Made by a program: the position numbers and the translations under genes | The notes under the pieces: model-generated | What the model was told of the DNA's origin: nothing | The model's input: the letters and a program-made list of their open reading frames with translations, nothing else | Database searches by the model: none | Part shown: positions 1 to 64,000 of the stretch, one piece after another | Position numbering within the stretch: the first letter of the stretch is position 1 | Layout: every line of letters begins with the position of its first letter | Source of the DNA: a bacterium | Lineage (GTDB): Bacteria > Bacteroidota > Ignavibacteria > UBA10030 | Length of the DNA stretch: 64,000 bases | NCBI GenBank assembly: GCA_043803945.1 | Contig: JAZDJN010000101.1 | Coordinates: forward strand, 12,790 to 76,789 | Direction: 5' to 3'

Positions 1-1427
1 CCAAGCAATGCCCCTACCATCAGATTGATTTGCTTCCTTGGAGAAACCGGTCCACCCGGCACAACGGCAGGGTCGATGATATCGATGTAGCCGAATTCCG
101 ACTGCTCATTGATGGTCGCTTCGTTATACTTTTCTTCCACCAATAAATATAACTTTTCATTACTTAAGCGTGACCGTTGAAGTCTGGCATATTCGATACT
201 CCTTTGCGGGATGCGTTCGAATTGAGACTCGTATTGTTTGATCACCTCTATGAGAGCTCGTTTTTTTGCGAGCTTCGATTGCCGGTCAATATTGATTTCT
301 GTAATCTTCGCTTTGAGCAGGCTCAGGTACGCTGCAGGATCGTTCGCACCGGTGACTGTCTGTCCCGGAATGAGAGATTTGAGATACTCATTCGTTCGCT
401 TGGTAAGTTTTTCCCGAATGCCATTGATTTTTTCATTTAACTCATTAAGAGTTTGAGTATAAATTTGCTGGCCGGTGAGACTCGGATTTTTTGCGATAAA
501 AACGTCGCGCTCTACTTCGACTTTAGCAAGCTCATTCTGCATTTGGCGGATGTAGGGATCGTTTGCCTCACCCATCGCGCGTGCGACATTCGGTTCGACC
601 TTTTTCAGTTCTTCCTGGTACGAAGAGAGAGTATTTTCGGTGGCCTGAACTTCAATATCGATTGCATCGCGGTTTGCTTCGAGTTGAGCGAGCTGATCGA
701 TCACCTTTTTTGCCTCATCGTCGAGTGAGACAATTCCTTCCGTTTCCATGTATTTTTGGAGATTTTGCTCGGCGTTGTCGAGATTCCCCTGCCTGGATTT
801 TAGTTGTTCCTGAAGAAAAACACGAACCGTACGCGATCTTGCCCGGCTTTGAAACATGTTACGATCATAATAAGCGGCGGCGTATGTATTTGCGATGATC
901 GCAGCACATTCTGCTGAAGCACCCTTAGCAGTAATTTTAATTACATCGGAATCCCGTACAGGTTCGAACGTGATGGTAGTTTCGAGTCGAGAAATAACTT
1001 CTGTGACCGTGGCAAATTCTCTCTCGAATGCTGCATTTTCAGGTGGTGCAATAATAGGGAGTTTTTGCAGTTTGGTAGAGTCTGTGAATTTCTTTTCGAG
1101 GAGAGCTTTTGCGACGACTTCAGCTATAGAACGAGATTTGAGAATCTCGAGTTCATTTTTGATGTTCTTCTGGTCGCCAAAACCGCTAATATCAAAAAGA
1201 AAACCCCCGCTGGACCTCTGCCCTTTTGTATCGACAAGGACGCTCGTGGTTGCTTCATAGATCGGTTGCCTGGTGTAGGTATAAAGAACAGTTGTTACCA
1301 TAGTGAGGAAGAAGATGGAGAGGATCCACCATTTCCCTCTGAGGATAATCTGGAGGTAATCCTCGAATCGAGGTTCTTGATTAACACCATTTGAGTTGAG
1401 ACTATAGCCTTCTTTACCATTATTCAT
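1..1427 (-). CDS. Wzc/GumC-family polysaccharide co-polymerase (N-terminal part; runs off the window edge)
   Basis: Absent from the ORF track because it has no stop in the window. Manual translation from ATG 1427: MNNGKEGY...FEDYLQIILRGKWWILSIFFLTMVTTVLYTYTRQPIYEATTSVLV (Wzz N-terminus and TM1), a coiled-coil region, then KLYLLVEEKYNEATINEQSEFGYIDIIDPAVVPGGPVSPRKQINLMVGALLG (Pro-rich motif and TM2). Confidence 0.88.
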   Translation of the reverse strand, partial: MNNGKEGYSLNSNGVNQEPRFEDYLQIILRGKWWILSIFFLTMVTTVLYTYTRQPIYEATTSVLVDTKGQRSSGGFLFDISGFGDQKNIKNELEILKSRSIAEVVAKALLEKKFTDSTKLQKLPIIAPPENAAFEREFATVTEVISRLETTITFEPVRDSDVIKITAKGASAECAAIIANTYAAAYYDRNMFQSRARSRTVRVFLQEQLKSRQGNLDNAEQNLQKYMETEGIVSLDDEAKKVIDQLAQLEANRDAIDIEVQATENTLSSYQEELKKVEPNVARAMGEANDPYIRQMQNELAKVEVERDVFIAKNPSLTGQQIYTQTLNELNEKINGIREKLTKRTNEYLKSLIPGQTVTGANDPAAYLSLLKAKITEINIDRQSKLAKKRALIEVIKQYESQFERIPQRSIEYARLQRSRLSNEKLYLLVEEKYNEATINEQSEFGYIDIIDPAVVPGGPVSPRKQINLMVGALL

Positions 1428-1589
1428 GAAATAACTTTCCCCTTGTTAGAACTTCAATTCTAGCGATTAAATGTACAAAAAAGTGATGCCATCGGCAATG
1501 AAATTTTATAGTAGAATATTAGCCGCCAAGATTTTTTGATTAAAAGATTGAACGATTAAGAATAAATAATATTCGAAAGATTGAACCGC

Positions 1590-1704
1590 CCTGTCTGCCG
1601 ACCTGTCCCTGACTGCGTGACGAACACTTCGTCAGGCAGGCGCCGAAGCGTAGCGTAGGCGGAAGTGCCTTCAGCCTGACTGCCGGAGCGGCAGCGCAGG
1701 CAGG
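1590..1704. repeat. Nested palindromic micro-elements (33-nt type A containing 29-nt type B containing an inverted type A)
   Basis: cctgtctgccga[cctgtc[cctgactgcgtgacgaacacttcgtcaggcagg]cgccgaagcgtagcgtaggcgga]agtgccttcag...cgcaggcagg; the same parts recur at 2094-2184 and 6306-6400. Confidence 0.8.
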
Positions 1705-2093
1705 CAAATCGCCAACGACGCCAAGGATAGAATTTATGAAAAGAATAAGAGTGTAAATACACTACTTCACTCAGGAGATGCATCCAGAGCAAGGACAACG
1801 TATAAAGTAGTGGTACGATGCTTGGACAGCAGTGATACGCATCAATATTTCAACACCCGTAAAAAGAGAAAGGTTTCTGACATTGGGTGTGTGGTGCATG
1901 ACGATGATAGGCATCACGTTGAAGCGAAAAAACAGAATGAGTTACGCGTATAAGTCAGGAGTAGAACTCCCTTCCAGTATCAAAGTTAAGACTTGGTATC
2001 TTCTAAGAAAAAATTACTAGTTTTTTCCTTGCTAGCCCGAAGGCATCCCCACCAGACCTGCCCGACTACGCCGTTCAGGCGGGACGCATGGCG

Positions 2094-2184
2094 CCTGTCT
2101 GCCGACCTGTCCGCCGAAACGATTTATCCGCCGGAGCATGGCGTAGGTGGAAGTGTAGGCGGAAGTGCTTGGCACGCAGGCAGG
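2094..2184. repeat. Three-level nested palindromic micro-elements
   Basis: cctgtctgccga[cctgtccgccgaaacga[tttatccgccggagcatggcgtaggtgga]agtgtaggcgga]agtgcttggcacgcaggcagg; removing the inserts gives 33-, 29- and 29-nt hairpin units. Confidence 0.85.
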
Positions 2185-2390
2185 GGCTGGTTGCCGAGGG
2201 CGAAGATAAAATTTGAGATATCTTACGTAAAGAGGAAGGGAACTATGTAATGAGAACGATAGGGTGAGGGCTGGAAGCAAGAGAGGCTTTTCTGATGATG
2301 GTTGGGAGCGGAGCGCCTTGCCAGAAGCGTGTCTATCGACCTCCCAGCAGTTGAGGGTGAGGATGAAATGCATGATATCTACCAGCAGCA

Positions 2391-2565
2391 TGCTCGGCGA
2401 GACGCCTTCGCTCTAGGATCTTAGGAAAGAAGAGATAGGTTCCGAACTTTTTTCTTCTTTGAAACCACCCCTCTCCCGTGAACGCGTTATTTGCGTCCCG
2501 TGCTTTATGCGGGACGGGAGAGGGACCTATGAATTACAATCGACAGGGTGAGGGGTAAATGCAGG
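2391..2565. repeat. ~175-bp composite intergenic repeat, copy 1 (contains a BoxC-like CCCTCTCCC..GGGAGAGGG..GGGTGAGGG element)
   Basis: Closely matches 3627-3802 (gacgccttcgct..tagg...ccgaactttttt...ccctctcccgtgaacgcgtt...gggagaggga...cgacagggtgaggg). The two copies flank the metallophosphoesterase gene. Confidence 0.85.
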
Positions 2566-2662
2566 CGGGGACGCCTTCGGTCCTTTTTTTCTACTCGTTC
2601 AGAATTCTCCTCACGATAATATCTCTTTCCTTGTACGTCCTTTTTCCCTATTTTTCCTACGT

Positions 2663-3364
2663 ATGCGAATTGCGATCCTATCAGATATCCATTCTAACTT
2701 ACCCGCGTTGCTTCAAGCCTTCTCCATTATCGATGAGCAGCGCATCGATGAAATTTATTGTCTAGGAGATATTGTGGGCTACGGAGGGAATCCGAACGAA
2801 TGTGTCAATCTTATAGGCAAACATGCTACACATTGTGTGCTGGGTAATCACGATCTTGGGGCTATCGATCTTTCTCAATCTGAATATTTTACACGGCCTG
2901 GCAAGATTGCAGCGGATTGGACGTATGAAGTCCTGACAGAGGAGAATTTCGAGTTTTTAAAATCACTCCCCTATAAACAAGAAACAAAGTTCGCCACTTT
3001 GTCTCATGCAAATCCCTCTGAACCTGAAGGTTGGAGTTATGTAGTATCCCTCGAGGATGCGGAGCCGCAATTTGAGAATTTCAACTCACCGGTGTGCTTC
3101 ATAGGGCACTCGCATATCCCCTTTATATGTGGTGAAGATTTAAGGACTCTCACTTTAAAGAAAGGTACGCGAGCATTGATCAACGTTGGGAGTGTGGGTC
3201 AACCACGCGATCATAATCCACAATTGAGCTTCGGAATCCTGGACACTAGTGAATGGACATATAGGAATATTAGATCTGATTATGATATTAGCTCAGCAGC
3301 TGAAGCAATTGTGAGAAATGGGCTGCCGAGATATTTGGCTGAGAGGTTGTTTAAGGGAGTGTGA
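2663..3364 (+). CDS. Calcineurin-like metallophosphoesterase (YfcE/MJ0936 type)
   Basis: Metal-binding motifs SDIHSN, LGDIVGYG, GNHD, GHSH and NVGSVGQPRD. Confidence 0.93.
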   Translation: MRIAILSDIHSNLPALLQAFSIIDEQRIDEIYCLGDIVGYGGNPNECVNLIGKHATHCVLGNHDLGAIDLSQSEYFTRPGKIAADWTYEVLTEENFEFLKSLPYKQETKFATLSHANPSEPEGWSYVVSLEDAEPQFENFNSPVCFIGHSHIPFICGEDLRTLTLKKGTRALINVGSVGQPRDHNPQLSFGILDTSEWTYRNIRSDYDISSAAEAIVRNGLPRYLAERLFKGV

Positions 3365-3365
3365 T

Positions 3366-3445
3366 TGAGTATCAGTAAAGAGTAGGGAGTATTAAGTAAG
3401 AAGCAGAAAGAGTGAGCAGACAGTAGAAGGCAGATTGCAGACAAA
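3366..3445. repeat. Degenerate purine-rich 7-nt tandem repeat
   Basis: agtaaag agtaggg agtatta agtaaga agcagaa...; similar tracts near 5140-5245, 7900-8090, 9945-10030, 10720-10800 and 21000-21060. Confidence 0.7.
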
Positions 3446-3626
3446 GAAAGATTTTGTACGACAGACCTCTATAACGTGCTCTATTGAGTTTTCCTTTTCA
3501 TGCTCTGCGGGCCAGCCCGAAAGAACACCCAGTGTGAAGTAGTTGGCACGTTCTCTCTGATTGTTCCATCTAGCCCGAATGTGTCTTACCGAGGGCGAAA
3601 ACGAATCCCAAGCTATCGCTTGACTT

Positions 3627-3802
3627 GCTCGGCGGGACGCCTTCGCTTTAGGAGATTAGGTAAGAAGATTTAGGTCCCGAACTTTTTTTCTTCTTTGAAA
3701 CATCCCTCTCCCGTGAACGCGTTTTTTGCGTCCTGTGCGTTACGCGGTACGGGAGAGGGACATTCGATTTATCATCGACAGGGTGAGGGTTAGTTAAATG
3801 CG
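3627..3802. repeat. ~175-bp composite intergenic repeat, copy 2
   Basis: Direct repeat of 2391-2565. Confidence 0.85.
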
Positions 3803-3895
3803 GAATGAGGAAGTGTGAATGGGGAATTGTAAGCGGGACACTCCCCCTATGCCGCATTTGAGCCTAGTGGAAAAGGGAGATTGTTATACGCATGG

Positions 3896-4050
3896 TGGAT
3901 CCCCGACAAATGCACTCGGGGAACACTACCAGTGGTCAGAAAATAACAAGCAAAAATCAGAGTTCCCAAAATGACTCTGTTTGGGATCTACTATATGGTA
4001 ATGTACTACAATGCATAGTAGATCCCCGACAAATGCACTCGGGGAACACT
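3896..4050. repeat. Cluster of three REP-like hairpins in alternating orientation (gtgttccccgagtg-N-gtcggggatct family)
   Basis: gatccccgacaaatgcactcggggaacac occurs twice, with agttcccaaaatgactctgtttgggatct between them; same family as the array at 32731-33920. Confidence 0.85.
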
Positions 4051-4080
4051 GGTGAGATTTTAGGCAAGGCTTTTCCATCA

Positions 4081-4150
4081 CCCTACCCTCTTCCGCTCAC
4101 GGGAGAGGGACCTGCGTTCTATGAGCGACAGGGTGAGGGTTGGTTAAATG
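4081..4150. repeat. BoxC-like element with an empty loop
   Basis: ccctcttccgctcacgggagaggg...cgacagggtgagggttggttaaatgcg; sister copies at about 2468, 3703, 6208 and 6467. Confidence 0.75.
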
Positions 4151-4189
4151 CGAACAGGTAGATAGGAAGCAGGAGAACCGTTGGAATGC

Positions 4190-4612
4190 TCAATCGGAAA
4201 GATGGAAATGCTTCACTATTGCGGTATAAAAAACTTCGAGGTCTTTAAGATTCGATACTAAAATTTTCCTTAGGATATCGAGATTGATTTCTTGATACTC
4301 ATGAACTGCAATATTTCGAAATCCAATCATTCGTTCCATCTTTTCACAGAGATCGTGGTCGATGATGGTGTTATCGCGAAGAAAGCGGAAATGTTCTTTC
4401 ATATCCTGCGGCACACCAAATCCTTCCGAAGCAACGATGTGGGCTGCAAGATCGATTGCTGCTTGAACGGCACGCTGGAGATTGAGTACGAAAATATCTT
4501 GCCGATCGATATCATCGAGGCGGTTTGGATCAAGAGCTGTGACGAGGCTGATACGCTTGAGACACCTTTTAATAATCCCGATTTTCGCGAAGACAACATC
4601 ACGATCAACCAT
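4190..4612 (-). CDS. hepT: HepT-like HEPN ribonuclease toxin (DUF86), type VII TA
   Basis: HEPN Rx4H motif in GFRNIAVHEY; overlaps the upstream MNT gene. Confidence 0.9.
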   Translation of the reverse strand: MVDRDVVFAKIGIIKRCLKRISLVTALDPNRLDDIDRQDIFVLNLQRAVQAAIDLAAHIVASEGFGVPQDMKEHFRFLRDNTIIDHDLCEKMERMIGFRNIAVHEYQEINLDILRKILVSNLKDLEVFYTAIVKHFHLSD

Positions 4613-5033
4613 AGATTAGCCCCTCCAGGATACGGTGTTCAATCGGCCTTCTCACAATTTTTAGGTCATGATAGTTGTTGAACGTGCTCACAATGAATTG
4701 GTTGACTTTCCGTTCGTCCCGCACAAAAATCTTTTTACCTTTCCGCAGCACCTGCATACAAATAATGGGTGAAGAGATATTCATAAGCATCAGATCGATC
4801 GAATCATGGCGGAGAAGATTCGCTACTTTAATTGTTGCTCTAGCGCGATAGTACAGCGGGTAATCGGCTTTTTCGACCTTCTCCTCATAAACGAGGAGTG
4901 CAATATCGATATCCTCAGGGGTGTCCCTGGTCAGTATTGAACCAAAGAGAAACAGAGCAGCGATTTCCTGGTGTGATTCCGCGAAACTACACAACTGCTG
5001 CTCTACCTCATCCAGAATCATTGGTGCTTTCAT
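4605..5033 (-). CDS. mntA: MntA-like minimal nucleotidyltransferase antitoxin
   Basis: LFLFGS...EDIDIA (GS-x-DxD) motif; paired with the HEPN gene. Confidence 0.88.
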   Translation of the reverse strand: MKAPMILDEVEQQLCSFAESHQEIAALFLFGSILTRDTPEDIDIALLVYEEKVEKADYPLYYRARATIKVANLLRHDSIDLMLMNISSPIICMQVLRKGKKIFVRDERKVNQFIVSTFNNYHDLKIVRRPIEHRILEGLIYG

Positions 5034-5276
5034 ATTGCTTATGAATTATTAATGGTGAAGACTGCGGATTGTTTCTCAGTATTTCCGCTTGTTTAAATAT
5101 ACGACATAATGAGCGATTGGTGCAAGGAGTGACCTTTAAATATTGAATTGGGAATAATAAATGGTGAATTAGGGGACAGGAAACGGTGAAGAGTAAAAAG
5201 TATTGAGTAGGAAGTAGAAAGAGAGAGCAGAGAGCAGAAAACAGATTTAAATTTCGTTCCTTTTCACACTCGGCGA

Positions 5277-5309
5277 CCTGCCCGACGAAACACGCAGTGT
5301 GAAGTCGGG
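5277..5309. repeat. 33-nt CCTG-hairpin micro-element inserted without target duplication
   Basis: ctcggcga[cctgcccgacgaaacacgcagtgtgaagtcggg]gacgccttcgc, compared with the empty site ctcggcgagacgccttcgc at 2393-2411. Confidence 0.8.
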
Positions 5310-5420
5310 GACGCCTTCGCTTTAGGAGGTGAGGAAAGATTGATTTTTTCCGCGTAGTAGATCCACTGTCCACCGGAGGACGCCGAAATGATTTTTATCG
5401 CGTGAGAACTGGGGAACCGA

Positions 5421-5687
5421 CTAGGGAAAATATCTATACACTTCTTTTCTCTGTAAGCACCGGACAAATGTCACCGTATTATGTTCTATTGTGATACCGA
5501 TACGGTATTGACCAATACGAATTCGGTAATACTTCCCCTTTGTTGAGAGCTTTTTGAGATTCTGGATTTGCTGCGGAGTAGAGGCTTGTTCAACGTTGAT
5601 AATAACTCGTTCAATTTCCCGTAGAATATTCTTCCCGGAAATAATACGGATATCTTTTTCAAAACTTTCTTTGAAGAGAAGATTCAT
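5421..5687 (-). CDS. RelE/ParE-family toxin
   Basis: 88 aa, basic, with the RelE/StbE signature YYRIRIGQYRIG...RKEVYRYFP. Confidence 0.9.
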   Translation of the reverse strand: MNLLFKESFEKDIRIISGKNILREIERVIINVEQASTPQQIQNLKKLSTKGKYYRIRIGQYRIGITIEHNTVTFVRCLQRKEVYRYFP

Positions 5688-5893
5688 TTCCGGATCTTTA
5701 GAATATTCAATACTTTTGCTTTGGAGATCGTCTTTGTCTTTTCTCCCTCCTGAATAGCCCGCGTGAGAGCGATATCTTCAAACACATCCAATACCGTTTC
5801 GCGGATGAAATCCTTATTTTCTTCAAACACTTCGCTCACTGCGTCTTTCAGCAAGACTTTGAGCTTAGTTTCTCGAACCGCTGTTGTTGGCAT
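5684..5893 (-). CDS. Putative antitoxin of the RelE module
   Basis: 69 aa with EDIALTRAIQEGEKT; 4-nt overlap with the toxin. Confidence 0.8.
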   Translation of the reverse strand: MPTTAVRETKLKVLLKDAVSEVFEENKDFIRETVLDVFEDIALTRAIQEGEKTKTISKAKVLNILKIRK

Positions 5894-6004
5894 ATTATGT
5901 TCCTTTTGATTATTAGTAATATCGTAATCAGGTATCTGATATGCAATATCTGGAAGAGTGAAGATTCCCGTCTCACGTCTCTCATTTTACTTCTCTCCTG
6001 CATT

Positions 6005-6670
6005 TAGGGTCGGGAGGAGATCTCCTCGCCACCAGCCCGCCATGCGTTCTAGCGGGGAGGCGAGTCCATCGACCTCCCAGCCTTAGACTGACCCCCTCAC
6101 CCTGAAGGACACTCCCTCTTGACCACTGATCCCTGATCACTGATTACATTGATTACGCTGATTGCAGTGGAAGGGGAAGAAATTCTTTCGTCTGGTTTTC
6201 TTTGCCCTACCCTCTTCCGTTTACGGGAGAGGGATCGAGCCCGCCCGCCTGAGCGCTTGCGGTCGGGCGGGGGTGAGGGACAGTCAAATGCGGAATTGGG
6301 AATGGCCTGCCTACCGGCATGTCCCTGCCTGCGTGCCAAGCACTTTGGCAGGCAGGCGTCGAAACGAAGTGCAGGCGGAAACACGCAGTGTGAAGTCGGG
6401 GACGCCTTCGCTTTAGGAGGTGAGGAAAGGCGAGTTGAAGATCGGTACCTTTCTTCAGCTAAGGATTCCCCTCTCCCGTCAACTTGCCCGCTACGGCGGG
6501 CGGGAGAGAGACCTTTGATTTACCATCGATAGGGTGAGGGTTGGTTAAATGCGGAATTGAAGAAATATGGAAATATGAGAATGTGGGAGGTTTCTCTCCC
6601 TTCTTACCTCTCATCCGTTCAGGTCGGGAGCAGACTTGTCCGCCGTCTTTTTGGCGGAGCTCCCTCCCAG
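6005..6670. repeat. Intergenic mosaic of BoxC-like, REP-like and nested CCTG/CTTG micro-elements
   Basis: BoxC-like copies at about 6208-6280 and 6467-6545; nested elements at 6306-6400; cttgcccgctacggcggg in a BoxC loop (6483-6500); cttgtccgccgtctttttggcgga inside gggagcaga|gctccctcccagc (about 6626-6671). Confidence 0.75.
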
Positions 6671-6712
6671 CAAATAGTCAGGGTCGGTCATGGACCGACC
6701 CCTGAAGAATTT

Positions 6713-7879
6713 TTATTTTGAAAGGAACTCGCAGATAGAATCTACCACGTAATGAATCTGCTCCGGTGAAAGCTCGGGGTAAATAGGCAGCGCTAAAGAA
6801 GTATTCGCTGCACGGGCAGATTTCGGATAGGCGTTTTGATCCGGTTTCAAATCGGTAAAGCATTCCTGCTTATGGAACGGGACGGGATAATAAATTTCTA
6901 CTCCAATCTGTTTCTCCTGAAGAAACTTCCTTAACTCATCCCTCTTCTCAATTCGGATGACGTACTGGTTATAAATATGATGGTTCTTATGGCCGCTTGA
7001 TTCATAGACTGCCTTCGGCAGCAGCACTTTGTTCTTTGCATCGTATTCCAGTTTCCCGGTCTCTGTCGCAACACCCTTGTCAATAAACAACTTCGTATAA
7101 AGAGCGGCGTTCTTTCTTCTTCCTTCCGACCAGGAATCAAGATGCGGAAGTTTCACATTTAATACTGCGGATTGGATTGCATCGATCCGGAAATTTCCAC
7201 CGATAACCTTATGATAATACTTTGGCTTACCACCATGGACTCTGAGAATCTTGAGAGATTCACCGAGGGCTGGATCATTCGTCACGACTAATCCGCCATC
7301 GCCAAAACAGCCAAGATTTTTACTCGGGAAGAATGAATAACATCCGATTGTACCAATCGTGCCAACCATTTTTCCGTCTTTGTACTGAACGCCAATTGCC
7401 TGAGCGGCGTCTTCTACCACAGGAATGTTATACTTTGCACTGATCTGCATGATCTCTTCCATTGCAGCGCTCTGGCCAAAGAGATGGACAGGCAAAATCG
7501 CTTTTGTGCATGGAGTGATTTTCTTTTCAATCTCTGCCGGATCGATATTAAAGGTGACGGGGTCGATATCGCAAAGGACAGGTGTTGCACCGAGGCGGAA
7601 GACAACACCGGCCGTAGCAAAGAATGAGTAATCAGGTACGATCACTTCATCCCCGGCTTTAACCTTGAGCGCCATTAAGGCAACCAAGAGGGCATCCGTT
7701 CCAGATGAGACTCCGATTGCATATTTACAGCCAAGGTACTCGCACAGGCTCTTCTCCAGTTTTTCTACTTCAGGGCCAAGGATAAAGTATTGGGATTCGG
7801 CGACGCGGATGAGGGCAGCATCTAGTTCTGTTTTTAGCGTAGCATATTGTGCTTTAAGGTCTAATAAGGGTACGTTCAT
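6713..7879 (-). CDS. DegT/DnrJ/EryC1/StrS PLP-dependent sugar aminotransferase (WbpE/WlbC-like)
   Basis: Motifs SSGTDAL, VHLFGQ, EDAAQAIG and SFFPSKNLGCFGDGG (PLP lysine). Confidence 0.95.
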   Translation of the reverse strand: MNVPLLDLKAQYATLKTELDAALIRVAESQYFILGPEVEKLEKSLCEYLGCKYAIGVSSGTDALLVALMALKVKAGDEVIVPDYSFFATAGVVFRLGATPVLCDIDPVTFNIDPAEIEKKITPCTKAILPVHLFGQSAAMEEIMQISAKYNIPVVEDAAQAIGVQYKDGKMVGTIGTIGCYSFFPSKNLGCFGDGGLVVTNDPALGESLKILRVHGGKPKYYHKVIGGNFRIDAIQSAVLNVKLPHLDSWSEGRRKNAALYTKLFIDKGVATETGKLEYDAKNKVLLPKAVYESSGHKNHHIYNQYVIRIEKRDELRKFLQEKQIGVEIYYPVPFHKQECFTDLKPDQNAYPKSARAANTSLALPIYPELSPEQIHYVVDSICEFLSK

Positions 7880-7899
7880 AGGAAGCTCGAAATGTTAGT

Positions 7900-8330
7900 T
7901 GTGATTAGTGAATGGTGAATAGTAAATAAAAAATAGTGAAGAGTGAAGAGTAATGGGTAGTAAGTATAAAGTAGTAAGTAAAAAGATAGCACAAAACAGA
8001 TAGCAGTGAGCGGTAGATAGCTTGCCCGCTGTAATACGAAGTGTGGAGGCGGGTAAACAGTGTACCGCGCACAGTAGACAGTAAAAAAGATGAAGAGAAA
8101 ATGGATTTCAGCATATTGGTCAGGGGTACCTGATTATTTGTTGCTTTTGCCGGTACTCAGGCCGGAAGCAGACTTGTCCGCCGTCTTTCGCGTTTTTTGC
8201 GTCCGCCATTTTTGGGGTGGATTGGCGGAGCTCCCTCCCAGCTATAAATTATTCACCACAGAGACACTGGGAGCACAGAGTATTTTAATAATTTATTTTC
8301 TCCTCAGTGCTCTCTGTGACTCTATGGTTT
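7900..8330. repeat. Heptamer tract with an inserted 33-nt micro-element, a doubly filled REP-like hairpin and a 9-mer inverted repeat
   Basis: 7-mers at 7900-8090; cttgcccgctgtaatacgaagtgtggaggcggg at 8021-8053; nested element at 8160-8242; accacagagacactgggagcacagag...ctcagtgctctctgtgactctatggt at about 8255-8328. Confidence 0.72.
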
Positions 8331-8337
8331 ATCTTTA

Positions 8338-8937
8338 TTAAACCTCTTTGACTAAATTGTTTTCGAGTTTATAGGTTTTGCCAGACTTGGGGCAATTTGC
8401 GATGCCGTTGGCATCGAATTTTAATCTCACGCCGGCTTCGCTCATCGAACCAACGATGCGGGCAGCATTTCCTACCACGAGGGCAAAGTCGGGGATATCT
8501 TTTGTGACTACTGCTCCGGCTCCCACAAAGGCAAAGCGGCCGATTGTGGTACCACAGACGATTGTACTATTTGCTCCGAGTGAAGCAGCCTCCTTAACGA
8601 GAGTCTTAATATAGAATGCTGCACCAACCTGTGGATATTTCGAGAGCGTATCACGGATATTGGTAAAAACCATGGAGGGACCGCAGAAGACATAATCTTC
8701 CAGCGTAACACCCTCGTAGACTGAAACGTTATTCTGTATCTTTACAAAATTACCGATGGTGACATTATTGCCCACGTTTACATTTTGCCCGAGGACACAT
8801 TACTTACCGATTTTGGTTCCAGATTGCACGTGGCTGAAATGCCAGATCTTTGTTCCCTCTCCGAGTTCAACGCCATCATCAACAACTGCATGCTTATCGA
8901 CATAGAAATTCTTTTTTTCTGCCTCATTCTGTGACAT
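8338..8937 (-). pseudogene. WbpD/WlbB-like hexapeptide-repeat N-acetyltransferase with an in-frame stop
   Basis: From ATG 8937: MSQNEAEKKNFYVDKHAVVDDGVELGEGTKIWHFSHVQSGTKIGK*CVLGQNVNVGNNV...; TAA at 8800-8802 (codon 46), and the frame continues into ORF 8338..8775. Confidence 0.9.
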
Positions 8938-9912
8938 GTTTTTTTAATCCTTCCTGAGCACACTCCAGTATTTGTAATACTTCAAAGGCATGCTCGCCGT
9001 CTGTTCGTGGTTGCGTATTATTAAGTACTGACTCATAAAAATGCCGATGCTCTGCTGTGAGAGCAGGTGTATCTCCAAATGAAATGACTTGAAAATCCTC
9101 ATCGAATTTCTCGAGAAAACCATTTATTTTTTTGAATCCTTTTTTATAGAACTTCAACTTATCTGCCTTCACACTATCCTCAAAGACAACCATACCCTCT
9201 TCACCGATAACAACCAGCCGGTGCTCTTTAAAAGGATGGAGCCAGCTAACAAAAATATGGGCATGAACATTGTTTGGATAGGTCAGGTAGGTAATGGTGG
9301 TGTCTTCGATATCATCCTGAATGAAATCACCACCGTGAGCATCTGTCGTTAAAGGAGAATTGCCCGTGAGAAATTGAATAATGGAAATATCGTGAGGCGC
9401 AAAACTCCAGAGAATATTCTCCTCACTTCGAATTGTCCCTAAATTCAAACGATTACTATAAATGTATTGAAGCTTGCCGATCATACCCACTTCCATCATG
9501 CTCTTTATCTTCAGGATTGCAGGATGATGGAGAAGAACATGGCCGACCATCAATTTTAATTTATACTTCGCCGCCAGATCTACAAGGTGGCGGGCTTCCG
9601 ATGAATAGAGTGTGATCGGCTTCTCAATCAGGACATGCTTACGATGCTCAAGGCATTTCTCTGCAATCCAAAAGTGAGTTTCTGCCGGTGTAGCGATAAC
9701 AACCGCATTGAAACTGGGATTCTCTAAAATATCCTCATACCGGGTGGTGAACTGTATAGCAGGATTAACGGCTTTGACGAGATCTCGTGATTTGGGATCA
9801 GGATCACAGGCAATAATGTTTTCCGGTCCTAAAAGACTAGATGCGGTTTTGACATGGTTAATACCCCACTTCCCATAGCCAATCAACCGAGTTTAATGTT
9901 TTGATACTCCAT
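8924..9912 (-). pseudogene. Gfo/Idh/MocA oxidoreductase (WbpB/WlbA-like) with a 1-nt deletion near the 5' end
   Basis: ATG 9912 with an upstream GGGGG reads MEYQNIKLG then TGA; restoring one T in ggttgatt joins it to LIGYGKWGINH (Rossmann GxGxxG). EKP and APHD motifs follow. The span is 989 nt, one short of a multiple of 3. Confidence 0.8.
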
Positions 9913-10079
9913 TGTATTTCCCCCACTGTATATTTTGACATAGAATGACAGTTTGGTAAATCGTAAATAGTGTTAGTAAACGGTTTACTGTATACAGTGT
10001 ACAGTAGACAGTTTATAGTGAACCGTTCATCATAAATCCTGTATCATGAAGCACGAGCCGAGTATTGCCTATCGTGATA

Positions 10080-10526
10080 TTAAAGCCTCTCTAATTCCTC
10101 GATGTCGAGGAGGTCTTGTTTTCGACCTGCGATTTTTTTGCTCGTAATAAGGTCTTGTTTAGAAATATAAAAGACCTCTTGGTTTCCAAATTTCCCTGTT
10201 ACTTTTCGATCCCACGTTTCATGAAAATCAATCCCGGATATTCCAATAATCAAGTCAATGCGAAGAGGTGGATATCCCAACTGAATCACAGTATTGGGAT
10301 TCATAAGATCATCAAGCGTGATATCGAGACTACCAAATCCAAAATCCTTCAAGACAAGGATGATACGCTCAGCATTTTCTCTTTCCGTACAGAGAAGAAT
10401 ATCAATATCGCGCGTGAAGCGCGGCCGAGCGTGGATAGCAAATGCATACCCACCAACGATTAAATATTTCGCTTTATGATTGTTTAATAATTCGAAGAAC
10501 TCTTCGAAATCCTTCGGCACCATCAT
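10080..10526 (-). CDS. Nucleotidyltransferase-fold protein (DUF6036/AbiEii-like)
   Basis: YLIVGGYAFAIHARPRFTRDIDIL and KKIAGRKQDLLDI motifs; start adjusted to MMVPKDF. Confidence 0.85.
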   Translation of the reverse strand: MMVPKDFEEFFELLNNHKAKYLIVGGYAFAIHARPRFTRDIDILLCTERENAERIILVLKDFGFGSLDITLDDLMNPNTVIQLGYPPLRIDLIIGISGIDFHETWDRKVTGKFGNQEVFYISKQDLITSKKIAGRKQDLLDIEELERL

Positions 10527-10680
10527 ATTCATTTTCAAACTGATTCATTTTTGACCATTGTTGGCGAAGCGTCTCAAGAACCATGAGCTTATAGTCAATC
10601 GTTTGACTTCTCCAGAAATTCAACTCGTCAATCTCTTGTTTGGAGTCGTTGAGCGGGTATTTATTGATTTTTTTATTCAT
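10474..10680 (-). CDS. Small partner protein (putative antitoxin) of the nucleotidyltransferase
   Basis: MNKKINKYPL...FWRSQT...GFRRVLRIIKQS; overlaps the NTase start. Confidence 0.65.
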   Translation of the reverse strand: MNKKINKYPLNDSKQEIDELNFWRSQTIDYKLMVLETLRQQWSKMNQFENEYDGAEGFRRVLRIIKQS

Positions 10681-10872
10681 AGTAAAAACCGACAATTTAC
10701 ATTTTCCAGAGATTATAAATGGTCAATGATATACAGTTAACGGTTTGCGATAGACAGTTCACCGTCAAAAGTTCACAGTATACAGTTTACTGTAATAGAT
10801 TTCCTAAAACCTCTCTCGTTGTCATCTTGAGTATCCATTGTTGATTCTCTTGCTTCTGCATAGGTTGGCACC

Positions 10873-11370
10873 TCACCGTTCATCCTTCAGCAAATCTTTC
10901 ATCTTCTTCCATAAATCTTCGAGATCCTCGGAGATTAGTTTGACATCTCCCAGGACCGGCATAAAGTTCGTATCGCCTGACCAGCGTGGGACAATATGAA
11001 AATGAACATGCTTATCAATTCCTGCACCGGCGACTCGTCCTAAATTGGCCCCGAAGTTAAAACCATGCGGGTCACTAATTTCTCTCAAGGCATTCATCCC
11101 CATCGAAGATGCCCTCATTATTTCAGCGGTTTCTTTTGCAGTCAGCGACGTAAAATCACCGGTATGGCGATAGGGTACCACCATAAAATGTCCGCTATTA
11201 TAGGGAAAGCGATTAAGAACGATGAAACAGAACTCTCCTTTCCAAACCACAAGGTTTTTGGATGTCAACCTTCCTTTTGGCACACTGCAAAACAGACAGC
11301 TTCTGGTTTTTTTTCCATTCGAGAAGGATTTTATATAGGTCGAGCGCCATGGAGAATGCAGTTTCTTCAT
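10873..11370 (-). CDS. HIT-family hydrolase (Ap4A phosphorylase/FHIT-like)
   Basis: CLFC, LNRFPYNSGHFMVVP and the histidine triad HVHFHIVPRW. Confidence 0.93.
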   Translation of the reverse strand: MKKLHSPWRSTYIKSFSNGKKTRSCLFCSVPKGRLTSKNLVVWKGEFCFIVLNRFPYNSGHFMVVPYRHTGDFTSLTAKETAEIMRASSMGMNALREISDPHGFNFGANLGRVAGAGIDKHVHFHIVPRWSGDTNFMPVLGDVKLISEDLEDLWKKMKDLLKDER

Positions 11371-11402
11371 CGGCTACTCTGAGAAATTGCAATAAAACGC
11401 CA

Positions 11403-11770
11403 TTATTGTTCTGCTTTCTGTTTCTTGAGCTTCTCTTCTAAAAATACAAGATCAAGCTTATCTTTTTCTCGAACCGTCTGCTTGAGTTGCCATAGTAATT
11501 CTACCGAGGCAAATGGAATTACTACACCTCGATTTCTACCATTTCTCTCAGGGATGCAACTTCGTTATACGCGTACCCACCAGCGGAAATTAACAGATCG
11601 ACGACAATTTCATCGGCGATTTTAACGACCATATAATTTATTAGATCATCTGGTGTCGCCTCGAGCGACGCCTTATCTGGTAAGATTGAAAGAGCATCAC
11701 AGACTTTGAGTAAATCTTTTAACTCTGGTGGTCTTGATTCGAGTCTCGTGTTATCATGCTTAGTACCCAT
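11403..11770 (-). pseudogene. Nucleotidyltransferase pseudogene (apparent internal deletion plus frameshift)
   Basis: SRPPELKDLLKVCD joins directly to ALSILPDKA with no GG..DxD segment; after EIE a 1-nt shift continues GVVIPFASVELLWQLKQTVREKDKLDLVFL to TAA at 11403-11405. Confidence 0.7.
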
Positions 11771-11937
11771 TGCTGGCTTTCTTCGAATGTCTTAAATCGA
11801 TAGACTCCTTTCGGAATAAAGGGATTCCCTTTTCGAAGTCTGGCAACCAATGCAAGAAATCCGCGTGCCTTTTCCAGATTGATCTCTGTGGGTTGCCGTC
11901 GTCCAATAATCTTTATGGGCTGTATTTCTGTTTTCAT
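11719..11937 (-). CDS. Small basic partner protein of the NTase module
   Basis: 72 aa with PKGVYRFKTFEES; overlaps the NTase pseudogene start, the same layout as 10080-10680. Confidence 0.7.
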   Translation of the reverse strand: MKTEIQPIKIIGRRQPTEINLEKARGFLALVARLRKGNPFIPKGVYRFKTFEESQQWVLSMITRDSNQDHQS

Positions 11938-11997
11938 CGGATAATCTGGTATTACTTTTCGTCATTCACTGTAAGATATTTCAGAGTCCTCACCGAA

Positions 11998-13317
11998 TTA
12001 TATTCCATCTCCCAACAACTCAATTTTCTCTCTTCCAATCTTGATATTCTTTGTTGCATTACGAGTATCAACAATCCTTTTCGAATTCTTCACGATAAAC
12101 TCATAATCGAACTCTGAGTGATCCGTAGTGATCACAACACAATCAGCTTTCTTTAAAATATTTTTTGTCAGGGATACCGATTTGAAGTGTGCTCCATCGA
12201 AATCAAGCTCCTTGACGAAGGAATCGTGATAGGAGATATTCCGCGCACCATCGGCATGGAGCAGTTCCATGACTCTGATTGCCGGAGAGTGGCGGATATC
12301 GTCCACATCGCGTTTGAAGGCGACGCCGAGGAAGAGAATATTTGCGTCTCTGAAACTCTTCGGCATCATACTCATTTCCCGAAGGATCATATTTTTCACA
12401 TAGAAGGGCATATTCTCGTTGGTCTCTGCAGCCAGGGTGATAAAGTTGGTGTGGAAATCATACGCATGGGCAAGCCATTTGAGGTAATAGGGATCGATCA
12501 AGATACAGTGGCCGCCAATACCCGGGCCGGGATAAAAAGGCATAAATCCGAAAGGTTTTGTTGAAGCCGCCTCGACAACTTCCCACATGTTGATTCCACC
12601 CATCCGATCGCAAAGCAAGGCAAGTTCATTCACCAGGGCAATATTCACGCTGCGGAAAATATTCTCCAACAGTTTTTCCATCTCGGCAACTTTAGGGTTG
12701 GAAACCGGAACGACCTTTGCAATAACCTGAGAGATAATGAGGCAAGCCAGTTCTGTACATCGGGCAGTGACTCCACCGACAACAACGGGGGTGTTGGCGG
12801 TTGTCCATTTCTTATTCCCCGGATCGATTCGCTCAGGAGAGAAGGCGAGGTAATAATCTTTTCCAACAATCAACGAAGATTTTTCCAGGATCGGGAGCAC
12901 ATATCCCTCTGTCGTATTCGGGAATGTGGTGCTCTTCAGAATAATAATATGATCTCTGCGCAGCCGTGGAGCGATCTGGTTTGCCGCATCGACTATAAAC
13001 GAGATATCTGGTTCTTTGTTTAGAGTGAATGGTGTGGGCACACAGATAAAGATTACATCGAGGTCGCTCACCTCCAAATAATTATTAACGGCGCGGAGGT
13101 TTCCTTCCTTCACTGCTTTATTGAATTTGTGCTCCTCAACGTCGTCGATATAATTCTTCCCTGCATTGACAGCATCGATTTTTCTTTTGTCGATATCGAT
13201 ACCGACTGTCTTATATCCTTTTGCCGCATACTCAACTGCAAGGGGCAGTCCGACATATCCTAATCCTACAATGCCGATTGTTACTTTCTTCGATTTTATT
13301 CGTTGTTCCAGTGTCAT
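11998..13317 (-). CDS. Nucleotide-sugar (UDP-GlcNAc-type) 6-dehydrogenase, WbpA/WecC family
   Basis: Motifs GLGYVGLPLA, ICVPTP, FSPERIDPGN, GPGIGGHCI and VVITTDHS. Confidence 0.95.
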   Translation of the reverse strand: MTLEQRIKSKKVTIGIVGLGYVGLPLAVEYAAKGYKTVGIDIDKRKIDAVNAGKNYIDDVEEHKFNKAVKEGNLRAVNNYLEVSDLDVIFICVPTPFTLNKEPDISFIVDAANQIAPRLRRDHIIILKSTTFPNTTEGYVLPILEKSSLIVGKDYYLAFSPERIDPGNKKWTTANTPVVVGGVTARCTELACLIISQVIAKVVPVSNPKVAEMEKLLENIFRSVNIALVNELALLCDRMGGINMWEVVEAASTKPFGFMPFYPGPGIGGHCILIDPYYLKWLAHAYDFHTNFITLAAETNENMPFYVKNMILREMSMMPKSFRDANILFLGVAFKRDVDDIRHSPAIRVMELLHADGARNISYHDSFVKELDFDGAHFKSVSLTKNILKKADCVVITTDHSEFDYEFIVKNSKRIVDTRNATKNIKIGREKIELLGDGI

Positions 13318-13434
13318 ATTGCTATTCTCATTAATGTTATCGTTTATATTTTACCACATAGTTCAAAAAGGGCAGAACACTATATCATGCACTATCGTAT
13401 CAATACTGCGAAAAACCACCACTACAAGCTCTTA

Positions 13435-13890
13435 CTACCATCCTCTTTGTTGAATGAATGCTTTTGTCGAATCGATTGCCCTAAGAAGACTTGGGTATCG
13501 AGCGATGATCTCACTATTGATTCGCGGCAATTCGGAGAAAAGGTATTCATGGACAATTTCGTTTCTCAGATCTCGTATCAGTATCAATTCATCCGCTGAA
13601 GGAATCATTTCCAGCTTTTCAGCCAAATTTGCTTTATCAATGAATGATCGTGGATTTTCTCTCAGAAGAAGGAAAATTGTTTTTAATATTTTTTGAGAAT
13701 AGAGATCCGCAATACGAGCAAATTTTGATGACAGCGAATCGAACGATTCTTGCTCTTCAAATGTATGGCTCGCCTTCAACCCGATCTTTGTGCATTTCTC
13801 ATTCGAATACTGCAATCCTTCAAGAGCAGCGGAGAGATCAGTAAGATCGTTCTTTAGTTCCAATTGTATGTGAGCTTCTGAGTGCTTCAT
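13435..13890 (-). CDS. HEPN-domain toxin / NTase substrate-binding subunit
   Basis: IRDLRNEIVHEY (Rx4H); 4-nt overlap with the MNT gene. Confidence 0.85.
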   Translation of the reverse strand: MKHSEAHIQLELKNDLTDLSAALEGLQYSNEKCTKIGLKASHTFEEQESFDSLSSKFARIADLYSQKILKTIFLLLRENPRSFIDKANLAEKLEMIPSADELILIRDLRNEIVHEYLFSELPRINSEIIARYPSLLRAIDSTKAFIQQRGW

Positions 13891-14174
13891 AGCTCGATTG
13901 AATGGCTAAGGGCGATACTCTTGAAGGGATCGATATCGTCAAAGGTAAAATTCACAAGATCAATTTTTTGTTCACCGCACGTTTTATAAAATTCTATCCG
14001 CATTCTTGACAGATCCGAATAGTTCAATCGTTCCTTTGTCAGAATGAGGAGATCGATATCTCCCCCTTTTTCGCTGTCAGAAATCCGAGACCCAAAGAGA
14101 AAGATCCTTGCATCGGAAAAATGTTCTTTGACGTAGGCGGCTAAAAAAATTTGTATGGTCTGTTTTAATCTCAT
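13887..14174 (-). CDS. Minimal nucleotidyltransferase (MNT) antitoxin
   Basis: LFGSR...GGDIDLLI and GEQKIDL motifs. Confidence 0.9.
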   Translation of the reverse strand: MRLKQTIQIFLAAYVKEHFSDARIFLFGSRISDSEKGGDIDLLILTKERLNYSDLSRMRIEFYKTCGEQKIDLVNFTFDDIDPFKSIALSHSIEL

Positions 14175-14210
14175 ACAACTTTCAACGTCTCGCTTCGCAT
14201 TAGAATTTCT

Positions 14211-14510
14211 TTATGCATGCCTGCGAAAATACAATGTGAAGTAGTTTTTCACTTTTGGTAAATAATTACAGCGTGCCTGGCGCGTCCGTTTGCGGAATAT
14301 TTTTGCGGTCTGAGAAAGTCCTATCACATCAAACAGCTTTTTCACATCTTCCAGCAATCCATAATTGAGGATGGTCTCAACCAAGAACTCATCGCTGATA
14401 TGGACTTTTGCATCATCCTTAATATACCAGAACAACTGCTTCCGCTTTCGAATAAATTGCTCTCGCTGGCTTTGAGAATTAATTGCGGTTTTCCTCATCA
14501 GTGTCCTCAT
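14211..14510 (-). CDS. DUF6922-like small protein (AbiEii-associated)
   Basis: LFWY...VETILNYG..EDVKKLF pattern; translationally coupled to AbiEii. Confidence 0.7.
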   Translation of the reverse strand: MRTLMRKTAINSQSQREQFIRKRKQLFWYIKDDAKVHISDEFLVETILNYGLLEDVKKLFDVIGLSQTAKIFRKRTRQARCNYLPKVKNYFTLYFRRHA

Positions 14511-15193
14511 TACGCGTGCGAGAGTGAATTTTCTCTTTTCTGGGCAATATCCTTGGCAATTCTCTGGAGATCATTGAATGCGTCCTGAAACGATATATCA
14601 GAAACCCAATGGACTTTTGCTAAATACTCAATAGGAAACTCACTGAGCACTAGGCTTAAATCAATTGGATCCAGATACGACGTTTTCTTTTCCCCTTCTT
14701 CCAATGCAGAGGCCCAGGTAAAGGATCTCGATCGGCAGATGTAAAGGATATCAGCTATGTCTTTTGGTTCTCTCCGGTCAAGTGCGGTCAGCTTATTGGT
14801 CAAGATATTCCACCAGTTATCAACTCTCGGAAACAGATCAAACTTCTCTGGTAGGCCGAAGCGGTACGGAATATCATTCACGAAATCCACTTTGAGTTCT
14901 ACAGTATTCTTGCTACACTGTACACGGATAAAATCGGCTGTTTTGATTATAATTGTTGCGGTGAGAGCATGTTGTTGAAACGCCGATAAGACCTCTTCAG
15001 TCTGCTCTCGAAATGTATTTGAAGTATTCACAAAAAAATCTATATCATCCGAATAGCGATGCTGCAAAAAAAATCTTCCTAATGCTGTCCCGCCCGTGAG
15101 ATAAAAATCTGTCGTGCAGCTTGCCACAGCTCTCAGCACATCATCCTGCAATGGATAGAGCTTATTGAGATAATAATCGTTTGACAGCAACAT
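14510..15193 (-). CDS. AbiEii/AbiGii-family nucleotidyltransferase toxin (type IV TA)
   Basis: Motifs FYLTGGTALGRFFLQHRYSDDIDFF and NKLTALDRREPKDIADI. Confidence 0.92.
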   Translation of the reverse strand: MLLSNDYYLNKLYPLQDDVLRAVASCTTDFYLTGGTALGRFFLQHRYSDDIDFFVNTSNTFREQTEEVLSAFQQHALTATIIIKTADFIRVQCSKNTVELKVDFVNDIPYRFGLPEKFDLFPRVDNWWNILTNKLTALDRREPKDIADILYICRSRSFTWASALEEGEKKTSYLDPIDLSLVLSEFPIEYLAKVHWVSDISFQDAFNDLQRIAKDIAQKRENSLSHA

Positions 15194-15428
15194 ATTTCTC
15201 CCGGAGAGCTTTCGAATGAATTCTTCTCAGGACCGCATCCGACAACAATTCATCGACATGCTCTATCCCGACAAGATCCAGAATATCATACCACTTCCAA
15301 GAAGTCAGCAGACGGGCATAGAGCCCTTCTCGATCGAGATGGCCAACCCGCTCTCGTTTACCTGCGAGAAGATCCTGTAATTCCTCTTCTGAAAAAGTAT
15401 AATCCCAAAATATTTTTCTCAGTTGCAT
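15162..15428 (-). CDS. Small AbiEii partner (putative antitoxin)
   Basis: MQLRKIFWDY...LYARLL; overlaps the AbiEii start; start adjusted to ATG 15428. Confidence 0.7.
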   Translation of the reverse strand: MQLRKIFWDYTFSEEELQDLLAGKRERVGHLDREGLYARLLTSWKWYDILDLVGIEHVDELLSDAVLRRIHSKALREKYVAVKRLLSQ

Positions 15429-15506
15429 CTTTATTGCCTGAAAGCACAACACAAACAATCAATCTTACAGTTTGACCTGAAGAGCTCTGTCTTGGTACAA
15501 CAGTCG

Positions 15507-17615
15507 CTATTCTGCCTCTTCCTTTGCCTTTTCGGTGGCAGCAATGACCTTCTCGGTCTGCTCCCGCGGCAACTCATCATAGTGGGAGAACTTGGTACGA
15601 TAAATTCCGCGGCCCTGCGTCATCGAACGCAACACTGTCGAATACTTATGCAGCTCCGACATTGGAATCTGCGCTTTGATCTTCTGGAAGGGCCCTTCGG
15701 CTTCCATGCCCATGATCTTCCCGCGGCGGCCGGAGATATCGCCCATCACATCTCCCATATATTCCTCTGGCACGACCACTTCAACTTCATTAATCGGCTC
15801 GAGAAGAATGGGCTTGGCTTCCATAAATCCTTTTTTGAATGCCATGATGCCGGCAATCTTGAACGAATGCTCGTCGGAGTCGACCGTATGATACGATCCG
15901 TCAAAGAGCGTGACTTTCACATCCACCACCTGATAACCGGCCAAGACTCCCTTTTGCATGGTCTCAATAACACCTTTTTCTACGGCAGGAACGAATCTGC
16001 CGGGTACAACACCACCGACGATGGCATCTTCAAATTCAAAGCCCGTACCACGCGGTAATGGCTCAATCTTAATATAAATATGTCCGAACTGTCCACGGCC
16101 GCCCGTTTGCTTTTTGTGTTTGTATTCGATCTCCGCGACGGTCGTTTTAATCGCTTCCTTGTAGGGAATCCTCGGTTCTTTCAGATCGACCTCAACGCCA
16201 TATTTTTCCTTCAGGCGCCGTGTGACAACCAAGAGATGCAGTTCACCCTGACCCGAGATAACCGTCTGGCTCAATTGCCCATCGACTCTGACGACAAACG
16301 TCGGATCTTCCTCATGCAGACTGTGGAGACCATTGGCGATCTTGTCTTCATCGCCCTTCGATTTGGAATGGATCGCCATATGGATCACGGGATCGGGGAA
16401 GGCGATCTTCGGGTAGACCACAGGGAAGGATCTGCTGCCTAAGGTATTATTAGTATGGGTATCTTTTAATTTCACCACCGCCCCGAGATCACCTGCATGC
16501 AGTTTACTGACTTCGCGGCGTTCCTTGCCGTTCATGACAAAGATTTGCCCCAGGCGTTCCGCCTTGCCATTGGTGTGATTCGTCATATCAAGTCCGGCCG
16601 TAACGATTCCGGAATAGACGCGGAAGAACGAAAGCTCGCCGACATGCTGTTCGGAGACTGTCTTGAAGACAAACATCGAAACCTGTCCATTCACATCGGG
16701 AGCAACAGTTACTTCATTTTTCGCTTGCAGATCGGTAGCCGTTACGCTTCCCTGTTCTGCCGGCGATGGTCCGAAGCGGGTGAGAAACTCAAGCAATCCC
16801 AGACCGCCGATGTTCATGCTTGCAGAGGAGCAGAAGACTGGAAAGATTTTCCGTGTCTTCAAGGCAAGCTTCATTCCCTTCTCCAGATCGGCATCCATCA
16901 ATGTGCCTTCTTCGAAGAATTTATTCATTAAGTCTTCGTCCGTCTCGGCAATCTTCTCGATCAATTCTTCATGGAGCGCGTTTGCTTTTTCCTGCAACTC
17001 GGCAGGGATATCGGATTCAGTGAACTTCCCACTGGTATCGCGATTGAATTTGATGAGTTTCATCTTCAGGACATCGATAATCGCGTCGAAGACCAACCCC
17101 TCATTCGCCGGGAACTGCACGACGACCACATCGTGGCCAAACCGATTCTTCGCTGTCGTCAAGGCGTGATCGAAATCAGAATTTTCATTATCGAGTTTAT
17201 TCACTACTAAGACACTTGGCGTGTTATACTGCTTGGTATATCCCCAGACAATCTCCGTCCCGACCTCTGTACCTTCCACGGCCTTCAGCAGGACAACGGC
17301 GATATCGGAGACCGGAATAGAGCCGATCACTTCGCCGGTAAAATCGGAGTACCCGGGAGTATCGAGGATGTTGAATTTGACTCCCTGATAGTCGCAATGC
17401 AGCAGAGCCGCATTGATCGAGATCCGGCGTTCAATTTCATCCGGATGATAGTCTGAGGTTGTGGAGCCATCTTCAACCCGGCCGATGCGATTGATGGTTC
17501 CGGTTGAAAACAACAGTGTTTCCGCGAAGGTGGTTTTCCCTGATCCACCGTGACCGATGAGCGTAATGTTTCGAATTTTATCGATTGGATAATCTTTAAT
17601 TTGTGCTAGTGCCAC
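15507..17615 (-). CDS. fusA: Elongation factor G paralogue (EF-G2 type)
   Basis: GHGGSGKTT, DTPGY, NKLD, HKKQTGGRGQFG, DGSYHTVDS and LRSMTQGRG; stand-alone, outside the rpsL-rpsG-tuf operon. Confidence 0.93.
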   Translation of the reverse strand: MALAQIKDYPIDKIRNITLIGHGGSGKTTFAETLLFSTGTINRIGRVEDGSTTSDYHPDEIERRISINAALLHCDYQGVKFNILDTPGYSDFTGEVIGSIPVSDIAVVLLKAVEGTEVGTEIVWGYTKQYNTPSVLVVNKLDNENSDFDHALTTAKNRFGHDVVVVQFPANEGLVFDAIIDVLKMKLIKFNRDTSGKFTESDIPAELQEKANALHEELIEKIAETDEDLMNKFFEEGTLMDADLEKGMKLALKTRKIFPVFCSSASMNIGGLGLLEFLTRFGPSPAEQGSVTATDLQAKNEVTVAPDVNGQVSMFVFKTVSEQHVGELSFFRVYSGIVTAGLDMTNHTNGKAERLGQIFVMNGKERREVSKLHAGDLGAVVKLKDTHTNNTLGSRSFPVVYPKIAFPDPVIHMAIHSKSKGDEDKIANGLHSLHEEDPTFVVRVDGQLSQTVISGQGELHLLVVTRRLKEKYGVEVDLKEPRIPYKEAIKTTVAEIEYKHKKQTGGRGQFGHIYIKIEPLPRGTGFEFEDAIVGGVVPGRFVPAVEKGVIETMQKGVLAGYQVVDVKVTLFDGSYHTVDSDEHSFKIAGIMAFKKGFMEAKPILLEPINEVEVVVPEEYMGDVMGDISGRRGKIMGMEAEGPFQKIKAQIPMSELHKYSTVLRSMTQGRGIYRTKFSHYDELPREQTEKVIAATEKAKEEAE

Positions 17616-17678
17616 GTACGTCTCCTCTCAAGCTTGGGCATGATCTGTTAAAAGGATTGTTGCTTACCGAGGCCGGGT

Positions 17679-18044
17679 TCAACCGCGAAACCGACCGAAA
17701 AATTCTATTACACTTCCCACAATGGCACCGATAATAGAGGACACCTGCATGATCGGCTCTTCTAGCTGCTGCCGGATGCGGCGCTCAAAGAGGACCACAT
17801 TGTCGGCAACCGTTTTAAACGATTGAAGGGAGCCTTTGATGATGTCGGCCTGTTCATCAATCTTGGCGGCGGCCGACTTCAGACGTTCGGTAATATATGT
17901 CAGATTTTCCAGCACGGGTTTGACGCGCTGTGCAAACTCTGCCAGATCGTGACGAATCTGACGGAGAGTGACGACGAGGTAGATGCACAACACGGAGACG
18001 CTCAGGAGCGCAAGCAGTTGTGCAAGAGCAAGAACCGTTTCCAC
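17679..18044 (-). CDS. DUF948/YoxC-like membrane-anchored coiled-coil protein
   Basis: N-terminal TM helix plus coiled coil; lies near the YtxH gene. Confidence 0.7.
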   Translation of the reverse strand: METVLALAQLLALLSVSVLCIYLVVTLRQIRHDLAEFAQRVKPVLENLTYITERLKSAAAKIDEQADIIKGSLQSFKTVADNVVLFERRIRQQLEEPIMQVSSIIGAIVGSVIEFFGRFRG

Positions 18045-18137
18045 GATACCGTTCCTTCAAAAAGCTGTTCTGTGAGAGAACGCCTCACACAGCGAGGCGG
18101 TGATTTAAAAATGGGCAATGCAAGGCATTTTAAGCTT

Positions 18138-18293
18138 GGGTGTCACGGTCCCCCGCAAAAAACACGGGGCGGGCATACCGTGACACTTCACATCTCGATG
18201 ATTTCACTTGATGCGTCACGAAATCCCTGCCTGCGGCAGGCAGGCTGCCCGCCTCATTTGGATCTTTTGTGGCAGGCGGGGGTTCGTGACGCC
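18138..18293. repeat. Two GTCACG..CGTGAC hairpins carrying inserted micro-elements
   Basis: gtgtcacggt[ccccgcaaaaaacacggggcggg]cataccgtgacac and gcgtcacgaaat[c[cctgcctgcggcaggcagg]ctgcccgcc...ggcggg]ggttcgtgacgc; an empty relative, ggtgtcacggctaggccgtgacacc, is at 62376-62400. Confidence 0.7.
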
Positions 18294-18328
18294 CATAGTT
18301 TTTCCTTTTTTGGACAATCACGAAAATC

Positions 18329-18649
18329 TTAGCTGTTGGATTTTCCCCGAGCATCCGTCAGGATTCGCTCGGCATCGTTCATCAGATCGCTCGCCTGTTT
18401 GCGGGCGTCGTCGATGATATTATCAGACTTTTTTTTTCCTTCGTTGACGATCTCGCCTGCTTTGGCTTTGGCTTTTGCCACCAACTCTTCGCTTTTTTCG
18501 ACCAGCTCATTTGTTTTCTCACGAAGATCGGCGCGCAATTCCTTGCCGGTTTTTGGGGCATAGAGCAATGCAAGAACCGCTCCGACGACACTGCCGGCAA
18601 TAAATCCGACGATCAGGCCTTTTGCCATTCCATCATTCTCGTTCGACAT
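18329..18649 (-). CDS. YtxH-domain protein
   Basis: GFIAGSVVGAVLALLYAPKTGKELR signature. Confidence 0.92.
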   Translation of the reverse strand: MSNENDGMAKGLIVGFIAGSVVGAVLALLYAPKTGKELRADLREKTNELVEKSEELVAKAKAKAGEIVNEGKKKSDNIIDDARKQASDLMNDAERILTDARGKSNS

Positions 18650-18807
18650 AGATGTCTCCTTTCAGGTTATCTCTTCAGGATAGACTTACCATTGGTTGTA
18701 CATGTGACGATCAACCGCGTTTATAACAATTCAGTATTCAAGCATCGAGAACGACTTGCCCTGCCGTGATAAGAGCGCAGTGCATCGCTCTTCGACAACA
18801 GCGCTAC

Positions 18808-18903
18808 CTAACGATGCTTCTTCTTATGACGCATTTTTCGCAAGCGTTTCTTCCGCTTGTGCGTCGCCATTTTATGACGTTTCCGCTTTTTACCGCTCGG
18901 CAT
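18808..18903 (-). CDS. Small ribosomal protein bS22 (AURKAIP1/COX24/mS38-like), 31 aa
   Basis: Below the ORF-track cutoff. Manual translation MPSGKKRKRHKMATHKRKKRLRKMRHKKKHR with AAGGAAG upstream. Confidence 0.88.
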   Translation of the reverse strand: MPSGKKRKRHKMATHKRKKRLRKMRHKKKHR

Positions 18904-18915
18904 CAGCTTCCTTTA

Positions 18916-19656
18916 TTATTTGGTTTGGAGATTTTGTGGATTAGAATGTTGCATGAGAAATTGCTGGGCTTGCTTGCCGATATCACTCGTGGGCGAGAGC
19001 GCAACAGTTTTCTTAAACCACTCATTGGACTCTTTGAGTTTTCCCGCCTTCAGGTTCACCATGCCTAAATTGAAATGAGCCTGGAGGTGTTTCGGGTCCT
19101 CCTTGAGAGCACGCTCCATGGCCTTCTGGGCATCATCGAGCTTGTCCAGTTCAAAATAACAGATTCCGAGGTCCACCCGTGCATTGGGATCCTTCGGATT
19201 CTTTTCCAGAAATTTGGCGTAGTATGTCACGGCACGATCAAAGAACCGATGATCGTGGAGAAGATTGGCAAGCTGTAACATGGACTGCTGATCGTCTGGA
19301 TTCGCTGCGAGCTTCCGTTCTAATTCTTCAATTTGCGGCATCACCTGCATATTTGGAGCCGCCATGGTCGGACCCGGCTGCTGCGGGGCTGCGCTCGGCT
19401 GCGGCTGGGACTTTGGATTCATCACCAGATCAATCACGACGGCACCCGCGACGATAAAGAGTGCCACACCGCCGATCGTTTTCCAATTGCTGACGACTGA
19501 TCCTTGCGATTGTTTTTGTTGCGCAGAAGCATCGCTTCCCTTCTTTGCTTTCCCTCCAAATTCAGGCCACTCGATCTCGGCGCCGCATTTATTACAAATC
19601 CGGTCACCGGGACGGAGTTCTGCCTGACATTCTGTACAACTGTGTTTTGGCTTCAT
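18916..19656 (-). CDS. Zinc-ribbon + TM + tetratricopeptide-repeat protein
   Basis: CTEC..CNKC, one TM helix, TPR motifs (ARVDLGICY, AHFNLGMV). Confidence 0.85.
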   Translation of the reverse strand: MKPKHSCTECQAELRPGDRICNKCGAEIEWPEFGGKAKKGSDASAQQKQSQGSVVSNWKTIGGVALFIVAGAVVIDLVMNPKSQPQPSAAPQQPGPTMAAPNMQVMPQIEELERKLAANPDDQQSMLQLANLLHDHRFFDRAVTYYAKFLEKNPKDPNARVDLGICYFELDKLDDAQKAMERALKEDPKHLQAHFNLGMVNLKAGKLKESNEWFKKTVALSPTSDIGKQAQQFLMQHSNPQNLQTK

Positions 19657-19663
19657 GCTCGTC

Positions 19664-19960
19664 TTATGGTGTTGGTTTCTTGAGATTCTCGTCTACAATA
19701 TGTTTCAGATCTTTGGAGACCTTGAAGATGGGAACATAGTGTTCATCCACTTTGACCTGTTCCCCGGTCCGTGGATTCCGGGCCATCCGGCCTTTCCGCT
19801 TCTTCACTTTAAAACTGCCAAATCCCCGGATCTCGATATTCTTGCCCGTCTTCATGGCATCGATGACAGTTGAGATGAACCCATCCACAACAGCTTCCGT
19901 CTCAACTTTTGTCAATCCTGTTGCTCCGGCAATGACATCAACGATATCAGCCTTCGTCAA
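19664..19960 (-). CDS. HU/IHF-family DNA-binding protein
   Basis: IEIRGFGSFKVKKRKGRMARNPRTGE; TTG start preceded by AGGAG. Confidence 0.95.
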   Translation of the reverse strand: MTKADIVDVIAGATGLTKVETEAVVDGFISTVIDAMKTGKNIEIRGFGSFKVKKRKGRMARNPRTGEQVKVDEHYVPIFKVSKDLKHIVDENLKKPTP

Positions 19961-19978
19961 GGTCGCTCCTCCTAAGTA

Positions 19979-20881
19979 TTAGTAGGGTGAAGTGAATTTA
20001 TATTGCACTACTGGTTGACGGAATAATTCATTCCGTATCTCTTTCAGATCCGAGACTGCCTCTCCCAACATTCGTTCCCAGAATGTTTTGAGCTTGCGTT
20101 CTTTCACAATTTTCGGTTTGCCGGTAATTCCGCCTAATGCAGCGGCGAGATCAATGGCATCTTCCATCGTGCCCAGGGTATCCACGAGTCCGATCTGCTG
20201 TGCCTGCCGGCCGGTGAAAATGCGTCCGTCGGCGTATTCTACGACTTTCGTGCGGGGCAGTTTTCGCTCTTTGGCAACCACATCGACAAATTGATCATAG
20301 ACATCGCCCAGGAGCACTTCAAAATATTTCTTCTCATCCTCGGTGGTCTTCCGCAAGGGTGAGCCGATATCTTTGTACTTCCCTGTTTTAAAGGTTGAAG
20401 CGTCGATACCGACTTTATTCATCAACTCCTGGAAATGGAGAAACTGGAAAATCACTCCAATGCTTCCGGTGAGTGTACCTGGATTAGCAACAATTTTTGT
20501 TGCTCCACAGGCAACATAGTAGCCGCCGCTCGCTGCGACAGAGCCCATGGAGACAACGACGGGCTTTCCGCTTTCGCGGGTCTTTTTCACCTCTTCATAA
20601 ATTTCCTGGCTTGCCGAGACGCCGCCGCCAGGAGATTCGATTCTAAAGACAATGGCCTGGATTGCAGAATTCTGTCGATATTTCTTAAACTGCCTGACGA
20701 TATCTTCTGAGGAGATGATTGGTTCATTCAGCTCAACTACAGCAATACGCTGACCGGATGTTCCGATAGACTCGTCTTCCGGTTGAATGAAAAATAGTGA
20801 GGCAAGAAACAGCATAAAAAGGGCACCAAAGAAGAAGATTCCTACTATGATGCCGAGTACCCACTTCGCAGTATTTGACAT
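19979..20881 (-). CDS. sppA: Signal peptide peptidase SppA (S49, 36K type)
   Basis: Motifs ESPGG, SMGSVAASGGYY, TGSIGV and ADGRIFTGRQA. Confidence 0.95.
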   Translation of the reverse strand: MSNTAKWVLGIIVGIFFFGALFMLFLASLFFIQPEDESIGTSGQRIAVVELNEPIISSEDIVRQFKKYRQNSAIQAIVFRIESPGGGVSASQEIYEEVKKTRESGKPVVVSMGSVAASGGYYVACGATKIVANPGTLTGSIGVIFQFLHFQELMNKVGIDASTFKTGKYKDIGSPLRKTTEDEKKYFEVLLGDVYDQFVDVVAKERKLPRTKVVEYADGRIFTGRQAQQIGLVDTLGTMEDAIDLAAALGGITGKPKIVKERKLKTFWERMLGEAVSDLKEIRNELFRQPVVQYKFTSPY

Positions 20882-21069
20882 GAATAGTTTTTTCCCAATG
20901 CGTGTAACTTATTTATTGGCTTGTAATTATAAGAAAAGAGTATCTGAAAGTCAATCCGGAATTTCTCTAACTCATTGGAAAACAAGGGAATGAAGAGGAT
21001 AGGTGATAAGTATTAAGTCGAAAGTAGAAACTATAAAGTAAGAAGAGATAAGCGAAGTTAAATCTCCAA

Positions 21070-21133
21070 GTGATCCCCGAACGTTTCTGTCGGCCTGCCC
21101 ACCGTAGCAAAGCGAAGGTGGGGGATCTATCAT
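21070..21133. repeat. REP-like hairpin with a 29-nt micro-element inserted at gtcgg|ggatct
   Basis: gtgatccccgaacgtttctgtcgg[cctgcccaccgtagcaaagcgaaggtggg]ggatctatcat; insert at 21094-21122; empty form at 33522-33557. Confidence 0.8.
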
Positions 21134-21199
21134 ACAGAAAAATTCAAATATACGGAAAACTTCAGCGCCTCATAGTAGATTCTAAGCTAAAGAATTTTA

Positions 21200-21710
21200 G
21201 GATCAATAATTTCCCTTGTTCTGGCAACGATCCTCATCTCTCTTGTTGGTTCAATCCTCTTACGCAAAGGATATCTTCAGGCGTCCGGCCTTTGGAAGAT
21301 CAGTGTGATGTGGCTTATGTTTTCCACTGGCTCGTTCTCCGAAGGTGGAATCACCTCCAGCTCATTTGCCGGCACACTCGCCATGGTTATCTACGCCGGC
21401 CTGGCTTAGGGTTTACCAGCTTCGATTGGAATATCGATTCTCAGCGTCCTGGTCGGAGCTCTTTATCTTTATCTCCAATCAGTCGACATGCTTCCAACAC
21501 CGGCGATTGCCTACTCCCAAGTAAACATTTTATCGGATTACATCCTCTACATCACCGCCACGAGTCTCTTCACCGGAATTGCTATTGACCGGATCAATAA
21601 ATCGACCAGGAAGTTCGAAGCTGAAATCGAGGAACGCAGAAAAGCGGAGGAGCAGATGAGGTCCAGCCAAGATCGGTTCAAGGCGCTGCTGGAGGCAACC
21701 TTTGAAAGAG
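21200..21710 (+). pseudogene. Remnant of a membrane-bound PAS sensor kinase
   Basis: In the frame of ORF 21488: several TM segments (IISLVLATILISLVGSILLRKG...), an in-frame TAG (YAGLA*GLP), then EIEERRKAEEQMRSSQDRFKALLEATFE (pre-PAS helix), after which similarity ends. No kinase domain is present. Confidence 0.65.
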
Positions 21711-21952
21711 AAACACCCCGCACTCAAAGTGTTATTTATTTCCGGGTATTCCAATGCATTGATTGCCGGGCGGGGGATTCTCGAGGCGGACGATCTATTG
21801 CTCTAGAAGCCATTCGAAGTGAGCACATTGCTCAGGAGAATCAATGAAGTGATGAGCGTTATAAGTTAAGGCAGAGGAAGGCCTTCGCCCCTCTTACCTT
21901 GTTTGTCAACCCAAAATTATGTATTTAGTGTTTAAATTATCAAAAACGTTGT

Positions 21953-22531
21953 ATGGAATCGACTAATACCAATAAAAGAACTATCAGCAATAAAGCGATC
22001 GTGCTCATCGTCGAGGATGATCCTCTCGAAGTCCAGTTGATCACGAAATTCCTCCAACTGGAATTCCAGCTTCTCTTCGCTGCCGATGGTGAAGAGGCCC
22101 TTGCTCTGGCAAAGAAACAGAAACCGGATTTAATCCTGCTCGACATCATGATCCCCGCGATGGACGGCTATGAGGTCTGTGAACGTTTAAAACAACACAT
22201 CGCCACAAGGACGATCCCCATCATCTTCCTGACCGTGAAGAATGAATCAGAGGATGTCGTGAAGGGTTTTGAGGTCGGTGCCGCCGATTATATCACGAAA
22301 CCGTTCAGAGGCCCGGAACTCATCGCACGGGTGAGAACCCATGTCCAACTCCATCAACTTCAGAGCTTGTTGACCATTTGCAGTTGGTGCAAGAAAGTCA
22401 AGGACAACGATGCCTGGTACGATTTGACTTCGTATATCAATCAAAAGACCGGTACCAGTTTCACACACGGGATTTGTCCGGTCTGTTCGGAGCGGGCGTT
22501 GAATGAGTTGAAGAAAAAGAAATCTCAATAA
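21953..22531 (+). CDS. Response regulator: receiver domain plus C-terminal Cys/His tail
   Basis: IVEDD, LLDIMIP, ADYITKPF; tail ICSWCKKV...FTHGICPVC. Confidence 0.92.
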   Translation: MESTNTNKRTISNKAIVLIVEDDPLEVQLITKFLQLEFQLLFAADGEEALALAKKQKPDLILLDIMIPAMDGYEVCERLKQHIATRTIPIIFLTVKNESEDVVKGFEVGAADYITKPFRGPELIARVRTHVQLHQLQSLLTICSWCKKVKDNDAWYDLTSYINQKTGTSFTHGICPVCSERALNELKKKKSQ

Positions 22532-22591
22532 ATTCCAGCGTTTCTCTGGACTGTTCGAATGCCGTTGGACACCTATTAAAAGGCTGTCCCA

Positions 22592-22682
22592 ATGACTTCG
22601 AAACATCGTGAACCGACACACCCCGGAGAAGTTCTCATTGAGGAATTCCTCAAACCTCTCGCATTAAGTCAGACAGAAATCA
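22592..22682 (+). pseudogene. 5' fragment of a HigA/VapI-type antitoxin
   Basis: MTSKHREPTHPGEVLIEEFLKPLALSQTE, a HigA-type N-terminus, truncated against the trxB stop. Confidence 0.75.
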
Positions 22683-23624
22683 TCAATGCGTTAAAAAGCG
22701 CTCAACATCGATGGCCGCCATACATCCAGTACCGGCTGCGCTGATAGCCTGACGATAGGTTGGATCGGCGACATCACCGGCAGCGAAAACCCCGGGAATA
22801 TTGGTTGCCGTGCTGTGAGGTTTGGTGATGAGATAACCCACAGGATCCATCTGGAGCTGTCCGGTAAAGAGCTTTGTGTTCGGCTGATGTCCGATAGCGA
22901 GAAAAACACCGTCGCATGGATAGTCAGTGAGGACATTGTTCTTCAAATTTCTCAATCGCACACCCGTCACCGACTTCTTTCCCCCATCGTTTTTCCCGAG
23001 CACCTCATCGATCGTCGAATCCCAGACAAACTCGATTTTAGGATTGTTGAAGGCGCGCTCCTGCATGGCTTTTGAAGCGCGCAGTTCATTGCGGCGATGG
23101 ACGACAGTGACCTTCGCTGCATGGTTGGTAAGATAGGTCGCCTCTTCCATCGCCGTATCGCCGCCGCCGATTACCATCACATGCTGATTCCTAAAGAAGA
23201 ATCCGTCGCATGTCGCACAGGCCGAGACACCATAGCCGCGGTATTCGGTTTCCGAAGGGAGTCCAAGATATTTCGCCGTAGCGCCGGTAGCAATGATCAG
23301 CGTGTCGGCCAGATATTCGGCATCGTCGGTCTTGAGTTGAAAGGGGCGTTTCGAGAGATCTGCTTCAGTAATTTCCCGATAAATCGAAGTGGCGCCAAAG
23401 CGGTGCGACTGTTCGCGAAAAAGTTCCATGAGCTCCGGTCCGGTGATCCCTTTTGGGAAGCCGGGGTAATTTTCCACCTCTGTGGTGATGGTGAGCTGCC
23501 CGCCCGGCTGAGAGCCTTCAAACACGACGGGAGCGAGAGTTGCGCGTGCAGTATAGAGTGCTGCAGTGAAACCGGCTGGACCTGATCCGAGAATGACGAC
23601 TTTGTGATGATATTGTTCTGGCAT
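22683..23624 (-). CDS. trxB: Thioredoxin reductase
   Basis: Motifs GSGPAG, CATCDG, GGGDTAMEEA, VHRR and FAAGDV. Confidence 0.97.
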   Translation of the reverse strand: MPEQYHHKVVILGSGPAGFTAALYTARATLAPVVFEGSQPGGQLTITTEVENYPGFPKGITGPELMELFREQSHRFGATSIYREITEADLSKRPFQLKTDDAEYLADTLIIATGATAKYLGLPSETEYRGYGVSACATCDGFFFRNQHVMVIGGGDTAMEEATYLTNHAAKVTVVHRRNELRASKAMQERAFNNPKIEFVWDSTIDEVLGKNDGGKKSVTGVRLRNLKNNVLTDYPCDGVFLAIGHQPNTKLFTGQLQMDPVGYLITKPHSTATNIPGVFAAGDVADPTYRQAISAAGTGCMAAIDVERFLTH

Positions 23625-23639
23625 AATCTATTCCAAGAC

Positions 23640-23890
23640 TAATGATGAGTGATAAGAATAATAAAAATTAGAAAATGAAAAATGAAAAATGAAAACGACA
23701 GATAAAAAAGTAAAATGTTCTCGAATTTTCTATTAACGATACTGACTTCATGTTTTAGAATATTGCAAATGAGCGCTATAGATTTTATTTTTCAGATATG
23801 TATTTTTTCAAGATAACATTATCCCTTAATAACAAGAGTCTTCACAAATTCATTTTCATTTTTGCATCGTTATTTTATTGTTTTCAATTT
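23640..23890. repeat. Inverted pair of A-rich/T-rich 7-nt tandem tracts
   Basis: gaaaatgaaaaatgaaaaatgaaaa (about 23670-23695) faces cattttcatttttgca...ttttcaattt (about 23850-23890). Confidence 0.6.
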
Positions 23891-23934
23891 GGTCTTTGAT
23901 ATCAATCTGGTTTCTATAGTAGCCATCGCTCAAT

Positions 23935-24873
23935 TCATCTTGCTTTTAAGGCCGTCTGGACATTTCGCAGGAGCCCCTGGTGTTTTGTGCGTTTAATCGG
24001 ACTCTTGTGAAACCGTTGTGAAAATTCTTCCTGAGACATCGCCGCCAGTTCAGTTAATTTCGGTGCGATGTTTTCCACGCGCGGTTGAAATGCGGTTTCT
24101 CCTGTGCCTTTCTGAAATCGGTTCCAGGGACAGACATCCTGGCAAATATCGCAGCCATAGATCCATCGGTCGAATTGTGCTGCCAGTTCGACTTGAATAC
24201 TTCCGCGATGTTCGATGGTAAGATAGGAAATGCATTTTTGAGAATCGAGTACATAGGGTTCGACGATGGCCTGCGTCGGACAATGTTCGATGCAAGCTGT
24301 GCAGGTGCCGCAAAAATCTTCTATGGGCGTATCGAACTCGAGCTCGACATTGAGGAATATTTCACCAAGGAATATCCACGAACCGAATTCTTTTGTAATC
24401 AAATTGGTATGCTTCCCGATCCAGCCAAGACCGGCTCGGGCAGCCCATGCTTTTTCCATCACCGGCCCGGTATCGACATAGGAACGCGCCTCGATATCAG
24501 GGTGTTCCAACCGGAGCGTTGTCAGGAGTGATTCAATACGATGGGAGAGTGGTTCATGATAGTCATCTCCCCATGCATAGCGGGAAATCTTCCCTGCGGC
24601 CGGATCTTCAGAGTGCTGTGCCTCAGTGTAGTAATTCAGGGAGAGCGAAACCACTGATTTCGCGGAAGGGAGCACTGCCCGGGGATCAATGCGTTTCTCC
24701 CGGGTCCGCTGCATCCACTCCATCGATGCCTGATACTTTCGCTCGAGCCATTGATCGAGACGGCGGCCTTCTTCGCTCAGTTTCCCGGCTTGTGCGATAC
24801 CGATCTGGGAGAAGCCGTGACTGATGGCAAGCTCTTTCATCCTGCGGGTGAGAGTCTTTCGTTCGTTCTCCAC
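23935..24873 (-). CDS. queG: tRNA epoxyqueuosine reductase QueG
   Basis: ISRYAWGDDYH, VDTGPVMEKAWA, CGTCTACIEHCPT, CISYLTIE and GCDICQDVCPWN; start moved to GTG 24873, just after the Rieske gene stop. Confidence 0.95.
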   Translation of the reverse strand: MENERKTLTRRMKELAISHGFSQIGIAQAGKLSEEGRRLDQWLERKYQASMEWMQRTREKRIDPRAVLPSAKSVVSLSLNYYTEAQHSEDPAAGKISRYAWGDDYHEPLSHRIESLLTTLRLEHPDIEARSYVDTGPVMEKAWAARAGLGWIGKHTNLITKEFGSWIFLGEIFLNVELEFDTPIEDFCGTCTACIEHCPTQAIVEPYVLDSQKCISYLTIEHRGSIQVELAAQFDRWIYGCDICQDVCPWNRFQKGTGETAFQPRVENIAPKLTELAAMSQEEFSQRFHKSPIKRTKHQGLLRNVQTALKAR

Positions 24874-24877
24874 CGAT

Positions 24878-25207
24878 CTACCACGACGTTTGTTCTTCGG
24901 GATCTTCGATCCACACTGCACCTTTGTTGATCGAAACGTTATAGCGCTGCAGATTCCCAGCACCAATGAGCGCCTTGCCGGATTTCAGATCGTACGTCCA
25001 GCCATGCATTGGGCAGGTAATCTCATAGCCATTCAGGATTCCCTGGACAATTGCCTGCACATGCTGATGCGGGCAGTCATTTTGCACCGTATGGAGCTCC
25101 CTTTCGATATAAAAGAGGGCAACCTCCTCATTATTCACCGTCACCCGCATAGCATGGCGGGTTTTCAATTCTTCGAGTTCACAGACCCGAATCATTTCTC
25201 CCATCAT
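24878..25207 (-). CDS. Rieske [2Fe-2S] ferredoxin (NirD-like)
   Basis: CPH...CPMHGWTYDLKSG. Confidence 0.92.
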   Translation of the reverse strand: MMGEMIRVCELEELKTRHAMRVTVNNEEVALFYIERELHTVQNDCPHQHVQAIVQGILNGYEITCPMHGWTYDLKSGKALIGAGNLQRYNVSINKGAVWIEDPEEQTSW

Positions 25208-25209
25208 GC

Positions 25210-26055
25210 TTACTCCAACATCAGCATTTGATCCACGACAATCCCTTTCTCTCCCTGTTTCAACATGATCGCTTCAATATTCGGATCGTGCTGCAGAAAC
25301 ATGATCCATTGCTGCTCAACGGCACGGGTAAATATCTTTTTGCGCTCCTCCAGTGTCACCAGGGGACGGACATCAAACGACATGATATAGGGTAAGGGAA
25401 GATGAACTGTCGTGGGCAATAAATCGCAACTGAAGAGCATTGTGGTTTGGCCGTCAGAAATTTTCGGGAGCTGCTGTGAGGAGGTATGGCCATTAGTGAC
25501 GAGCACTTCGATCCCAGGGAAGAGTTCGGTCTGGCCATTGACCAATTCCAGCATTCCCATCTCATGCAGAAGCATGAAATCCTCACGGAGAAAGCTCGCT
25601 CTGTCCTTCTCGGTCGGCTGCTGTGAATTTTCCCACTGTTTCTGCTGGACATAGTACCGTGCATGGGGAAATGTCGGGACGAGCTTGCCATCCGCGTACC
25701 TTGTTGAGCCTCCCGCATGATCGAAATGAAGATGTGTGAGGATGACATCCGTAACATCGTCGGGCGAGACACCATGCTTCTTCAGCGAGGAGAGAAGGTC
25801 GTGTTTTGAGTTATCGAGTTTGTAAATATCTTTGAGTTTATCGGGCCATTTGTCCCCATTCCCATTATCGACGAGAATGGTCCGTCCTTTCCCCTGGATC
25901 AATAACGATCGGACTGCAAGCTCGACTCTCATCTGTTCATCGGGCGGCAATGCCCTGCTCCAGAAGATCCATGGAACAACACCGAACATCGCCCCTCCAT
26001 CAAGCCGGAAGTGTCCTGTCTCAATTGGATGGATTTCGTAAGGTCCAATCTTCAT
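25210..26055 (-). CDS. MBL-fold metallo-hydrolase (YtnP-like)
   Basis: FRLDGGAMFGVVP, THLHFDHAGG and GHT motifs. Confidence 0.93.
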   Translation of the reverse strand: MKIGPYEIHPIETGHFRLDGGAMFGVVPWIFWSRALPPDEQMRVELAVRSLLIQGKGRTILVDNGNGDKWPDKLKDIYKLDNSKHDLLSSLKKHGVSPDDVTDVILTHLHFDHAGGSTRYADGKLVPTFPHARYYVQQKQWENSQQPTEKDRASFLREDFMLLHEMGMLELVNGQTELFPGIEVLVTNGHTSSQQLPKISDGQTTMLFSCDLLPTTVHLPLPYIMSFDVRPLVTLEERKKIFTRAVEQQWIMFLQHDPNIEAIMLKQGEKGIVVDQMLMLE

Positions 26056-26247
26056 ACCGGTTCCCCTTAAAGCTATTATTGAACGAAGTATCCCTCATCT
26101 GTTTTTATCGTCTCGCTAAACAACACAACGGCGAAGCGAACGGAGTACGAATAATGTTCGGTGACCGAAGCCATTGAAAGAGTATGTTTGAATCCATTCA
26201 ATAATACGACTGTCATTGTTTGGTATACGAAATGCAGCGGCGGCGAC

Positions 26248-26469
26248 CTATACAAGTTCATTAAACTGCTCATCGGAAATGCCAGCTTAACGAATGATAG
26301 CCCTTAATGTCCCACGATCCAATTCTTTATGATCCGGAACGACAAGTTGAGCAAATGGTTCATAACGACGGAGAATGATATGACTTCCCTGCTGGCGTCG
26401 GATAGAGAATCCAACCTTTAAAAGTGAATTAACGCAATCACGTCCAGAAATTCGGGGGAGAGTATTCAT
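26248..26469 (-). pseudogene. hicA: HicA toxin with a premature stop
   Basis: GSHIIL...VVPDHKELDRGTLRAIIR*AGISDEQFNELV*; TAA at 26287-26289 where Gln (CAA) is expected, and the frame continues to TAG at 26248-26250. Confidence 0.82.
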
Positions 26470-26672
26470 ACAGCGACCAAGAGAGCCTCGAACCGCTCCG
26501 GAGGTACGTTCAGATGATCCTCTTCAAGAGCAAAGATATAAGCTTGAATTGCTTCACGGATGTTTGCAATTGCCTCTTCTCTTGTTGGGCCTTGACTGAT
26601 GCAACCTGGAAGGCTGGGGCATTCCGCTACCCAATATTGGTCTTCGCCAGGATATACATTAACTTGTCGCAT
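26466..26672 (-). CDS. hicB: HicB antitoxin (short form)
   Basis: WVAECPSLPGCISQGPTREEAIANIREAI. Confidence 0.92.
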   Translation of the reverse strand: MRQVNVYPGEDQYWVAECPSLPGCISQGPTREEAIANIREAIQAYIFALEEDHLNVPPERFEALLVAV

Positions 26673-26751
26673 AACTAAACTCCTTATTATTGCTCATGTA
26701 AATATACTATTCTGATTCGACCTTTTCCAATACCTACCATTGCTCAGACCT

Positions 26752-27009
26752 TCATCTTTCAAGTTTCTCGGGCCGTTCGATAAACCACTCCAACCGTCCG
26801 CACTGTTTGCAGACGAGGATCGTTGCAGATTTGTTCGCCCAGTCGAGATTGAGGAATGTCAATCCCGCTGTATTCAAAAGCGCAGACCCCTCTTCGAACT
26901 TATCGTGTCCGCAATGATGACAGAGTATTTTTTCCCCGACAAGTACATATGATCCGGGTCCCATCGCTTTTTTCATCGCACGGACAACTCGCCCCAGTCG
27001 TTCAAACAT
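26752..27009 (-). CDS. Small zinc-ribbon protein
   Basis: CHHCGHDKF...LLNTAGLTFLNLDWAN...CKQCG. Confidence 0.8.
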   Translation of the reverse strand: MFERLGRVVRAMKKAMGPGSYVLVGEKILCHHCGHDKFEEGSALLNTAGLTFLNLDWANKSATILVCKQCGRLEWFIERPEKLER

Positions 27010-27121
27010 TGCCGCCTCCTCTCATCCGGAAGGAATGCTAGAAATACAAAGGTCGGACGCCGAACACCATCATTGTTATGATGGGACGACACCGACCTTG
27101 AATACGTATGAACAAATAAAA

Positions 27122-27460
27122 TTACTTCCGGAAATGCGACGTCGTTGCCGAAAGCTCCGGGAACTGTCGATCCGGATGAAGCTGTTTTGCACGATCGAGC
27201 AAGACCTCTTCACTCTCGACGATATCCGGATTTGGTACGCAGCAATCAACAGGGCATACCGCAGCGCATTGCTCTTTTTCAAAGTGACCGACACACTCGG
27301 TGCATTTTTCCGGGACGATGTAATAGAAATCGGCGGATATTGCATCGTGTGCTGCGCCATTCAGATCCCACCCTGCACCGCCAGCATAAATTGCGACATT
27401 CGGGCACTCTGGTTCGCATGCTCCACAGTTAATGCATTCTTCAGTGATCATCGTTGCCAT
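27122..27460 (-). CDS. YfhL-family 2x[4Fe-4S] ferredoxin
   Basis: CINCGACEPECP and CTECVGH...CAAVCPVDCC. Confidence 0.95.
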   Translation of the reverse strand: MATMITEECINCGACEPECPNVAIYAGGAGWDLNGAAHDAISADFYYIVPEKCTECVGHFEKEQCAAVCPVDCCVPNPDIVESEEVLLDRAKQLHPDRQFPELSATTSHFRK

Positions 27461-27778
27461 GCTTAACTCTCCTTATGCTTATGTTACAAGAACATCTGAT
27501 TTTAGGAATAATTTCGTTTTTTGATTTTCGATTTTGAGCTTCACAGATAACAGAAGCAATACAGACTCACAATCAGGTGATGCGAGTATAGCAAATTGAG
27601 GCTTGAAATTCAAGGTGAAAAACAGAAAGAATATTATCTATTTTTGACCAAAAGGGGCATTTATTTGAATTGTTAGGCAATTGAGAATGGTGGTCGTGCA
27701 GCTATTAGATGTGCCGCATTCCTTTCGGGGAGAGGATTCTTGTAAGCGAGTTTTCGCTCCTGCTTCAGTTCGTATTCG

Positions 27779-30700
27779 TCATACTGTAAAATAGCGTGCT
27801 TCCGGATGATGCACAATTATAGCTGATGTGGATTGTTCAGGTTCCATCTGATACCCTTCTGTCAGCGAGACCTCTATCCGCTCTGGTGTAAGCAACTGAA
27901 AAAGTTTAACCTGATCTTCGAGTTTCGGGCATGCCGGGTAACCGAAACTATACCGCGATCCCTGATAGCCCTGACTGAACAGTTTTTTAATTTCCTTTGC
28001 ATCACGATCGGCAACGCCCAGTTCTACGCGGATACGCTTATGCCAATACTCCGCCAGCGCCTCCGTAGTTTCAACGCTTAACCCATGGAAATACAGATAA
28101 TCCTTGTAATTATTCTGGGCATATAAATGAGCAGAGTGTTCGCTCGCCTTCCTTCCAACAGTGACAACGTGGCAGGCAAGAACATCGTACCTCCCTGAAT
28201 CCGTGGAAGCAAAGAAGTCGGCAATGCAGAGGCGTTTGCCTGACGATTGCCTAGGGAATGCAAAGCGAATAGGCGCTGAGAGATTCTTATCCGGGATTGA
28301 GGGATCAAAGCCGGGCAAAGGTTGATACACAATCAGATCATCACCAGATGATTGACAAGGGAAGTAACCATAGACTACCCTGGGTTCAAGCAAGTACTGT
28401 TGTTGCGCCTGCGCTTTCAGGAATTCGAAATCGGGATAGACCTGTTTCTTCAGAAGCTGCTGATAAGCCTCTGCACTCATCGTTCCCCGGACAACTCTCC
28501 ATTGCCCCCGGATCAGTGCTACTTCATTGATGAAGGGATAGAGCTCCTGAAGATCGAGATTGGTGACGACCTTCGATCCCCAGAATGGAGGCTGCGGTAT
28601 CTGATGATCATGCCGGATTGTGATGGTGTGACTTTGATAAGTTAAAGAGATCTCAGGCTCCTGCTGAAGGCTCATTGCAATTTTTGCTTCTGATCCTGTC
28701 AGCGTCTCTTCATCCACAGATTCCTGGAGTGCGGCAGCATCACCCTGCCCGGATTTAATCTGTTCGAGTAATCGGAGGCCATCAAAGGCGTCATTTGCAT
28801 AGTAGACTCTTCCCTTATAGAGCGGGCGTAGATCAGATTCGACATAGCGGCGTGTGAGGGCAGCACCGCCGAGAATGACCGGTATGGTCAGGCCCCTCTC
28901 ATTCATCACTTCCAGATTTTCCTTCATGATGAGTGTCGATTTGACTAAGAGTCCGCTCATACCGATTGCATCGGCTCGACGCTCCTGAGCTGCATGCAAC
29001 ATTGTTTCGACAGTGCATTTAATGCCAAGGTTGATGACCGTGTAGCCATTATTCGTCAAGATGATATCGACCAAATTCTTTCCGATGTCATGCACATCGC
29101 CCTTAACCGTCGCAAGTACCAACACTCCCTTGCCGCTCCCTTCAGTTTTTTCCATAAAAGTCTCCAGATGAGCAACGGCCGTTTTCATGGCTTCCGCAGC
29201 CTGCAGGACAAATGGCAGTTGCATCTGTCCCGAACCGAAGAGTTCGCCCACCCTCTTCATACCCCCAAGGAGGATGGTATTGATGATTTCGAGGGGTGTG
29301 TATGTTTTCAATGCCTCATCAAGATCACGCTGGATACCCGCCTTGTTGCCATCGATAATGCGATTTGTTAATCGTTCTTCCAATGGAGCAACTGCCGATG
29401 CTTCTTGATACTCCACTTCCTGCTTTTGTACTGCACCATACGTGATGAGTTCAGTCAGCGGATCGTAGACCAGCGTCCGATTTTCTTGTTCTCCTTCATA
29501 GCGGCGCTTATCGTAAATAAGATCGCTGCAGATCGACCGCAGCTGTTCATCGAGTTTGAACAGGGGAAGTATCTTGGATGCATGGACGATCGCCATATCG
29601 AGCCCGGCTTCCACCGCGTAATGCAGAAAGACACTATTCACGGCATGCCGCGCACGCGGTGCCAATCCGAAGGAGATGTTACTGACACCCAGCAGCGTTT
29701 GGACTTCGGGGAATTCCTGTTTGACTCTCCGGATAGCCTCGATCGTATCAGCTCCGGCATGGCGGAACTCCTCATCACCGGAGCCTAGGGTGAAGGTGAG
29801 CATATCGAAAATCAAGTCATGCGGCCGCATCCCGAATCGGCGCACGGCGAGATCATAGATTCTCCGTGCAACCTCAAGTTTTTTCTCGATCGTTTTCGCC
29901 ATTCCCTGCTCATCGATTACGAGCGCAATCACCGCAGCGCCATAGCGTTTGCAGAGATGGACAATTCGCTCCAGCCGTGCTTCCCCGTCTTCAAGATTAA
30001 TCGAATTGACGATAGCTTTTCCACTCACGCGCTGGAGCGCCTCTTCGAGGACATTCACCTCAGTAGAATCGATGACTAACGGGATGGAGACCTGCGTATT
30101 AAATCGCGGAACCAGTTCCCTCACATCCGCTGCCTCGTTGCGGCCAACGTAAGCGACACAGAGATCCACCATATGCGCCTGTTCTTTTGCCTGTTCACGC
30201 CCCATCGCCACCATGGACTCCCAATCCTCACGGGCAAGAAGATCGCGGAACAGCTTGCTGCCATTGGCGTTCGTTCTCTCACCCACGAGCGTAGGAGCCG
30301 GTTTAGTTCTATAGGGAACCGCCTGATAGAGGCTGGATGCCGCTGGGACAAACTCGATCGAGCGCGGCCTTGGAGCAAGATTCCCAACAGCATCGACAAG
30401 CTTTTTAAGGTGGCTCTTCGTCGTTCCGCAGCATCCGCCGACCGCCTGAACGCCAAGATCTTTTACGAAGTGGGAGAGATACTCAACAAATTCCTCAGGA
30501 GAGAGGTGGTAATGCGCTTGTCCTCCAACATTTTCCGGAAGACCGGCATTGGGCATGACGAACAATGGCATTGGGCTGGAGGAAGCAAGTGCGTGGATAT
30601 GCTCCGACATCTCCTTTGGCCCTGTGGCGCAATTCATGCCAAACAGATCGATATCGAACGGTTCAAGCGAAGTCAAGGCTGCAATGATTTCAGTCCCAAG

Positions 30701-31315
30701 CAACATGGTCCCGGTCGATTCAATCGTGACGGAGACACTCACCGGTACTTTCTTCTTGAGATCGCGAAAGCAATCGGTGATTCCGCAAAGTGCGGCTTTT
30801 GCCTGAAGAATATCCTGGCAGGTTTCCACCGAAAGCAGATCAACACCGCCTTCGAGCAAACCTTTCGCCTGAACATAATAGGAATTCAGCATATCGGGAA
30901 ACGCGATGTGTCCTAATGTGGGCAGCTTCGTTGTAGGCCCGAGTGACCCTGCCACAAACCGCTGATGGCCTGACTGGGAAAAATCCGCCGCAACGCGCCT
31001 GGCAATTTGTGCTGCCTTGTAGTTCAGTTCATACGCACGATCCTGGAGGTTATATTCGGCGAGCACAATGGACGCACCGCCAAAGGTGTCAGTCTCGATA
31101 ACATCGCATCCCGCGTCAAGGTAATCGGCATGGACATTTTCGACAGCGCTCGGTTTGGCAATGACGAGGTACTCATTGCACCCGTTGTATTCTTCTCCTC
31201 CAAAATCATCGGCCGTTAAGCCCTGGCTTTGCAAATGTGTTCCAGTTGCACCGTCGAACACCATGATTTTTTCTTTGAGAACATCGAGAAATGATTTTTC
31301 CAACGCGAATCTCAT
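27779..31315 (-). CDS. metH: B12-dependent methionine synthase
   Basis: DGATGT, NCATGP, GGCCGT, GERTNANGSK, GDVHDIGKNLV and RYSFGYPACP; start placed downstream of the riboswitch terminator (ATG 31315 or TTG 31303). Confidence 0.97.
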   Translation of the reverse strand: MRFALEKSFLDVLKEKIMVFDGATGTHLQSQGLTADDFGGEEYNGCNEYLVIAKPSAVENVHADYLDAGCDVIETDTFGGASIVLAEYNLQDRAYELNYKAAQIARRVAADFSQSGHQRFVAGSLGPTTKLPTLGHIAFPDMLNSYYVQAKGLLEGGVDLLSVETCQDILQAKAALCGITDCFRDLKKKVPVSVSVTIESTGTMLLGTEIIAALTSLEPFDIDLFGMNCATGPKEMSEHIHALASSSPMPLFVMPNAGLPENVGGQAHYHLSPEEFVEYLSHFVKDLGVQAVGGCCGTTKSHLKKLVDAVGNLAPRPRSIEFVPAASSLYQAVPYRTKPAPTLVGERTNANGSKLFRDLLAREDWESMVAMGREQAKEQAHMVDLCVAYVGRNEAADVRELVPRFNTQVSIPLVIDSTEVNVLEEALQRVSGKAIVNSINLEDGEARLERIVHLCKRYGAAVIALVIDEQGMAKTIEKKLEVARRIYDLAVRRFGMRPHDLIFDMLTFTLGSGDEEFRHAGADTIEAIRRVKQEFPEVQTLLGVSNISFGLAPRARHAVNSVFLHYAVEAGLDMAIVHASKILPLFKLDEQLRSICSDLIYDKRRYEGEQENRTLVYDPLTELITYGAVQKQEVEYQEASAVAPLEERLTNRIIDGNKAGIQRDLDEALKTYTPLEIINTILLGGMKRVGELFGSGQMQLPFVLQAAEAMKTAVAHLETFMEKTEGSGKGVLVLATVKGDVHDIGKNLVDIILTNNGYTVINLGIKCTVETMLHAAQERRADAIGMSGLLVKSTLIMKENLEVMNERGLTIPVILGGAALTRRYVESDLRPLYKGRVYYANDAFDGLRLLEQIKSGQGDAAALQESVDEETLTGSEAKIAMSLQQEPEISLTYQSHTITIRHDHQIPQPPFWGSKVVTNLDLQELYPFINEVALIRGQWRVVRGTMSAEAYQQLLKKQVYPDFEFLKAQAQQQYLLEPRVVYGYFPCQSSGDDLIVYQPLPGFDPSIPDKNLSAPIRFAFPRQSSGKRLCIADFFASTDSGRYDVLACHVVTVGRKASEHSAHLYAQNNYKDYLYFHGLSVETTEALAEYWHKRIRVELGVADRDAKEIKKLFSQGYQGSRYSFGYPACPKLEDQVKLFQLLTPERIEVSLTEGYQMEPEQSTSAIIVHHPEARYFTV

Positions 31316-31349
31316 CCTTCTGATTGATCGATTATGCTCCGAGCACCCT

Positions 31350-31385
31350 AAAACAAAAAACCCCAACTCTCAGCGCTGGGGGGAA
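31350..31385 (-). terminator. Intrinsic terminator in the metH leader
   Basis: Minus strand ccccagc-gctgaga-gttgggg followed by ttttttgtttt. Confidence 0.75.
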
Positions 31386-31400
31386 TAGCTCTTCATCCAA

Positions 31401-31450
31401 CGCTTTAGCACTTTGTCATGTGGCTGCAAGCTGTCTTTCAAATCACCACA
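31401..31450 (-). ncRNA. SAM-II (SAM-alpha type) riboswitch aptamer
   Basis: Minus strand TGTGGTGATTTG-AAAGACAGC-TTGCAGCCACA-TGACAAAGT-GCTAAAG fits the SAM-II pattern GUGGUGAUUU..UUGCAGCCAC..GCUAAA and lies upstream of metH. Confidence 0.85.
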
Positions 31451-31602
31451 GTGTAACATAAGAAAGAATGGTACGAACTGCAAGGCGTTGGTTCTGCTGA
31501 ATTATTGAGTGAACACCACGTCATGAAGCGAAGGACATCCATGGCGAGAGGAAAAGCTTAGACAGAAGGAGCAATGGACTGATGCGGCAGAGAACCGACT
31601 CC

Positions 31603-32634
31603 TTATGAGGGAGTCAGGATAATCTTCCCAAACTGCTTTCCTGCTTCGACAATCTCGTGCGCTTCACGTACGGCATCAAGCGGCAGTACCCGATCGATGA
31701 CAGCTCTGAGTTTCCCCTGCTCTACAAATTTCAGGATGGAGACCAGATCTCCTTTCCGTCCCATGGTTGAACCTATGATCTGGAGCTGCTTATAAAAAAT
31801 ATAGCGCAAATCCGTTTTTGCCTCATAACCGGATGTGGCGCCGCACGTAATGAGCTTGCCTCCCTTTGCAAGCGATTTGATACTCTCCTCCCAGACTGCC
31901 TGCCCTACATGATCAATGATGACATCCACGCCGCGCTTGTCTGTGAGTTTTCGAATTTCCTGACCTACATGTTGATGCGTGTAAAGGATGACGTGATCCG
32001 CCCCGAGCATGAGAGTCTTTTTTGCTTTCTCCTCTGTGCTGGTTGTGGCAATCACCCTGGCACCGAATAATTTTGTAATCTGCACTGCCGCACTTCCAAC
32101 TCCACTGCCTGAGCCGACGACGAGCACATCCTGCCCGGGTTTCACATGGGCTTTCTCCACAATCATCTGCCACGCGGTGAGAAATACTAATCCGATCGCC
32201 GCTGCTTGCTCAAACGAGATCGCTGTGCTCAATGGTATCACATTCTTCCCGGGTACAGAGAGATACTCTGCATCGGCTCCATCCCGATGCTCGCCGATCA
32301 GGATATAGTCTTTGCACAAATTATCGTCGCCGTTGAGGCAATCCGCGCAGTGCCCACACGAGATCCCCTGAGCCACGATCACACGGTCACCCGTTTGCAC
32401 ATGGCGGACCGCAGCGCCTGTTTCAGCGACAATGCCTGCGGCATCCACGCCAGGGATCATCGGCAGCGGGATCTTTACACCAGGTAATCCCCGCCGGACC
32501 CAGAGATCCATGTGGTTGATGGACGTTGCCTTAACGTTGACGAGAACCTCGTCCGGTCGAATGGTTGGAGTGGGAATTTGTTCCAGGAGTAACTTCTCAA
32601 TGCCGCCATGCTCATGAATGCGAACGCATTTCAT
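31603..32634 (-). CDS. Zinc-binding medium-chain dehydrogenase / quinone oxidoreductase
   Basis: CGHCADC..C structural Zn site, GSGSGVG and CGATSG motifs. Confidence 0.92.
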   Translation of the reverse strand: MKCVRIHEHGGIEKLLLEQIPTPTIRPDEVLVNVKATSINHMDLWVRRGLPGVKIPLPMIPGVDAAGIVAETGAAVRHVQTGDRVIVAQGISCGHCADCLNGDDNLCKDYILIGEHRDGADAEYLSVPGKNVIPLSTAISFEQAAAIGLVFLTAWQMIVEKAHVKPGQDVLVVGSGSGVGSAAVQITKLFGARVIATTSTEEKAKKTLMLGADHVILYTHQHVGQEIRKLTDKRGVDVIIDHVGQAVWEESIKSLAKGGKLITCGATSGYEAKTDLRYIFYKQLQIIGSTMGRKGDLVSILKFVEQGKLRAVIDRVLPLDAVREAHEIVEAGKQFGKIILTPS

Positions 32635-32730
32635 CAGAGAATTCCTTCATAGTATTGCGGAAAAAGTATCTAAAATTGGAGGCAAACTCAAGGGAGGGGG
32701 GAATTCTGACTTGCCACCTCACATTCCATA

Positions 32731-33100
32731 AGTTCCCCGAGTGTCCGACTCGATTCAATGAATCGAGTCGAGACCTCGACGGATTCGGGGCTTCTGTCGG
32801 CTTGCCCCGACCTGTCCCGACTTGTCCCGATGCTTTATATCGGGATGCTTTATATCGGGATGCTTTTTATCGGGGGGATCTACTATGCACTACCTTTTCG
32901 CAGATCCCAAACAAAGACATTTTGGGATCACTGGCTCTTTTCTATCTGCTACCCAATACTCGATGAGTTCCCCGAGTGCCTGCCCCGAATTCTTTTTTCG
33001 GGGCTTCTGTCGGCTTGCCCCGACCTGTCCCGACTTGTCCCGACGTTTTATGTCGGGATGATCTATATCGGGATGCTTTTTATCGGGGGGATCTATCATG
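32731..33100. repeat. BIME/REPIN-like hairpin array, left of the GIY-YIG gene, with triple self-nested 25-nt elements
   Basis: Units gttccccgagtg..gtcggggatct and agatcccaaacaaagaca.tttgggatc; nested blocks at 32801-32875 and 33014-33088. Confidence 0.9.
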
Positions 33101-33216
33101 CGGATCAATGGTATAATTATGCTAACAACTCATGCCTTGAAATTAACTATCCCGTTTCATACTATTCACCACCAATCATTCGATATCCTCATCGCACCGA
33201 AAATCCAACAGGGGGT

Positions 33217-33512
33217 ATGCTATCAGCAAAGGATACTTCTACATTGTTTCAAACTACACAAGCACAACTCTCTATTGCGGATCCACTGTTGATCTTGACT
33301 CAAGGATCCGCCAGCACCGATCCGGTGAGGGAAGCAAATTCTCAGCAAAATATAACTGCAAATATCTTTTATACTATGAAGAATATGATACTCTCGAAGA
33401 GGCCCTCCTACGCGAAAAGAGGGTAAAGCGCTGGAACCGTGAGTGGAAAATGCGCTTGATCAAATCGATCAATCCAGATTTAGAAGACCTTTGGGAAAAA
33501 GAATGGCTATAG
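33217..33512 (+). pseudogene. GIY-YIG nuclease (stand-alone, ~98 aa) with a 1-nt frameshift after the start
   Basis: Missed by the ORF track. The frame from 33228 reads KGYFYIVSNYTSTTLYCGSTVDLDSRIRQHRSGEGSKFSAKYNCKYLLYYEEY...REKRVKRWNREWKMRLIKSINPDLEDL and has no in-frame ATG/GTG/TTG upstream; ATG 33217 joins if one A is added in gcaaagga. Confidence 0.85.
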
Positions 33513-33520
33513 CACAAACA

Positions 33521-33920
33521 AGTGTTCCCCGAGTGCCTTAGTCGGGGATCTATCATGCAGTGTAGTTCATTGGCCATTTGGCAGATCCCAAACAAAGACA
33601 CTTTGGGATCGCTGGCTCTTTTCTATCTACTACCCAACACTCGATGAGTTCCCCGAGCGCCTTAGTCGGGGATCTATCATGCAGTGGAGTTCATTGGCCA
33701 TTTGACAGATCCCAAACAAAGACATTTTGGGATCGCTGGCTCTTTTCTATCTGCTACCCAACACTCGATGAGTTCCCCGAGTGCCTGCCCCGAATTCTTT
33801 TTCGAGGCTTCTGTCGGCTTGCCCCGACCTGTCCCGACTTGTCCCGACGTTTTATATCGGGATGCTTTATATCGGGATGCTTTGTATCGGGGGGATCTAT
33901 CATGCAGTGTAGTTCAATGC
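33521..33920. repeat. BIME/REPIN-like hairpin array, right of the GIY-YIG gene (~125-bp tandem units)
   Basis: gttccccgag(t/c)gccttagtcggggatctatcatgcagt...cagatcccaaacaaagaca.tttgggatcgctggctcttttctatct.ctacccaacactcgatga occurs twice, then a third copy carries the nested block at 33818-33892. Confidence 0.92.
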
Positions 33921-33985
33921 TGTTTGATTTTTTTCTAAATCGGTTTTAAGGAAAGTTCCAGACCAAAGAGGTGTGGATTGGTAAT

Positions 33986-36900
33986 TTACTTCGCTTCTGA
34001 GAGGCCGAAGAGATCCTGGTCGAATTTGAAGCTGAGGGAGACGAATGGGCCTTTGCTCCAGAGGGAATAGTCAATAAGATCCTGCTCTTTATAGCCCTTG
34101 AAGTTGTAGCCGGTGGTGAGGCGCAGATTCTTTGCAACGGCGTAGCCAAGCTCTACACTGTACCCGTTCAGCAGGTCATTCGCTTCAATCTGATGCAAGC
34201 CGCGATATTCTGCTCCGACACTCCAGGCCTCGCTGATGTTATAGTTGGCGTGGATGAGTCCAAAGAATGTATGACTGCTCGAGGCAAACGTTGGCGATTC
34301 TTCATCTGAAAGTTTGAATGCCGTTTTAATTGCGAGTTCGAATCTCCGTACCGGTTCAGTATATGCATGGAGTGAAAAGATCGTGGCCGAATTATCAATG
34401 TAGGGCTGGAGGTAGCGATTTGCATCGCCCTTGATCTCAAACTTCGCGATGGCATTGAAATCGTTCGACTCGGTCGGGCGATAGGCAAGCCCGGTAATCA
34501 AATGAGAGAGTTTCCGGTAGCCTGAGGACTTCGTCGAGATGTCATTAGCCAGCCGATATTTAAAGATGAAACCAAAATCGTTATGGAAGCGGTAATCGCT
34601 TGCTATAAAATAATTAATTTTTCGACTGATATAATCGTTAGCGAACTCAACCTTTGCACTTGCCTTCACTGCGGACTTCGGCAAATATTCCAAACCGCCG
34701 GAGATTGCATAATGATCCTGCGTGCCGATCTCACCGACACGCTTAATAAAGCTCTTCGCTTGCTCGAAACTTGCATTGCCGGAAAGGTCATCGGTGATTT
34801 TCACGGTATTCCTCAAACCAATGCTTCCCATATTGCGCTCGCCGGAGATCAAATTCCCGATCTCATATTTTGCAAAAACCTCTGTACCCTGGAATACTGT
34901 CGATTTAATATTAACACCGGTCAGAGAGCCGCCGCCTTCAACAAATTTATGCTGGCCGGCGATGGAAATCGATTGAATCGGTCTGTACTCCGCGATGACT
35001 GACGTGCCGTTGGGCCGTGCAAGATCCTGTTCCGATGCCAGGTTTCGTTCATGCTCGAGGCCAACACTGAAGCGGTTGGAAATCTGGAATGCGGAAGTCA
35101 GCGCTGCGAGCGAAGAGTGCGTTGCATCTTTCACTGTCGTCGAGTCAAGTGTCTTCGATTGGAGATCCTCAAAGCGGAACTTCCCCGTCCACCAGTCTGT
35201 CACCTTTGCCTCGAATGCCCCGAGCAGAGAGGTCCACTCCATCTTGCCCATAGGAAGATTTTGCGAAGCTTGATAATATTCCGTATGGATCTTGGTACCT
35301 TTGGAGATCTCGTAGGCACCCGTCAGGCCATATTTTTGAGAACCGAGTTCACGCCGTCCACCCGACTGGGTAATATTAAAGAATCCCACATCGACATTGC
35401 GATAGTACCCTTTAAGATTCAATCCTGTCGCGAGCATGGCATTCGATTCAACCTTATAGGCAATCCCGCTGCCATTGATGTTTGATGACTGGCCGAACTC
35501 GCTGAGAATGGAAAACTGGTCGTTGACCTGCAGTTTTGCATCAACTCCGAAGAGATAATAGTTCTTGGGTTCCTGTTGTTCTGTGATGCCGGTGAGTCCG
35601 ACGTGGATACTCTTCCCAAAATTTCGTTCAACCCGGCCGCCGGCAACATAGGAGCTTGCACCGTAGGTTTTCGCTTCGAAATGCACAACGATAAAGATGG
35701 GATTACCGGCAACATCGATGGCAGGCATCGGCTGTTTGAAGAAGAGCGAACCCTGTTCATAGTCGATGTCATAATCCTGGAATCGTGTCATCAGATCCCG
35801 CCTGATGAGAACCTCGGAGTGGAACCGGTCGCGTGTCTCAATCGTCACCTGCTCGGAGCCGGGAGTGATGGTGGTGTATCCAAGGAAATAGAAGCCGGAA
35901 ATCCCTTCCCCCCTCTTCTCGACCTGAACCTGCTTACGATCCGTGAGAGATCCGAAGCCACCGACCTTCCACTCATCATCCTGTAGGTTTGCTTTCACAC
36001 CATTCAGGGTTCTGTTATAAGCGGTAAATTCCTGTTTCGTGAGATCAGAGGTAAAGTCACCCAGGTGGATGTAGCTCATGTTCTTTTCGATCTTCGCGAA
36101 GAAGTTCCGATTCGTCTGTGCATCGTAGAAAAGCATGCTATTATCGCCATAGATCGTATAGAGATAATCGGGATCGACCTGGCGGAAGAACTTCGAATTA
36201 TCCCGACGATCGGTGTCCACTGACAACTGAAGCAGATAACCATCGCCGACGGTTCCACGGGCGTAGGCTGCCAGCCGTCCATGACGATTGAACTTCTCCG
36301 GGTAGGCATCGAACGGTGTTACACCGGTCTTGTCACCTTTGGCCTCGTAGTATCCTCCCGTGCCGGTGGCAAGACCAACAAGTGAAAATTGCTCTATCGG
36401 CGTTGTCAAAAGCAGATCTGAGCTTGCTTCTAAGTCGGAATATTTTGCTCTAAACACGATCATCCGGGGTGATGATCCCGCTTGAAACTCAAAGTGTGCT
36501 TCCCCTTTGACCAAATGCAACTGCAATCCTGGAGCATTAGGATCAAGATCCTTCGCAATAAGGATTCCACCGCTGTCCGCAGCCAATGTGACATTGATAT
36601 CCCGATCGATTTGAGCATTCCACCTATCATACATCAGCACAAGTCCATTGATTTTCGATTTTCCATCTGCACTTATGCTATTTTTTTCGAATTGGATTTG
36701 AAGCTCGACCGGTGAACCAAAGATGTGAATGTTTCGAATTTGAGATGCTACGTATTGACCAGTCCCTTCATAAAGCTTCAGTTCATATTGGACGGGACCT
36801 TCAGGAACGGTAACACCGATGAACTCTAACGCGCCATCAATTCTCACCTCAGACTTTTGTACGATTTTACCGTTGACCAAAAGAGAGGCAAAATGCCCAA

Positions 36901-37090
36901 TAGGAGCGGTTGCTATGACAGCTTGACTTCGAACATCACTTTTCAAACTATCTGGCGGATACGTGATAACGAATTGACTAAACGTCATAGGAGCGATTGT
37001 ACACAGCGCAACCAGGACAAAGAGAATTCTTACAACATCTCTTTGTCTGCTGGTGACCCAATTGCTATATGTATGGCTATGCGCTTGCAC
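33986..37090 (-). CDS. Predicted large outer-membrane beta-barrel protein with N-terminal Ig-like domains (putative usher-like translocator)
   Basis: Signal peptide; Ig-like start (ISADGKS..); core GRLAAYARG..YTIYGDNS..YNRTLNG..DYDIDYEQGSLFFKQP; about 500 aa of alternating amphipathic strands ending GPFVSLSFKFD. Confidence 0.75.
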   Translation of the reverse strand: MQAHSHTYSNWVTSRQRDVVRILFVLVALCTIAPMTFSQFVITYPPDSLKSDVRSQAVIATAPIGHFASLLVNGKIVQKSEVRIDGALEFIGVTVPEGPVQYELKLYEGTGQYVASQIRNIHIFGSPVELQIQFEKNSISADGKSKINGLVLMYDRWNAQIDRDINVTLAADSGGILIAKDLDPNAPGLQLHLVKGEAHFEFQAGSSPRMIVFRAKYSDLEASSDLLLTTPIEQFSLVGLATGTGGYYEAKGDKTGVTPFDAYPEKFNRHGRLAAYARGTVGDGYLLQLSVDTDRRDNSKFFRQVDPDYLYTIYGDNSMLFYDAQTNRNFFAKIEKNMSYIHLGDFTSDLTKQEFTAYNRTLNGVKANLQDDEWKVGGFGSLTDRKQVQVEKRGEGISGFYFLGYTTITPGSEQVTIETRDRFHSEVLIRRDLMTRFQDYDIDYEQGSLFFKQPMPAIDVAGNPIFIVVHFEAKTYGASSYVAGGRVERNFGKSIHVGLTGITEQQEPKNYYLFGVDAKLQVNDQFSILSEFGQSSNINGSGIAYKVESNAMLATGLNLKGYYRNVDVGFFNITQSGGRRELGSQKYGLTGAYEISKGTKIHTEYYQASQNLPMGKMEWTSLLGAFEAKVTDWWTGKFRFEDLQSKTLDSTTVKDATHSSLAALTSAFQISNRFSVGLEHERNLASEQDLARPNGTSVIAEYRPIQSISIAGQHKFVEGGGSLTGVNIKSTVFQGTEVFAKYEIGNLISGERNMGSIGLRNTVKITDDLSGNASFEQAKSFIKRVGEIGTQDHYAISGGLEYLPKSAVKASAKVEFANDYISRKINYFIASDYRFHNDFGFIFKYRLANDISTKSSGYRKLSHLITGLAYRPTESNDFNAIAKFEIKGDANRYLQPYIDNSATIFSLHAYTEPVRRFELAIKTAFKLSDEESPTFASSSHTFFGLIHANYNISEAWSVGAEYRGLHQIEANDLLNGYSVELGYAVAKNLRLTTGYNFKGYKEQDLIDYSLWSKGPFVSLSFKFDQDLFGLSEAK

Positions 37091-37098
37091 GTTTGCTA

Positions 37099-40000
37099 TT
37101 ATTGCGTCTTTACCTGGAGCATGAATGGTTGTGCATCTTCCTGCCGCTTCTCGCCGGTTTTCTGCTGCCGCTGAATTGTCATTCGACTGATGAGTGAACC
37201 TTTGGCTGCTACTTCATCTGTCACTTCTACTTCAAAGAGCAGGACGGTCGTTTCTTCGCTGCCACACTGAATCGTCAACGTGTTGCCGACTGTCGTAACA
37301 TCGGCTACACCCTTCAGTTTATAAATCGAATTCGGCACCAACTGCAATCCCTTTGCCAGCGAATCGACGACAACGGTCTGCTCAGCCATTGTGGCTGCGG
37401 AGCGATTCAATTCGAGATGCATAAAGAGCCGCTGGCCTTTGCTCACCGTCATGGTGGAATCAAACTGATCACGTCCGGCCTTCGGTACCAATCGCCGGCT
37501 TGCCACACCGGTCGAATCGATGCCACCCTCGGCAAACACACCGTTGACAAAAATATTTCGGAGAATTCTCATCTCGACCCGACGATTGCTCTGACGGCCA
37601 ACCGGTGTGGAGTTTGCTGCCACCGGCCGCTTCGAACCAAATCCCATAGGCTTGATCTTTTCTGGATTAATGCCGTAGGAGGAGCGGAGGTACTTTGCAA
37701 CCGTATGGGCACGGGCCATTGAAAGACTCATCGCTGCACTTTCGCCCTTCTCTCCAGCTTCTCGGGAATCTGTGTGGCCTTCAATAATCACCTGCGCTTT
37801 TCGATCCTGCGTGAGCATAATGCTCGCAATCTTTAATGCGGTAATATTCGTATCGATGATCGCTGACTGAGCTTCATTGAATAATATTCCGGAGAGCACA
37901 TAGTTCGAATTTCTGCTTCGAATGCCGATCGCGGTTTCCGTGCGGGTTACAAGTGTATCGGTTATCGTCACAGCGTCGTTGCCTATCCAGTAGGTCACCT
38001 TCTGGGTTCTGGATTTCAATGTCACACGATCGCTCCTCGGTGTCACGACATTCAGTTTATACTCCAGGGTCTTCTTGAAGCTGCGTCCGATCCCTTCGAT
38101 GCTCCATACTACTGATTGATCCTGGACGGAAGCCTTGAGAGGAGTACCATTGAGTTTGCCGCTTCCCTCGACGAACTGATATCCCTTGTCCAACTGATCC
38201 TGAATCTCGATCTTCGAGATCGATGCCGATCCTCGATAGGAAATTGGAAGTTGAATGGTAACAGAGAGCGTATCGAGGTTTTGCACTCGTTCCTGCTCCG
38301 TTTGAATATCGAATTCCACACGACGATTATTCGCACGTCCCTGCACAGTTGTGTTCGAAGCAATGGGCCGTGTCTCGCCGTAGCCGCGTGTCGTGATTTG
38401 CTCCGGAGTGCAGCCCAACACATTGACCAGATAATTCTTCGCAGCGTTCGCACGTCCATCCGAAAGCTCGAAGTTGTTCTTGAATTCCTTTGTGTTGATC
38501 GGCGACCAATCCGTATGCCCGGAGATGACGACACGCGTCCTGGCATTTTCCCTTAGCTGCTTGCCGAGTTGATTTAAGAGCGAGAATGCTGCTGGCTTCA
38601 GCACGGCTTTCCCGACTTCGAAATTCAATCCTGAGAGTGTCAGATCCGGCAGCCGTTCTTCCTGCGTGAAGACCAGGTTCTGTGGCTCGGCAATTCTTCT
38701 GATGGTTAACTCACCGGATGCCGCCACAGTCTTTCTCAAGAAGACCGGTTCCCACACAATTGTCGGTGTCAGGTCTTCGAGATAGAAATCGGCTCGGGCA
38801 ATACCGCTGGCAGGCAGCTTCACAAACCGCGACGCCGGATCGCCGGCAAATTCATTGTAGCCGACAATCAGGTTCGAGAACTTTGGCAATGACGCTTTTC
38901 GCACCATAATCACATGCTCACCCGGCTCGATATCCGGAATAGAGTACTTGCCATCATCGCCGGTAACGATCCGGATACCGCCCTCGGTAATAAGCTCCAC
39001 TCCCTTGATACCAACTTCGCCGAAATCCTGATGGGCATTCCGATTGCGGTCGAAGAACACCTTGCCGATGATGACGCCGCGCTCGGTAAAGAGCCCCCGT
39101 TGAATTTGGACTTGTTCCACCGCCGAGGCGCTGGAGACAATCACCTTATTCAGAGCATTCGCAAATGCAGTTGCAGTATTGATACCATCGCTCTCAATAC
39201 CACCGGCACCAACCACAAGGCGATACATAAATTCTATTGTTTCATTTGGTGCAATTGAATCAGCGACCAGGAATCGTAATTCACGAGTGCCGGTCGGCTC
39301 CGGAAGTTTCACAGTGCCGCGGTACGCTGAGTTTTCAACGTAACGGAACCCAAACGGAATACGATCGGCGACCTGAACATCCGTTAAGGTAAGGCCGGTC
39401 GTTCTGTTGGTGACTCTGATCTGATAGGTTACGATATCACCGACTTCAACCATTTTCTTCAGTGCGATCTTCACAATCTGGAGTTCCGGCACCAGGACTT
39501 TTGTATTCACGATTGAAGTCATCGGGTACGCTTCATTCGATGTCACCACTGCTCTGTTGACAAGGGTCAGCAATCCTTTGAGTGAATCGGCAAACCGCAC
39601 CGTGACAGATGCTGAGAACTTGTTCGCGGCACCGCCGACAGAGTCAAGTTTTCCAATACTCCAGACCACCCGATGATTTAAGGAATCGTAGCCGCCGCCA
39701 TTCGTCGCAGAGATGAACCGCATACGGCGGTCGAGCGAGTCGACGACAATCGTATTCGTTGTCGCTATTCTTCCGATGTTTGTCAGCGACACGCTATAGG
39801 TGACAGTGTCTTTTGCATTTGCTTCCGCCGGTCCATTCTTCACGAACGCAACTTCTGGATTCAGAATGATCGGTATGTTCACATTGAGAACATAGTGACC
39901 GCTATCGGGTAATGAGGTTCGAACAGTACCTTCAAGCAAGCCATCGTGGATACTGATTTCATATTTCCCTTGAGGCAAATCACCGAAGAGATACATCCCC

Positions 40001-43000
40001 AATGTATCGGTGATGGTCGAATCGAGCAGTGTCGAATATTCCAAAGCACTTGGAACTTTTGCCGGACGCTGATCAACGATTCGGTGCAAATAGACCTTGA
40101 TATATTGACCGGCTACCGGTTGACCGGAGACAATGAAGTACACCTTTCCGGAAATGAACGATCGGTTCAACACCGGAGGATGTCCTCCTGTACCAGGCAC
40201 CTCGACACGAACGATTGATCTCACGGGAACGGGCACACCGAACCGATCAAGCACCGTGATCACTACTCGGTAATTATCCGTTTTGGGCACGGGAATCATA
40301 TAATGGCCGTCTTGCAGCGTGATCTGACTACCAACGAACTGTCCTGTAGAAGTGAAGACCTCGACCAATGCACCTTCAACCGGTTGTTCAGTCTCATTAT
40401 CCATGATCTCTCCTGCAATGGCGCCCGGATAGAAAACGATATCAATCGAGGAAGAGGCATTGCAAAGATCGGACTCTGACACAGAAACAACAGCTTTTGC
40501 CGTCACAATTGAATTACTCGAAATAAGTGCTCTCAAGGAATCGATTGCATAGCCGTTCTTCGTCGGCACAGCCATGGAATCGAGACCGTTGGAATAGAAC
40601 CCGATATCAGTCTTGAAATGAACAATGCTGCCATCCGGTTTCGGATTGCCCAGCGTATCAGCAACAAATGCTTCAATACTCGCAGCCTGAATTCCATTAC
40701 CGATCACCAGAAGCGGAGTGACACGCAGGTGGATGGCGCACGACTTGTCGACAACGATGGCTCTTGTCCATATGACGGCGCGACCCGTATCTGCCCTGGT
40801 GGTGTCGATATAGCCGTACGCGATATTTGGAATCTGCTCATTGTGCGGACGATCTGATGGCACGGTTGCCACGACAAAAATTGTATCGCGCTGGAGAGAG
40901 AGCATCGAATCACGGCGTGCTGCAATGATGTTGTTTGCGAGTGCTGCATTATTCGAAACACTTACCGGCACCAGCGGAGCTTTCAGCGTGTCGAGAATTG
41001 AAACATTATAAATTGTATGATCGGATTTATTCTGGAAGATGATCCGGTAGTTTGCGTTCTCTCCGACCGTCACGACTTCTCGCTCTGCATACTTCCAGAC
41101 TTCAAGATCATCGCCGGATCCTGAGCCACCCGTCGGTTTGCGCGTAATGAAGATTGCCTGCGCGCGGCGCACTTCGCCTGGTAATTCTTTTGCCTGTGCA
41201 GTGACCGTATTCAGAATGCGGGTGTTCACCGGTGCATCCTGTTTCAGCCTGGCATCAATGAACACAGTATCCCGTTTTCCAACAGAGAGGGAATCGAGCT
41301 GATAGGTCACAATGTTGTTCGCCAACGCAGCATTCTGTGAGACTGAAACTCCAAGAATCTCAGCAGCAAGCGTATCTACAAAACTGATATTCGTTAATTT
41401 GACTTCGCCAGTATTGTGCAGGACGATTGTGTACCGGAGCGTTCCGCCAAGTTCCACAGTGTCAAGCGAAACAGACTTGCTGATTGCCAATTGCGGTACC
41501 AACACAACACCGCCACCCTGCTTCTTCGTGACGAAGATAGCTGTTGATCGTTTTAATTCACTTCCGAGTTCCCTGGCACCGGCATACGCTGTATTGCTCA
41601 CCTGTTGATTGGCGGCAACGGAGGAATCAACCTGAGCCTGAATAAACAATGTGTCGCGCTGACCAACCTTTAACGAATCGCGACGATAGGTGATGATATT
41701 ATTGTCAACCTGCGCTCCGGGGAACACTGCGACCGATCTAAGCTTGCTTGAGAGGGTATCTACCAGCTCGACATTCTTCAGTGTAAGATCGCCCGTGTTC
41801 TCCAGTATGATGGTGTAGAGTACTGTTCCGCCAAGTTCCACCGTGTCAAGCGAAACGGACTTGCTGATTGACAATTGCGGTACCAACACAACACCGCCAC
41901 CCTGCTTCTTCGTGACAAAGACTGCCGTTGACCGTTTCCACTCGCCTCCGAGTTCCCGAGCTCCTGCAAATGCTGTATTGCTCACCTGTTGATTGGCGGT
42001 AACGGAGGAATCAACCTGGGCCTGAATAAACAATGTGTCGCGCTGACCGACCCTTAACGAATCGCGCAGATAGGTGATGATATTGTTGTTAACCTGCGCT
42101 CCGGGGAATACTGCGACCGATCTAAGCTTGCTTGACAAAGTATCGACCAGTGTGATATTCTTCAGTGTGAGATCGCCCGTGTTTTCCAGGATGATGGTAT
42201 AGAGTACTGTTCCGCTAAGATCGACAGAATCCTTCGAGACGCTCTTGCGAAGCGCGATCTGCGGATGTGTCCCTGAGCCGGTCGATGTACCTCTGATATA
42301 GACGATCGCTTCAGCTTCGTACCATATATAGCCTGCTAATGAAGTGCCATTATCAGTCGAGGGTGCCACCAATTCATTTGCACTCGCCCACACGTCATTG
42401 ATAATCGTCTGATTTTCCTTCACTGTCGGGAGCACCCGTACCGGGATTTCAAATTGGAACGATTCACCGGGATTTAACAATTCTTTTGAATAGGTCACTA
42501 TCTGTTCGCGCTGACCGGCAGTTCCAGCATCGGAAAGAAGATCGATATACTGACTTGGCAGCGTATCAAGTACACTTATTCCAGTGAGAGGAGCCCAGCC
42601 TTTGTTCGTCAACCGGATTGTATAGAAGTAGAGCCCACCGATATCGACTGTATCCTGCGAGGCTTTCTTTGTCAGTTCAAGTTTGTACTGAACATTCTTG
42701 ATCAAGAGTGATGCCTGCGCAGACTGACCCTGGATCAATGAGGCACCGGCAGTTGCATTGTTCACAAGAGTGGTGTTTTCGGATGTCGTCACAACAGCGA
42801 GAATCAGGTACGTTTCATCAGCACCAACTCTCACGGTATCTTTTATCCAGGAAATGTTTGCACCGGAGACTTGCGGATTACCAGTAGCGGAGAGGAACGC
42901 CAATCCGACCGGGAGAACGTCGCTTACACGCACTGTCGCCAATGGAAGCTCACCGGTGTTTTGTACTTTCAACGTATAGGTAACAGTATCACCTTTACGA

Positions 43001-46000
43001 GCTTCCACCGGCAGCACCTGCTTCCTGAAGGCCATTCCCCTCTTCGCACTCACGGTGATGGTTGTTGTTGCAGATTTCATGCCCGTCTCGTTCGGTTTTG
43101 CATACACGGTATTGAGTATGAGCTGTCCATCGTTCAGGTCAGGTGACACACGTGCGATAATACTTATCGAGGATGTTGCACCGACTGCCAGGTTATCAAT
43201 GACAAACTGTTGCAATTCACTTGCATCGGATGTTTTCTTGGAATTTGCAGAGAACGTTGATGCTCGTGAATTCAGCAGCATCGATGAGAGCGAATCAACC
43301 ACAACAATATTCGTCAATGGGACATTGCCGGTATTGATGACATTGATCGAAAAGAATACTTCTTCGCCTGCCTTCGGATTCGAGGGGGTAGCGACTTTGG
43401 TGATCGTGAATGATGGCTGTGCCGCAATGGTCCGGACGGCAGCGCTGGAGGAAACAGGTGTTACCTGCTGCGCTCCGGCGTAGGCGGTATTGCGAACTAT
43501 CTGGCCTGATGCAACTGACAATGAGAGGTTCGCTGTCACAACGATTGTATCTTGTTTACCGGCCTGCAGCGAATCGAGTTGATACGTCACGACATTGCCA
43601 TTCAACATCACCTTCTGAGAAGCCTTTACTGATGTCAGGAGTGCGTTCAGCGTATCGGAAACGATCACTCCCTTTGCGGTGACGGTTCCGGTATTTGCCA
43701 CGATGACGCGGAATGTCACCGTACCACCGCCGATGGTAGTATCCGGCGACACCGTTTTCTGAATTGAAAGTTTTGGCGTTGGCGGCGGAACCACAATCCG
43801 CGTCGCAACCTTCACGGTGTTACTAGGGATCATACCAGACAATCCTGAAGCACCGGCATAGGCAACGTTCGTGATCGTCTTACCGGAAGTATTCTCTGTC
43901 AGCACACGAACTGTTACACTCACCGAATCGGACTGATTGATGCGCAGCGTATCTCTGGTATAGAGGATCAGATTGCCGGCAATCCGTGCATTATTGCTGA
44001 CGAACACCGGAGCAATAAGCGCAGCGTTCAATGTATCCGCCAGAGAGATCTTGGTCAGCGGAATATTTCCGATATTCTCCACCCGTATCAGGTAGCTGTA
44101 GGTGTCGCTGGCATTTACCGTGTCTATCGATGCTTGTTTCGTCAAGCGCATCTGAGTAACCGGAACAAACGGCTTCACCTGGAGCGATACTTTCGATTGG
44201 ATAGGCGAGGTGTCTGATGACGAACCATAGGCTGTGTTCTCAACCACCTCAGTATTCGTTATCGATAAGGAGACTGAAGCCTGAATCTTTAATGTATCGA
44301 TCGAACCGATCGGCAGGTTTGAGATTGTATACTTTACAAGCGCTGCTGTTCCTGCCGGAGTGACGGTACCTTTTGCACTCGTAACAGTTGTGAATTTTGA
44401 AGAAACCGTATCGACGATGACGACATTGCTCAGCGGGGCTGAACCGATATTTTGAATGGCAATCCTAAACTCAACGTTCTCACCACCGACGGCAGACGAC
44501 TTCGACACGAGCTTCTTGATCGATAAAAGCGGTTTCGGTGGAGGTGGTGTCGTACCGACAGTAATTTGGGCTGATGCCGTCTGTGTAAGACCGGTATTGT
44601 CTTTCGCACTTGCCATGTTTGTAATCGAAGTTTCTGATGGTGTACCTGCCTGAATCCTTGCACTCACTTGTAGTGTTGTCGTTGCTCCGACGCCGAGTGA
44701 GGAGACTGTCCATGTTGCCTTGTTTCCAGAGACCACCGCTCCCACCGCATTTTGCAGGATGAGCTGAGCCGGCAGCGAATCGACGACAGTCAGTTGACTC
44801 AGGTTGGCCGTTCCATTGTTTCGAAGAATCAGATTGTACGTTACATCGTCGCCCGGCAACACGGTCGAAGACGATGCGACCTTATTCAAAGTGAAGGAGC
44901 GGAATGGCAGTGTGATTGTAACGATGCTCGCCGACGAACTCACAGTGGTGTTATTGACATTCTTCACACTGACCGTATTCGTTATCGATGTTCCCGGTGT
45001 AACGGTCGAAAGAATCGAAGCTTTCAGTGTCAATGTCTGCACTGCTCCGACGGCCATGCTTCCAAGATTCCACGTCGCCGTGTTTCCGGAGATTGTCGAA
45101 CCGGAAGCACTCACAAGCTGCATTCCGGATGGCACTGCATCGGTTACCACAACCTGGATGACCGGAACTGAACCGGTATTTCTCACAACGATTGAATAGG
45201 TAATCGTATCACCGGCAACTGGATTGGTGACTGAAGAGGTCTTGCTTACGGCAAAGACCGGCGAGGGCGGAGTCTGTGTGATAACGGTTGCCGACGAAGA
45301 AACCGATGTGTTGTTGACATCCGTCGCTGTTGCTGTATTTGTAATGGAAGTACCACCTGCGACTGTCGAGAGCACGGATGCCCGCAAGGTAAGTGTTGAA
45401 CCAACTCCGATGGCAAGTGTACCAACATTCCATGTCACTGTAGAACCGGCAATCGTTGCACCGGAAGCCGCTATGAGTTGCAGTTGCGCCGGCACCACAT
45501 CAACGATTGTCAATTGATTCACAGCCAGCGTACCGGTGTTCTTTGCTGTGATCGTATAGGTCAGTGTATCACCAGGCAATGGATTACTGATGGATGCCGT
45601 CTTGCTCAACGTGAAGGCGGTGCTTCCCGGAGTGATCGTAATGATCGAAGCAGAAGCGCTCACGGTTGTGCCGGCAGCATCGGTTGCATTGGCGGTATTC
45701 TGGATCGTGGTGTTGCCGGCAACGCTCGTAAGCACCTTTGCATTGAGCTGCAGCGAAATTGTCGTGCCCACGGCAACAGTACCGAGATTCCATGTCGCTG
45801 TGTTACCTGCAATCGTTGCACCGGCTGCTGAGACTAATTGCAGTTGAGCAGGCAATGCATCGACCACGTTCAATTGAATGATAGCTACTGATCCGGTGTT
45901 CTTCACTGTAATCGAATACAGCACGGTGTCGCCGGGCAGCGGATTGTTCACCGAAGCGGTCTTGTTGATCGTAAACACGGGTGACGGCGGTGTCTGTGTC

Positions 46001-49000
46001 GTCACACTTGCTGAGGAGGAGACTGAAATATTATTGACATCACTCGCTGTTGCAGTATTGGTGATCGTCTTTCCGCCGGCTACAGAAGAAATTACTGTCG
46101 CTTGCACGGTCTGCGTTGTTGTTGCTCCCACAGCCAGCGTGCCCAGATTCCACGTTGCCGTATTGCCGGAGATTGTCGCACCGGTGGCACTGGTAAGTTG
46201 CAGCTCGGCGGGCAACGCATCGACGAGCGTGAGCTGATTGACAGAAACCGAGCCGGTATTTTTTATCGTAATAGTGTAAGTCAACGCATCACCGGGCAGC
46301 GGATTATTCACTGAGGCCGTCTTGCTGATGGTAAAGACTGGTGATGGCGGTGTCTGCGTAATGGCACTGGCAGAGGATGAGACCGTTGTGTTGTTGACAT
46401 CGGTTGCCGTTGCCGTGTTCAGAATGGTTGTGCCGCCTGCGATCGAAGCGAGCACGGTTGCCTGGATGCTCAATGTTGATGTTGCCCCGACAGCGAGTGT
46501 ACCGAGATTCCATGTGGCAATACTGCCGGAGATTGTCGCACCAGCAGCAGTCTGGAGCTGCATCGTTGCAGGAATTGTATCGACCACTGTCAGTTGATTG
46601 ACCGGGACCGAGCCGGTGTTCTTCACAACGATCGTGTAGACCACTGCATCACCCGGCATTGGATTATTCACAGAGACTGTCTTGCTTACCGTAAAGACCG
46701 GTGCGGGCGGCGTCTGTGTTGTCACATCTGCAGAAGAAGAGACCGTTGTGTTGTTGATATCTGTCGCTGTTGCCGTATTCGTGATGGTAATTCCACCTGC
46801 GACCGAGGAAAGTACTTTTGCCTCGATGGTCAATGTCGATGTTGCGCCAACTGCCAGAGTACCGAGGTTCCACGTTGCCGTAGTACCGGATACTGTTGCT
46901 CCTGCTGCGCTGATCATTTGCAAACCGCTCGGCAGTGCATCAACAATCGTAAGCTGATTGACCGGAACGGAGCCGGTATTCTTCGTTACAATTGTATAGA
47001 CGATTGTATCGCCGAGCATCGGATTGCTTACAGAGACAGTCTTACTCACCGTAAAGACCGGTAAGGGTGGTGTCTGGGTCGTCAGGCTCGCAGAAGAAGA
47101 GACGGAAACATTATTGACATCCGTCGCTGTGGCAGTGTTTGTGATCGTTGTTCCACCCGCAACGGAAGAGAGAACTGCCGCTTGAATTGCGAATGACCTG
47201 GAAGCTCCTACGGCGAGAGTATCGATATTCCATGCAGCTTTATTGCCGGCAATTGTCGCACCCGAAGCGCTTACCAGTTGAAGTTCTACAGGCAACAGAT
47301 CGATAACGGCAACTTGAATAACCGGATTCGTACCTGTGTTTCGGACAACGATGGCGTAGGTCACTGTATCGCCGGGCAATGGATTGTTGATGGAGACCGT
47401 CTTACTGACCGTAAAGGTTGTCGTTCCTGCAGTAACCGTTGTAATATCGACTGAAGCATTAAGCGATGTGTTATTGACATCAGTCGCTGATGCGGTGTTC
47501 GTTATGGTTGTACCGCCAGCCACCGATGAAAGAACGGTTGCCTGAACGGTTACGGTCGATGTGGCGCCAACTGCTAACGTGCCAATGTTCCATGTTGCAG
47601 TATTACCGGAAACCGTTGCACCGAAAGCACTCGTGAGCGATAACTGAGCTGGCAGGCTATCGACGACCGTTAATTGATTCACTGCCACCGAGCCGGTGTT
47701 CTTCACCGTAATCGTATAGGCGATAGCATCGCCGGGGAGCGGGTTGTTGACAGATGCTGTTTTGCTGATTGTAAAGAGCGGTGATGCCGGTGTTGCAGTG
47801 GAGATACTCGTCGAGGATGAAACAGAAATATTATTGTCATCGGTAGCTGTGGCCGTATTGGTGATTATCGTGCCACCGGCAACAGAAGTGAGCACTGAAG
47901 CCTGTATTGTGAGAGTTGATGTTGCACCAACCGCCAATGTACCAAGATTCCACGTTGCTGTATTGCCGGTAATCGTTGCGCCCGCGGCGCTCGTGAGTGA
48001 AAACTGAGCTGGCACTACATCGACAACCGTCAATTGATTGACTGCGACCGTGCCGGTATTCTTCACCGTAATGGTGAACGTTACAGCATCGCCGGGCAGC
48101 GGATTATTGACGGAAGCAGTTTTACTGATTGTAAAGACCGGTGTCGGTGGTGCGCTGACCGTTACCGCTGCAGAGGAAGAGATGTTTAAGTTCGTGCTAT
48201 CTTTTCCCGTTGCCGTGTTCGTAATTGTTGTTCCTGCTGCAACCGAGGATAAGACTGTTGCCTGTACGGAAAGCGTCGTTGTTGCACCAACCGCCAATGT
48301 GCCAACATTCCATGTTGCCGTATTTCCGCTGATGGTTGCGCCTGCAGCGCTGGTTAACTGCAACTGTGCCGGCAACGGATCTGAGACAACGAGCTGAGTA
48401 ACTTCAATCGGGCCGGTGTTTTTTACTGCGATTGTATAGGTTAACGCATCACCCGGCATCGGATTATTGACGGATGCCGTCTTGCTCACCGAGAATACTG
48501 GTACTAATGGTGTTAGCGCCGAGAAGGTCGCCAACGCTGAATACGTTGTTCCAGCATTATCTGTCACCTGCACTGAATTTGATACGATAGTACCAACAGC
48601 AATTCCACCCTTCATCCGGGCAGTGAGTGAGTAGGTACTTGTTGCATTCTGAGCAAGCGATGCTACCGACCAGGTTACCGTATTGCCGGAAATTGTTGCA
48701 CCCGGAGCGCTCACTACAACCAGTTCGACTGGCACGGTATCAACGACCGGTACATTACTCTCGACACCATTACCGCCATTCTTCACGGTGATCGTGTATG
48801 TGATGAAGTCATTCGTTGTTGCGGTGCTCATCGATGACTGTTTCTGCACCGAAAGATTATGGACAGTGGCAACGAAGACGGACGCAATATTGCTCTGCGC
48901 GGTTAAATTTACACCGCTTATAGTTGAGTACTGGACAGTACAGATGTTATCGATCTGCGTACCAGCGGCCGTTTGTGAAAAGACAACATTACTGCTCACC

Positions 49001-49053
49001 ATGCACAGAAGCAGAAGAACCGGCAACAGGATATGTTTATTGATTTTTGTCAT
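37099..49053 (-). CDS. Giant DUF11-repeat protein (about 24 DUF11 domains, Big-1-like, carboxypeptidase-regulatory-like and SdrD-B-like domains, two OmpA-like peptidoglycan-binding domains)
   Basis: Signal peptide; ~120-aa repeats K-T-x-S...PGD..TYTI.V.NTG...D.LP...GT.ITNTA; IIGKVFFDRNRN; OmpA_C motifs GHTD..LSDGRA..GYGETRP..NRRVE and GHTD..LSMARA..GFGSKRP..NRRVE. Confidence 0.9.
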   Translation of the reverse strand: MTKINKHILLPVLLLLCMVSSNVVFSQTAAGTQIDNICTVQYSTISGVNLTAQSNIASVFVATVHNLSVQKQSSMSTATTNDFITYTITVKNGGNGVESNVPVVDTVPVELVVVSAPGATISGNTVTWSVASLAQNATSTYSLTARMKGGIAVGTIVSNSVQVTDNAGTTYSALATFSALTPLVPVFSVSKTASVNNPMPGDALTYTIAVKNTGPIEVTQLVVSDPLPAQLQLTSAAGATISGNTATWNVGTLAVGATTTLSVQATVLSSVAAGTTITNTATGKDSTNLNISSSAAVTVSAPPTPVFTISKTASVNNPLPGDAVTFTITVKNTGTVAVNQLTVVDVVPAQFSLTSAAGATITGNTATWNLGTLAVGATSTLTIQASVLTSVAGGTIITNTATATDDNNISVSSSTSISTATPASPLFTISKTASVNNPLPGDAIAYTITVKNTGSVAVNQLTVVDSLPAQLSLTSAFGATVSGNTATWNIGTLAVGATSTVTVQATVLSSVAGGTTITNTASATDVNNTSLNASVDITTVTAGTTTFTVSKTVSINNPLPGDTVTYAIVVRNTGTNPVIQVAVIDLLPVELQLVSASGATIAGNKAAWNIDTLAVGASRSFAIQAAVLSSVAGGTTITNTATATDVNNVSVSSSASLTTQTPPLPVFTVSKTVSVSNPMLGDTIVYTIVTKNTGSVPVNQLTIVDALPSGLQMISAAGATVSGTTATWNLGTLAVGATSTLTIEAKVLSSVAGGITITNTATATDINNTTVSSSADVTTQTPPAPVFTVSKTVSVNNPMPGDAVVYTIVVKNTGSVPVNQLTVVDTIPATMQLQTAAGATISGSIATWNLGTLAVGATSTLSIQATVLASIAGGTTILNTATATDVNNTTVSSSASAITQTPPSPVFTISKTASVNNPLPGDALTYTITIKNTGSVSVNQLTLVDALPAELQLTSATGATISGNTATWNLGTLAVGATTTQTVQATVISSVAGGKTITNTATASDVNNISVSSSASVTTQTPPSPVFTINKTASVNNPLPGDTVLYSITVKNTGSVAIIQLNVVDALPAQLQLVSAAGATIAGNTATWNLGTVAVGTTISLQLNAKVLTSVAGNTTIQNTANATDAAGTTVSASASIITITPGSTAFTLSKTASISNPLPGDTLTYTITAKNTGTLAVNQLTIVDVVPAQLQLIAASGATIAGSTVTWNVGTLAIGVGSTLTLRASVLSTVAGGTSITNTATATDVNNTSVSSSATVITQTPPSPVFAVSKTSSVTNPVAGDTITYSIVVRNTGSVPVIQVVVTDAVPSGMQLVSASGSTISGNTATWNLGSMAVGAVQTLTLKASILSTVTPGTSITNTVSVKNVNNTTVSSSASIVTITLPFRSFTLNKVASSSTVLPGDDVTYNLILRNNGTANLSQLTVVDSLPAQLILQNAVGAVVSGNKATWTVSSLGVGATTTLQVSARIQAGTPSETSITNMASAKDNTGLTQTASAQITVGTTPPPPKPLLSIKKLVSKSSAVGGENVEFRIAIQNIGSAPLSNVVIVDTVSSKFTTVTSAKGTVTPAGTAALVKYTISNLPIGSIDTLKIQASVSLSITNTEVVENTAYGSSSDTSPIQSKVSLQVKPFVPVTQMRLTKQASIDTVNASDTYSYLIRVENIGNIPLTKISLADTLNAALIAPVFVSNNARIAGNLILYTRDTLRINQSDSVSVTVRVLTENTSGKTITNVAYAGASGLSGMIPSNTVKVATRIVVPPPTPKLSIQKTVSPDTTIGGGTVTFRVIVANTGTVTAKGVIVSDTLNALLTSVKASQKVMLNGNVVTYQLDSLQAGKQDTIVVTANLSLSVASGQIVRNTAYAGAQQVTPVSSSAAVRTIAAQPSFTITKVATPSNPKAGEEVFFSINVINTGNVPLTNIVVVDSLSSMLLNSRASTFSANSKKTSDASELQQFVIDNLAVGATSSISIIARVSPDLNDGQLILNTVYAKPNETGMKSATTTITVSAKRGMAFRKQVLPVEARKGDTVTYTLKVQNTGELPLATVRVSDVLPVGLAFLSATGNPQVSGANISWIKDTVRVGADETYLILAVVTTSENTTLVNNATAGASLIQGQSAQASLLIKNVQYKLELTKKASQDTVDIGGLYFYTIRLTNKGWAPLTGISVLDTLPSQYIDLLSDAGTAGQREQIVTYSKELLNPGESFQFEIPVRVLPTVKENQTIINDVWASANELVAPSTDNGTSLAGYIWYEAEAIVYIRGTSTGSGTHPQIALRKSVSKDSVDLSGTVLYTIILENTGDLTLKNITLVDTLSSKLRSVAVFPGAQVNNNIITYLRDSLRVGQRDTLFIQAQVDSSVTANQQVSNTAFAGARELGGEWKRSTAVFVTKKQGGGVVLVPQLSISKSVSLDTVELGGTVLYTIILENTGDLTLKNVELVDTLSSKLRSVAVFPGAQVDNNIITYRRDSLKVGQRDTLFIQAQVDSSVAANQQVSNTAYAGARELGSELKRSTAIFVTKKQGGGVVLVPQLAISKSVSLDTVELGGTLRYTIVLHNTGEVKLTNISFVDTLAAEILGVSVSQNAALANNIVTYQLDSLSVGKRDTVFIDARLKQDAPVNTRILNTVTAQAKELPGEVRRAQAIFITRKPTGGSGSGDDLEVWKYAEREVVTVGENANYRIIFQNKSDHTIYNVSILDTLKAPLVPVSVSNNAALANNIIAARRDSMLSLQRDTIFVVATVPSDRPHNEQIPNIAYGYIDTTRADTGRAVIWTRAIVVDKSCAIHLRVTPLLVIGNGIQAASIEAFVADTLGNPKPDGSIVHFKTDIGFYSNGLDSMAVPTKNGYAIDSLRALISSNSIVTAKAVVSVSESDLCNASSSIDIVFYPGAIAGEIMDNETEQPVEGALVEVFTSTGQFVGSQITLQDGHYMIPVPKTDNYRVVITVLDRFGVPVPVRSIVRVEVPGTGGHPPVLNRSFISGKVYFIVSGQPVAGQYIKVYLHRIVDQRPAKVPSALEYSTLLDSTITDTLGMYLFGDLPQGKYEISIHDGLLEGTVRTSLPDSGHYVLNVNIPIILNPEVAFVKNGPAEANAKDTVTYSVSLTNIGRIATTNTIVVDSLDRRMRFISATNGGGYDSLNHRVVWSIGKLDSVGGAANKFSASVTVRFADSLKGLLTLVNRAVVTSNEAYPMTSIVNTKVLVPELQIVKIALKKMVEVGDIVTYQIRVTNRTTGLTLTDVQVADRIPFGFRYVENSAYRGTVKLPEPTGTRELRFLVADSIAPNETIEFMYRLVVGAGGIESDGINTATAFANALNKVIVSSASAVEQVQIQRGLFTERGVIIGKVFFDRNRNAHQDFGEVGIKGVELITEGGIRIVTGDDGKYSIPDIEPGEHVIMVRKASLPKFSNLIVGYNEFAGDPASRFVKLPASGIARADFYLEDLTPTIVWEPVFLRKTVAASGELTIRRIAEPQNLVFTQEERLPDLTLSGLNFEVGKAVLKPAAFSLLNQLGKQLRENARTRVVISGHTDWSPINTKEFKNNFELSDGRANAAKNYLVNVLGCTPEQITTRGYGETRPIASNTTVQGRANNRRVEFDIQTEQERVQNLDTLSVTIQLPISYRGSASISKIEIQDQLDKGYQFVEGSGKLNGTPLKASVQDQSVVWSIEGIGRSFKKTLEYKLNVVTPRSDRVTLKSRTQKVTYWIGNDAVTITDTLVTRTETAIGIRSRNSNYVLSGILFNEAQSAIIDTNITALKIASIMLTQDRKAQVIIEGHTDSREAGEKGESAAMSLSMARAHTVAKYLRSSYGINPEKIKPMGFGSKRPVAANSTPVGRQSNRRVEMRILRNIFVNGVFAEGGIDSTGVASRRLVPKAGRDQFDSTMTVSKGQRLFMHLELNRSAATMAEQTVVVDSLAKGLQLVPNSIYKLKGVADVTTVGNTLTIQCGSEETTVLLFEVEVTDEVAAKGSLISRMTIQRQQKTGEKRQEDAQPFMLQVKTQ

Positions 49054-49066
49054 TTATTTCTAGGCC

Positions 49067-49093
49067 CGGAGTCGGGCAGCAAGCCCGGCTCCG
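49067..49093 (-). terminator. GC-rich stem-loop after the putative major subunit gene (mRNA stabiliser or partial terminator)
   Basis: cggagtcgggc-agcaa-gcccggctccg, about an 11-bp stem, with no U-tract. Confidence 0.55.
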
Positions 49094-49107
49094 AACATTA
49101 CAAATAA

Positions 49108-50856
49108 CTACTTCACAGTTACTTGAAACTTAAACCATACTTGTGTGCTAGCTGTCGTTGGGCCAGCTAGAGGGTTTTTTAGTGTAACCACAAGGTTTGG
49201 AGTGCTCCAAGTTACATCCGCATCAGCATTCGTTGTGGCTCCAGCAACAAACGCTGGGAAGGATACCCAGGCTGAGCCGCCATCTATTGAACTCTGAAAA
49301 GTTCCTGATGTTGTAATGAAATCAACGTACCCCGTTGGTACTGCGTCATTGATCGCTACTACGTATGCAGGCGCATGTCCAGTGTTTTGAATTTTGATTG
49401 TATATGTAATAACATCACCAGGTAATGGATTTGCTGGTGAAGCAATCTTTCCTACTACGAGCAGCGCCTTTAACGGTGTGGTAACACCTGTTACCGCCTG
49501 TGTCTGCGTTCCCGTTTGGGCTGTACCAGTCCAGGTAATAGTCACAGGTGTAAAATCTGTCGCACCGAATGGGATGTATGGAGCTACCCAAAACTCAACC
49601 GTACCACCACCTGAAGCCGGAACAGTGACAGTTACATTACCACTGTTATTGATCCAGGTGAACTTAGCGGCATTCGTTGAATCCAGGGTTGTTTGGGCAC
49701 CTACAGGAGACCAGTTCGACATCCACCAAGTGCCATCGTTTGAAATGACGACGTTGGTTGCTGCACTACGGTTGTTTGAGAGCACAACCCGATACACAAC
49801 ACCTGCCGAAACCTCATTGGAAGCGCTCGCTGTTCCAGCGAGTGATCCCTGGAGAGTACCGCTATAGTACGCCTGTATTTGCATCGTAAATCCACGCGAT
49901 GTCCACGCGGCGGTGGCGTCAACAGTAGGAGATTCAGCTCTAGTATGTTGAGTGCTCTGATTTGAATATGTTGCTGCAGTAGTGTAGTTAACTGCCGATC
50001 CATCACCAGCAGAGACCGTACCGGTAAATGTTAATGTTACCGAAGCACCCACTCCTAAACTTGGAATAGTCCAGGTTCCACCACTATAAGTTCCATTTAT
50101 TGAGCTAACTGAGGTAAGACCTGTAACCGTTAAAGGAATAGTAGTATTTCCATACGTGGCTTTGTCGCCATTATTCGTGTAGGTTACTGTATAGGTGATC
50201 TGTTCACCAGGAACCGGATTTGCCTCTGAGGTTGTCTGCCCAGTGACCGCGAGAATTGCCCGATCAATTGTAATATGATCGGTTCGTGGAGCTGGATTAT
50301 TACCATCACCAGTCTTTGCAGTAAAGTCGATTTGATTATCATCACTAATAGTAACACCAGCAGGAACAGTAACGACGGCCCAGATCTTTGTCGTGACATC
50401 AGAAGTTTGCTGATTTCCCCCCACTGTCTGTGCAATTGCTACAACATTGCCACCACCACCTAATAGTGGCTCCGTACCAGCAAATGGAACTACTCCGTTA
50501 GCATAGTAGTAGGTTATCGTCCAAGGACTACCCATTGATTGCACGGCTGTGATGGCGATATTATCATCATCATTCCCAGTATTCGTGACATTGATTGGGA
50601 TGGCGATGGTCTCATTGCCGTATGATGAATATGTAGCACCGGCATCGACTGAGACTCCGTATTTATGACCAACGGTTACGGAAATTGAAGCGACCTCGTT
50701 GGCGTAACTATTGAGTCCTGTAACATCTTTATAAGAAACCGTAGCTGTATTCATAATCACGGTTCCAGCCTTAGTTCCAGATGCTACAAGTGTATGTGTT
50801 GAGAATACGAGCAGTAAGGCAAGTATTCCTAACAGCAGAACATTTGAGTGTTTCAT
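49108..50856 (-). CDS. DUF11-domain secreted protein, putative major filament subunit (582 aa)
   Basis: Start reassigned to MKHSNVLLLGILALLLVFSTHTLVA (GGAG 7 nt upstream, signal peptide). The mature N-terminus is SGTKAGTVIMNTATVSY and the C-terminal DUF11 ends abruptly at FKFQVTVK. Confidence 0.85.
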   Translation of the reverse strand: MKHSNVLLLGILALLLVFSTHTLVASGTKAGTVIMNTATVSYKDVTGLNSYANEVASISVTVGHKYGVSVDAGATYSSYGNETIAIPINVTNTGNDDDNIAITAVQSMGSPWTITYYYANGVVPFAGTEPLLGGGGNVVAIAQTVGGNQQTSDVTTKIWAVVTVPAGVTISDDNQIDFTAKTGDGNNPAPRTDHITIDRAILAVTGQTTSEANPVPGEQITYTVTYTNNGDKATYGNTTIPLTVTGLTSVSSINGTYSGGTWTIPSLGVGASVTLTFTGTVSAGDGSAVNYTTAATYSNQSTQHTRAESPTVDATAAWTSRGFTMQIQAYYSGTLQGSLAGTASASNEVSAGVVYRVVLSNNRSAATNVVISNDGTWWMSNWSPVGAQTTLDSTNAAKFTWINNSGNVTVTVPASGGGTVEFWVAPYIPFGATDFTPVTITWTGTAQTGTQTQAVTGVTTPLKALLVVGKIASPANPLPGDVITYTIKIQNTGHAPAYVVAINDAVPTGYVDFITTSGTFQSSIDGGSAWVSFPAFVAGATTNADADVTWSTPNLVVTLKNPLAGPTTASTQVWFKFQVTVK

Positions 50857-51104
50857 AGTGAACTCCATTTGTGAAAAAGTTGAATTATGATTTATTGTTG
50901 TACTGTAATTCTGTTGAACATTGTGGTGCTTGTTACTCTCAATTCTATCCCTGATCGGTGGTGAAGAATCAGTGAATAGAGCTATGAACATTGGACCTGG
51001 AGATCGAGCTCTGTTGATCGGTGATCGCCTCGCTTGCATGATGATTGGTTCCATAATTGTTCTCCTTATATTTTTGTGTGATTAAGAAAAAGGATTACTG
51101 GTTC

Positions 51105-52235
51105 TCAGAAAATTACTTTATACCGCACGGTTCGTTCTTCCCCGGGGTTGATGATCGATTTAAAAGCCCATTGAATTTCTTTCACTGGCTCACGAGCAGG
51201 AGGGGCTGCTGCAGCGCGTATGAGCTTCACCTCCCCGCCTCCATTTTCCAAACTTCTCTCAATGAGCTTAGCCCCTTGCGGCAATGGATTTGAGACCGTG
51301 ATGTTGGAAGCCCCTGCTGATCCAATATTATGATATCGGAGCGTATAGGTTACAGTGTCTCCACCCTTGATTACTTCCTTACTTGCATTCAGACTTACTA
51401 CGATCTTCGGATCCGCCTTCCCCGACACTGCAAAGGCTTGCATAAGATTCGCTTGAGTAGTGACATGCTCTTTCGTTGATACTGTCGTCGCAGCGATTGA
51501 AAATTCCAATGCAGAAACAAGTGCATTGGCTTTAATTTCTTTCCCAGTACTGGAGACATTAAATGAAGCCCCTTGAATCTGAAGGTGTCCTCCTCCCTCG
51601 GCTTTCAGAACCATGACCGGATTCAATCGAAGTGTTGTATCATTAGAGGCAATCGTTATAACTTTCTCATCCCCTTTCAACACTCCAGTTGATTTTCCCA
51701 TAAACTTCAAATTCAAGTTCAATGGAGTTTTTGATTGAACAGAAAAGTTAAAAAACATTTTTTTCCCTGAGGGAGCATTCTGATCCGATTTCAAACCGAT
51801 CTCTCGAATCAATATGAAATCATAACCGGGGGTCTTCACAGCAAAACCTGAACGCAGAGAGGTTGGAGATGATTTTGTCTCCTTCGCAATTTTCTTCCAT
51901 GAATCTATCTCTTTTCCAAAATATTCATCAAGAGTGACATTCTTGATGAGAGCGTTCGATGCTCCATCACGCAACTCCAATACAGTGACTGATCCTAAGC
52001 GTTGGGAATCCTCTTTAAAAAGAATTCCGAAGCGGCCTGATTGGCTTTTCGGAAGGAGATCATCAAGTTTTCCCATCGCTACTGGGACGAAATCGCCATC
52101 AGCGATCCCTTGTAAGGTAATGGGAGCAGTTATTTTATATTGAGGGAGTTTCCACTCAATCGATCTCTGCGCTTGAGAGATTGATGCGAACATCGTAAGC
52201 GCAAGCAACACAACAAATATTTTAATACGTACCAT
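51105..52235 (-). CDS. Exported protein with a single degenerate C-terminal DUF11 domain (putative chaperone)
   Basis: Signal peptide; Lys-rich rather than Thr/Ser-rich; GDTVTYTLRYHNIG..VSNPLP..PGEERTVRYKVIF. Confidence 0.8.
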   Translation of the reverse strand: MVRIKIFVVLLALTMFASISQAQRSIEWKLPQYKITAPITLQGIADGDFVPVAMGKLDDLLPKSQSGRFGILFKEDSQRLGSVTVLELRDGASNALIKNVTLDEYFGKEIDSWKKIAKETKSSPTSLRSGFAVKTPGYDFILIREIGLKSDQNAPSGKKMFFNFSVQSKTPLNLNLKFMGKSTGVLKGDEKVITIASNDTTLRLNPVMVLKAEGGGHLQIQGASFNVSSTGKEIKANALVSALEFSIAATTVSTKEHVTTQANLMQAFAVSGKADPKIVVSLNASKEVIKGGDTVTYTLRYHNIGSAGASNITVSNPLPQGAKLIERSLENGGGEVKLIRAAAAPPAREPVKEIQWAFKSIINPGEERTVRYKVIF

Positions 52236-52261
52236 AAGAATACCTCCATTTATTAGTTATA

Positions 52262-55200
52262 CTAACGCACCTGATATTTATAAGTAATGGCTTTAGTCTG
52301 ACCAACATTTACCGTTGTTAGACTAATTGTAACTTGAGTTTCTGTAATCGTCACAACTCCACCAGAATCTGGTTGCGACACAGCATCGATCGTGATACTG
52401 GCTGGCACATATGTCACTGTCCCCGGAATGATATCGACAAAGGACACAAATCCAGCGGTCGCTCCACCATAATTATAGACTGTTACTGTATAGGTCACTT
52501 GGTCCCCAGGAAGGGGTGTTGAATTATTGGCCGTCTTTGCTATTGTCAATCTCGGCCTTGCTATAATTTTCGTCTTCGTCGTGTCACTCCGCGTCCAACT
52601 GCTCTGATGCGCGGCTTTAATGGATGACCAGTTAACGAACGAATCGACTGTGGAGGAATAAGCAGTCATGGTAACGCTTCCACTGCTCGGATTCAGTGTG
52701 CCGAGGTTCCACTCAACGGCCTGTCCGGTATTGGTACCGCCGCCGCTGCTCGCGATGTAGGTTAATCCTGACTGCAGTGTATCACGCAGAAGCATGTTGC
52801 TGAAGAAGGCATTTCCAGTCAACGAATAATTGATCGTATAAGTAATCGTATCTCTCGGTGTCGGCAAGCCATGCAATTCACCAAGCGCTGACGCTGACTT
52901 TGTAATCGTCAGTGTCGATGATCCAACAATCTGCGTCAATGTTGAATCGCGATAACTGCCGCCATTATTGGAAGAACCGATTGCTTTATTATAGATGTCT
53001 GTCGTACCTACCGGCATTGGATTATTCACTGTCACCTGGAAGGTGAAGACAAAACTCGTATCACCTGCTTGAATTGACGATGGTGTGGCACTGATCACTG
53101 TATTGTCTGGTGAATTAATAGTTGCACTACCCGTAAGCGAACTGGCAACATATGTTGTGTAATTTGGAATCGTATCATAAATCGCTATCGTCGTTAATGT
53201 GTCCGTGCCAATATTTCCGTACTTAATCGTGTAGGTAATCGTCGAGCCCGGTGTGTTGCCAGTCGCCGAAGCGGTCTTCCGTATCCATAACCGAGGTGCG
53301 GAGTACACAGTGGTCTGCACGACGTTGCTGTTATGCATGTTTGTAAGCTTGGCCGTGATCACATGCGCAGTGTCTTTGATGATAGAATTGTTATCAATAT
53401 TGCCGATGACCCGTAACTGAAATTCCACCGTTTTTGATGTACTCGACGTCACGGTTCCAACATTCAATCCAGTTACAACCGGAGAATTCCCACCGATATC
53501 ACTTTGCAGCACGTTATTCACTTTTGTGGTGTTCGGGATGTACGCCAGTGTCGAAGGAACCCAATCAGTGATATAGGTCGAGTCGGCCGCAACGATGGTT
53601 GAGTTCGAGATCACGATCGAATACTTCATCGTATTGCCGGCATAGATGGTCGTGCTATCAACCGACTTCACGACTGCAAGCTGCGGATAGAGAACATTCG
53701 TTAATGCTGTGTTCGATGTGAGAGCAGAAATTCCGTTCGAATAGATCACAGCCCGATTTTGAAGCTGCGAAACACTATTGAGCGTCATCGGCTTTGGCAG
53801 ACGAACCTTCAGAATAACAGAATCCGTCGCACCTACCGCAACCGATCCGAGGCTCGTACTATCCCATTTCACCACAATGCCTGAGAATATGCCGCTGCGG
53901 TTTGCGCTGACAAAGAGTGTCGATGAGGGAATCGTATCTTTAATAGAGACACCGTATGCTCTTGCGCTGCCGGTGTTGGTGTATTTCAAGGTATAGATAA
54001 GAGTGTCCGCTGGGCCGACACTTGTCACATTCACACTCTTCACCAGTGTTAAATGCGGAATATTTGCCACCGTATCACGAGCAAAGGACGAGAGATTCGT
54101 CGCTTCATCATTCGTAAGACGAGCGGTATTGGTAATAACGGTATCATTCGGTGCACCGCTGTCGATGGTAACTTTAAAAGTCACGCTCCCGTTTGAGTTG
54201 GCATTGACGGTTCCAAGACTCCAGACCACTCTCCCTCGCGGCGAAGGAGTAGCAAGGAAACTTCCACCGCCCGTTGCAGAACCCGCTACATACGTCATGC
54301 GACCGGGAATCGTGTCGGTAATAATCGTGTTCGTTGAAGCAGCAACACCCGGTGCATTGGAATAACTGATCGTATAGGTCAACTCTGTACCAACAGGCGC
54401 CTTCGTTACGTTCACACTCTTGTTTAACGTCATGCTGGGCGGCGATTGAATCACGGTAGCGACGGTATTGGTATAGGTCGCCGGCGTCGTATTTAATGCA
54501 CCTTTATTTGGAATCGTCACATTGGCGGTAATAACTCTCGCCTTAATCGTAATGGCAATGGAAGTACCATTTGGAATATTCGTTCTCTGCCAACTCAATG
54601 CCTGGCCATTCTGAGTGAAGGTCATGCTCCCATCGTTGGATTGCGATACGAATGTGAGGTACGTGGAGAGTGTATCGACAATCGTTCTGGTAATATTTCC
54701 ACCGGTATTGTTGACATAGTTCAGTGTATAAGTCAGTGTGTCGTTCTGGAATCCCGTGGTCTTCTCGACCGTCTTGTTGATTGACTCAATGCCTGAAGCG
54801 ATCGTAATGGGCAGCGTGGTGGCGACAGTGTCTTGAAGGGCGCTCACAAGGACACCGCGTGCTACGGCCGTATTCGTGTATGTCGCATTTCCCAGCGCTA
54901 CCTTTGCTCGGAAGATCAAGGAGTCTTTGACACCAGGATTAATTGACTTGGCGGGTGAGAATCTCCACCGGACAGTACCCGTTGCACCCGCTATCGGTGA
55001 TGACGTTGGCGACAATGATCCGCCTGTCGTACTGACATAGCCGAAACCGCTTGGGAAGATATCAACGAGCGTATCGAGCGTCGCAGCATAGTAACCGGTG
55101 TTATGAAGAACGAAGGTAAATGTCGCCGTATCGCCAGCCGCATAGATCGATTTATTGGATTTCTTTGTCAACGCTACGACCGGGATCGCTGTCACATAGA

Positions 55201-57673
55201 GCGTTGCCTGCGTTTGATACGGATTGGTCACATCCGATCTAATGACGGCAATATTATTCAGCGGCTGATTGGAGCCTGGTGTCGGATAGGGATTGGCCAC
55301 TGTGGCCTGGAACGAGATCGTGTTGTTCAAATTGCCGCCGCCCGGTGTAACTGTTCCGGCGTTATAGACAAGGATTTGTCGGAGCGGAGTTAACACGGTA
55401 TCGATACGCGTCGGGGCCGGCGTGGAAGTGCCGACTACATAGCGCAACGTTGATGGCAATGTATCGTTGATCACAACATTTGGCGCGTCGGCGGTACCGA
55501 CGTTTCCATATAATAGAGTATAGGTGACGTTATTTCCCGGATTGGCATTCGCCGGGCTGACCGATTTCGAGATATTCATTACTGCACCGAGAACATTACT
55601 GCTCACTGTATTGCTAATCGCTGTGTTCGGCAAATTAGATGCAGCGAGGTTTGCCGTGTTGATAAGAGGATTTGTTCCTGAATAGGGATTTGTCACCTGG
55701 AACGTGATCGAAACGCTGCCTGAAGCAGAAGCAAGGAGATTCCCAAGACTCCACGTCACTTTTCGTGTCGAGGAGTTGTAGGATCCTCCGCCTGTTGCAG
55801 AGACAAAGGTAATACCCTGTACCAGGGAATCGCTCAGTACCGCAGACTTGAGTGTATCAGAGCCGGTGTTTTGATAATTGAGTGTGTAACTGTACTGCGA
55901 TCCTTGCACAAGGCCGGCCGGCGTTGAAACAGATTTTGTTACCGCGGCGGAGACCCTGCTAACCACCACGGGAGCAACATTCAATGCCGAATTAAAGAAT
56001 GTTGAACCTTTCGCAGAGATAGAGTTGTAGTACGTTCCTGAATTTGTATCCGCCAGAACTGTAAACACTAATGTCTTGCTCTGTCCCGCTGCGATAGTAA
56101 ATCCACCACTCCAAGTCCACCGGACAGTCCCTGTTGCATCCAACGAAGGAGAGGTTGTGGGAGGATAGAGCGTACCTCCCGTCGTACTTTGATATTTGAA
56201 TCCCGTTGGAAGAACATCAGTCAATGTATCGATCTTGATTGACGTTGCTTGGGGATTTGTGACAGTAACAGTATAGGTTACTGTCCGGGCAGCCGGAGGA
56301 TCATTGGCAATGACGATGGACTTATCGACTGTTTTCGCCATCGTTGCAGGAATGATACCGCAATTGTTATCGACAACTGCGTAAATGTTATTGTACTCTG
56401 CAACGGTCTGATCGTATGAATCGGCAACATTATTTAATGTGTCATTTGCAATGACCTTAATGAAATACAATCCGCGCGGAATAGAATCTGTCTTCCAGTT
56501 GTATGACCATACACCCAGGGTTGTTGGCGTACCATAGCCGATCAGTGTCCATGTTTTTTCAACCTCATCCAGGACTCCATTCCCGTTGATATCAAGTGCG
56601 TAGTAGAATTTTGTATCGACAACACTGCTGACAACCTGCTGCGTCGCACAACTTCCTGAATTGAGTACCCGCTGCGCAGTCAGAATGGAGGTGGTCAACT
56701 GCACTGTCGGGCAGTAGGTCGCCGCTACGGTCATCACAACAACCTTGGCGAGATTCTCATTACCAAAGTTAATCGGATCACCACCCGCCATAATACCGGT
56801 TGTGCTCGCGCAAAACGCACCGACGTAGGCAAAATCTTTTTGGAAGGGATCATTGAGACTGTTTGCCGTAGTGAAAGATGCTGAAAACACCGAACTCGAT
56901 CCCCAAGTCGGTCCGCCCCAGGGTGCAGCATCGAATAAAGCAATGGGAATTTGGAAATCAAATAAGTAATCTCCGTTGGATGCTGTTGCGTTGATAATGC
57001 GGCTAGTCCCAAAATCGAGCGTGTCTCTTCCGGTTGACCAATTTGCACCAATGGAATTTCCATCCTTATATCTCACCAACTTGTTTGCAGAATCCCGTGC
57101 AGCATACTGCTGGCCGATTCTATAAATACTTGGATTCGCAACGTAATCGACAGATTGGGTTGTGGTCAGAGCGGAATAGATAACCGAAATTCGATCGATG
57201 ACATTACCGCTCGTTCCAGATGATCCATCGAGAAATACTGCAAAATCCCGCCAGCCATCACCATTGACATCGAGGAATAATGTCCAGAGTGCCGAGTTCC
57301 ATGGATCACTGTTAGCAACATTGCCATAGTTATAAGCATTGGGATCACTTTCGAGCCTGATCCTCACAAAAATTCGTGTACCATCATATGAGACATAAGC
57401 ACTGGGGAGCGACAGATCGGGAGTGCCAGATGAAATATTGGCGATGTTTTGTGGACTAGTACCTCCATTCGATTGATCTTGTGTTTTGGGATCCGCGAGT
57501 GCATTCCCTTTCAGTGTGTAAGAGACCCATGAGGAATTGGCAGGCCACGCACCGGGAGAAAAGATTGGAGATTGTCCTAACATTTCTAAGCAAGAAAAAG
57601 CCAAAAGGAGAAGAACACTCAGAGAGAGTTTTCTCCAGGATTTTTTCATCAATGATTTATTATTCTTGCTCAT
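52262..57673 (-). CDS. DUF11-repeat adhesin-like protein (unique N-terminal head plus about 11 DUF11 domains)
   Basis: Signal peptide; ~400-aa Trp/Asp/Cys-containing head (LDVNGDG, LDINGNG); tandem DUF11 domains, the last ending at ITYKYQVR. Confidence 0.88.
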   Translation of the reverse strand: MSKNNKSLMKKSWRKLSLSVLLLLAFSCLEMLGQSPIFSPGAWPANSSWVSYTLKGNALADPKTQDQSNGGTSPQNIANISSGTPDLSLPSAYVSYDGTRIFVRIRLESDPNAYNYGNVANSDPWNSALWTLFLDVNGDGWRDFAVFLDGSSGTSGNVIDRISVIYSALTTTQSVDYVANPSIYRIGQQYAARDSANKLVRYKDGNSIGANWSTGRDTLDFGTSRIINATASNGDYLFDFQIPIALFDAAPWGGPTWGSSSVFSASFTTANSLNDPFQKDFAYVGAFCASTTGIMAGGDPINFGNENLAKVVVMTVAATYCPTVQLTTSILTAQRVLNSGSCATQQVVSSVVDTKFYYALDINGNGVLDEVEKTWTLIGYGTPTTLGVWSYNWKTDSIPRGLYFIKVIANDTLNNVADSYDQTVAEYNNIYAVVDNNCGIIPATMAKTVDKSIVIANDPPAARTVTYTVTVTNPQATSIKIDTLTDVLPTGFKYQSTTGGTLYPPTTSPSLDATGTVRWTWSGGFTIAAGQSKTLVFTVLADTNSGTYYNSISAKGSTFFNSALNVAPVVVSRVSAAVTKSVSTPAGLVQGSQYSYTLNYQNTGSDTLKSAVLSDSLVQGITFVSATGGGSYNSSTRKVTWSLGNLLASASGSVSITFQVTNPYSGTNPLINTANLAASNLPNTAISNTVSSNVLGAVMNISKSVSPANANPGNNVTYTLLYGNVGTADAPNVVINDTLPSTLRYVVGTSTPAPTRIDTVLTPLRQILVYNAGTVTPGGGNLNNTISFQATVANPYPTPGSNQPLNNIAVIRSDVTNPYQTQATLYVTAIPVVALTKKSNKSIYAAGDTATFTFVLHNTGYYAATLDTLVDIFPSGFGYVSTTGGSLSPTSSPIAGATGTVRWRFSPAKSINPGVKDSLIFRAKVALGNATYTNTAVARGVLVSALQDTVATTLPITIASGIESINKTVEKTTGFQNDTLTYTLNYVNNTGGNITRTIVDTLSTYLTFVSQSNDGSMTFTQNGQALSWQRTNIPNGTSIAITIKARVITANVTIPNKGALNTTPATYTNTVATVIQSPPSMTLNKSVNVTKAPVGTELTYTISYSNAPGVAASTNTIITDTIPGRMTYVAGSATGGGSFLATPSPRGRVVWSLGTVNANSNGSVTFKVTIDSGAPNDTVITNTARLTNDEATNLSSFARDTVANIPHLTLVKSVNVTSVGPADTLIYTLKYTNTGSARAYGVSIKDTIPSSTLFVSANRSGIFSGIVVKWDSTSLGSVAVGATDSVILKVRLPKPMTLNSVSQLQNRAVIYSNGISALTSNTALTNVLYPQLAVVKSVDSTTIYAGNTMKYSIVISNSTIVAADSTYITDWVPSTLAYIPNTTKVNNVLQSDIGGNSPVVTGLNVGTVTSSTSKTVEFQLRVIGNIDNNSIIKDTAHVITAKLTNMHNSNVVQTTVYSAPRLWIRKTASATGNTPGSTITYTIKYGNIGTDTLTTIAIYDTIPNYTTYVASSLTGSATINSPDNTVISATPSSIQAGDTSFVFTFQVTVNNPMPVGTTDIYNKAIGSSNNGGSYRDSTLTQIVGSSTLTITKSASALGELHGLPTPRDTITYTINYSLTGNAFFSNMLLRDTLQSGLTYIASSGGGTNTGQAVEWNLGTLNPSSGSVTMTAYSSTVDSFVNWSSIKAAHQSSWTRSDTTKTKIIARPRLTIAKTANNSTPLPGDQVTYTVTVYNYGGATAGFVSFVDIIPGTVTYVPASITIDAVSQPDSGGVVTITETQVTISLTTVNVGQTKAITYKYQVR

Positions 57674-57837
57674 ATTTTTATACGAGGGTGCAACTTATCT
57701 AAACTCTTAACAGTGTCACTTAAAGTTAAACTCCTAATGGCGTATGTACGTGCGCTCTACATCGACTTTTTCTTTCACTATTTTTATATTATACGCACGC
57801 ATAGATAGAGTTTACCCTATCTCTCCGCTTTCGAAAG

Positions 57838-58026
57838 GTTCAAACCTTGTACCAAAAAACATTAACAATTTAACGAGAAAACAAGAGAAATGAAAACGAC
57901 CGAAGCTATTAAATGGTACATTATTCCCAAATTGAGACGCTTATAATGCCAATTTGAGACACTGACTTCGTGAAATCCTATATGGGGTAGGAAAAGATGA
58001 AGATGTACTCGGCACAGTATTTGGCG
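57838..58026. promoter_or_regulatory. Possible divergent sigma54-type promoters with tandem activator sites
   Basis: Minus-strand TGGTAC-N5-TTGA (about 57839-57854); plus-strand CGGCAC-N5-TTGG (about 58010-58024); repeats ccaa(a/t)ttgagac at 57927 and 57949, 22 bp apart. Both -12 boxes deviate from TTGC. Confidence 0.3.
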
Positions 58027-58133
58027 ATCCTTTTTTCTTAAATTAAATGACTAGAATCATGACAATTCAATCACTTTTTTTTCATATTAATAACCACCTG
58101 CGTCAACTCAGCACAAAGAAGAAGGGGTCATAA

Positions 58134-59663
58134 ATGAAACATACACTAATTCCATTTCTGATTGTCATCATGCTGCTCAGCCTCAACACATCATCGGCGC
58201 AGTTCAAAGACCGGGGCACAGAGGTTGGTATTTCTATCGGCGGCTTTATCGGCGATAATGAAGGGCCTAAGGAGATAACAGATTTTCAGGTGAAAAAATT
58301 CTTCCTCGGTTGGGCAAATACATTCCATGCAAGAATTTTCCTGGATTATCCGCTCGCTTCAAACCTTCGGGGACAATTCGGTGCGGGTATTGGACAGCTC
58401 AGGGGGAAGTATTATAAAAGCTCACTCATCCCGATCGACTTACGCCTCTCTCTCTTCCCTTTCAATACAGAGAACATACATCCCTACGGATATCTTGGCA
58501 TTGGAGCAGTCCGTTATGAATGGGAATCCCCGGCATACCGTGTGACTCCCGGCGCCAGCAATAAAAGTTGGGACGCGATGGTACCGCTGGGTGTTGGTGT
58601 TCTTTATCCTTTGAACGATAACCTGACGATGGATTTCACCGGCGGCTATACATTCGGACTCAGCGATGATATCAACGGCCACCGCGGCGGCTGGAACGAC
58701 TCCTGGTGGTCGGTAACGGCGGGAATCAGGGCGCCCTTGCCAGCAGGTGATAGTGATAAAGATAAAGACGGCTTGACTGACAAGGAAGAAAAACAGTTGG
58801 GCACCAATCCAAAGGCTGCCGATACTGATGGCGATGGATTAAGTGATGGTGATGAAGTAAAGAAATATTTCACCGATCCGCTTAAAGCCGACAGCGACGG
58901 AGATGGACTGAATGATGCAGATGAATTGAATCGCTACAAGACCGATCCTCTGAAAACCGACACCGATGGCGATGGTCTCAACGATAAGGAAGAACTTCTT
59001 ACGTATAATACTGAACCGACGAAACGAGACACTGATAATGACGGTTTGAGTGATTATGATGAGGTCATGAAGTTTAAGACCAATCCATTAAAAGCTGACA
59101 CTGACGGAGATGGCCTTTCGGATGGTGAGGAAGTGATCAAGTATAAGACCGATCCGCTGAAACGCGATACCGACAATGGAAGTGTGGATGATGGGACAGA
59201 AGTGAAGCGCGGCTCGAATCCCCTCGATGCAAAAGATGACGTTCCAGTGGCACCAGTCGTTCCGGTAATACCGATTGAGAAACCGGTCACTCCGAAGACC
59301 ATCGAAGTACCAAAACAGGCCGCGAAGGAATTCACGTTCGAGACGATATACTTCAAGAGCGGCAGCGCCTATCTGAATGCAGCGGAACTCGCAAAACTCA
59401 AAAAAGCTGTTGAGACGCTCAAAGAAAATACCGGGATTAAACTTGAACTCTCTGGGCACACCGATAGCATCGGCAAGTTGGGTCTGAATATGCGGCTCTC
59501 GAAAGCTAGAGCAGCTTCGGTTAAAGAATATCTCGTCAAGAAAGGTGTTAAAGAAAATCGGCTTGAGTCCAAAGGATGTGGCCCTGAAAATCCGGTGTCA
59601 GGAAATAATACACCTGAAGGACGAGAGAAGAATCGACGCGTCGAAATTAAAGCAGTGAAGTAG
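58134..59663 (+). CDS. OmpA-family protein: N-terminal beta-barrel, Ca-binding DTDGDGL (TSP3-like) repeats, OmpA C-terminal domain
   Basis: Signal peptide; barrel strands; about 7 D(T/S)DGDGL.D..E...Y.T.P repeats; GHTD..LSKARA..NRRVE. Confidence 0.93.
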   Translation: MKHTLIPFLIVIMLLSLNTSSAQFKDRGTEVGISIGGFIGDNEGPKEITDFQVKKFFLGWANTFHARIFLDYPLASNLRGQFGAGIGQLRGKYYKSSLIPIDLRLSLFPFNTENIHPYGYLGIGAVRYEWESPAYRVTPGASNKSWDAMVPLGVGVLYPLNDNLTMDFTGGYTFGLSDDINGHRGGWNDSWWSVTAGIRAPLPAGDSDKDKDGLTDKEEKQLGTNPKAADTDGDGLSDGDEVKKYFTDPLKADSDGDGLNDADELNRYKTDPLKTDTDGDGLNDKEELLTYNTEPTKRDTDNDGLSDYDEVMKFKTNPLKADTDGDGLSDGEEVIKYKTDPLKRDTDNGSVDDGTEVKRGSNPLDAKDDVPVAPVVPVIPIEKPVTPKTIEVPKQAAKEFTFETIYFKSGSAYLNAAELAKLKKAVETLKENTGIKLELSGHTDSIGKLGLNMRLSKARAASVKEYLVKKGVKENRLESKGCGPENPVSGNNTPEGREKNRRVEIKAVK

Positions 59664-59687
59664 CAATTTCCACACAGGTCAAGAAAC

Positions 59688-59720
59688 AAAAAAGCCCTCG
59701 CAATGCGGGGGCTTTTTATT
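59688..59720 (+). terminator. Rho-independent terminator (probably bidirectional)
   Basis: aaaaaagccctcgc-aat-gcgggggctttttatt. Confidence 0.85.
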
Positions 59721-59847
59721 TCACCATAAGAATCATGGTAACTGCTCAGCATAGTTCGCCCAAAGGATAATATATTTTTCATATGTCTATTTCTGGGCAA
59801 GATAAGGAGCGGATTTGGTGATGGTTGTTGTTCATCTGCGGGAACAA

Positions 59848-59962
59848 TTTCCCCCTTTCGTAAAGGGGGCAAGGGGGATTTTGCGTGGAGTTGGAGTCAT
59901 AATGAGATTTATCTGCTGCATCCTGAAGAATCCCCCCGTCCCCCTTTGAGAAAGGGGGAAAA
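59848..59962. repeat. Inverted pair of CCCCCTTT-N3-AAAGGGGG..GGGGGATT hairpin repeats
   Basis: ccccctttcgtaaagggggcaagggggatt ... aatccccccgtccccctttgagaaaggggga. Confidence 0.8.
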
Positions 59963-60018
59963 AGATAAGTGAAAGTAGAATGATTGCTAACCAAACTGAG
60001 TAAATACGAATCATGAAT

Positions 60019-61041
60019 CTAATTTCTGGAAACAACGTGATCGAACGGAACCATGCCAAAGGAAAATGAATAGGCGACAAGATTCAGTGAAGAGGTCTCG
60101 ATCTTTAACTCATGATCCTCCACATCCGGATTACGGATGAGATGATACAAGCGCGGTTTATCAACGAGGATGTAACTTTTTCCATCCTCACCATACAAAA
60201 CATCCCTGCCGAATGATCCCTTGTTGACGTATTCACCATCCTGATAGAGCACCACCACAAGCGAACCATCGCTTCGGTTTTCTAAAATCACACTCACGAC
60301 CTGTGCCTGATAGCGAAGACAGACGCTTCCCTTCTCATCCTGAGAGCCTTCATAGCGTATCATTTCCCGATCGGAATACCAAGTCCCGTCAAGATAGAAC
60401 CGGCCTTGAAGATGCATACCAAGGTCATCATAGTGCGCTGATGCCTCAAGTCCAAATCCACCAACATTGCCAATGGCTCCACGCACGTAGCCCAATTCAA
60501 TTTCCCCAATATGCTGCCGCACAGCGCCATGAAAGTGAGACTGGCGCCCGGATGCAAACTCAAACGGTGGCAATACTCCCCGGTAGCCTGATTCAATGAG
60601 AAGCGATTGGATTGTTCGTTCCAGCATCTCAACGGCAATTTCATCTTCCTGAAGCGAGCGCAAGTACCCATCCTTATCGATGAGTGCGATCGTCGGCCAC
60701 ACCCTGTTGTCATAGATTGACCAGAGGCGAAGATGGCTATCGAGCACAATTGGATAGCGGATTTCCAATCGTTTCACTGCGTTGGCAACATTATCATACT
60801 CACGGCCGAACTTATATTCCGGGCTGTGAACTCCAATAATGGCGAGCCCATACTCGCTGTACCGTTCGAACCAGGTATTTATCAGCGGCAGCAGATCCAG
60901 GCATTTGGCAGAGCTATAGTCCCAGAAGAAGATCAAGACATTCTGTCCTTCCAAATCTTCAATGGAAATTGGATCGCCATTTATCCAATACTCTCCAAAG
61001 AGCTCAGGCGCCCGGAGTTGTCGAGGTTCATAGTATCTCAT
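60019..61041 (-). CDS. Redoxin/thioredoxin-like protein with a DipZ-type C-terminal domain
   Basis: APEL..WING, FWDYSSAKC, IGVHSPEYKF, NRVWPTIALIDKDG, V..PRLYHLI and YSFSFG. Confidence 0.85.
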   Translation of the reverse strand: MRYYEPRQLRAPELFGEYWINGDPISIEDLEGQNVLIFFWDYSSAKCLDLLPLINTWFERYSEYGLAIIGVHSPEYKFGREYDNVANAVKRLEIRYPIVLDSHLRLWSIYDNRVWPTIALIDKDGYLRSLQEDEIAVEMLERTIQSLLIESGYRGVLPPFEFASGRQSHFHGAVRQHIGEIELGYVRGAIGNVGGFGLEASAHYDDLGMHLQGRFYLDGTWYSDREMIRYEGSQDEKGSVCLRYQAQVVSVILENRSDGSLVVVLYQDGEYVNKGSFGRDVLYGEDGKSYILVDKPRLYHLIRNPDVEDHELKIETSSLNLVAYSFSFGMVPFDHVVSRN

Positions 61042-61140
61042 GCTGAACGAATATAGAGATTGAGGAGTTGATTATCAAATTGGAGGGGATGAGGCGGGGT
61101 ATGGCTTAGCGATACTCGGTATCGATGAATACTAATTCCC

Positions 61141-61929
61141 TTATACTTGACGTGAATTTAATGACGGAATAATCCCTGCCATCGCCTGATAATTTTCATA
61201 ATTGCGAAAGACCTTGTCAACGTACTCCTGTGGCTGGCGCCAATCTCCAAAATAGCCGGCATTCGGCCTCCCCTCGGCCCATACTCGTTGATGGAGCGAT
61301 TTATACCGTTTGGAAAGAAGTTGAAGAGCGGCACTTACCGACATCCAATCATTTGGATTTTGACCCAGGTATTCAGCGAGTGCCTGAGCGTCAAGAATCC
61401 GGTTCAGCCCGGCATTGTAAGATGCCAAAGCCAGCTTAACACGATTTTCAGCATCGGCATTTGGAAATGCATCCAATAAGGTTCGTAAATGGAAGATGCC
61501 TGCTTTGATGTTATCATTGGAGCCCTGAAGACTATCCAGGCCAAGCTGGGAGGCGATTTCGGCCTGTGTCGAAGGCATAATTTGCATCAATCCGGATGCC
61601 CCTTTTTCGCTGATTGCTGAGGAATCAAATTGAGATTCCTGTTTCATCATCGCCATAACCAGCAGCCAGTCCATACCATAACGGTCCGAAACGTTCCGGA
61701 TCAGGTTCGTAAAGGGAAGAATCGTTCCATTTGTTAAACGAGATGACGGCGATTTTGTTGGAGCGACACAGAGTTGGAATGGGGAGGAATTGGAACTGCC
61801 AGACGAAAGGATTGAATTGGCTGTGGCAGGGAAATTACAGCCCTCAAAGGAAGAGATACCAATAGTCGAAAATGACAAAGAGAGTATGATTGTCGCAAAT
61901 GCATAGAGTCTTTTTTTCATAGGCTGCAT
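61141..61929 (-). CDS. SLT-domain lytic transglycosylase (MltF C-terminal-like)
   Basis: QESQF, GASGLMQIMP and ALASYNAG motifs. Confidence 0.92.
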   Translation of the reverse strand: MQPMKKRLYAFATIILSLSFSTIGISSFEGCNFPATANSILSSGSSNSSPFQLCVAPTKSPSSRLTNGTILPFTNLIRNVSDRYGMDWLLVMAMMKQESQFDSSAISEKGASGLMQIMPSTQAEIASQLGLDSLQGSNDNIKAGIFHLRTLLDAFPNADAENRVKLALASYNAGLNRILDAQALAEYLGQNPNDWMSVSAALQLLSKRYKSLHQRVWAEGRPNAGYFGDWRQPQEYVDKVFRNYENYQAMAGIIPSLNSRQV

Positions 61930-62251
61930 TTATTCTACCGCTGCTCAACTACCCTATCTCAACCACACAGGTGCAGTCTAACCGTTCGATTCTCCTATAT
62001 TGTTTTGGGGAACTGATTTTAGCTGGGAATAAGATAAAGAAATTTAACCAGAATTCCAATAGAGACGGCGTGTGCGTGAGTTAGATCAAACAGGATGAGA
62101 GATGATCAGCCGTGTAGTATTCTGTAGTAAAACAGTGAAAATGAAGAAAAAGAGGAAGAAAAGGTTAGATGGAATAGTCAGGAAAGGCTTTCCGCTTTCA
62201 GCATCATGTTGGGAACGTGACACCCGCGTAAAGGAAAGTGGAAGGAAAAAT

Positions 62252-62400
62252 CAGTGATCCCAACGGGCCTCTGGTTGGGATCTACTCCGAGACCTGCATA
62301 TTTCCCCCATTGAGCAGATCCCGGCCAAAGACGTGCCGGGAACACTAAGGGGAGGGAAAACCGCTTACCGCGTACGGTGTCACGGCTAGGCCGTGACACC
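62252..62400. repeat. Inverted pair of REP-like hairpins plus a GTGTCACGG..CCGTGACAC hairpin
   Basis: gtgatcccaacgggcctctggttgggatct ... agatcccggccaaagacgtgccgggaacac; ggtgtcacggctaggccgtgacacc. Confidence 0.75.
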
Positions 62401-62412
62401 GTATTATAAGAA

Positions 62413-63768
62413 CTAACGAACCAGATGAAATCTAGTCTGTCTGTTTAATATCCATTGAACCTTGCCATCCGCTGTTATTTCAGCATCTTCTTCCTGAGCA
62501 GAGCTGATTTTCTGATCTCCCCATTCTGGTATTGCACTTGTTGCCTGAAGTTCGATTGAATACCAGGTATCCGGACGCAGAAGAACGTCTCCCCTGCCCG
62601 GCACGCCCTTTTGGCGATCCCAAAGCCCAATGAGCGGCCCAGCACCATGCCCATGCTCACCAATCGGATGACAATAGATTGTTCCTTCAAGCCCTTCTTT
62701 TCTCATTTGTGTGAGGGAATTCCCCAACACCTGATTTCCGGTCAATCCCAGTTTCATATTTTCCAGAACGATATCCTGGAGCCGGTTACTGTTCTTTAAA
62801 GCCGTCTGAATCCCTGCCGGCGGTTCTGTTTCACCCTCTTTCATGACATACCCCATATGCTGAGTGTCGGTATTCAGACGCATCCCTGTAATCCCAAAAT
62901 CGCAATGGAGCACATCACCCTGCTGGATTACATAGCCCGTCTGATTGCCCTTGATCCCCCCTTGCCGGTAGGCACTAACGCTCGGCTGGAACCAATTGGT
63001 AAATCCAAGCTCAAGGCTCTTCTGCCTCATCCACCAGACAACATCCTCCGTCGTCGTCTTACCTGGGGTGATCACCTTGTTGGAGAAAGCCGTCTCAATG
63101 ATCTTATGAGCTGTCTCCATCATCTTCTTAAACCAGGGTAACATTTCAGGTACTCTCACAGAAATATAGTTCAAAGCAAGTTCTTCGGCCCGAACCAATC
63201 GCTTGCTATACTCCTCACCAAGAGCTTCCTGGAGTTGTTCCCATTCGCCTGCTGACAATCCATCTGAAAATGCAAAGACATGGGAGATATTTACTGCAAT
63301 GGTCTTTGGATCCCTCTCCTTGACAATCTTGCCCAGAAAGTCCCACTGCTCTTTACCTGTAAATTCACCAGACTTCAGTGTTGTATCACGAAGTGTTGCA
63401 TAGAGTCCTCCCTGAGAGGAACCGCCCAGAGAAAGTTTCTCAACACCCTCCTTTTCGCCTCGATCAAAAAATAGGAAGATCGTTCTTCTCCTTGCAGCGA
63501 ATGACGTCGGAGAAACGAGTGAGGAAAAAACGGGATCTTCATTATACTCCCTCATCGGAATAATCCACATATGGACCTTCTGCTCCCTCATCAATTGAGG
63601 CAGCACCCGTTCGAGCCTTGCCTTGAGCCACTCCTGTTGGATCTCTGCTTGCTGCCGCAGAAGCGGGAGTGTATTGGGAATTTCCTGAGATGCAAGAAAT
63701 TGAGCTCCGATGAAGAGGAGACAACACACAAGAAGGAATTGGATTGGACTATTCTTCATACTCATCAC
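62413..63768 (-). CDS. Exported M24-family (Xaa-Pro) aminopeptidase
   Basis: Signal peptide; metal-ligand pattern HCDFG..NTDTQH, HPIGEHGHGAGP, SIEL and QEED. Confidence 0.88.
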   Translation of the reverse strand: MMSMKNSPIQFLLVCCLLFIGAQFLASQEIPNTLPLLRQQAEIQQEWLKARLERVLPQLMREQKVHMWIIPMREYNEDPVFSSLVSPTSFAARRRTIFLFFDRGEKEGVEKLSLGGSSQGGLYATLRDTTLKSGEFTGKEQWDFLGKIVKERDPKTIAVNISHVFAFSDGLSAGEWEQLQEALGEEYSKRLVRAEELALNYISVRVPEMLPWFKKMMETAHKIIETAFSNKVITPGKTTTEDVVWWMRQKSLELGFTNWFQPSVSAYRQGGIKGNQTGYVIQQGDVLHCDFGITGMRLNTDTQHMGYVMKEGETEPPAGIQTALKNSNRLQDIVLENMKLGLTGNQVLGNSLTQMRKEGLEGTIYCHPIGEHGHGAGPLIGLWDRQKGVPGRGDVLLRPDTWYSIELQATSAIPEWGDQKISSAQEEDAEITADGKVQWILNRQTRFHLVR

Positions 63769-64000
63769 ATTTCCGAACTACAAATTACTGTTTCGGGACA
63801 TTGCCCGGTTTAGCAATCACTTGCAATGTATTGGCCACAGCTCTCTCCCCTGCGGCATCAGCTACTCATTACCCACAATTCGTGAGAAGGGTGAAGGGAG
63901 TTGTACAAGACATTTATTTTCAATATGTTATTGAGACAAGTATATGATAACATCTTGAAAGGAACAATGTCATGGAGCGATGGATAACTGAAGAGATCAA

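Follow-up and report, generated by a model that had tools for sequence, protein, structure and literature searches.

An unreactive DUF11 half-domain protein encoded in a surface-fibre operon of Ignavibacteria, a candidate reversible holder of donor hairpins

Gene organization of the fibre locus

The window, by which we mean the whole 64,000-nucleotide stretch analysed here (positions 12,790 to 76,789 of contig JAZDJN010000101.1, assembly GCA_043803945.1; Ignavibacteria, UBA10030), carries on its minus strand a run of five genes that encode, in order, a tip-type protein, the secreted protein that is the subject of this report (hereafter X), a shaft-type subunit, a base-type protein and a barrel-like protein. 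The genes, and the one hairpin that is central to the analysis below, are as follows.

52262..57673, minus strand: tip-type protein of 1803 aa with 11 DUF11 repeats (Pfam, translation)
51105..52235, minus strand: gene of X, a 376-aa secreted protein (translation)
49108..51054, minus strand: open reading frame of the shaft-type subunit with two DUF11 matches, 49108..50856 from its likely true start (Pfam, translation)
50647..50784, minus strand: shaft donor hairpin, mature residues 1-46, ASGTKAGTVIMNTATVSYKD... (alignment of 21 shaft N-termini; complex model)
37099..49053, minus strand: base-type protein of 3984 aa (Pfam, translation)
33986..37090, minus strand: barrel-like protein of 1034 aa (operon-end position conserved)

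The likely true start of the shaft gene is the ATG at 50856 (MKHSNVLLL...), and a promoter and terminator scan of the spacer between X and the shaft gave nothing clear. The tip protein has no donor motif and ends in a truncated DUF11 domain with Lys and Asp in place (RLTIAKTA...FVDIIP...YKYQVR*), while the shaft subunit combines an N-terminal donor hairpin with a C-terminal truncated DUF11 domain that also has both residues (LLVVGKIA...AINDAVP...FQVTVK*); the motifs from which the earlier note had concluded that these two acceptors keep Lys and Asp are indeed present in both translations. The base protein carries an N-terminal donor-like hairpin (TAAGTQIDNICTVQYS), 24 DUF11 repeats and two OmpA domains near its C-terminus. 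The 1034-aa protein, for which we found no Pfam family and no PDB sequence relative, is taken from its sequence pattern to be a putative outer-membrane barrel with an N-terminal Ig-like part.

The mature N-termini of both shaft and base are hairpins of the type GT-x-I-x-N-x-A-x-V-x-Y, as seen at the end of a complete DUF11 repeat, and only at these two N-termini are there hairpins resembling the strands that the truncated DUF11 domains lack. In the 21-row alignment of shaft N-termini, Asn12 of the donor hairpin falls at the position that the isopeptide Asn occupies in complete DUF11 domains. Half-domains with Lys and Asp, together with Asn-bearing N-terminal hairpins, thus look like a split isopeptide domain that joins tip, shaft and base head to tail, and an intermolecular isopeptide bond would be expected at those junctions whose acceptors are live. 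The AlphaFold2 model of the shaft subunit (pLDDT 68.6, pTM 0.45) is too poor to show self-complementation.

Domain architecture and predicted fold of X

X consists of three parts, a signal peptide, a large N-terminal domain and a C-terminal DUF11 half-domain.

52170..52235, minus strand: type I signal peptide, residues 1-22, MVRIK...ASISQA, with QRS following the cleavage site (translation; cleavage site by eye)
51420..52169, minus strand: N-terminal domain, residues 23-272, a galactose-mutarotase-like beta-supersandwich plus a helix at 255-271 (AlphaFold2, VIA-align, Foldseek)
51108..51413, minus strand: C-terminal truncated DUF11/CLIPPER domain, residues 275-376 (Pfam DUF11, TIGR01451, model strands)

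The AlphaFold2 model, built from a 39-row alignment described below, is of high confidence (pLDDT 92.4, pTM 0.87). It places a helix at residues 2-18 over the signal peptide, in whose translated sequence there is no lipobox Cys. The N-terminal ~250 residues, whose fold the earlier note had left to structure prediction, are modelled as a galactose-mutarotase-like supersandwich, and VIA-align searches with model range 22-273 returned 8rf9_A (Z 12.3, rmsd 5.0, 215 residues aligned), 5wzn_A (Z 12.2) and 3mwx_A (Z 11.6), along with many glycosidase N-domains and aldose epimerases at Z 10-12. Foldseek matches of the model include glycosidase N-domains and the P1 domain of YidC. At Z 10-12.3, and with so many unrelated members among the matches, the modelled likeness to supersandwich proteins is one of fold, not of function.

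The C-terminal domain matches Pfam DUF11 (PF01345) over residues 279-337 (E 3e-8, 34.4 bits against a cutoff of 24.6) and TIGR01451 (36 bits against a cutoff of 24), and the Pfam match spans profile positions 3-57 of 114 only. The model shows a seven-stranded Ig-like domain at residues 275-376 that stops after the F-strand, without the last hairpin in which the Asn of a complete domain would lie; in all 39 aligned homologues, the chain ends directly after this strand (...FKVxVx). The translation of X shows no donor-like N-terminus. We considered the possibility that the open groove is filled in cis by the protein's own N-terminus and rejected it on alignment ranges and on the complex model: the N-terminal strands lie inside the supersandwich range (22-273), so that cis filling seemingly does not occur, and a foreign hairpin is confidently placed in the groove.

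The composition of X is Lys-rich and unlike that of the structural subunits, as the earlier note had stated: Lys makes up 9.3% of X vs 2.3% of the shaft and 3.3% of the tip, and Thr 6.5% vs 16.5% and 14.1%, respectively. Charged residues (K+R+E+D) account for 22.6% of X and 22.0% of the barrel-like protein; in the base protein they rise from 5.8% in the first thousand residues to 23.5% in the OmpA-bearing end, and in segments of the tip they amount to 9-14%. In this respect X resembles the envelope-proximal parts of the system, i.e. the barrel and the OmpA-bearing part of the base, rather than the exposed fibre parts with their 5.8-14%, although this resemblance is circumstantial.

Loss of the reactive residues in X and its homologues

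Three codons mark the site at which an isopeptide bond would form in an intact DUF11 domain.

51390..51392, minus strand: Leu282 codon, at the isopeptide Lys position (register, homologue counts, complex model)
51288..51290, minus strand: Asn316 codon, at the catalytic Asp position (register, homologue counts, complex model)
51378..51380, minus strand: Lys286 codon, in NASK, four residues past the canonical Lys position (homologue counts)

The register was taken from the window's DUF11 repeats and tip acceptors, where counting back 10 residues from the Gly of the (P)GD motif leads to the Lys. The equivalent position in X (...PKIVVSLNASKEVIKGGDTVTYTLRYHNIG...NITVSNPLPQG..., with the terminus ...RTVRYKVIF*) is Leu282, and the D-x-[IVL]-P motif has Asn316 in place of its Asp, in agreement with the earlier note's description of an incomplete DUF11 domain with Leu for Lys and Asn for Asp. 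The published CLIPPER triad, which the accessible part of its report gives as Lys715/Asp748/Asn806 of PDB 9IFR (PMC12617251), has a spacing compatible with this register.

Two sets of homologues were compared. A word-indexed search found only one relative, and a full HMMER scan in which residues 1-276 served as the query found 43 proteins at E <=0.001. The 39-row alignment consists of this one relative and 38 of the 43; the other five were set aside, three of them as fragments (of 234, 298 and 313 aa) and two as long repeat proteins matching residues 154-208 only. The second set of 55 members, from genomes of the same order, comprises the window's X, 14 from context loci and 40 that were fetched. 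Some lineages are represented in both sets, and the proteins in them are related to one another, such that the following counts are descriptive rather than independent and do not constitute a test.

Lys position, 39 database homologues: T25 I4 V3 S2 M2 L1 Q1 A1 (Lys 0/39)
Lys position, 55 genome-derived proteins: N34 T13 S5 L1 V1 Q1 (Lys 0/55)
Asp position, 39 database homologues: N32 G3 D3 Q1 (Asp 3/39)
Asp position, 55 genome-derived proteins: N50 G3 S2 (Asp 0/55)

Other DUF11 landmarks are retained in the genome-derived set, with N303, G305 and W356 present in all 55 members and D293 in 54. The loss of Lys and Asp, for which the earlier note had proposed to look among homologues, is therefore systematic rather than a product of chance drift, and the isosteric Asn is conserved in place of Asp. 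At the level of sequence, the reactive residues have been replaced by unreactive polar or aliphatic ones, Thr, Asn or Leu for Lys and Asn for Asp; the isosteric Asp-to-Asn exchange takes one base change, as would suit selection that favours binding but not chemistry. X thus lacks the first-strand Lys, the catalytic Asp and the Asn-bearing late strand in the same chain by which isopeptide domains are recognized, and with neither Lys nor acid it is not predicted to form a covalent bond to a donor.

A nearby Lys could in principle have taken over the reactive role. Lys286 is not a conserved Lys, however, as its column contains K24, R10 and five other residues among the 39 homologues and Lys in 35 of the 55 genome-derived proteins. 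Since 15 of the 39 homologues have Arg or a different residue here, and Lys286 is absent from the least-error contacts listed for donor Asn12 in the complex model, we rejected it as a shifted reactive residue. The earlier note had named this NASK Lys as a threat to its own reading, and the threat does not materialize: the model lists residue 282 against the donor Asn, and position 286 is often Arg.

Modelled complex of X with the shaft donor hairpin

One chain of the modelled complex was mature X, residues 23-376, with the 39-row alignment; the other comprised residues 1-46 of the mature shaft, with the 21-row alignment. The predicted interface received an ipSAE of 0.76 (runs 0.76, 0.80 and 0.75), compared with 0.01 for the best of three controls, but a high score is to be expected for any truncated DUF11 domain offered its missing hairpin, and the value thus speaks for compatibility by likeness to the intact domain only and is silent on affinity, location and exchange. 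Calibration of this score had 58 of 80 solved complexes at or above the mark, against 2 of 110 mismatched pairs; these counts hold only roughly with user-made alignments. Contacts agreed between runs to at least 96%, and the partner was modelled with a pLDDT of at least 80.

On the X side the modelled interface comprises residues 275-284, 286-291, 295, 297, 299, 301, 307-322, 361-362 and 376, and on the donor side residues 4, 10-23, 27, 30-39 and 41, with donor strands 10-23 and 30-39 lying against X strands 275-284 and 307-322. Donor Asn12 contacts X residues 282, 297 and 316, the site of the canonical triad, and Asn316 touches donor residues 12-15. In silico, X therefore behaves in a catcher/tag-like manner, in that its incomplete Ig-like domain takes up a peptide that supplies the missing strands.

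Distribution and operon context

Relatives of X occur in Ignavibacteriales, Ignavibacteriota and Bacteroidota MAGs and in a few otherwise labelled bins (14 loci, six-row alignment). In the 15 operons examined, the gene of X is flanked by those of a tip-type and a shaft-type protein, with a base-type gene next and then, where the contig allows, a barrel-like gene; in a second operon type (L039-L041) the barrel gene is found upstream of the tip gene. Of 277 genomes of the order, 60 have X by a profile search (E <=1e-25), a number that a single-sequence search had undercounted at 20 of 277. The barrel-like gene is present in 68 of the 277, and a comparison of the two lists by hand places both genes together in 59 genomes, i.e. 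in 59 of the 68 that bear the barrel. The nine genomes with a barrel and no detected X are assemblies of 130-810 contigs or hold barrel fragments only, and the single genome with X and no detected barrel is 77% complete. Among the 55 genomes of the second homologue set, X is 348-386 aa long, with intact reading frames and 20-45% identity.

Five operons (L043, L045, L047, L048 and L049) have tip and shaft genes adjacent to one another without X, and the triads there are intact. From these we had at one point concluded that X is dispensable; the conclusion was withdrawn when the profile search showed that each of the genomes concerned, which carry two fibre operons apiece, has one X elsewhere, beside the second barrel. 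A single X in five genomes with two fibre operons suits a trans-acting factor, with the action of X on the X-less operons being our assumption. An apparent 1313-aa fusion of tip and X (L060) proved to be an artefact of reading through a masked run of N, and no fusion was seen.

Acceptors elsewhere in the system vary in their reactive residues. Lys and Asp are both kept in the terminal acceptors of tips in 15 of the 19 operons parsed, and the four dead tip acceptors (L037, L040, L041 and L050) have Leu or Asn at the Lys position and Val, Ala, Thr or Leu at the Asp position. Additionally, a second shaft paralogue of L040 has an acceptor without Lys and Asp, yet bears a donor, and the donors of L039-L041 have Ser in place of Asn. 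Dead tips, the dead shaft paralogue and donors without Asn together indicate that non-covalent junctions are used structurally in this system; consequently, a dead acceptor does not by itself identify a chaperone.

A possible role for X in fibre assembly and its alternatives

The explanation that we favour, and to which we would give somewhat less than an even chance, is that X is an accessory of the five-gene surface-fibre operon that holds donor hairpins reversibly, as a chaperone or as a transient cap. According to this model, the C-terminal half-domain of one subunit, with its Lys and catalytic Asp, would receive the Asn-bearing N-terminal hairpin of the next. Free donor hairpins of the shaft, and perhaps of the base, would be clasped non-covalently by X near the cell envelope, which would prevent irreversible coupling that is premature or joins the wrong subunits. 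The hairpin would then be passed from X to a live acceptor, whose isopeptide bond would make the exchange one-way. A periplasmic location, reversible binding and the hand-over of the hairpin are what we infer from this scheme, and the supersandwich may serve to dock X to the barrel or to the body of a subunit.

A chaperone role is plausible, and several lines of evidence point to it. X is conserved and yet dead, with no Lys in either homologue set and Asn at the Asp position in 32 of 39 and 50 of 55 members; its groove is open, the chain ending after the F-strand, and a hairpin is confidently placed in it; it has the standing of a core component, as judged from its tip-shaft position in 15 operons and its presence with the barrel in 59 genomes; and its size is constant, in contrast to that of the tips. 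By elimination, too, X is the one product of the operon left over once the fibre subunits and the barrel are accounted for. The earlier note's proposal of a chaperone that binds a donor hairpin and cannot be cross-linked to it thus stands as far as the open groove, the loss of Lys and Asp and the modelled fit of the hairpin are concerned, but its step from dead to chaperone is weakened by the dead tips and the dead shaft paralogue. The five operons without X in cis also count against a chaperone role. In its most extended form, which we advance more tentatively still, X would be the first pilus chaperone of an acceptor type known from nature, in which the dead half of a split isopeptide domain holds the hairpin reversibly in the periplasm and hands it to a live catcher, the covalent bond driving the exchange; the pathway served would be an undescribed outer-membrane fibre system with natural SpyCatcher/SpyTag-like junctions, anchored to peptidoglycan through OmpA domains.

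A serious rival, though in our view a less probable one, is a structural role, with X exported as a distal cap or minor tip that sits non-covalently on the hairpin of the first shaft subunit and presents the supersandwich as a glycan-binding head. X shares the part logic of a tip (signal peptide, acceptor, no donor), the modelled groove accepts the hairpin, and non-covalent tips occur in the four operons named above. Its C-domain is nearer in profile score to the C-domains of tips (36-62 bits) than to those of shafts (28-36 bits), and its gene lies close behind that of the tip, 5-49 nt downstream in 13 of 15 operons (the start call being doubtful in the other two), while the spacers from X to the shaft often measure 150-270 nt. 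Furthermore, the galactose-mutarotase-like fold is typical of carbohydrate-active proteins and common in sugar-binding modules. However, X holds its size of 348-386 aa and its motifs constant across 55 genomes, whereas the tips range from 1385 to 3214 aa (excluding the 337-aa tip-like open reading frame of L050 and the contig-cut L038), and it has neither their live acceptor nor their low-charge, Thr/Ser/Val-rich repeat body. The charge of X is that of the barrel and of the OmpA end of the base, not that of the low-charge exposed parts; its dead site keeps polar Asn or Thr where dead tips have Leu, Ala or Val; and there is a single X per genome even where two operons each have a tip of their own. 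Were X nevertheless a cap or tip, covalent and non-covalent junctions would be mixed within one fibre.

Three further explanations were weighed. X might be a negative regulator that competes with live acceptors for hairpins and so sets fibre number or length without helping assembly; the same modelled binding would serve, a protein without a donor could not extend the chain, and non-covalent binding would make the effect titratable. The complex model cannot separate a brake from a chaperone, but X accompanies the barrel in 59 of 68 genomes, as would sooner be expected of a necessary component than of a brake, and we regard regulation as improbable. We see a similarly small chance that the groove takes a strand from some other partner, for example the barrel or the tip, so that X would serve the export pore as an adaptor or plug. 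The N-domain is conserved without an assigned role, and X as a whole is conserved with the barrel; against this, only the shaft and base N-termini resemble the missing DUF11 strands, and the shaft hairpin is confidently modelled with its Asn at the dead triad. Finally, the loss of the reactive residues might mean that X is the decaying, functionless remnant of a tip-type gene, which we judge very improbable given frames that are intact in 55 genomes at 20-45% identity, invariant landmarks, Asn conserved at the former Asp site and a fold modelled with high confidence.

Comparison with known systems

The closest functional parallel is PapD/FimC, in whose systems an accessory protein encoded together with the fibre subunits and an outer-membrane barrel caps a subunit non-covalently by complementing its fold and is displaced at assembly. 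As a hairpin holder, X would likewise cap an unsatisfied beta-edge of a subunit and be displaced when the fibre is assembled. While PapD gives a strand to the groove of a pilin, X is modelled as the groove side that takes up a hairpin of the subunit, and hand-over in the present system would become irreversible once an isopeptide bond forms. The architecture also differs, X being a supersandwich joined to half of a DUF11 domain instead of the two Ig-like domains of PapD-like chaperones, with neither PapD_N nor PapD_C among its Pfam matches at E <=0.1. If X does act as a chaperone, strand-complementation assembly would here be chaperoned from the side opposite to that used by PapD and FimC.

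The closest chemical parallel is an engineered dead acceptor. SpyCatcherEQ, an inactive SpyCatcher with Gln in place of Glu, is described in the accessible part of its report as a negative control beside the active form, and the same text puts mutual recognition of SpyCatcher and SpyTag at 0.2 uM (PMC6539128). As far as that source goes, SpyCatcherEQ and X are alike in that their Ig-like isopeptide domain is incomplete and has an amide in place of the catalytic acid. However, SpyCatcherEQ is man-made from the CnaB2 domain of a Gram-positive adhesin and keeps its Lys, whereas X is natural and conserved, has lost the Lys as well and is fused to a 250-aa domain. Should our reading be correct, a single pathway would contain two natural versions of a split isopeptide domain, one reactive and the other deliberately unreactive. 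Protein engineering would gain a natural non-covalent catcher/tag pair, and the field a direct means of studying how cells restrain the irreversible, self-catalysed ligation of proteins.

X belongs by Pfam to the same family as the DUF11/CLIPPER domain of PDB 9IFR, and the triad of that structure can be mapped onto it, but Lys, Asp and the whole Asn-bearing hairpin are missing from X. The portion of the CLIPPER report that is accessible states that the bond is missing from some DUF11 domains and describes no split or intermolecular form (PMC12617251). Fibres that combine donor-strand complementation with intermolecular isopeptide bonds are reported, in the accessible parts of two sources, for archaeal threads and for the BsaA fibres of Clostridium perfringens (PMC9715654; bioRxiv 10.1101/2024.11.04.621531); they differ from the X system in folds and secretion routes, and those parts mention no dead-acceptor accessory. 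Our literature search, which covered sources other than subscription journals and bioRxiv supplements, found neither a split DUF11 fibre nor a dead-acceptor accessory described. The present proposal, if true, would thus provide a testable model for an Ignavibacteria-like fibre system that we did not find described in the literature.

ElrE of the enterococcal WxL pilus resembles X, so far as its accessible description goes, in its chaperone role, which is to prime a pilin through strand complementation, as X would do for its subunits only if the chaperone reading holds, and the near-universal occurrence of X with the barrel recalls the core identified in the ElrE/WxL comparison. ElrE itself is Gram-positive and membrane-anchored and is built from unrelated domains (DUF916/DUF3324). 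Viewed alongside these systems, the X system represents a known principle, the assembly of fibres by strand complementation, that rests here on an uncharacterised protein family.

Organization of the putative fibre cluster and its surroundings

The five-gene cluster at 33986-57673 (-), which encodes in order the tip, X (a 376-aa secreted protein with a truncated DUF11/CLIPPER domain), the shaft, the base and a putative barrel, looks like a system for building a fibre from split DUF11/CLIPPER domains. Its products carry Lys and Asp on C-terminal half-domains and Asn on N-terminal hairpins, and two OmpA domains lie within the giant base subunit (37099-49053 (-), residues 1-3984). Along this subunit the share of charged residues rises from 5.8% in the first 1000 residues to 23.5% at the OmpA end, a gradient that may reflect exposed versus envelope-embedded parts. 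For the 1034-aa barrel-like product of the last gene, neither a Pfam family nor a sequence relative in the PDB was found. A divergent gene adjoins the cluster. Besides six bacterial TSP3 calcium-binding repeats, its product has an outer-membrane beta-barrel domain at the N-terminus and an OmpA domain at the C-terminus:

58134-59663 (+), 509-aa protein, divergent from and adjoining the fibre cluster

Tip and X are separated by 26 nt in the window. The interval on the other side of X is long, as it is in seven other operons (150-270 nt):

50857-51104, X-shaft spacer of 248 nt, from X to the likely shaft start

Neither a promoter of the sigma-70 type nor a terminator could be recognized in this spacer, but promoters in this phylum are of other types.

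Distribution and copy number of X

Many genomes of one family within the order carry two paralogous fibre systems (for example, loci L043-L049 vs G109:C1:1594525-1606280 and similar places), whose barrels are approximately 47% and 37% identical to that of the window. The second system type has its barrel gene ahead of the tip gene, and upstream of the barrel gene there is an additional shaft-like gene of approximately 600-660 aa; in the five genomes checked, X was found only with this type.

Two genomes, G475 (L034 on contig C9, L042 on C3) and G476 (L017/L023), possess X twice. The two copies in G475 have identical ORF heads and tails, a comparison confined to the ends, and one of them is isolated, distant from any fibre operon. 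In the genus represented by these four loci, and also in L035, X is 357 aa long, its N-domain being shorter by approximately 20 residues (profile positions ~94-116). An apparent tip-X fusion in L060 (G317:C85), a 1313-aa open frame, was rejected as false: in this record the frame runs from the tail of the tip gene through a masked run of N and into mid-X.

Apparent loss of covalent chemistry in one genus

In one genus, represented by L039, L040 and L041, the covalent chemistry seems to have been abandoned at several junctions together. In the shaft and base donors of all three loci, Ser or Val occupies the Asn position, and the tip acceptors lack Lys and Asp in L040 and L041, the two loci whose tips were parsed. 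One shaft paralogue of this genus likewise lacks Lys and Asp, while a first shaft paralogue retains both.
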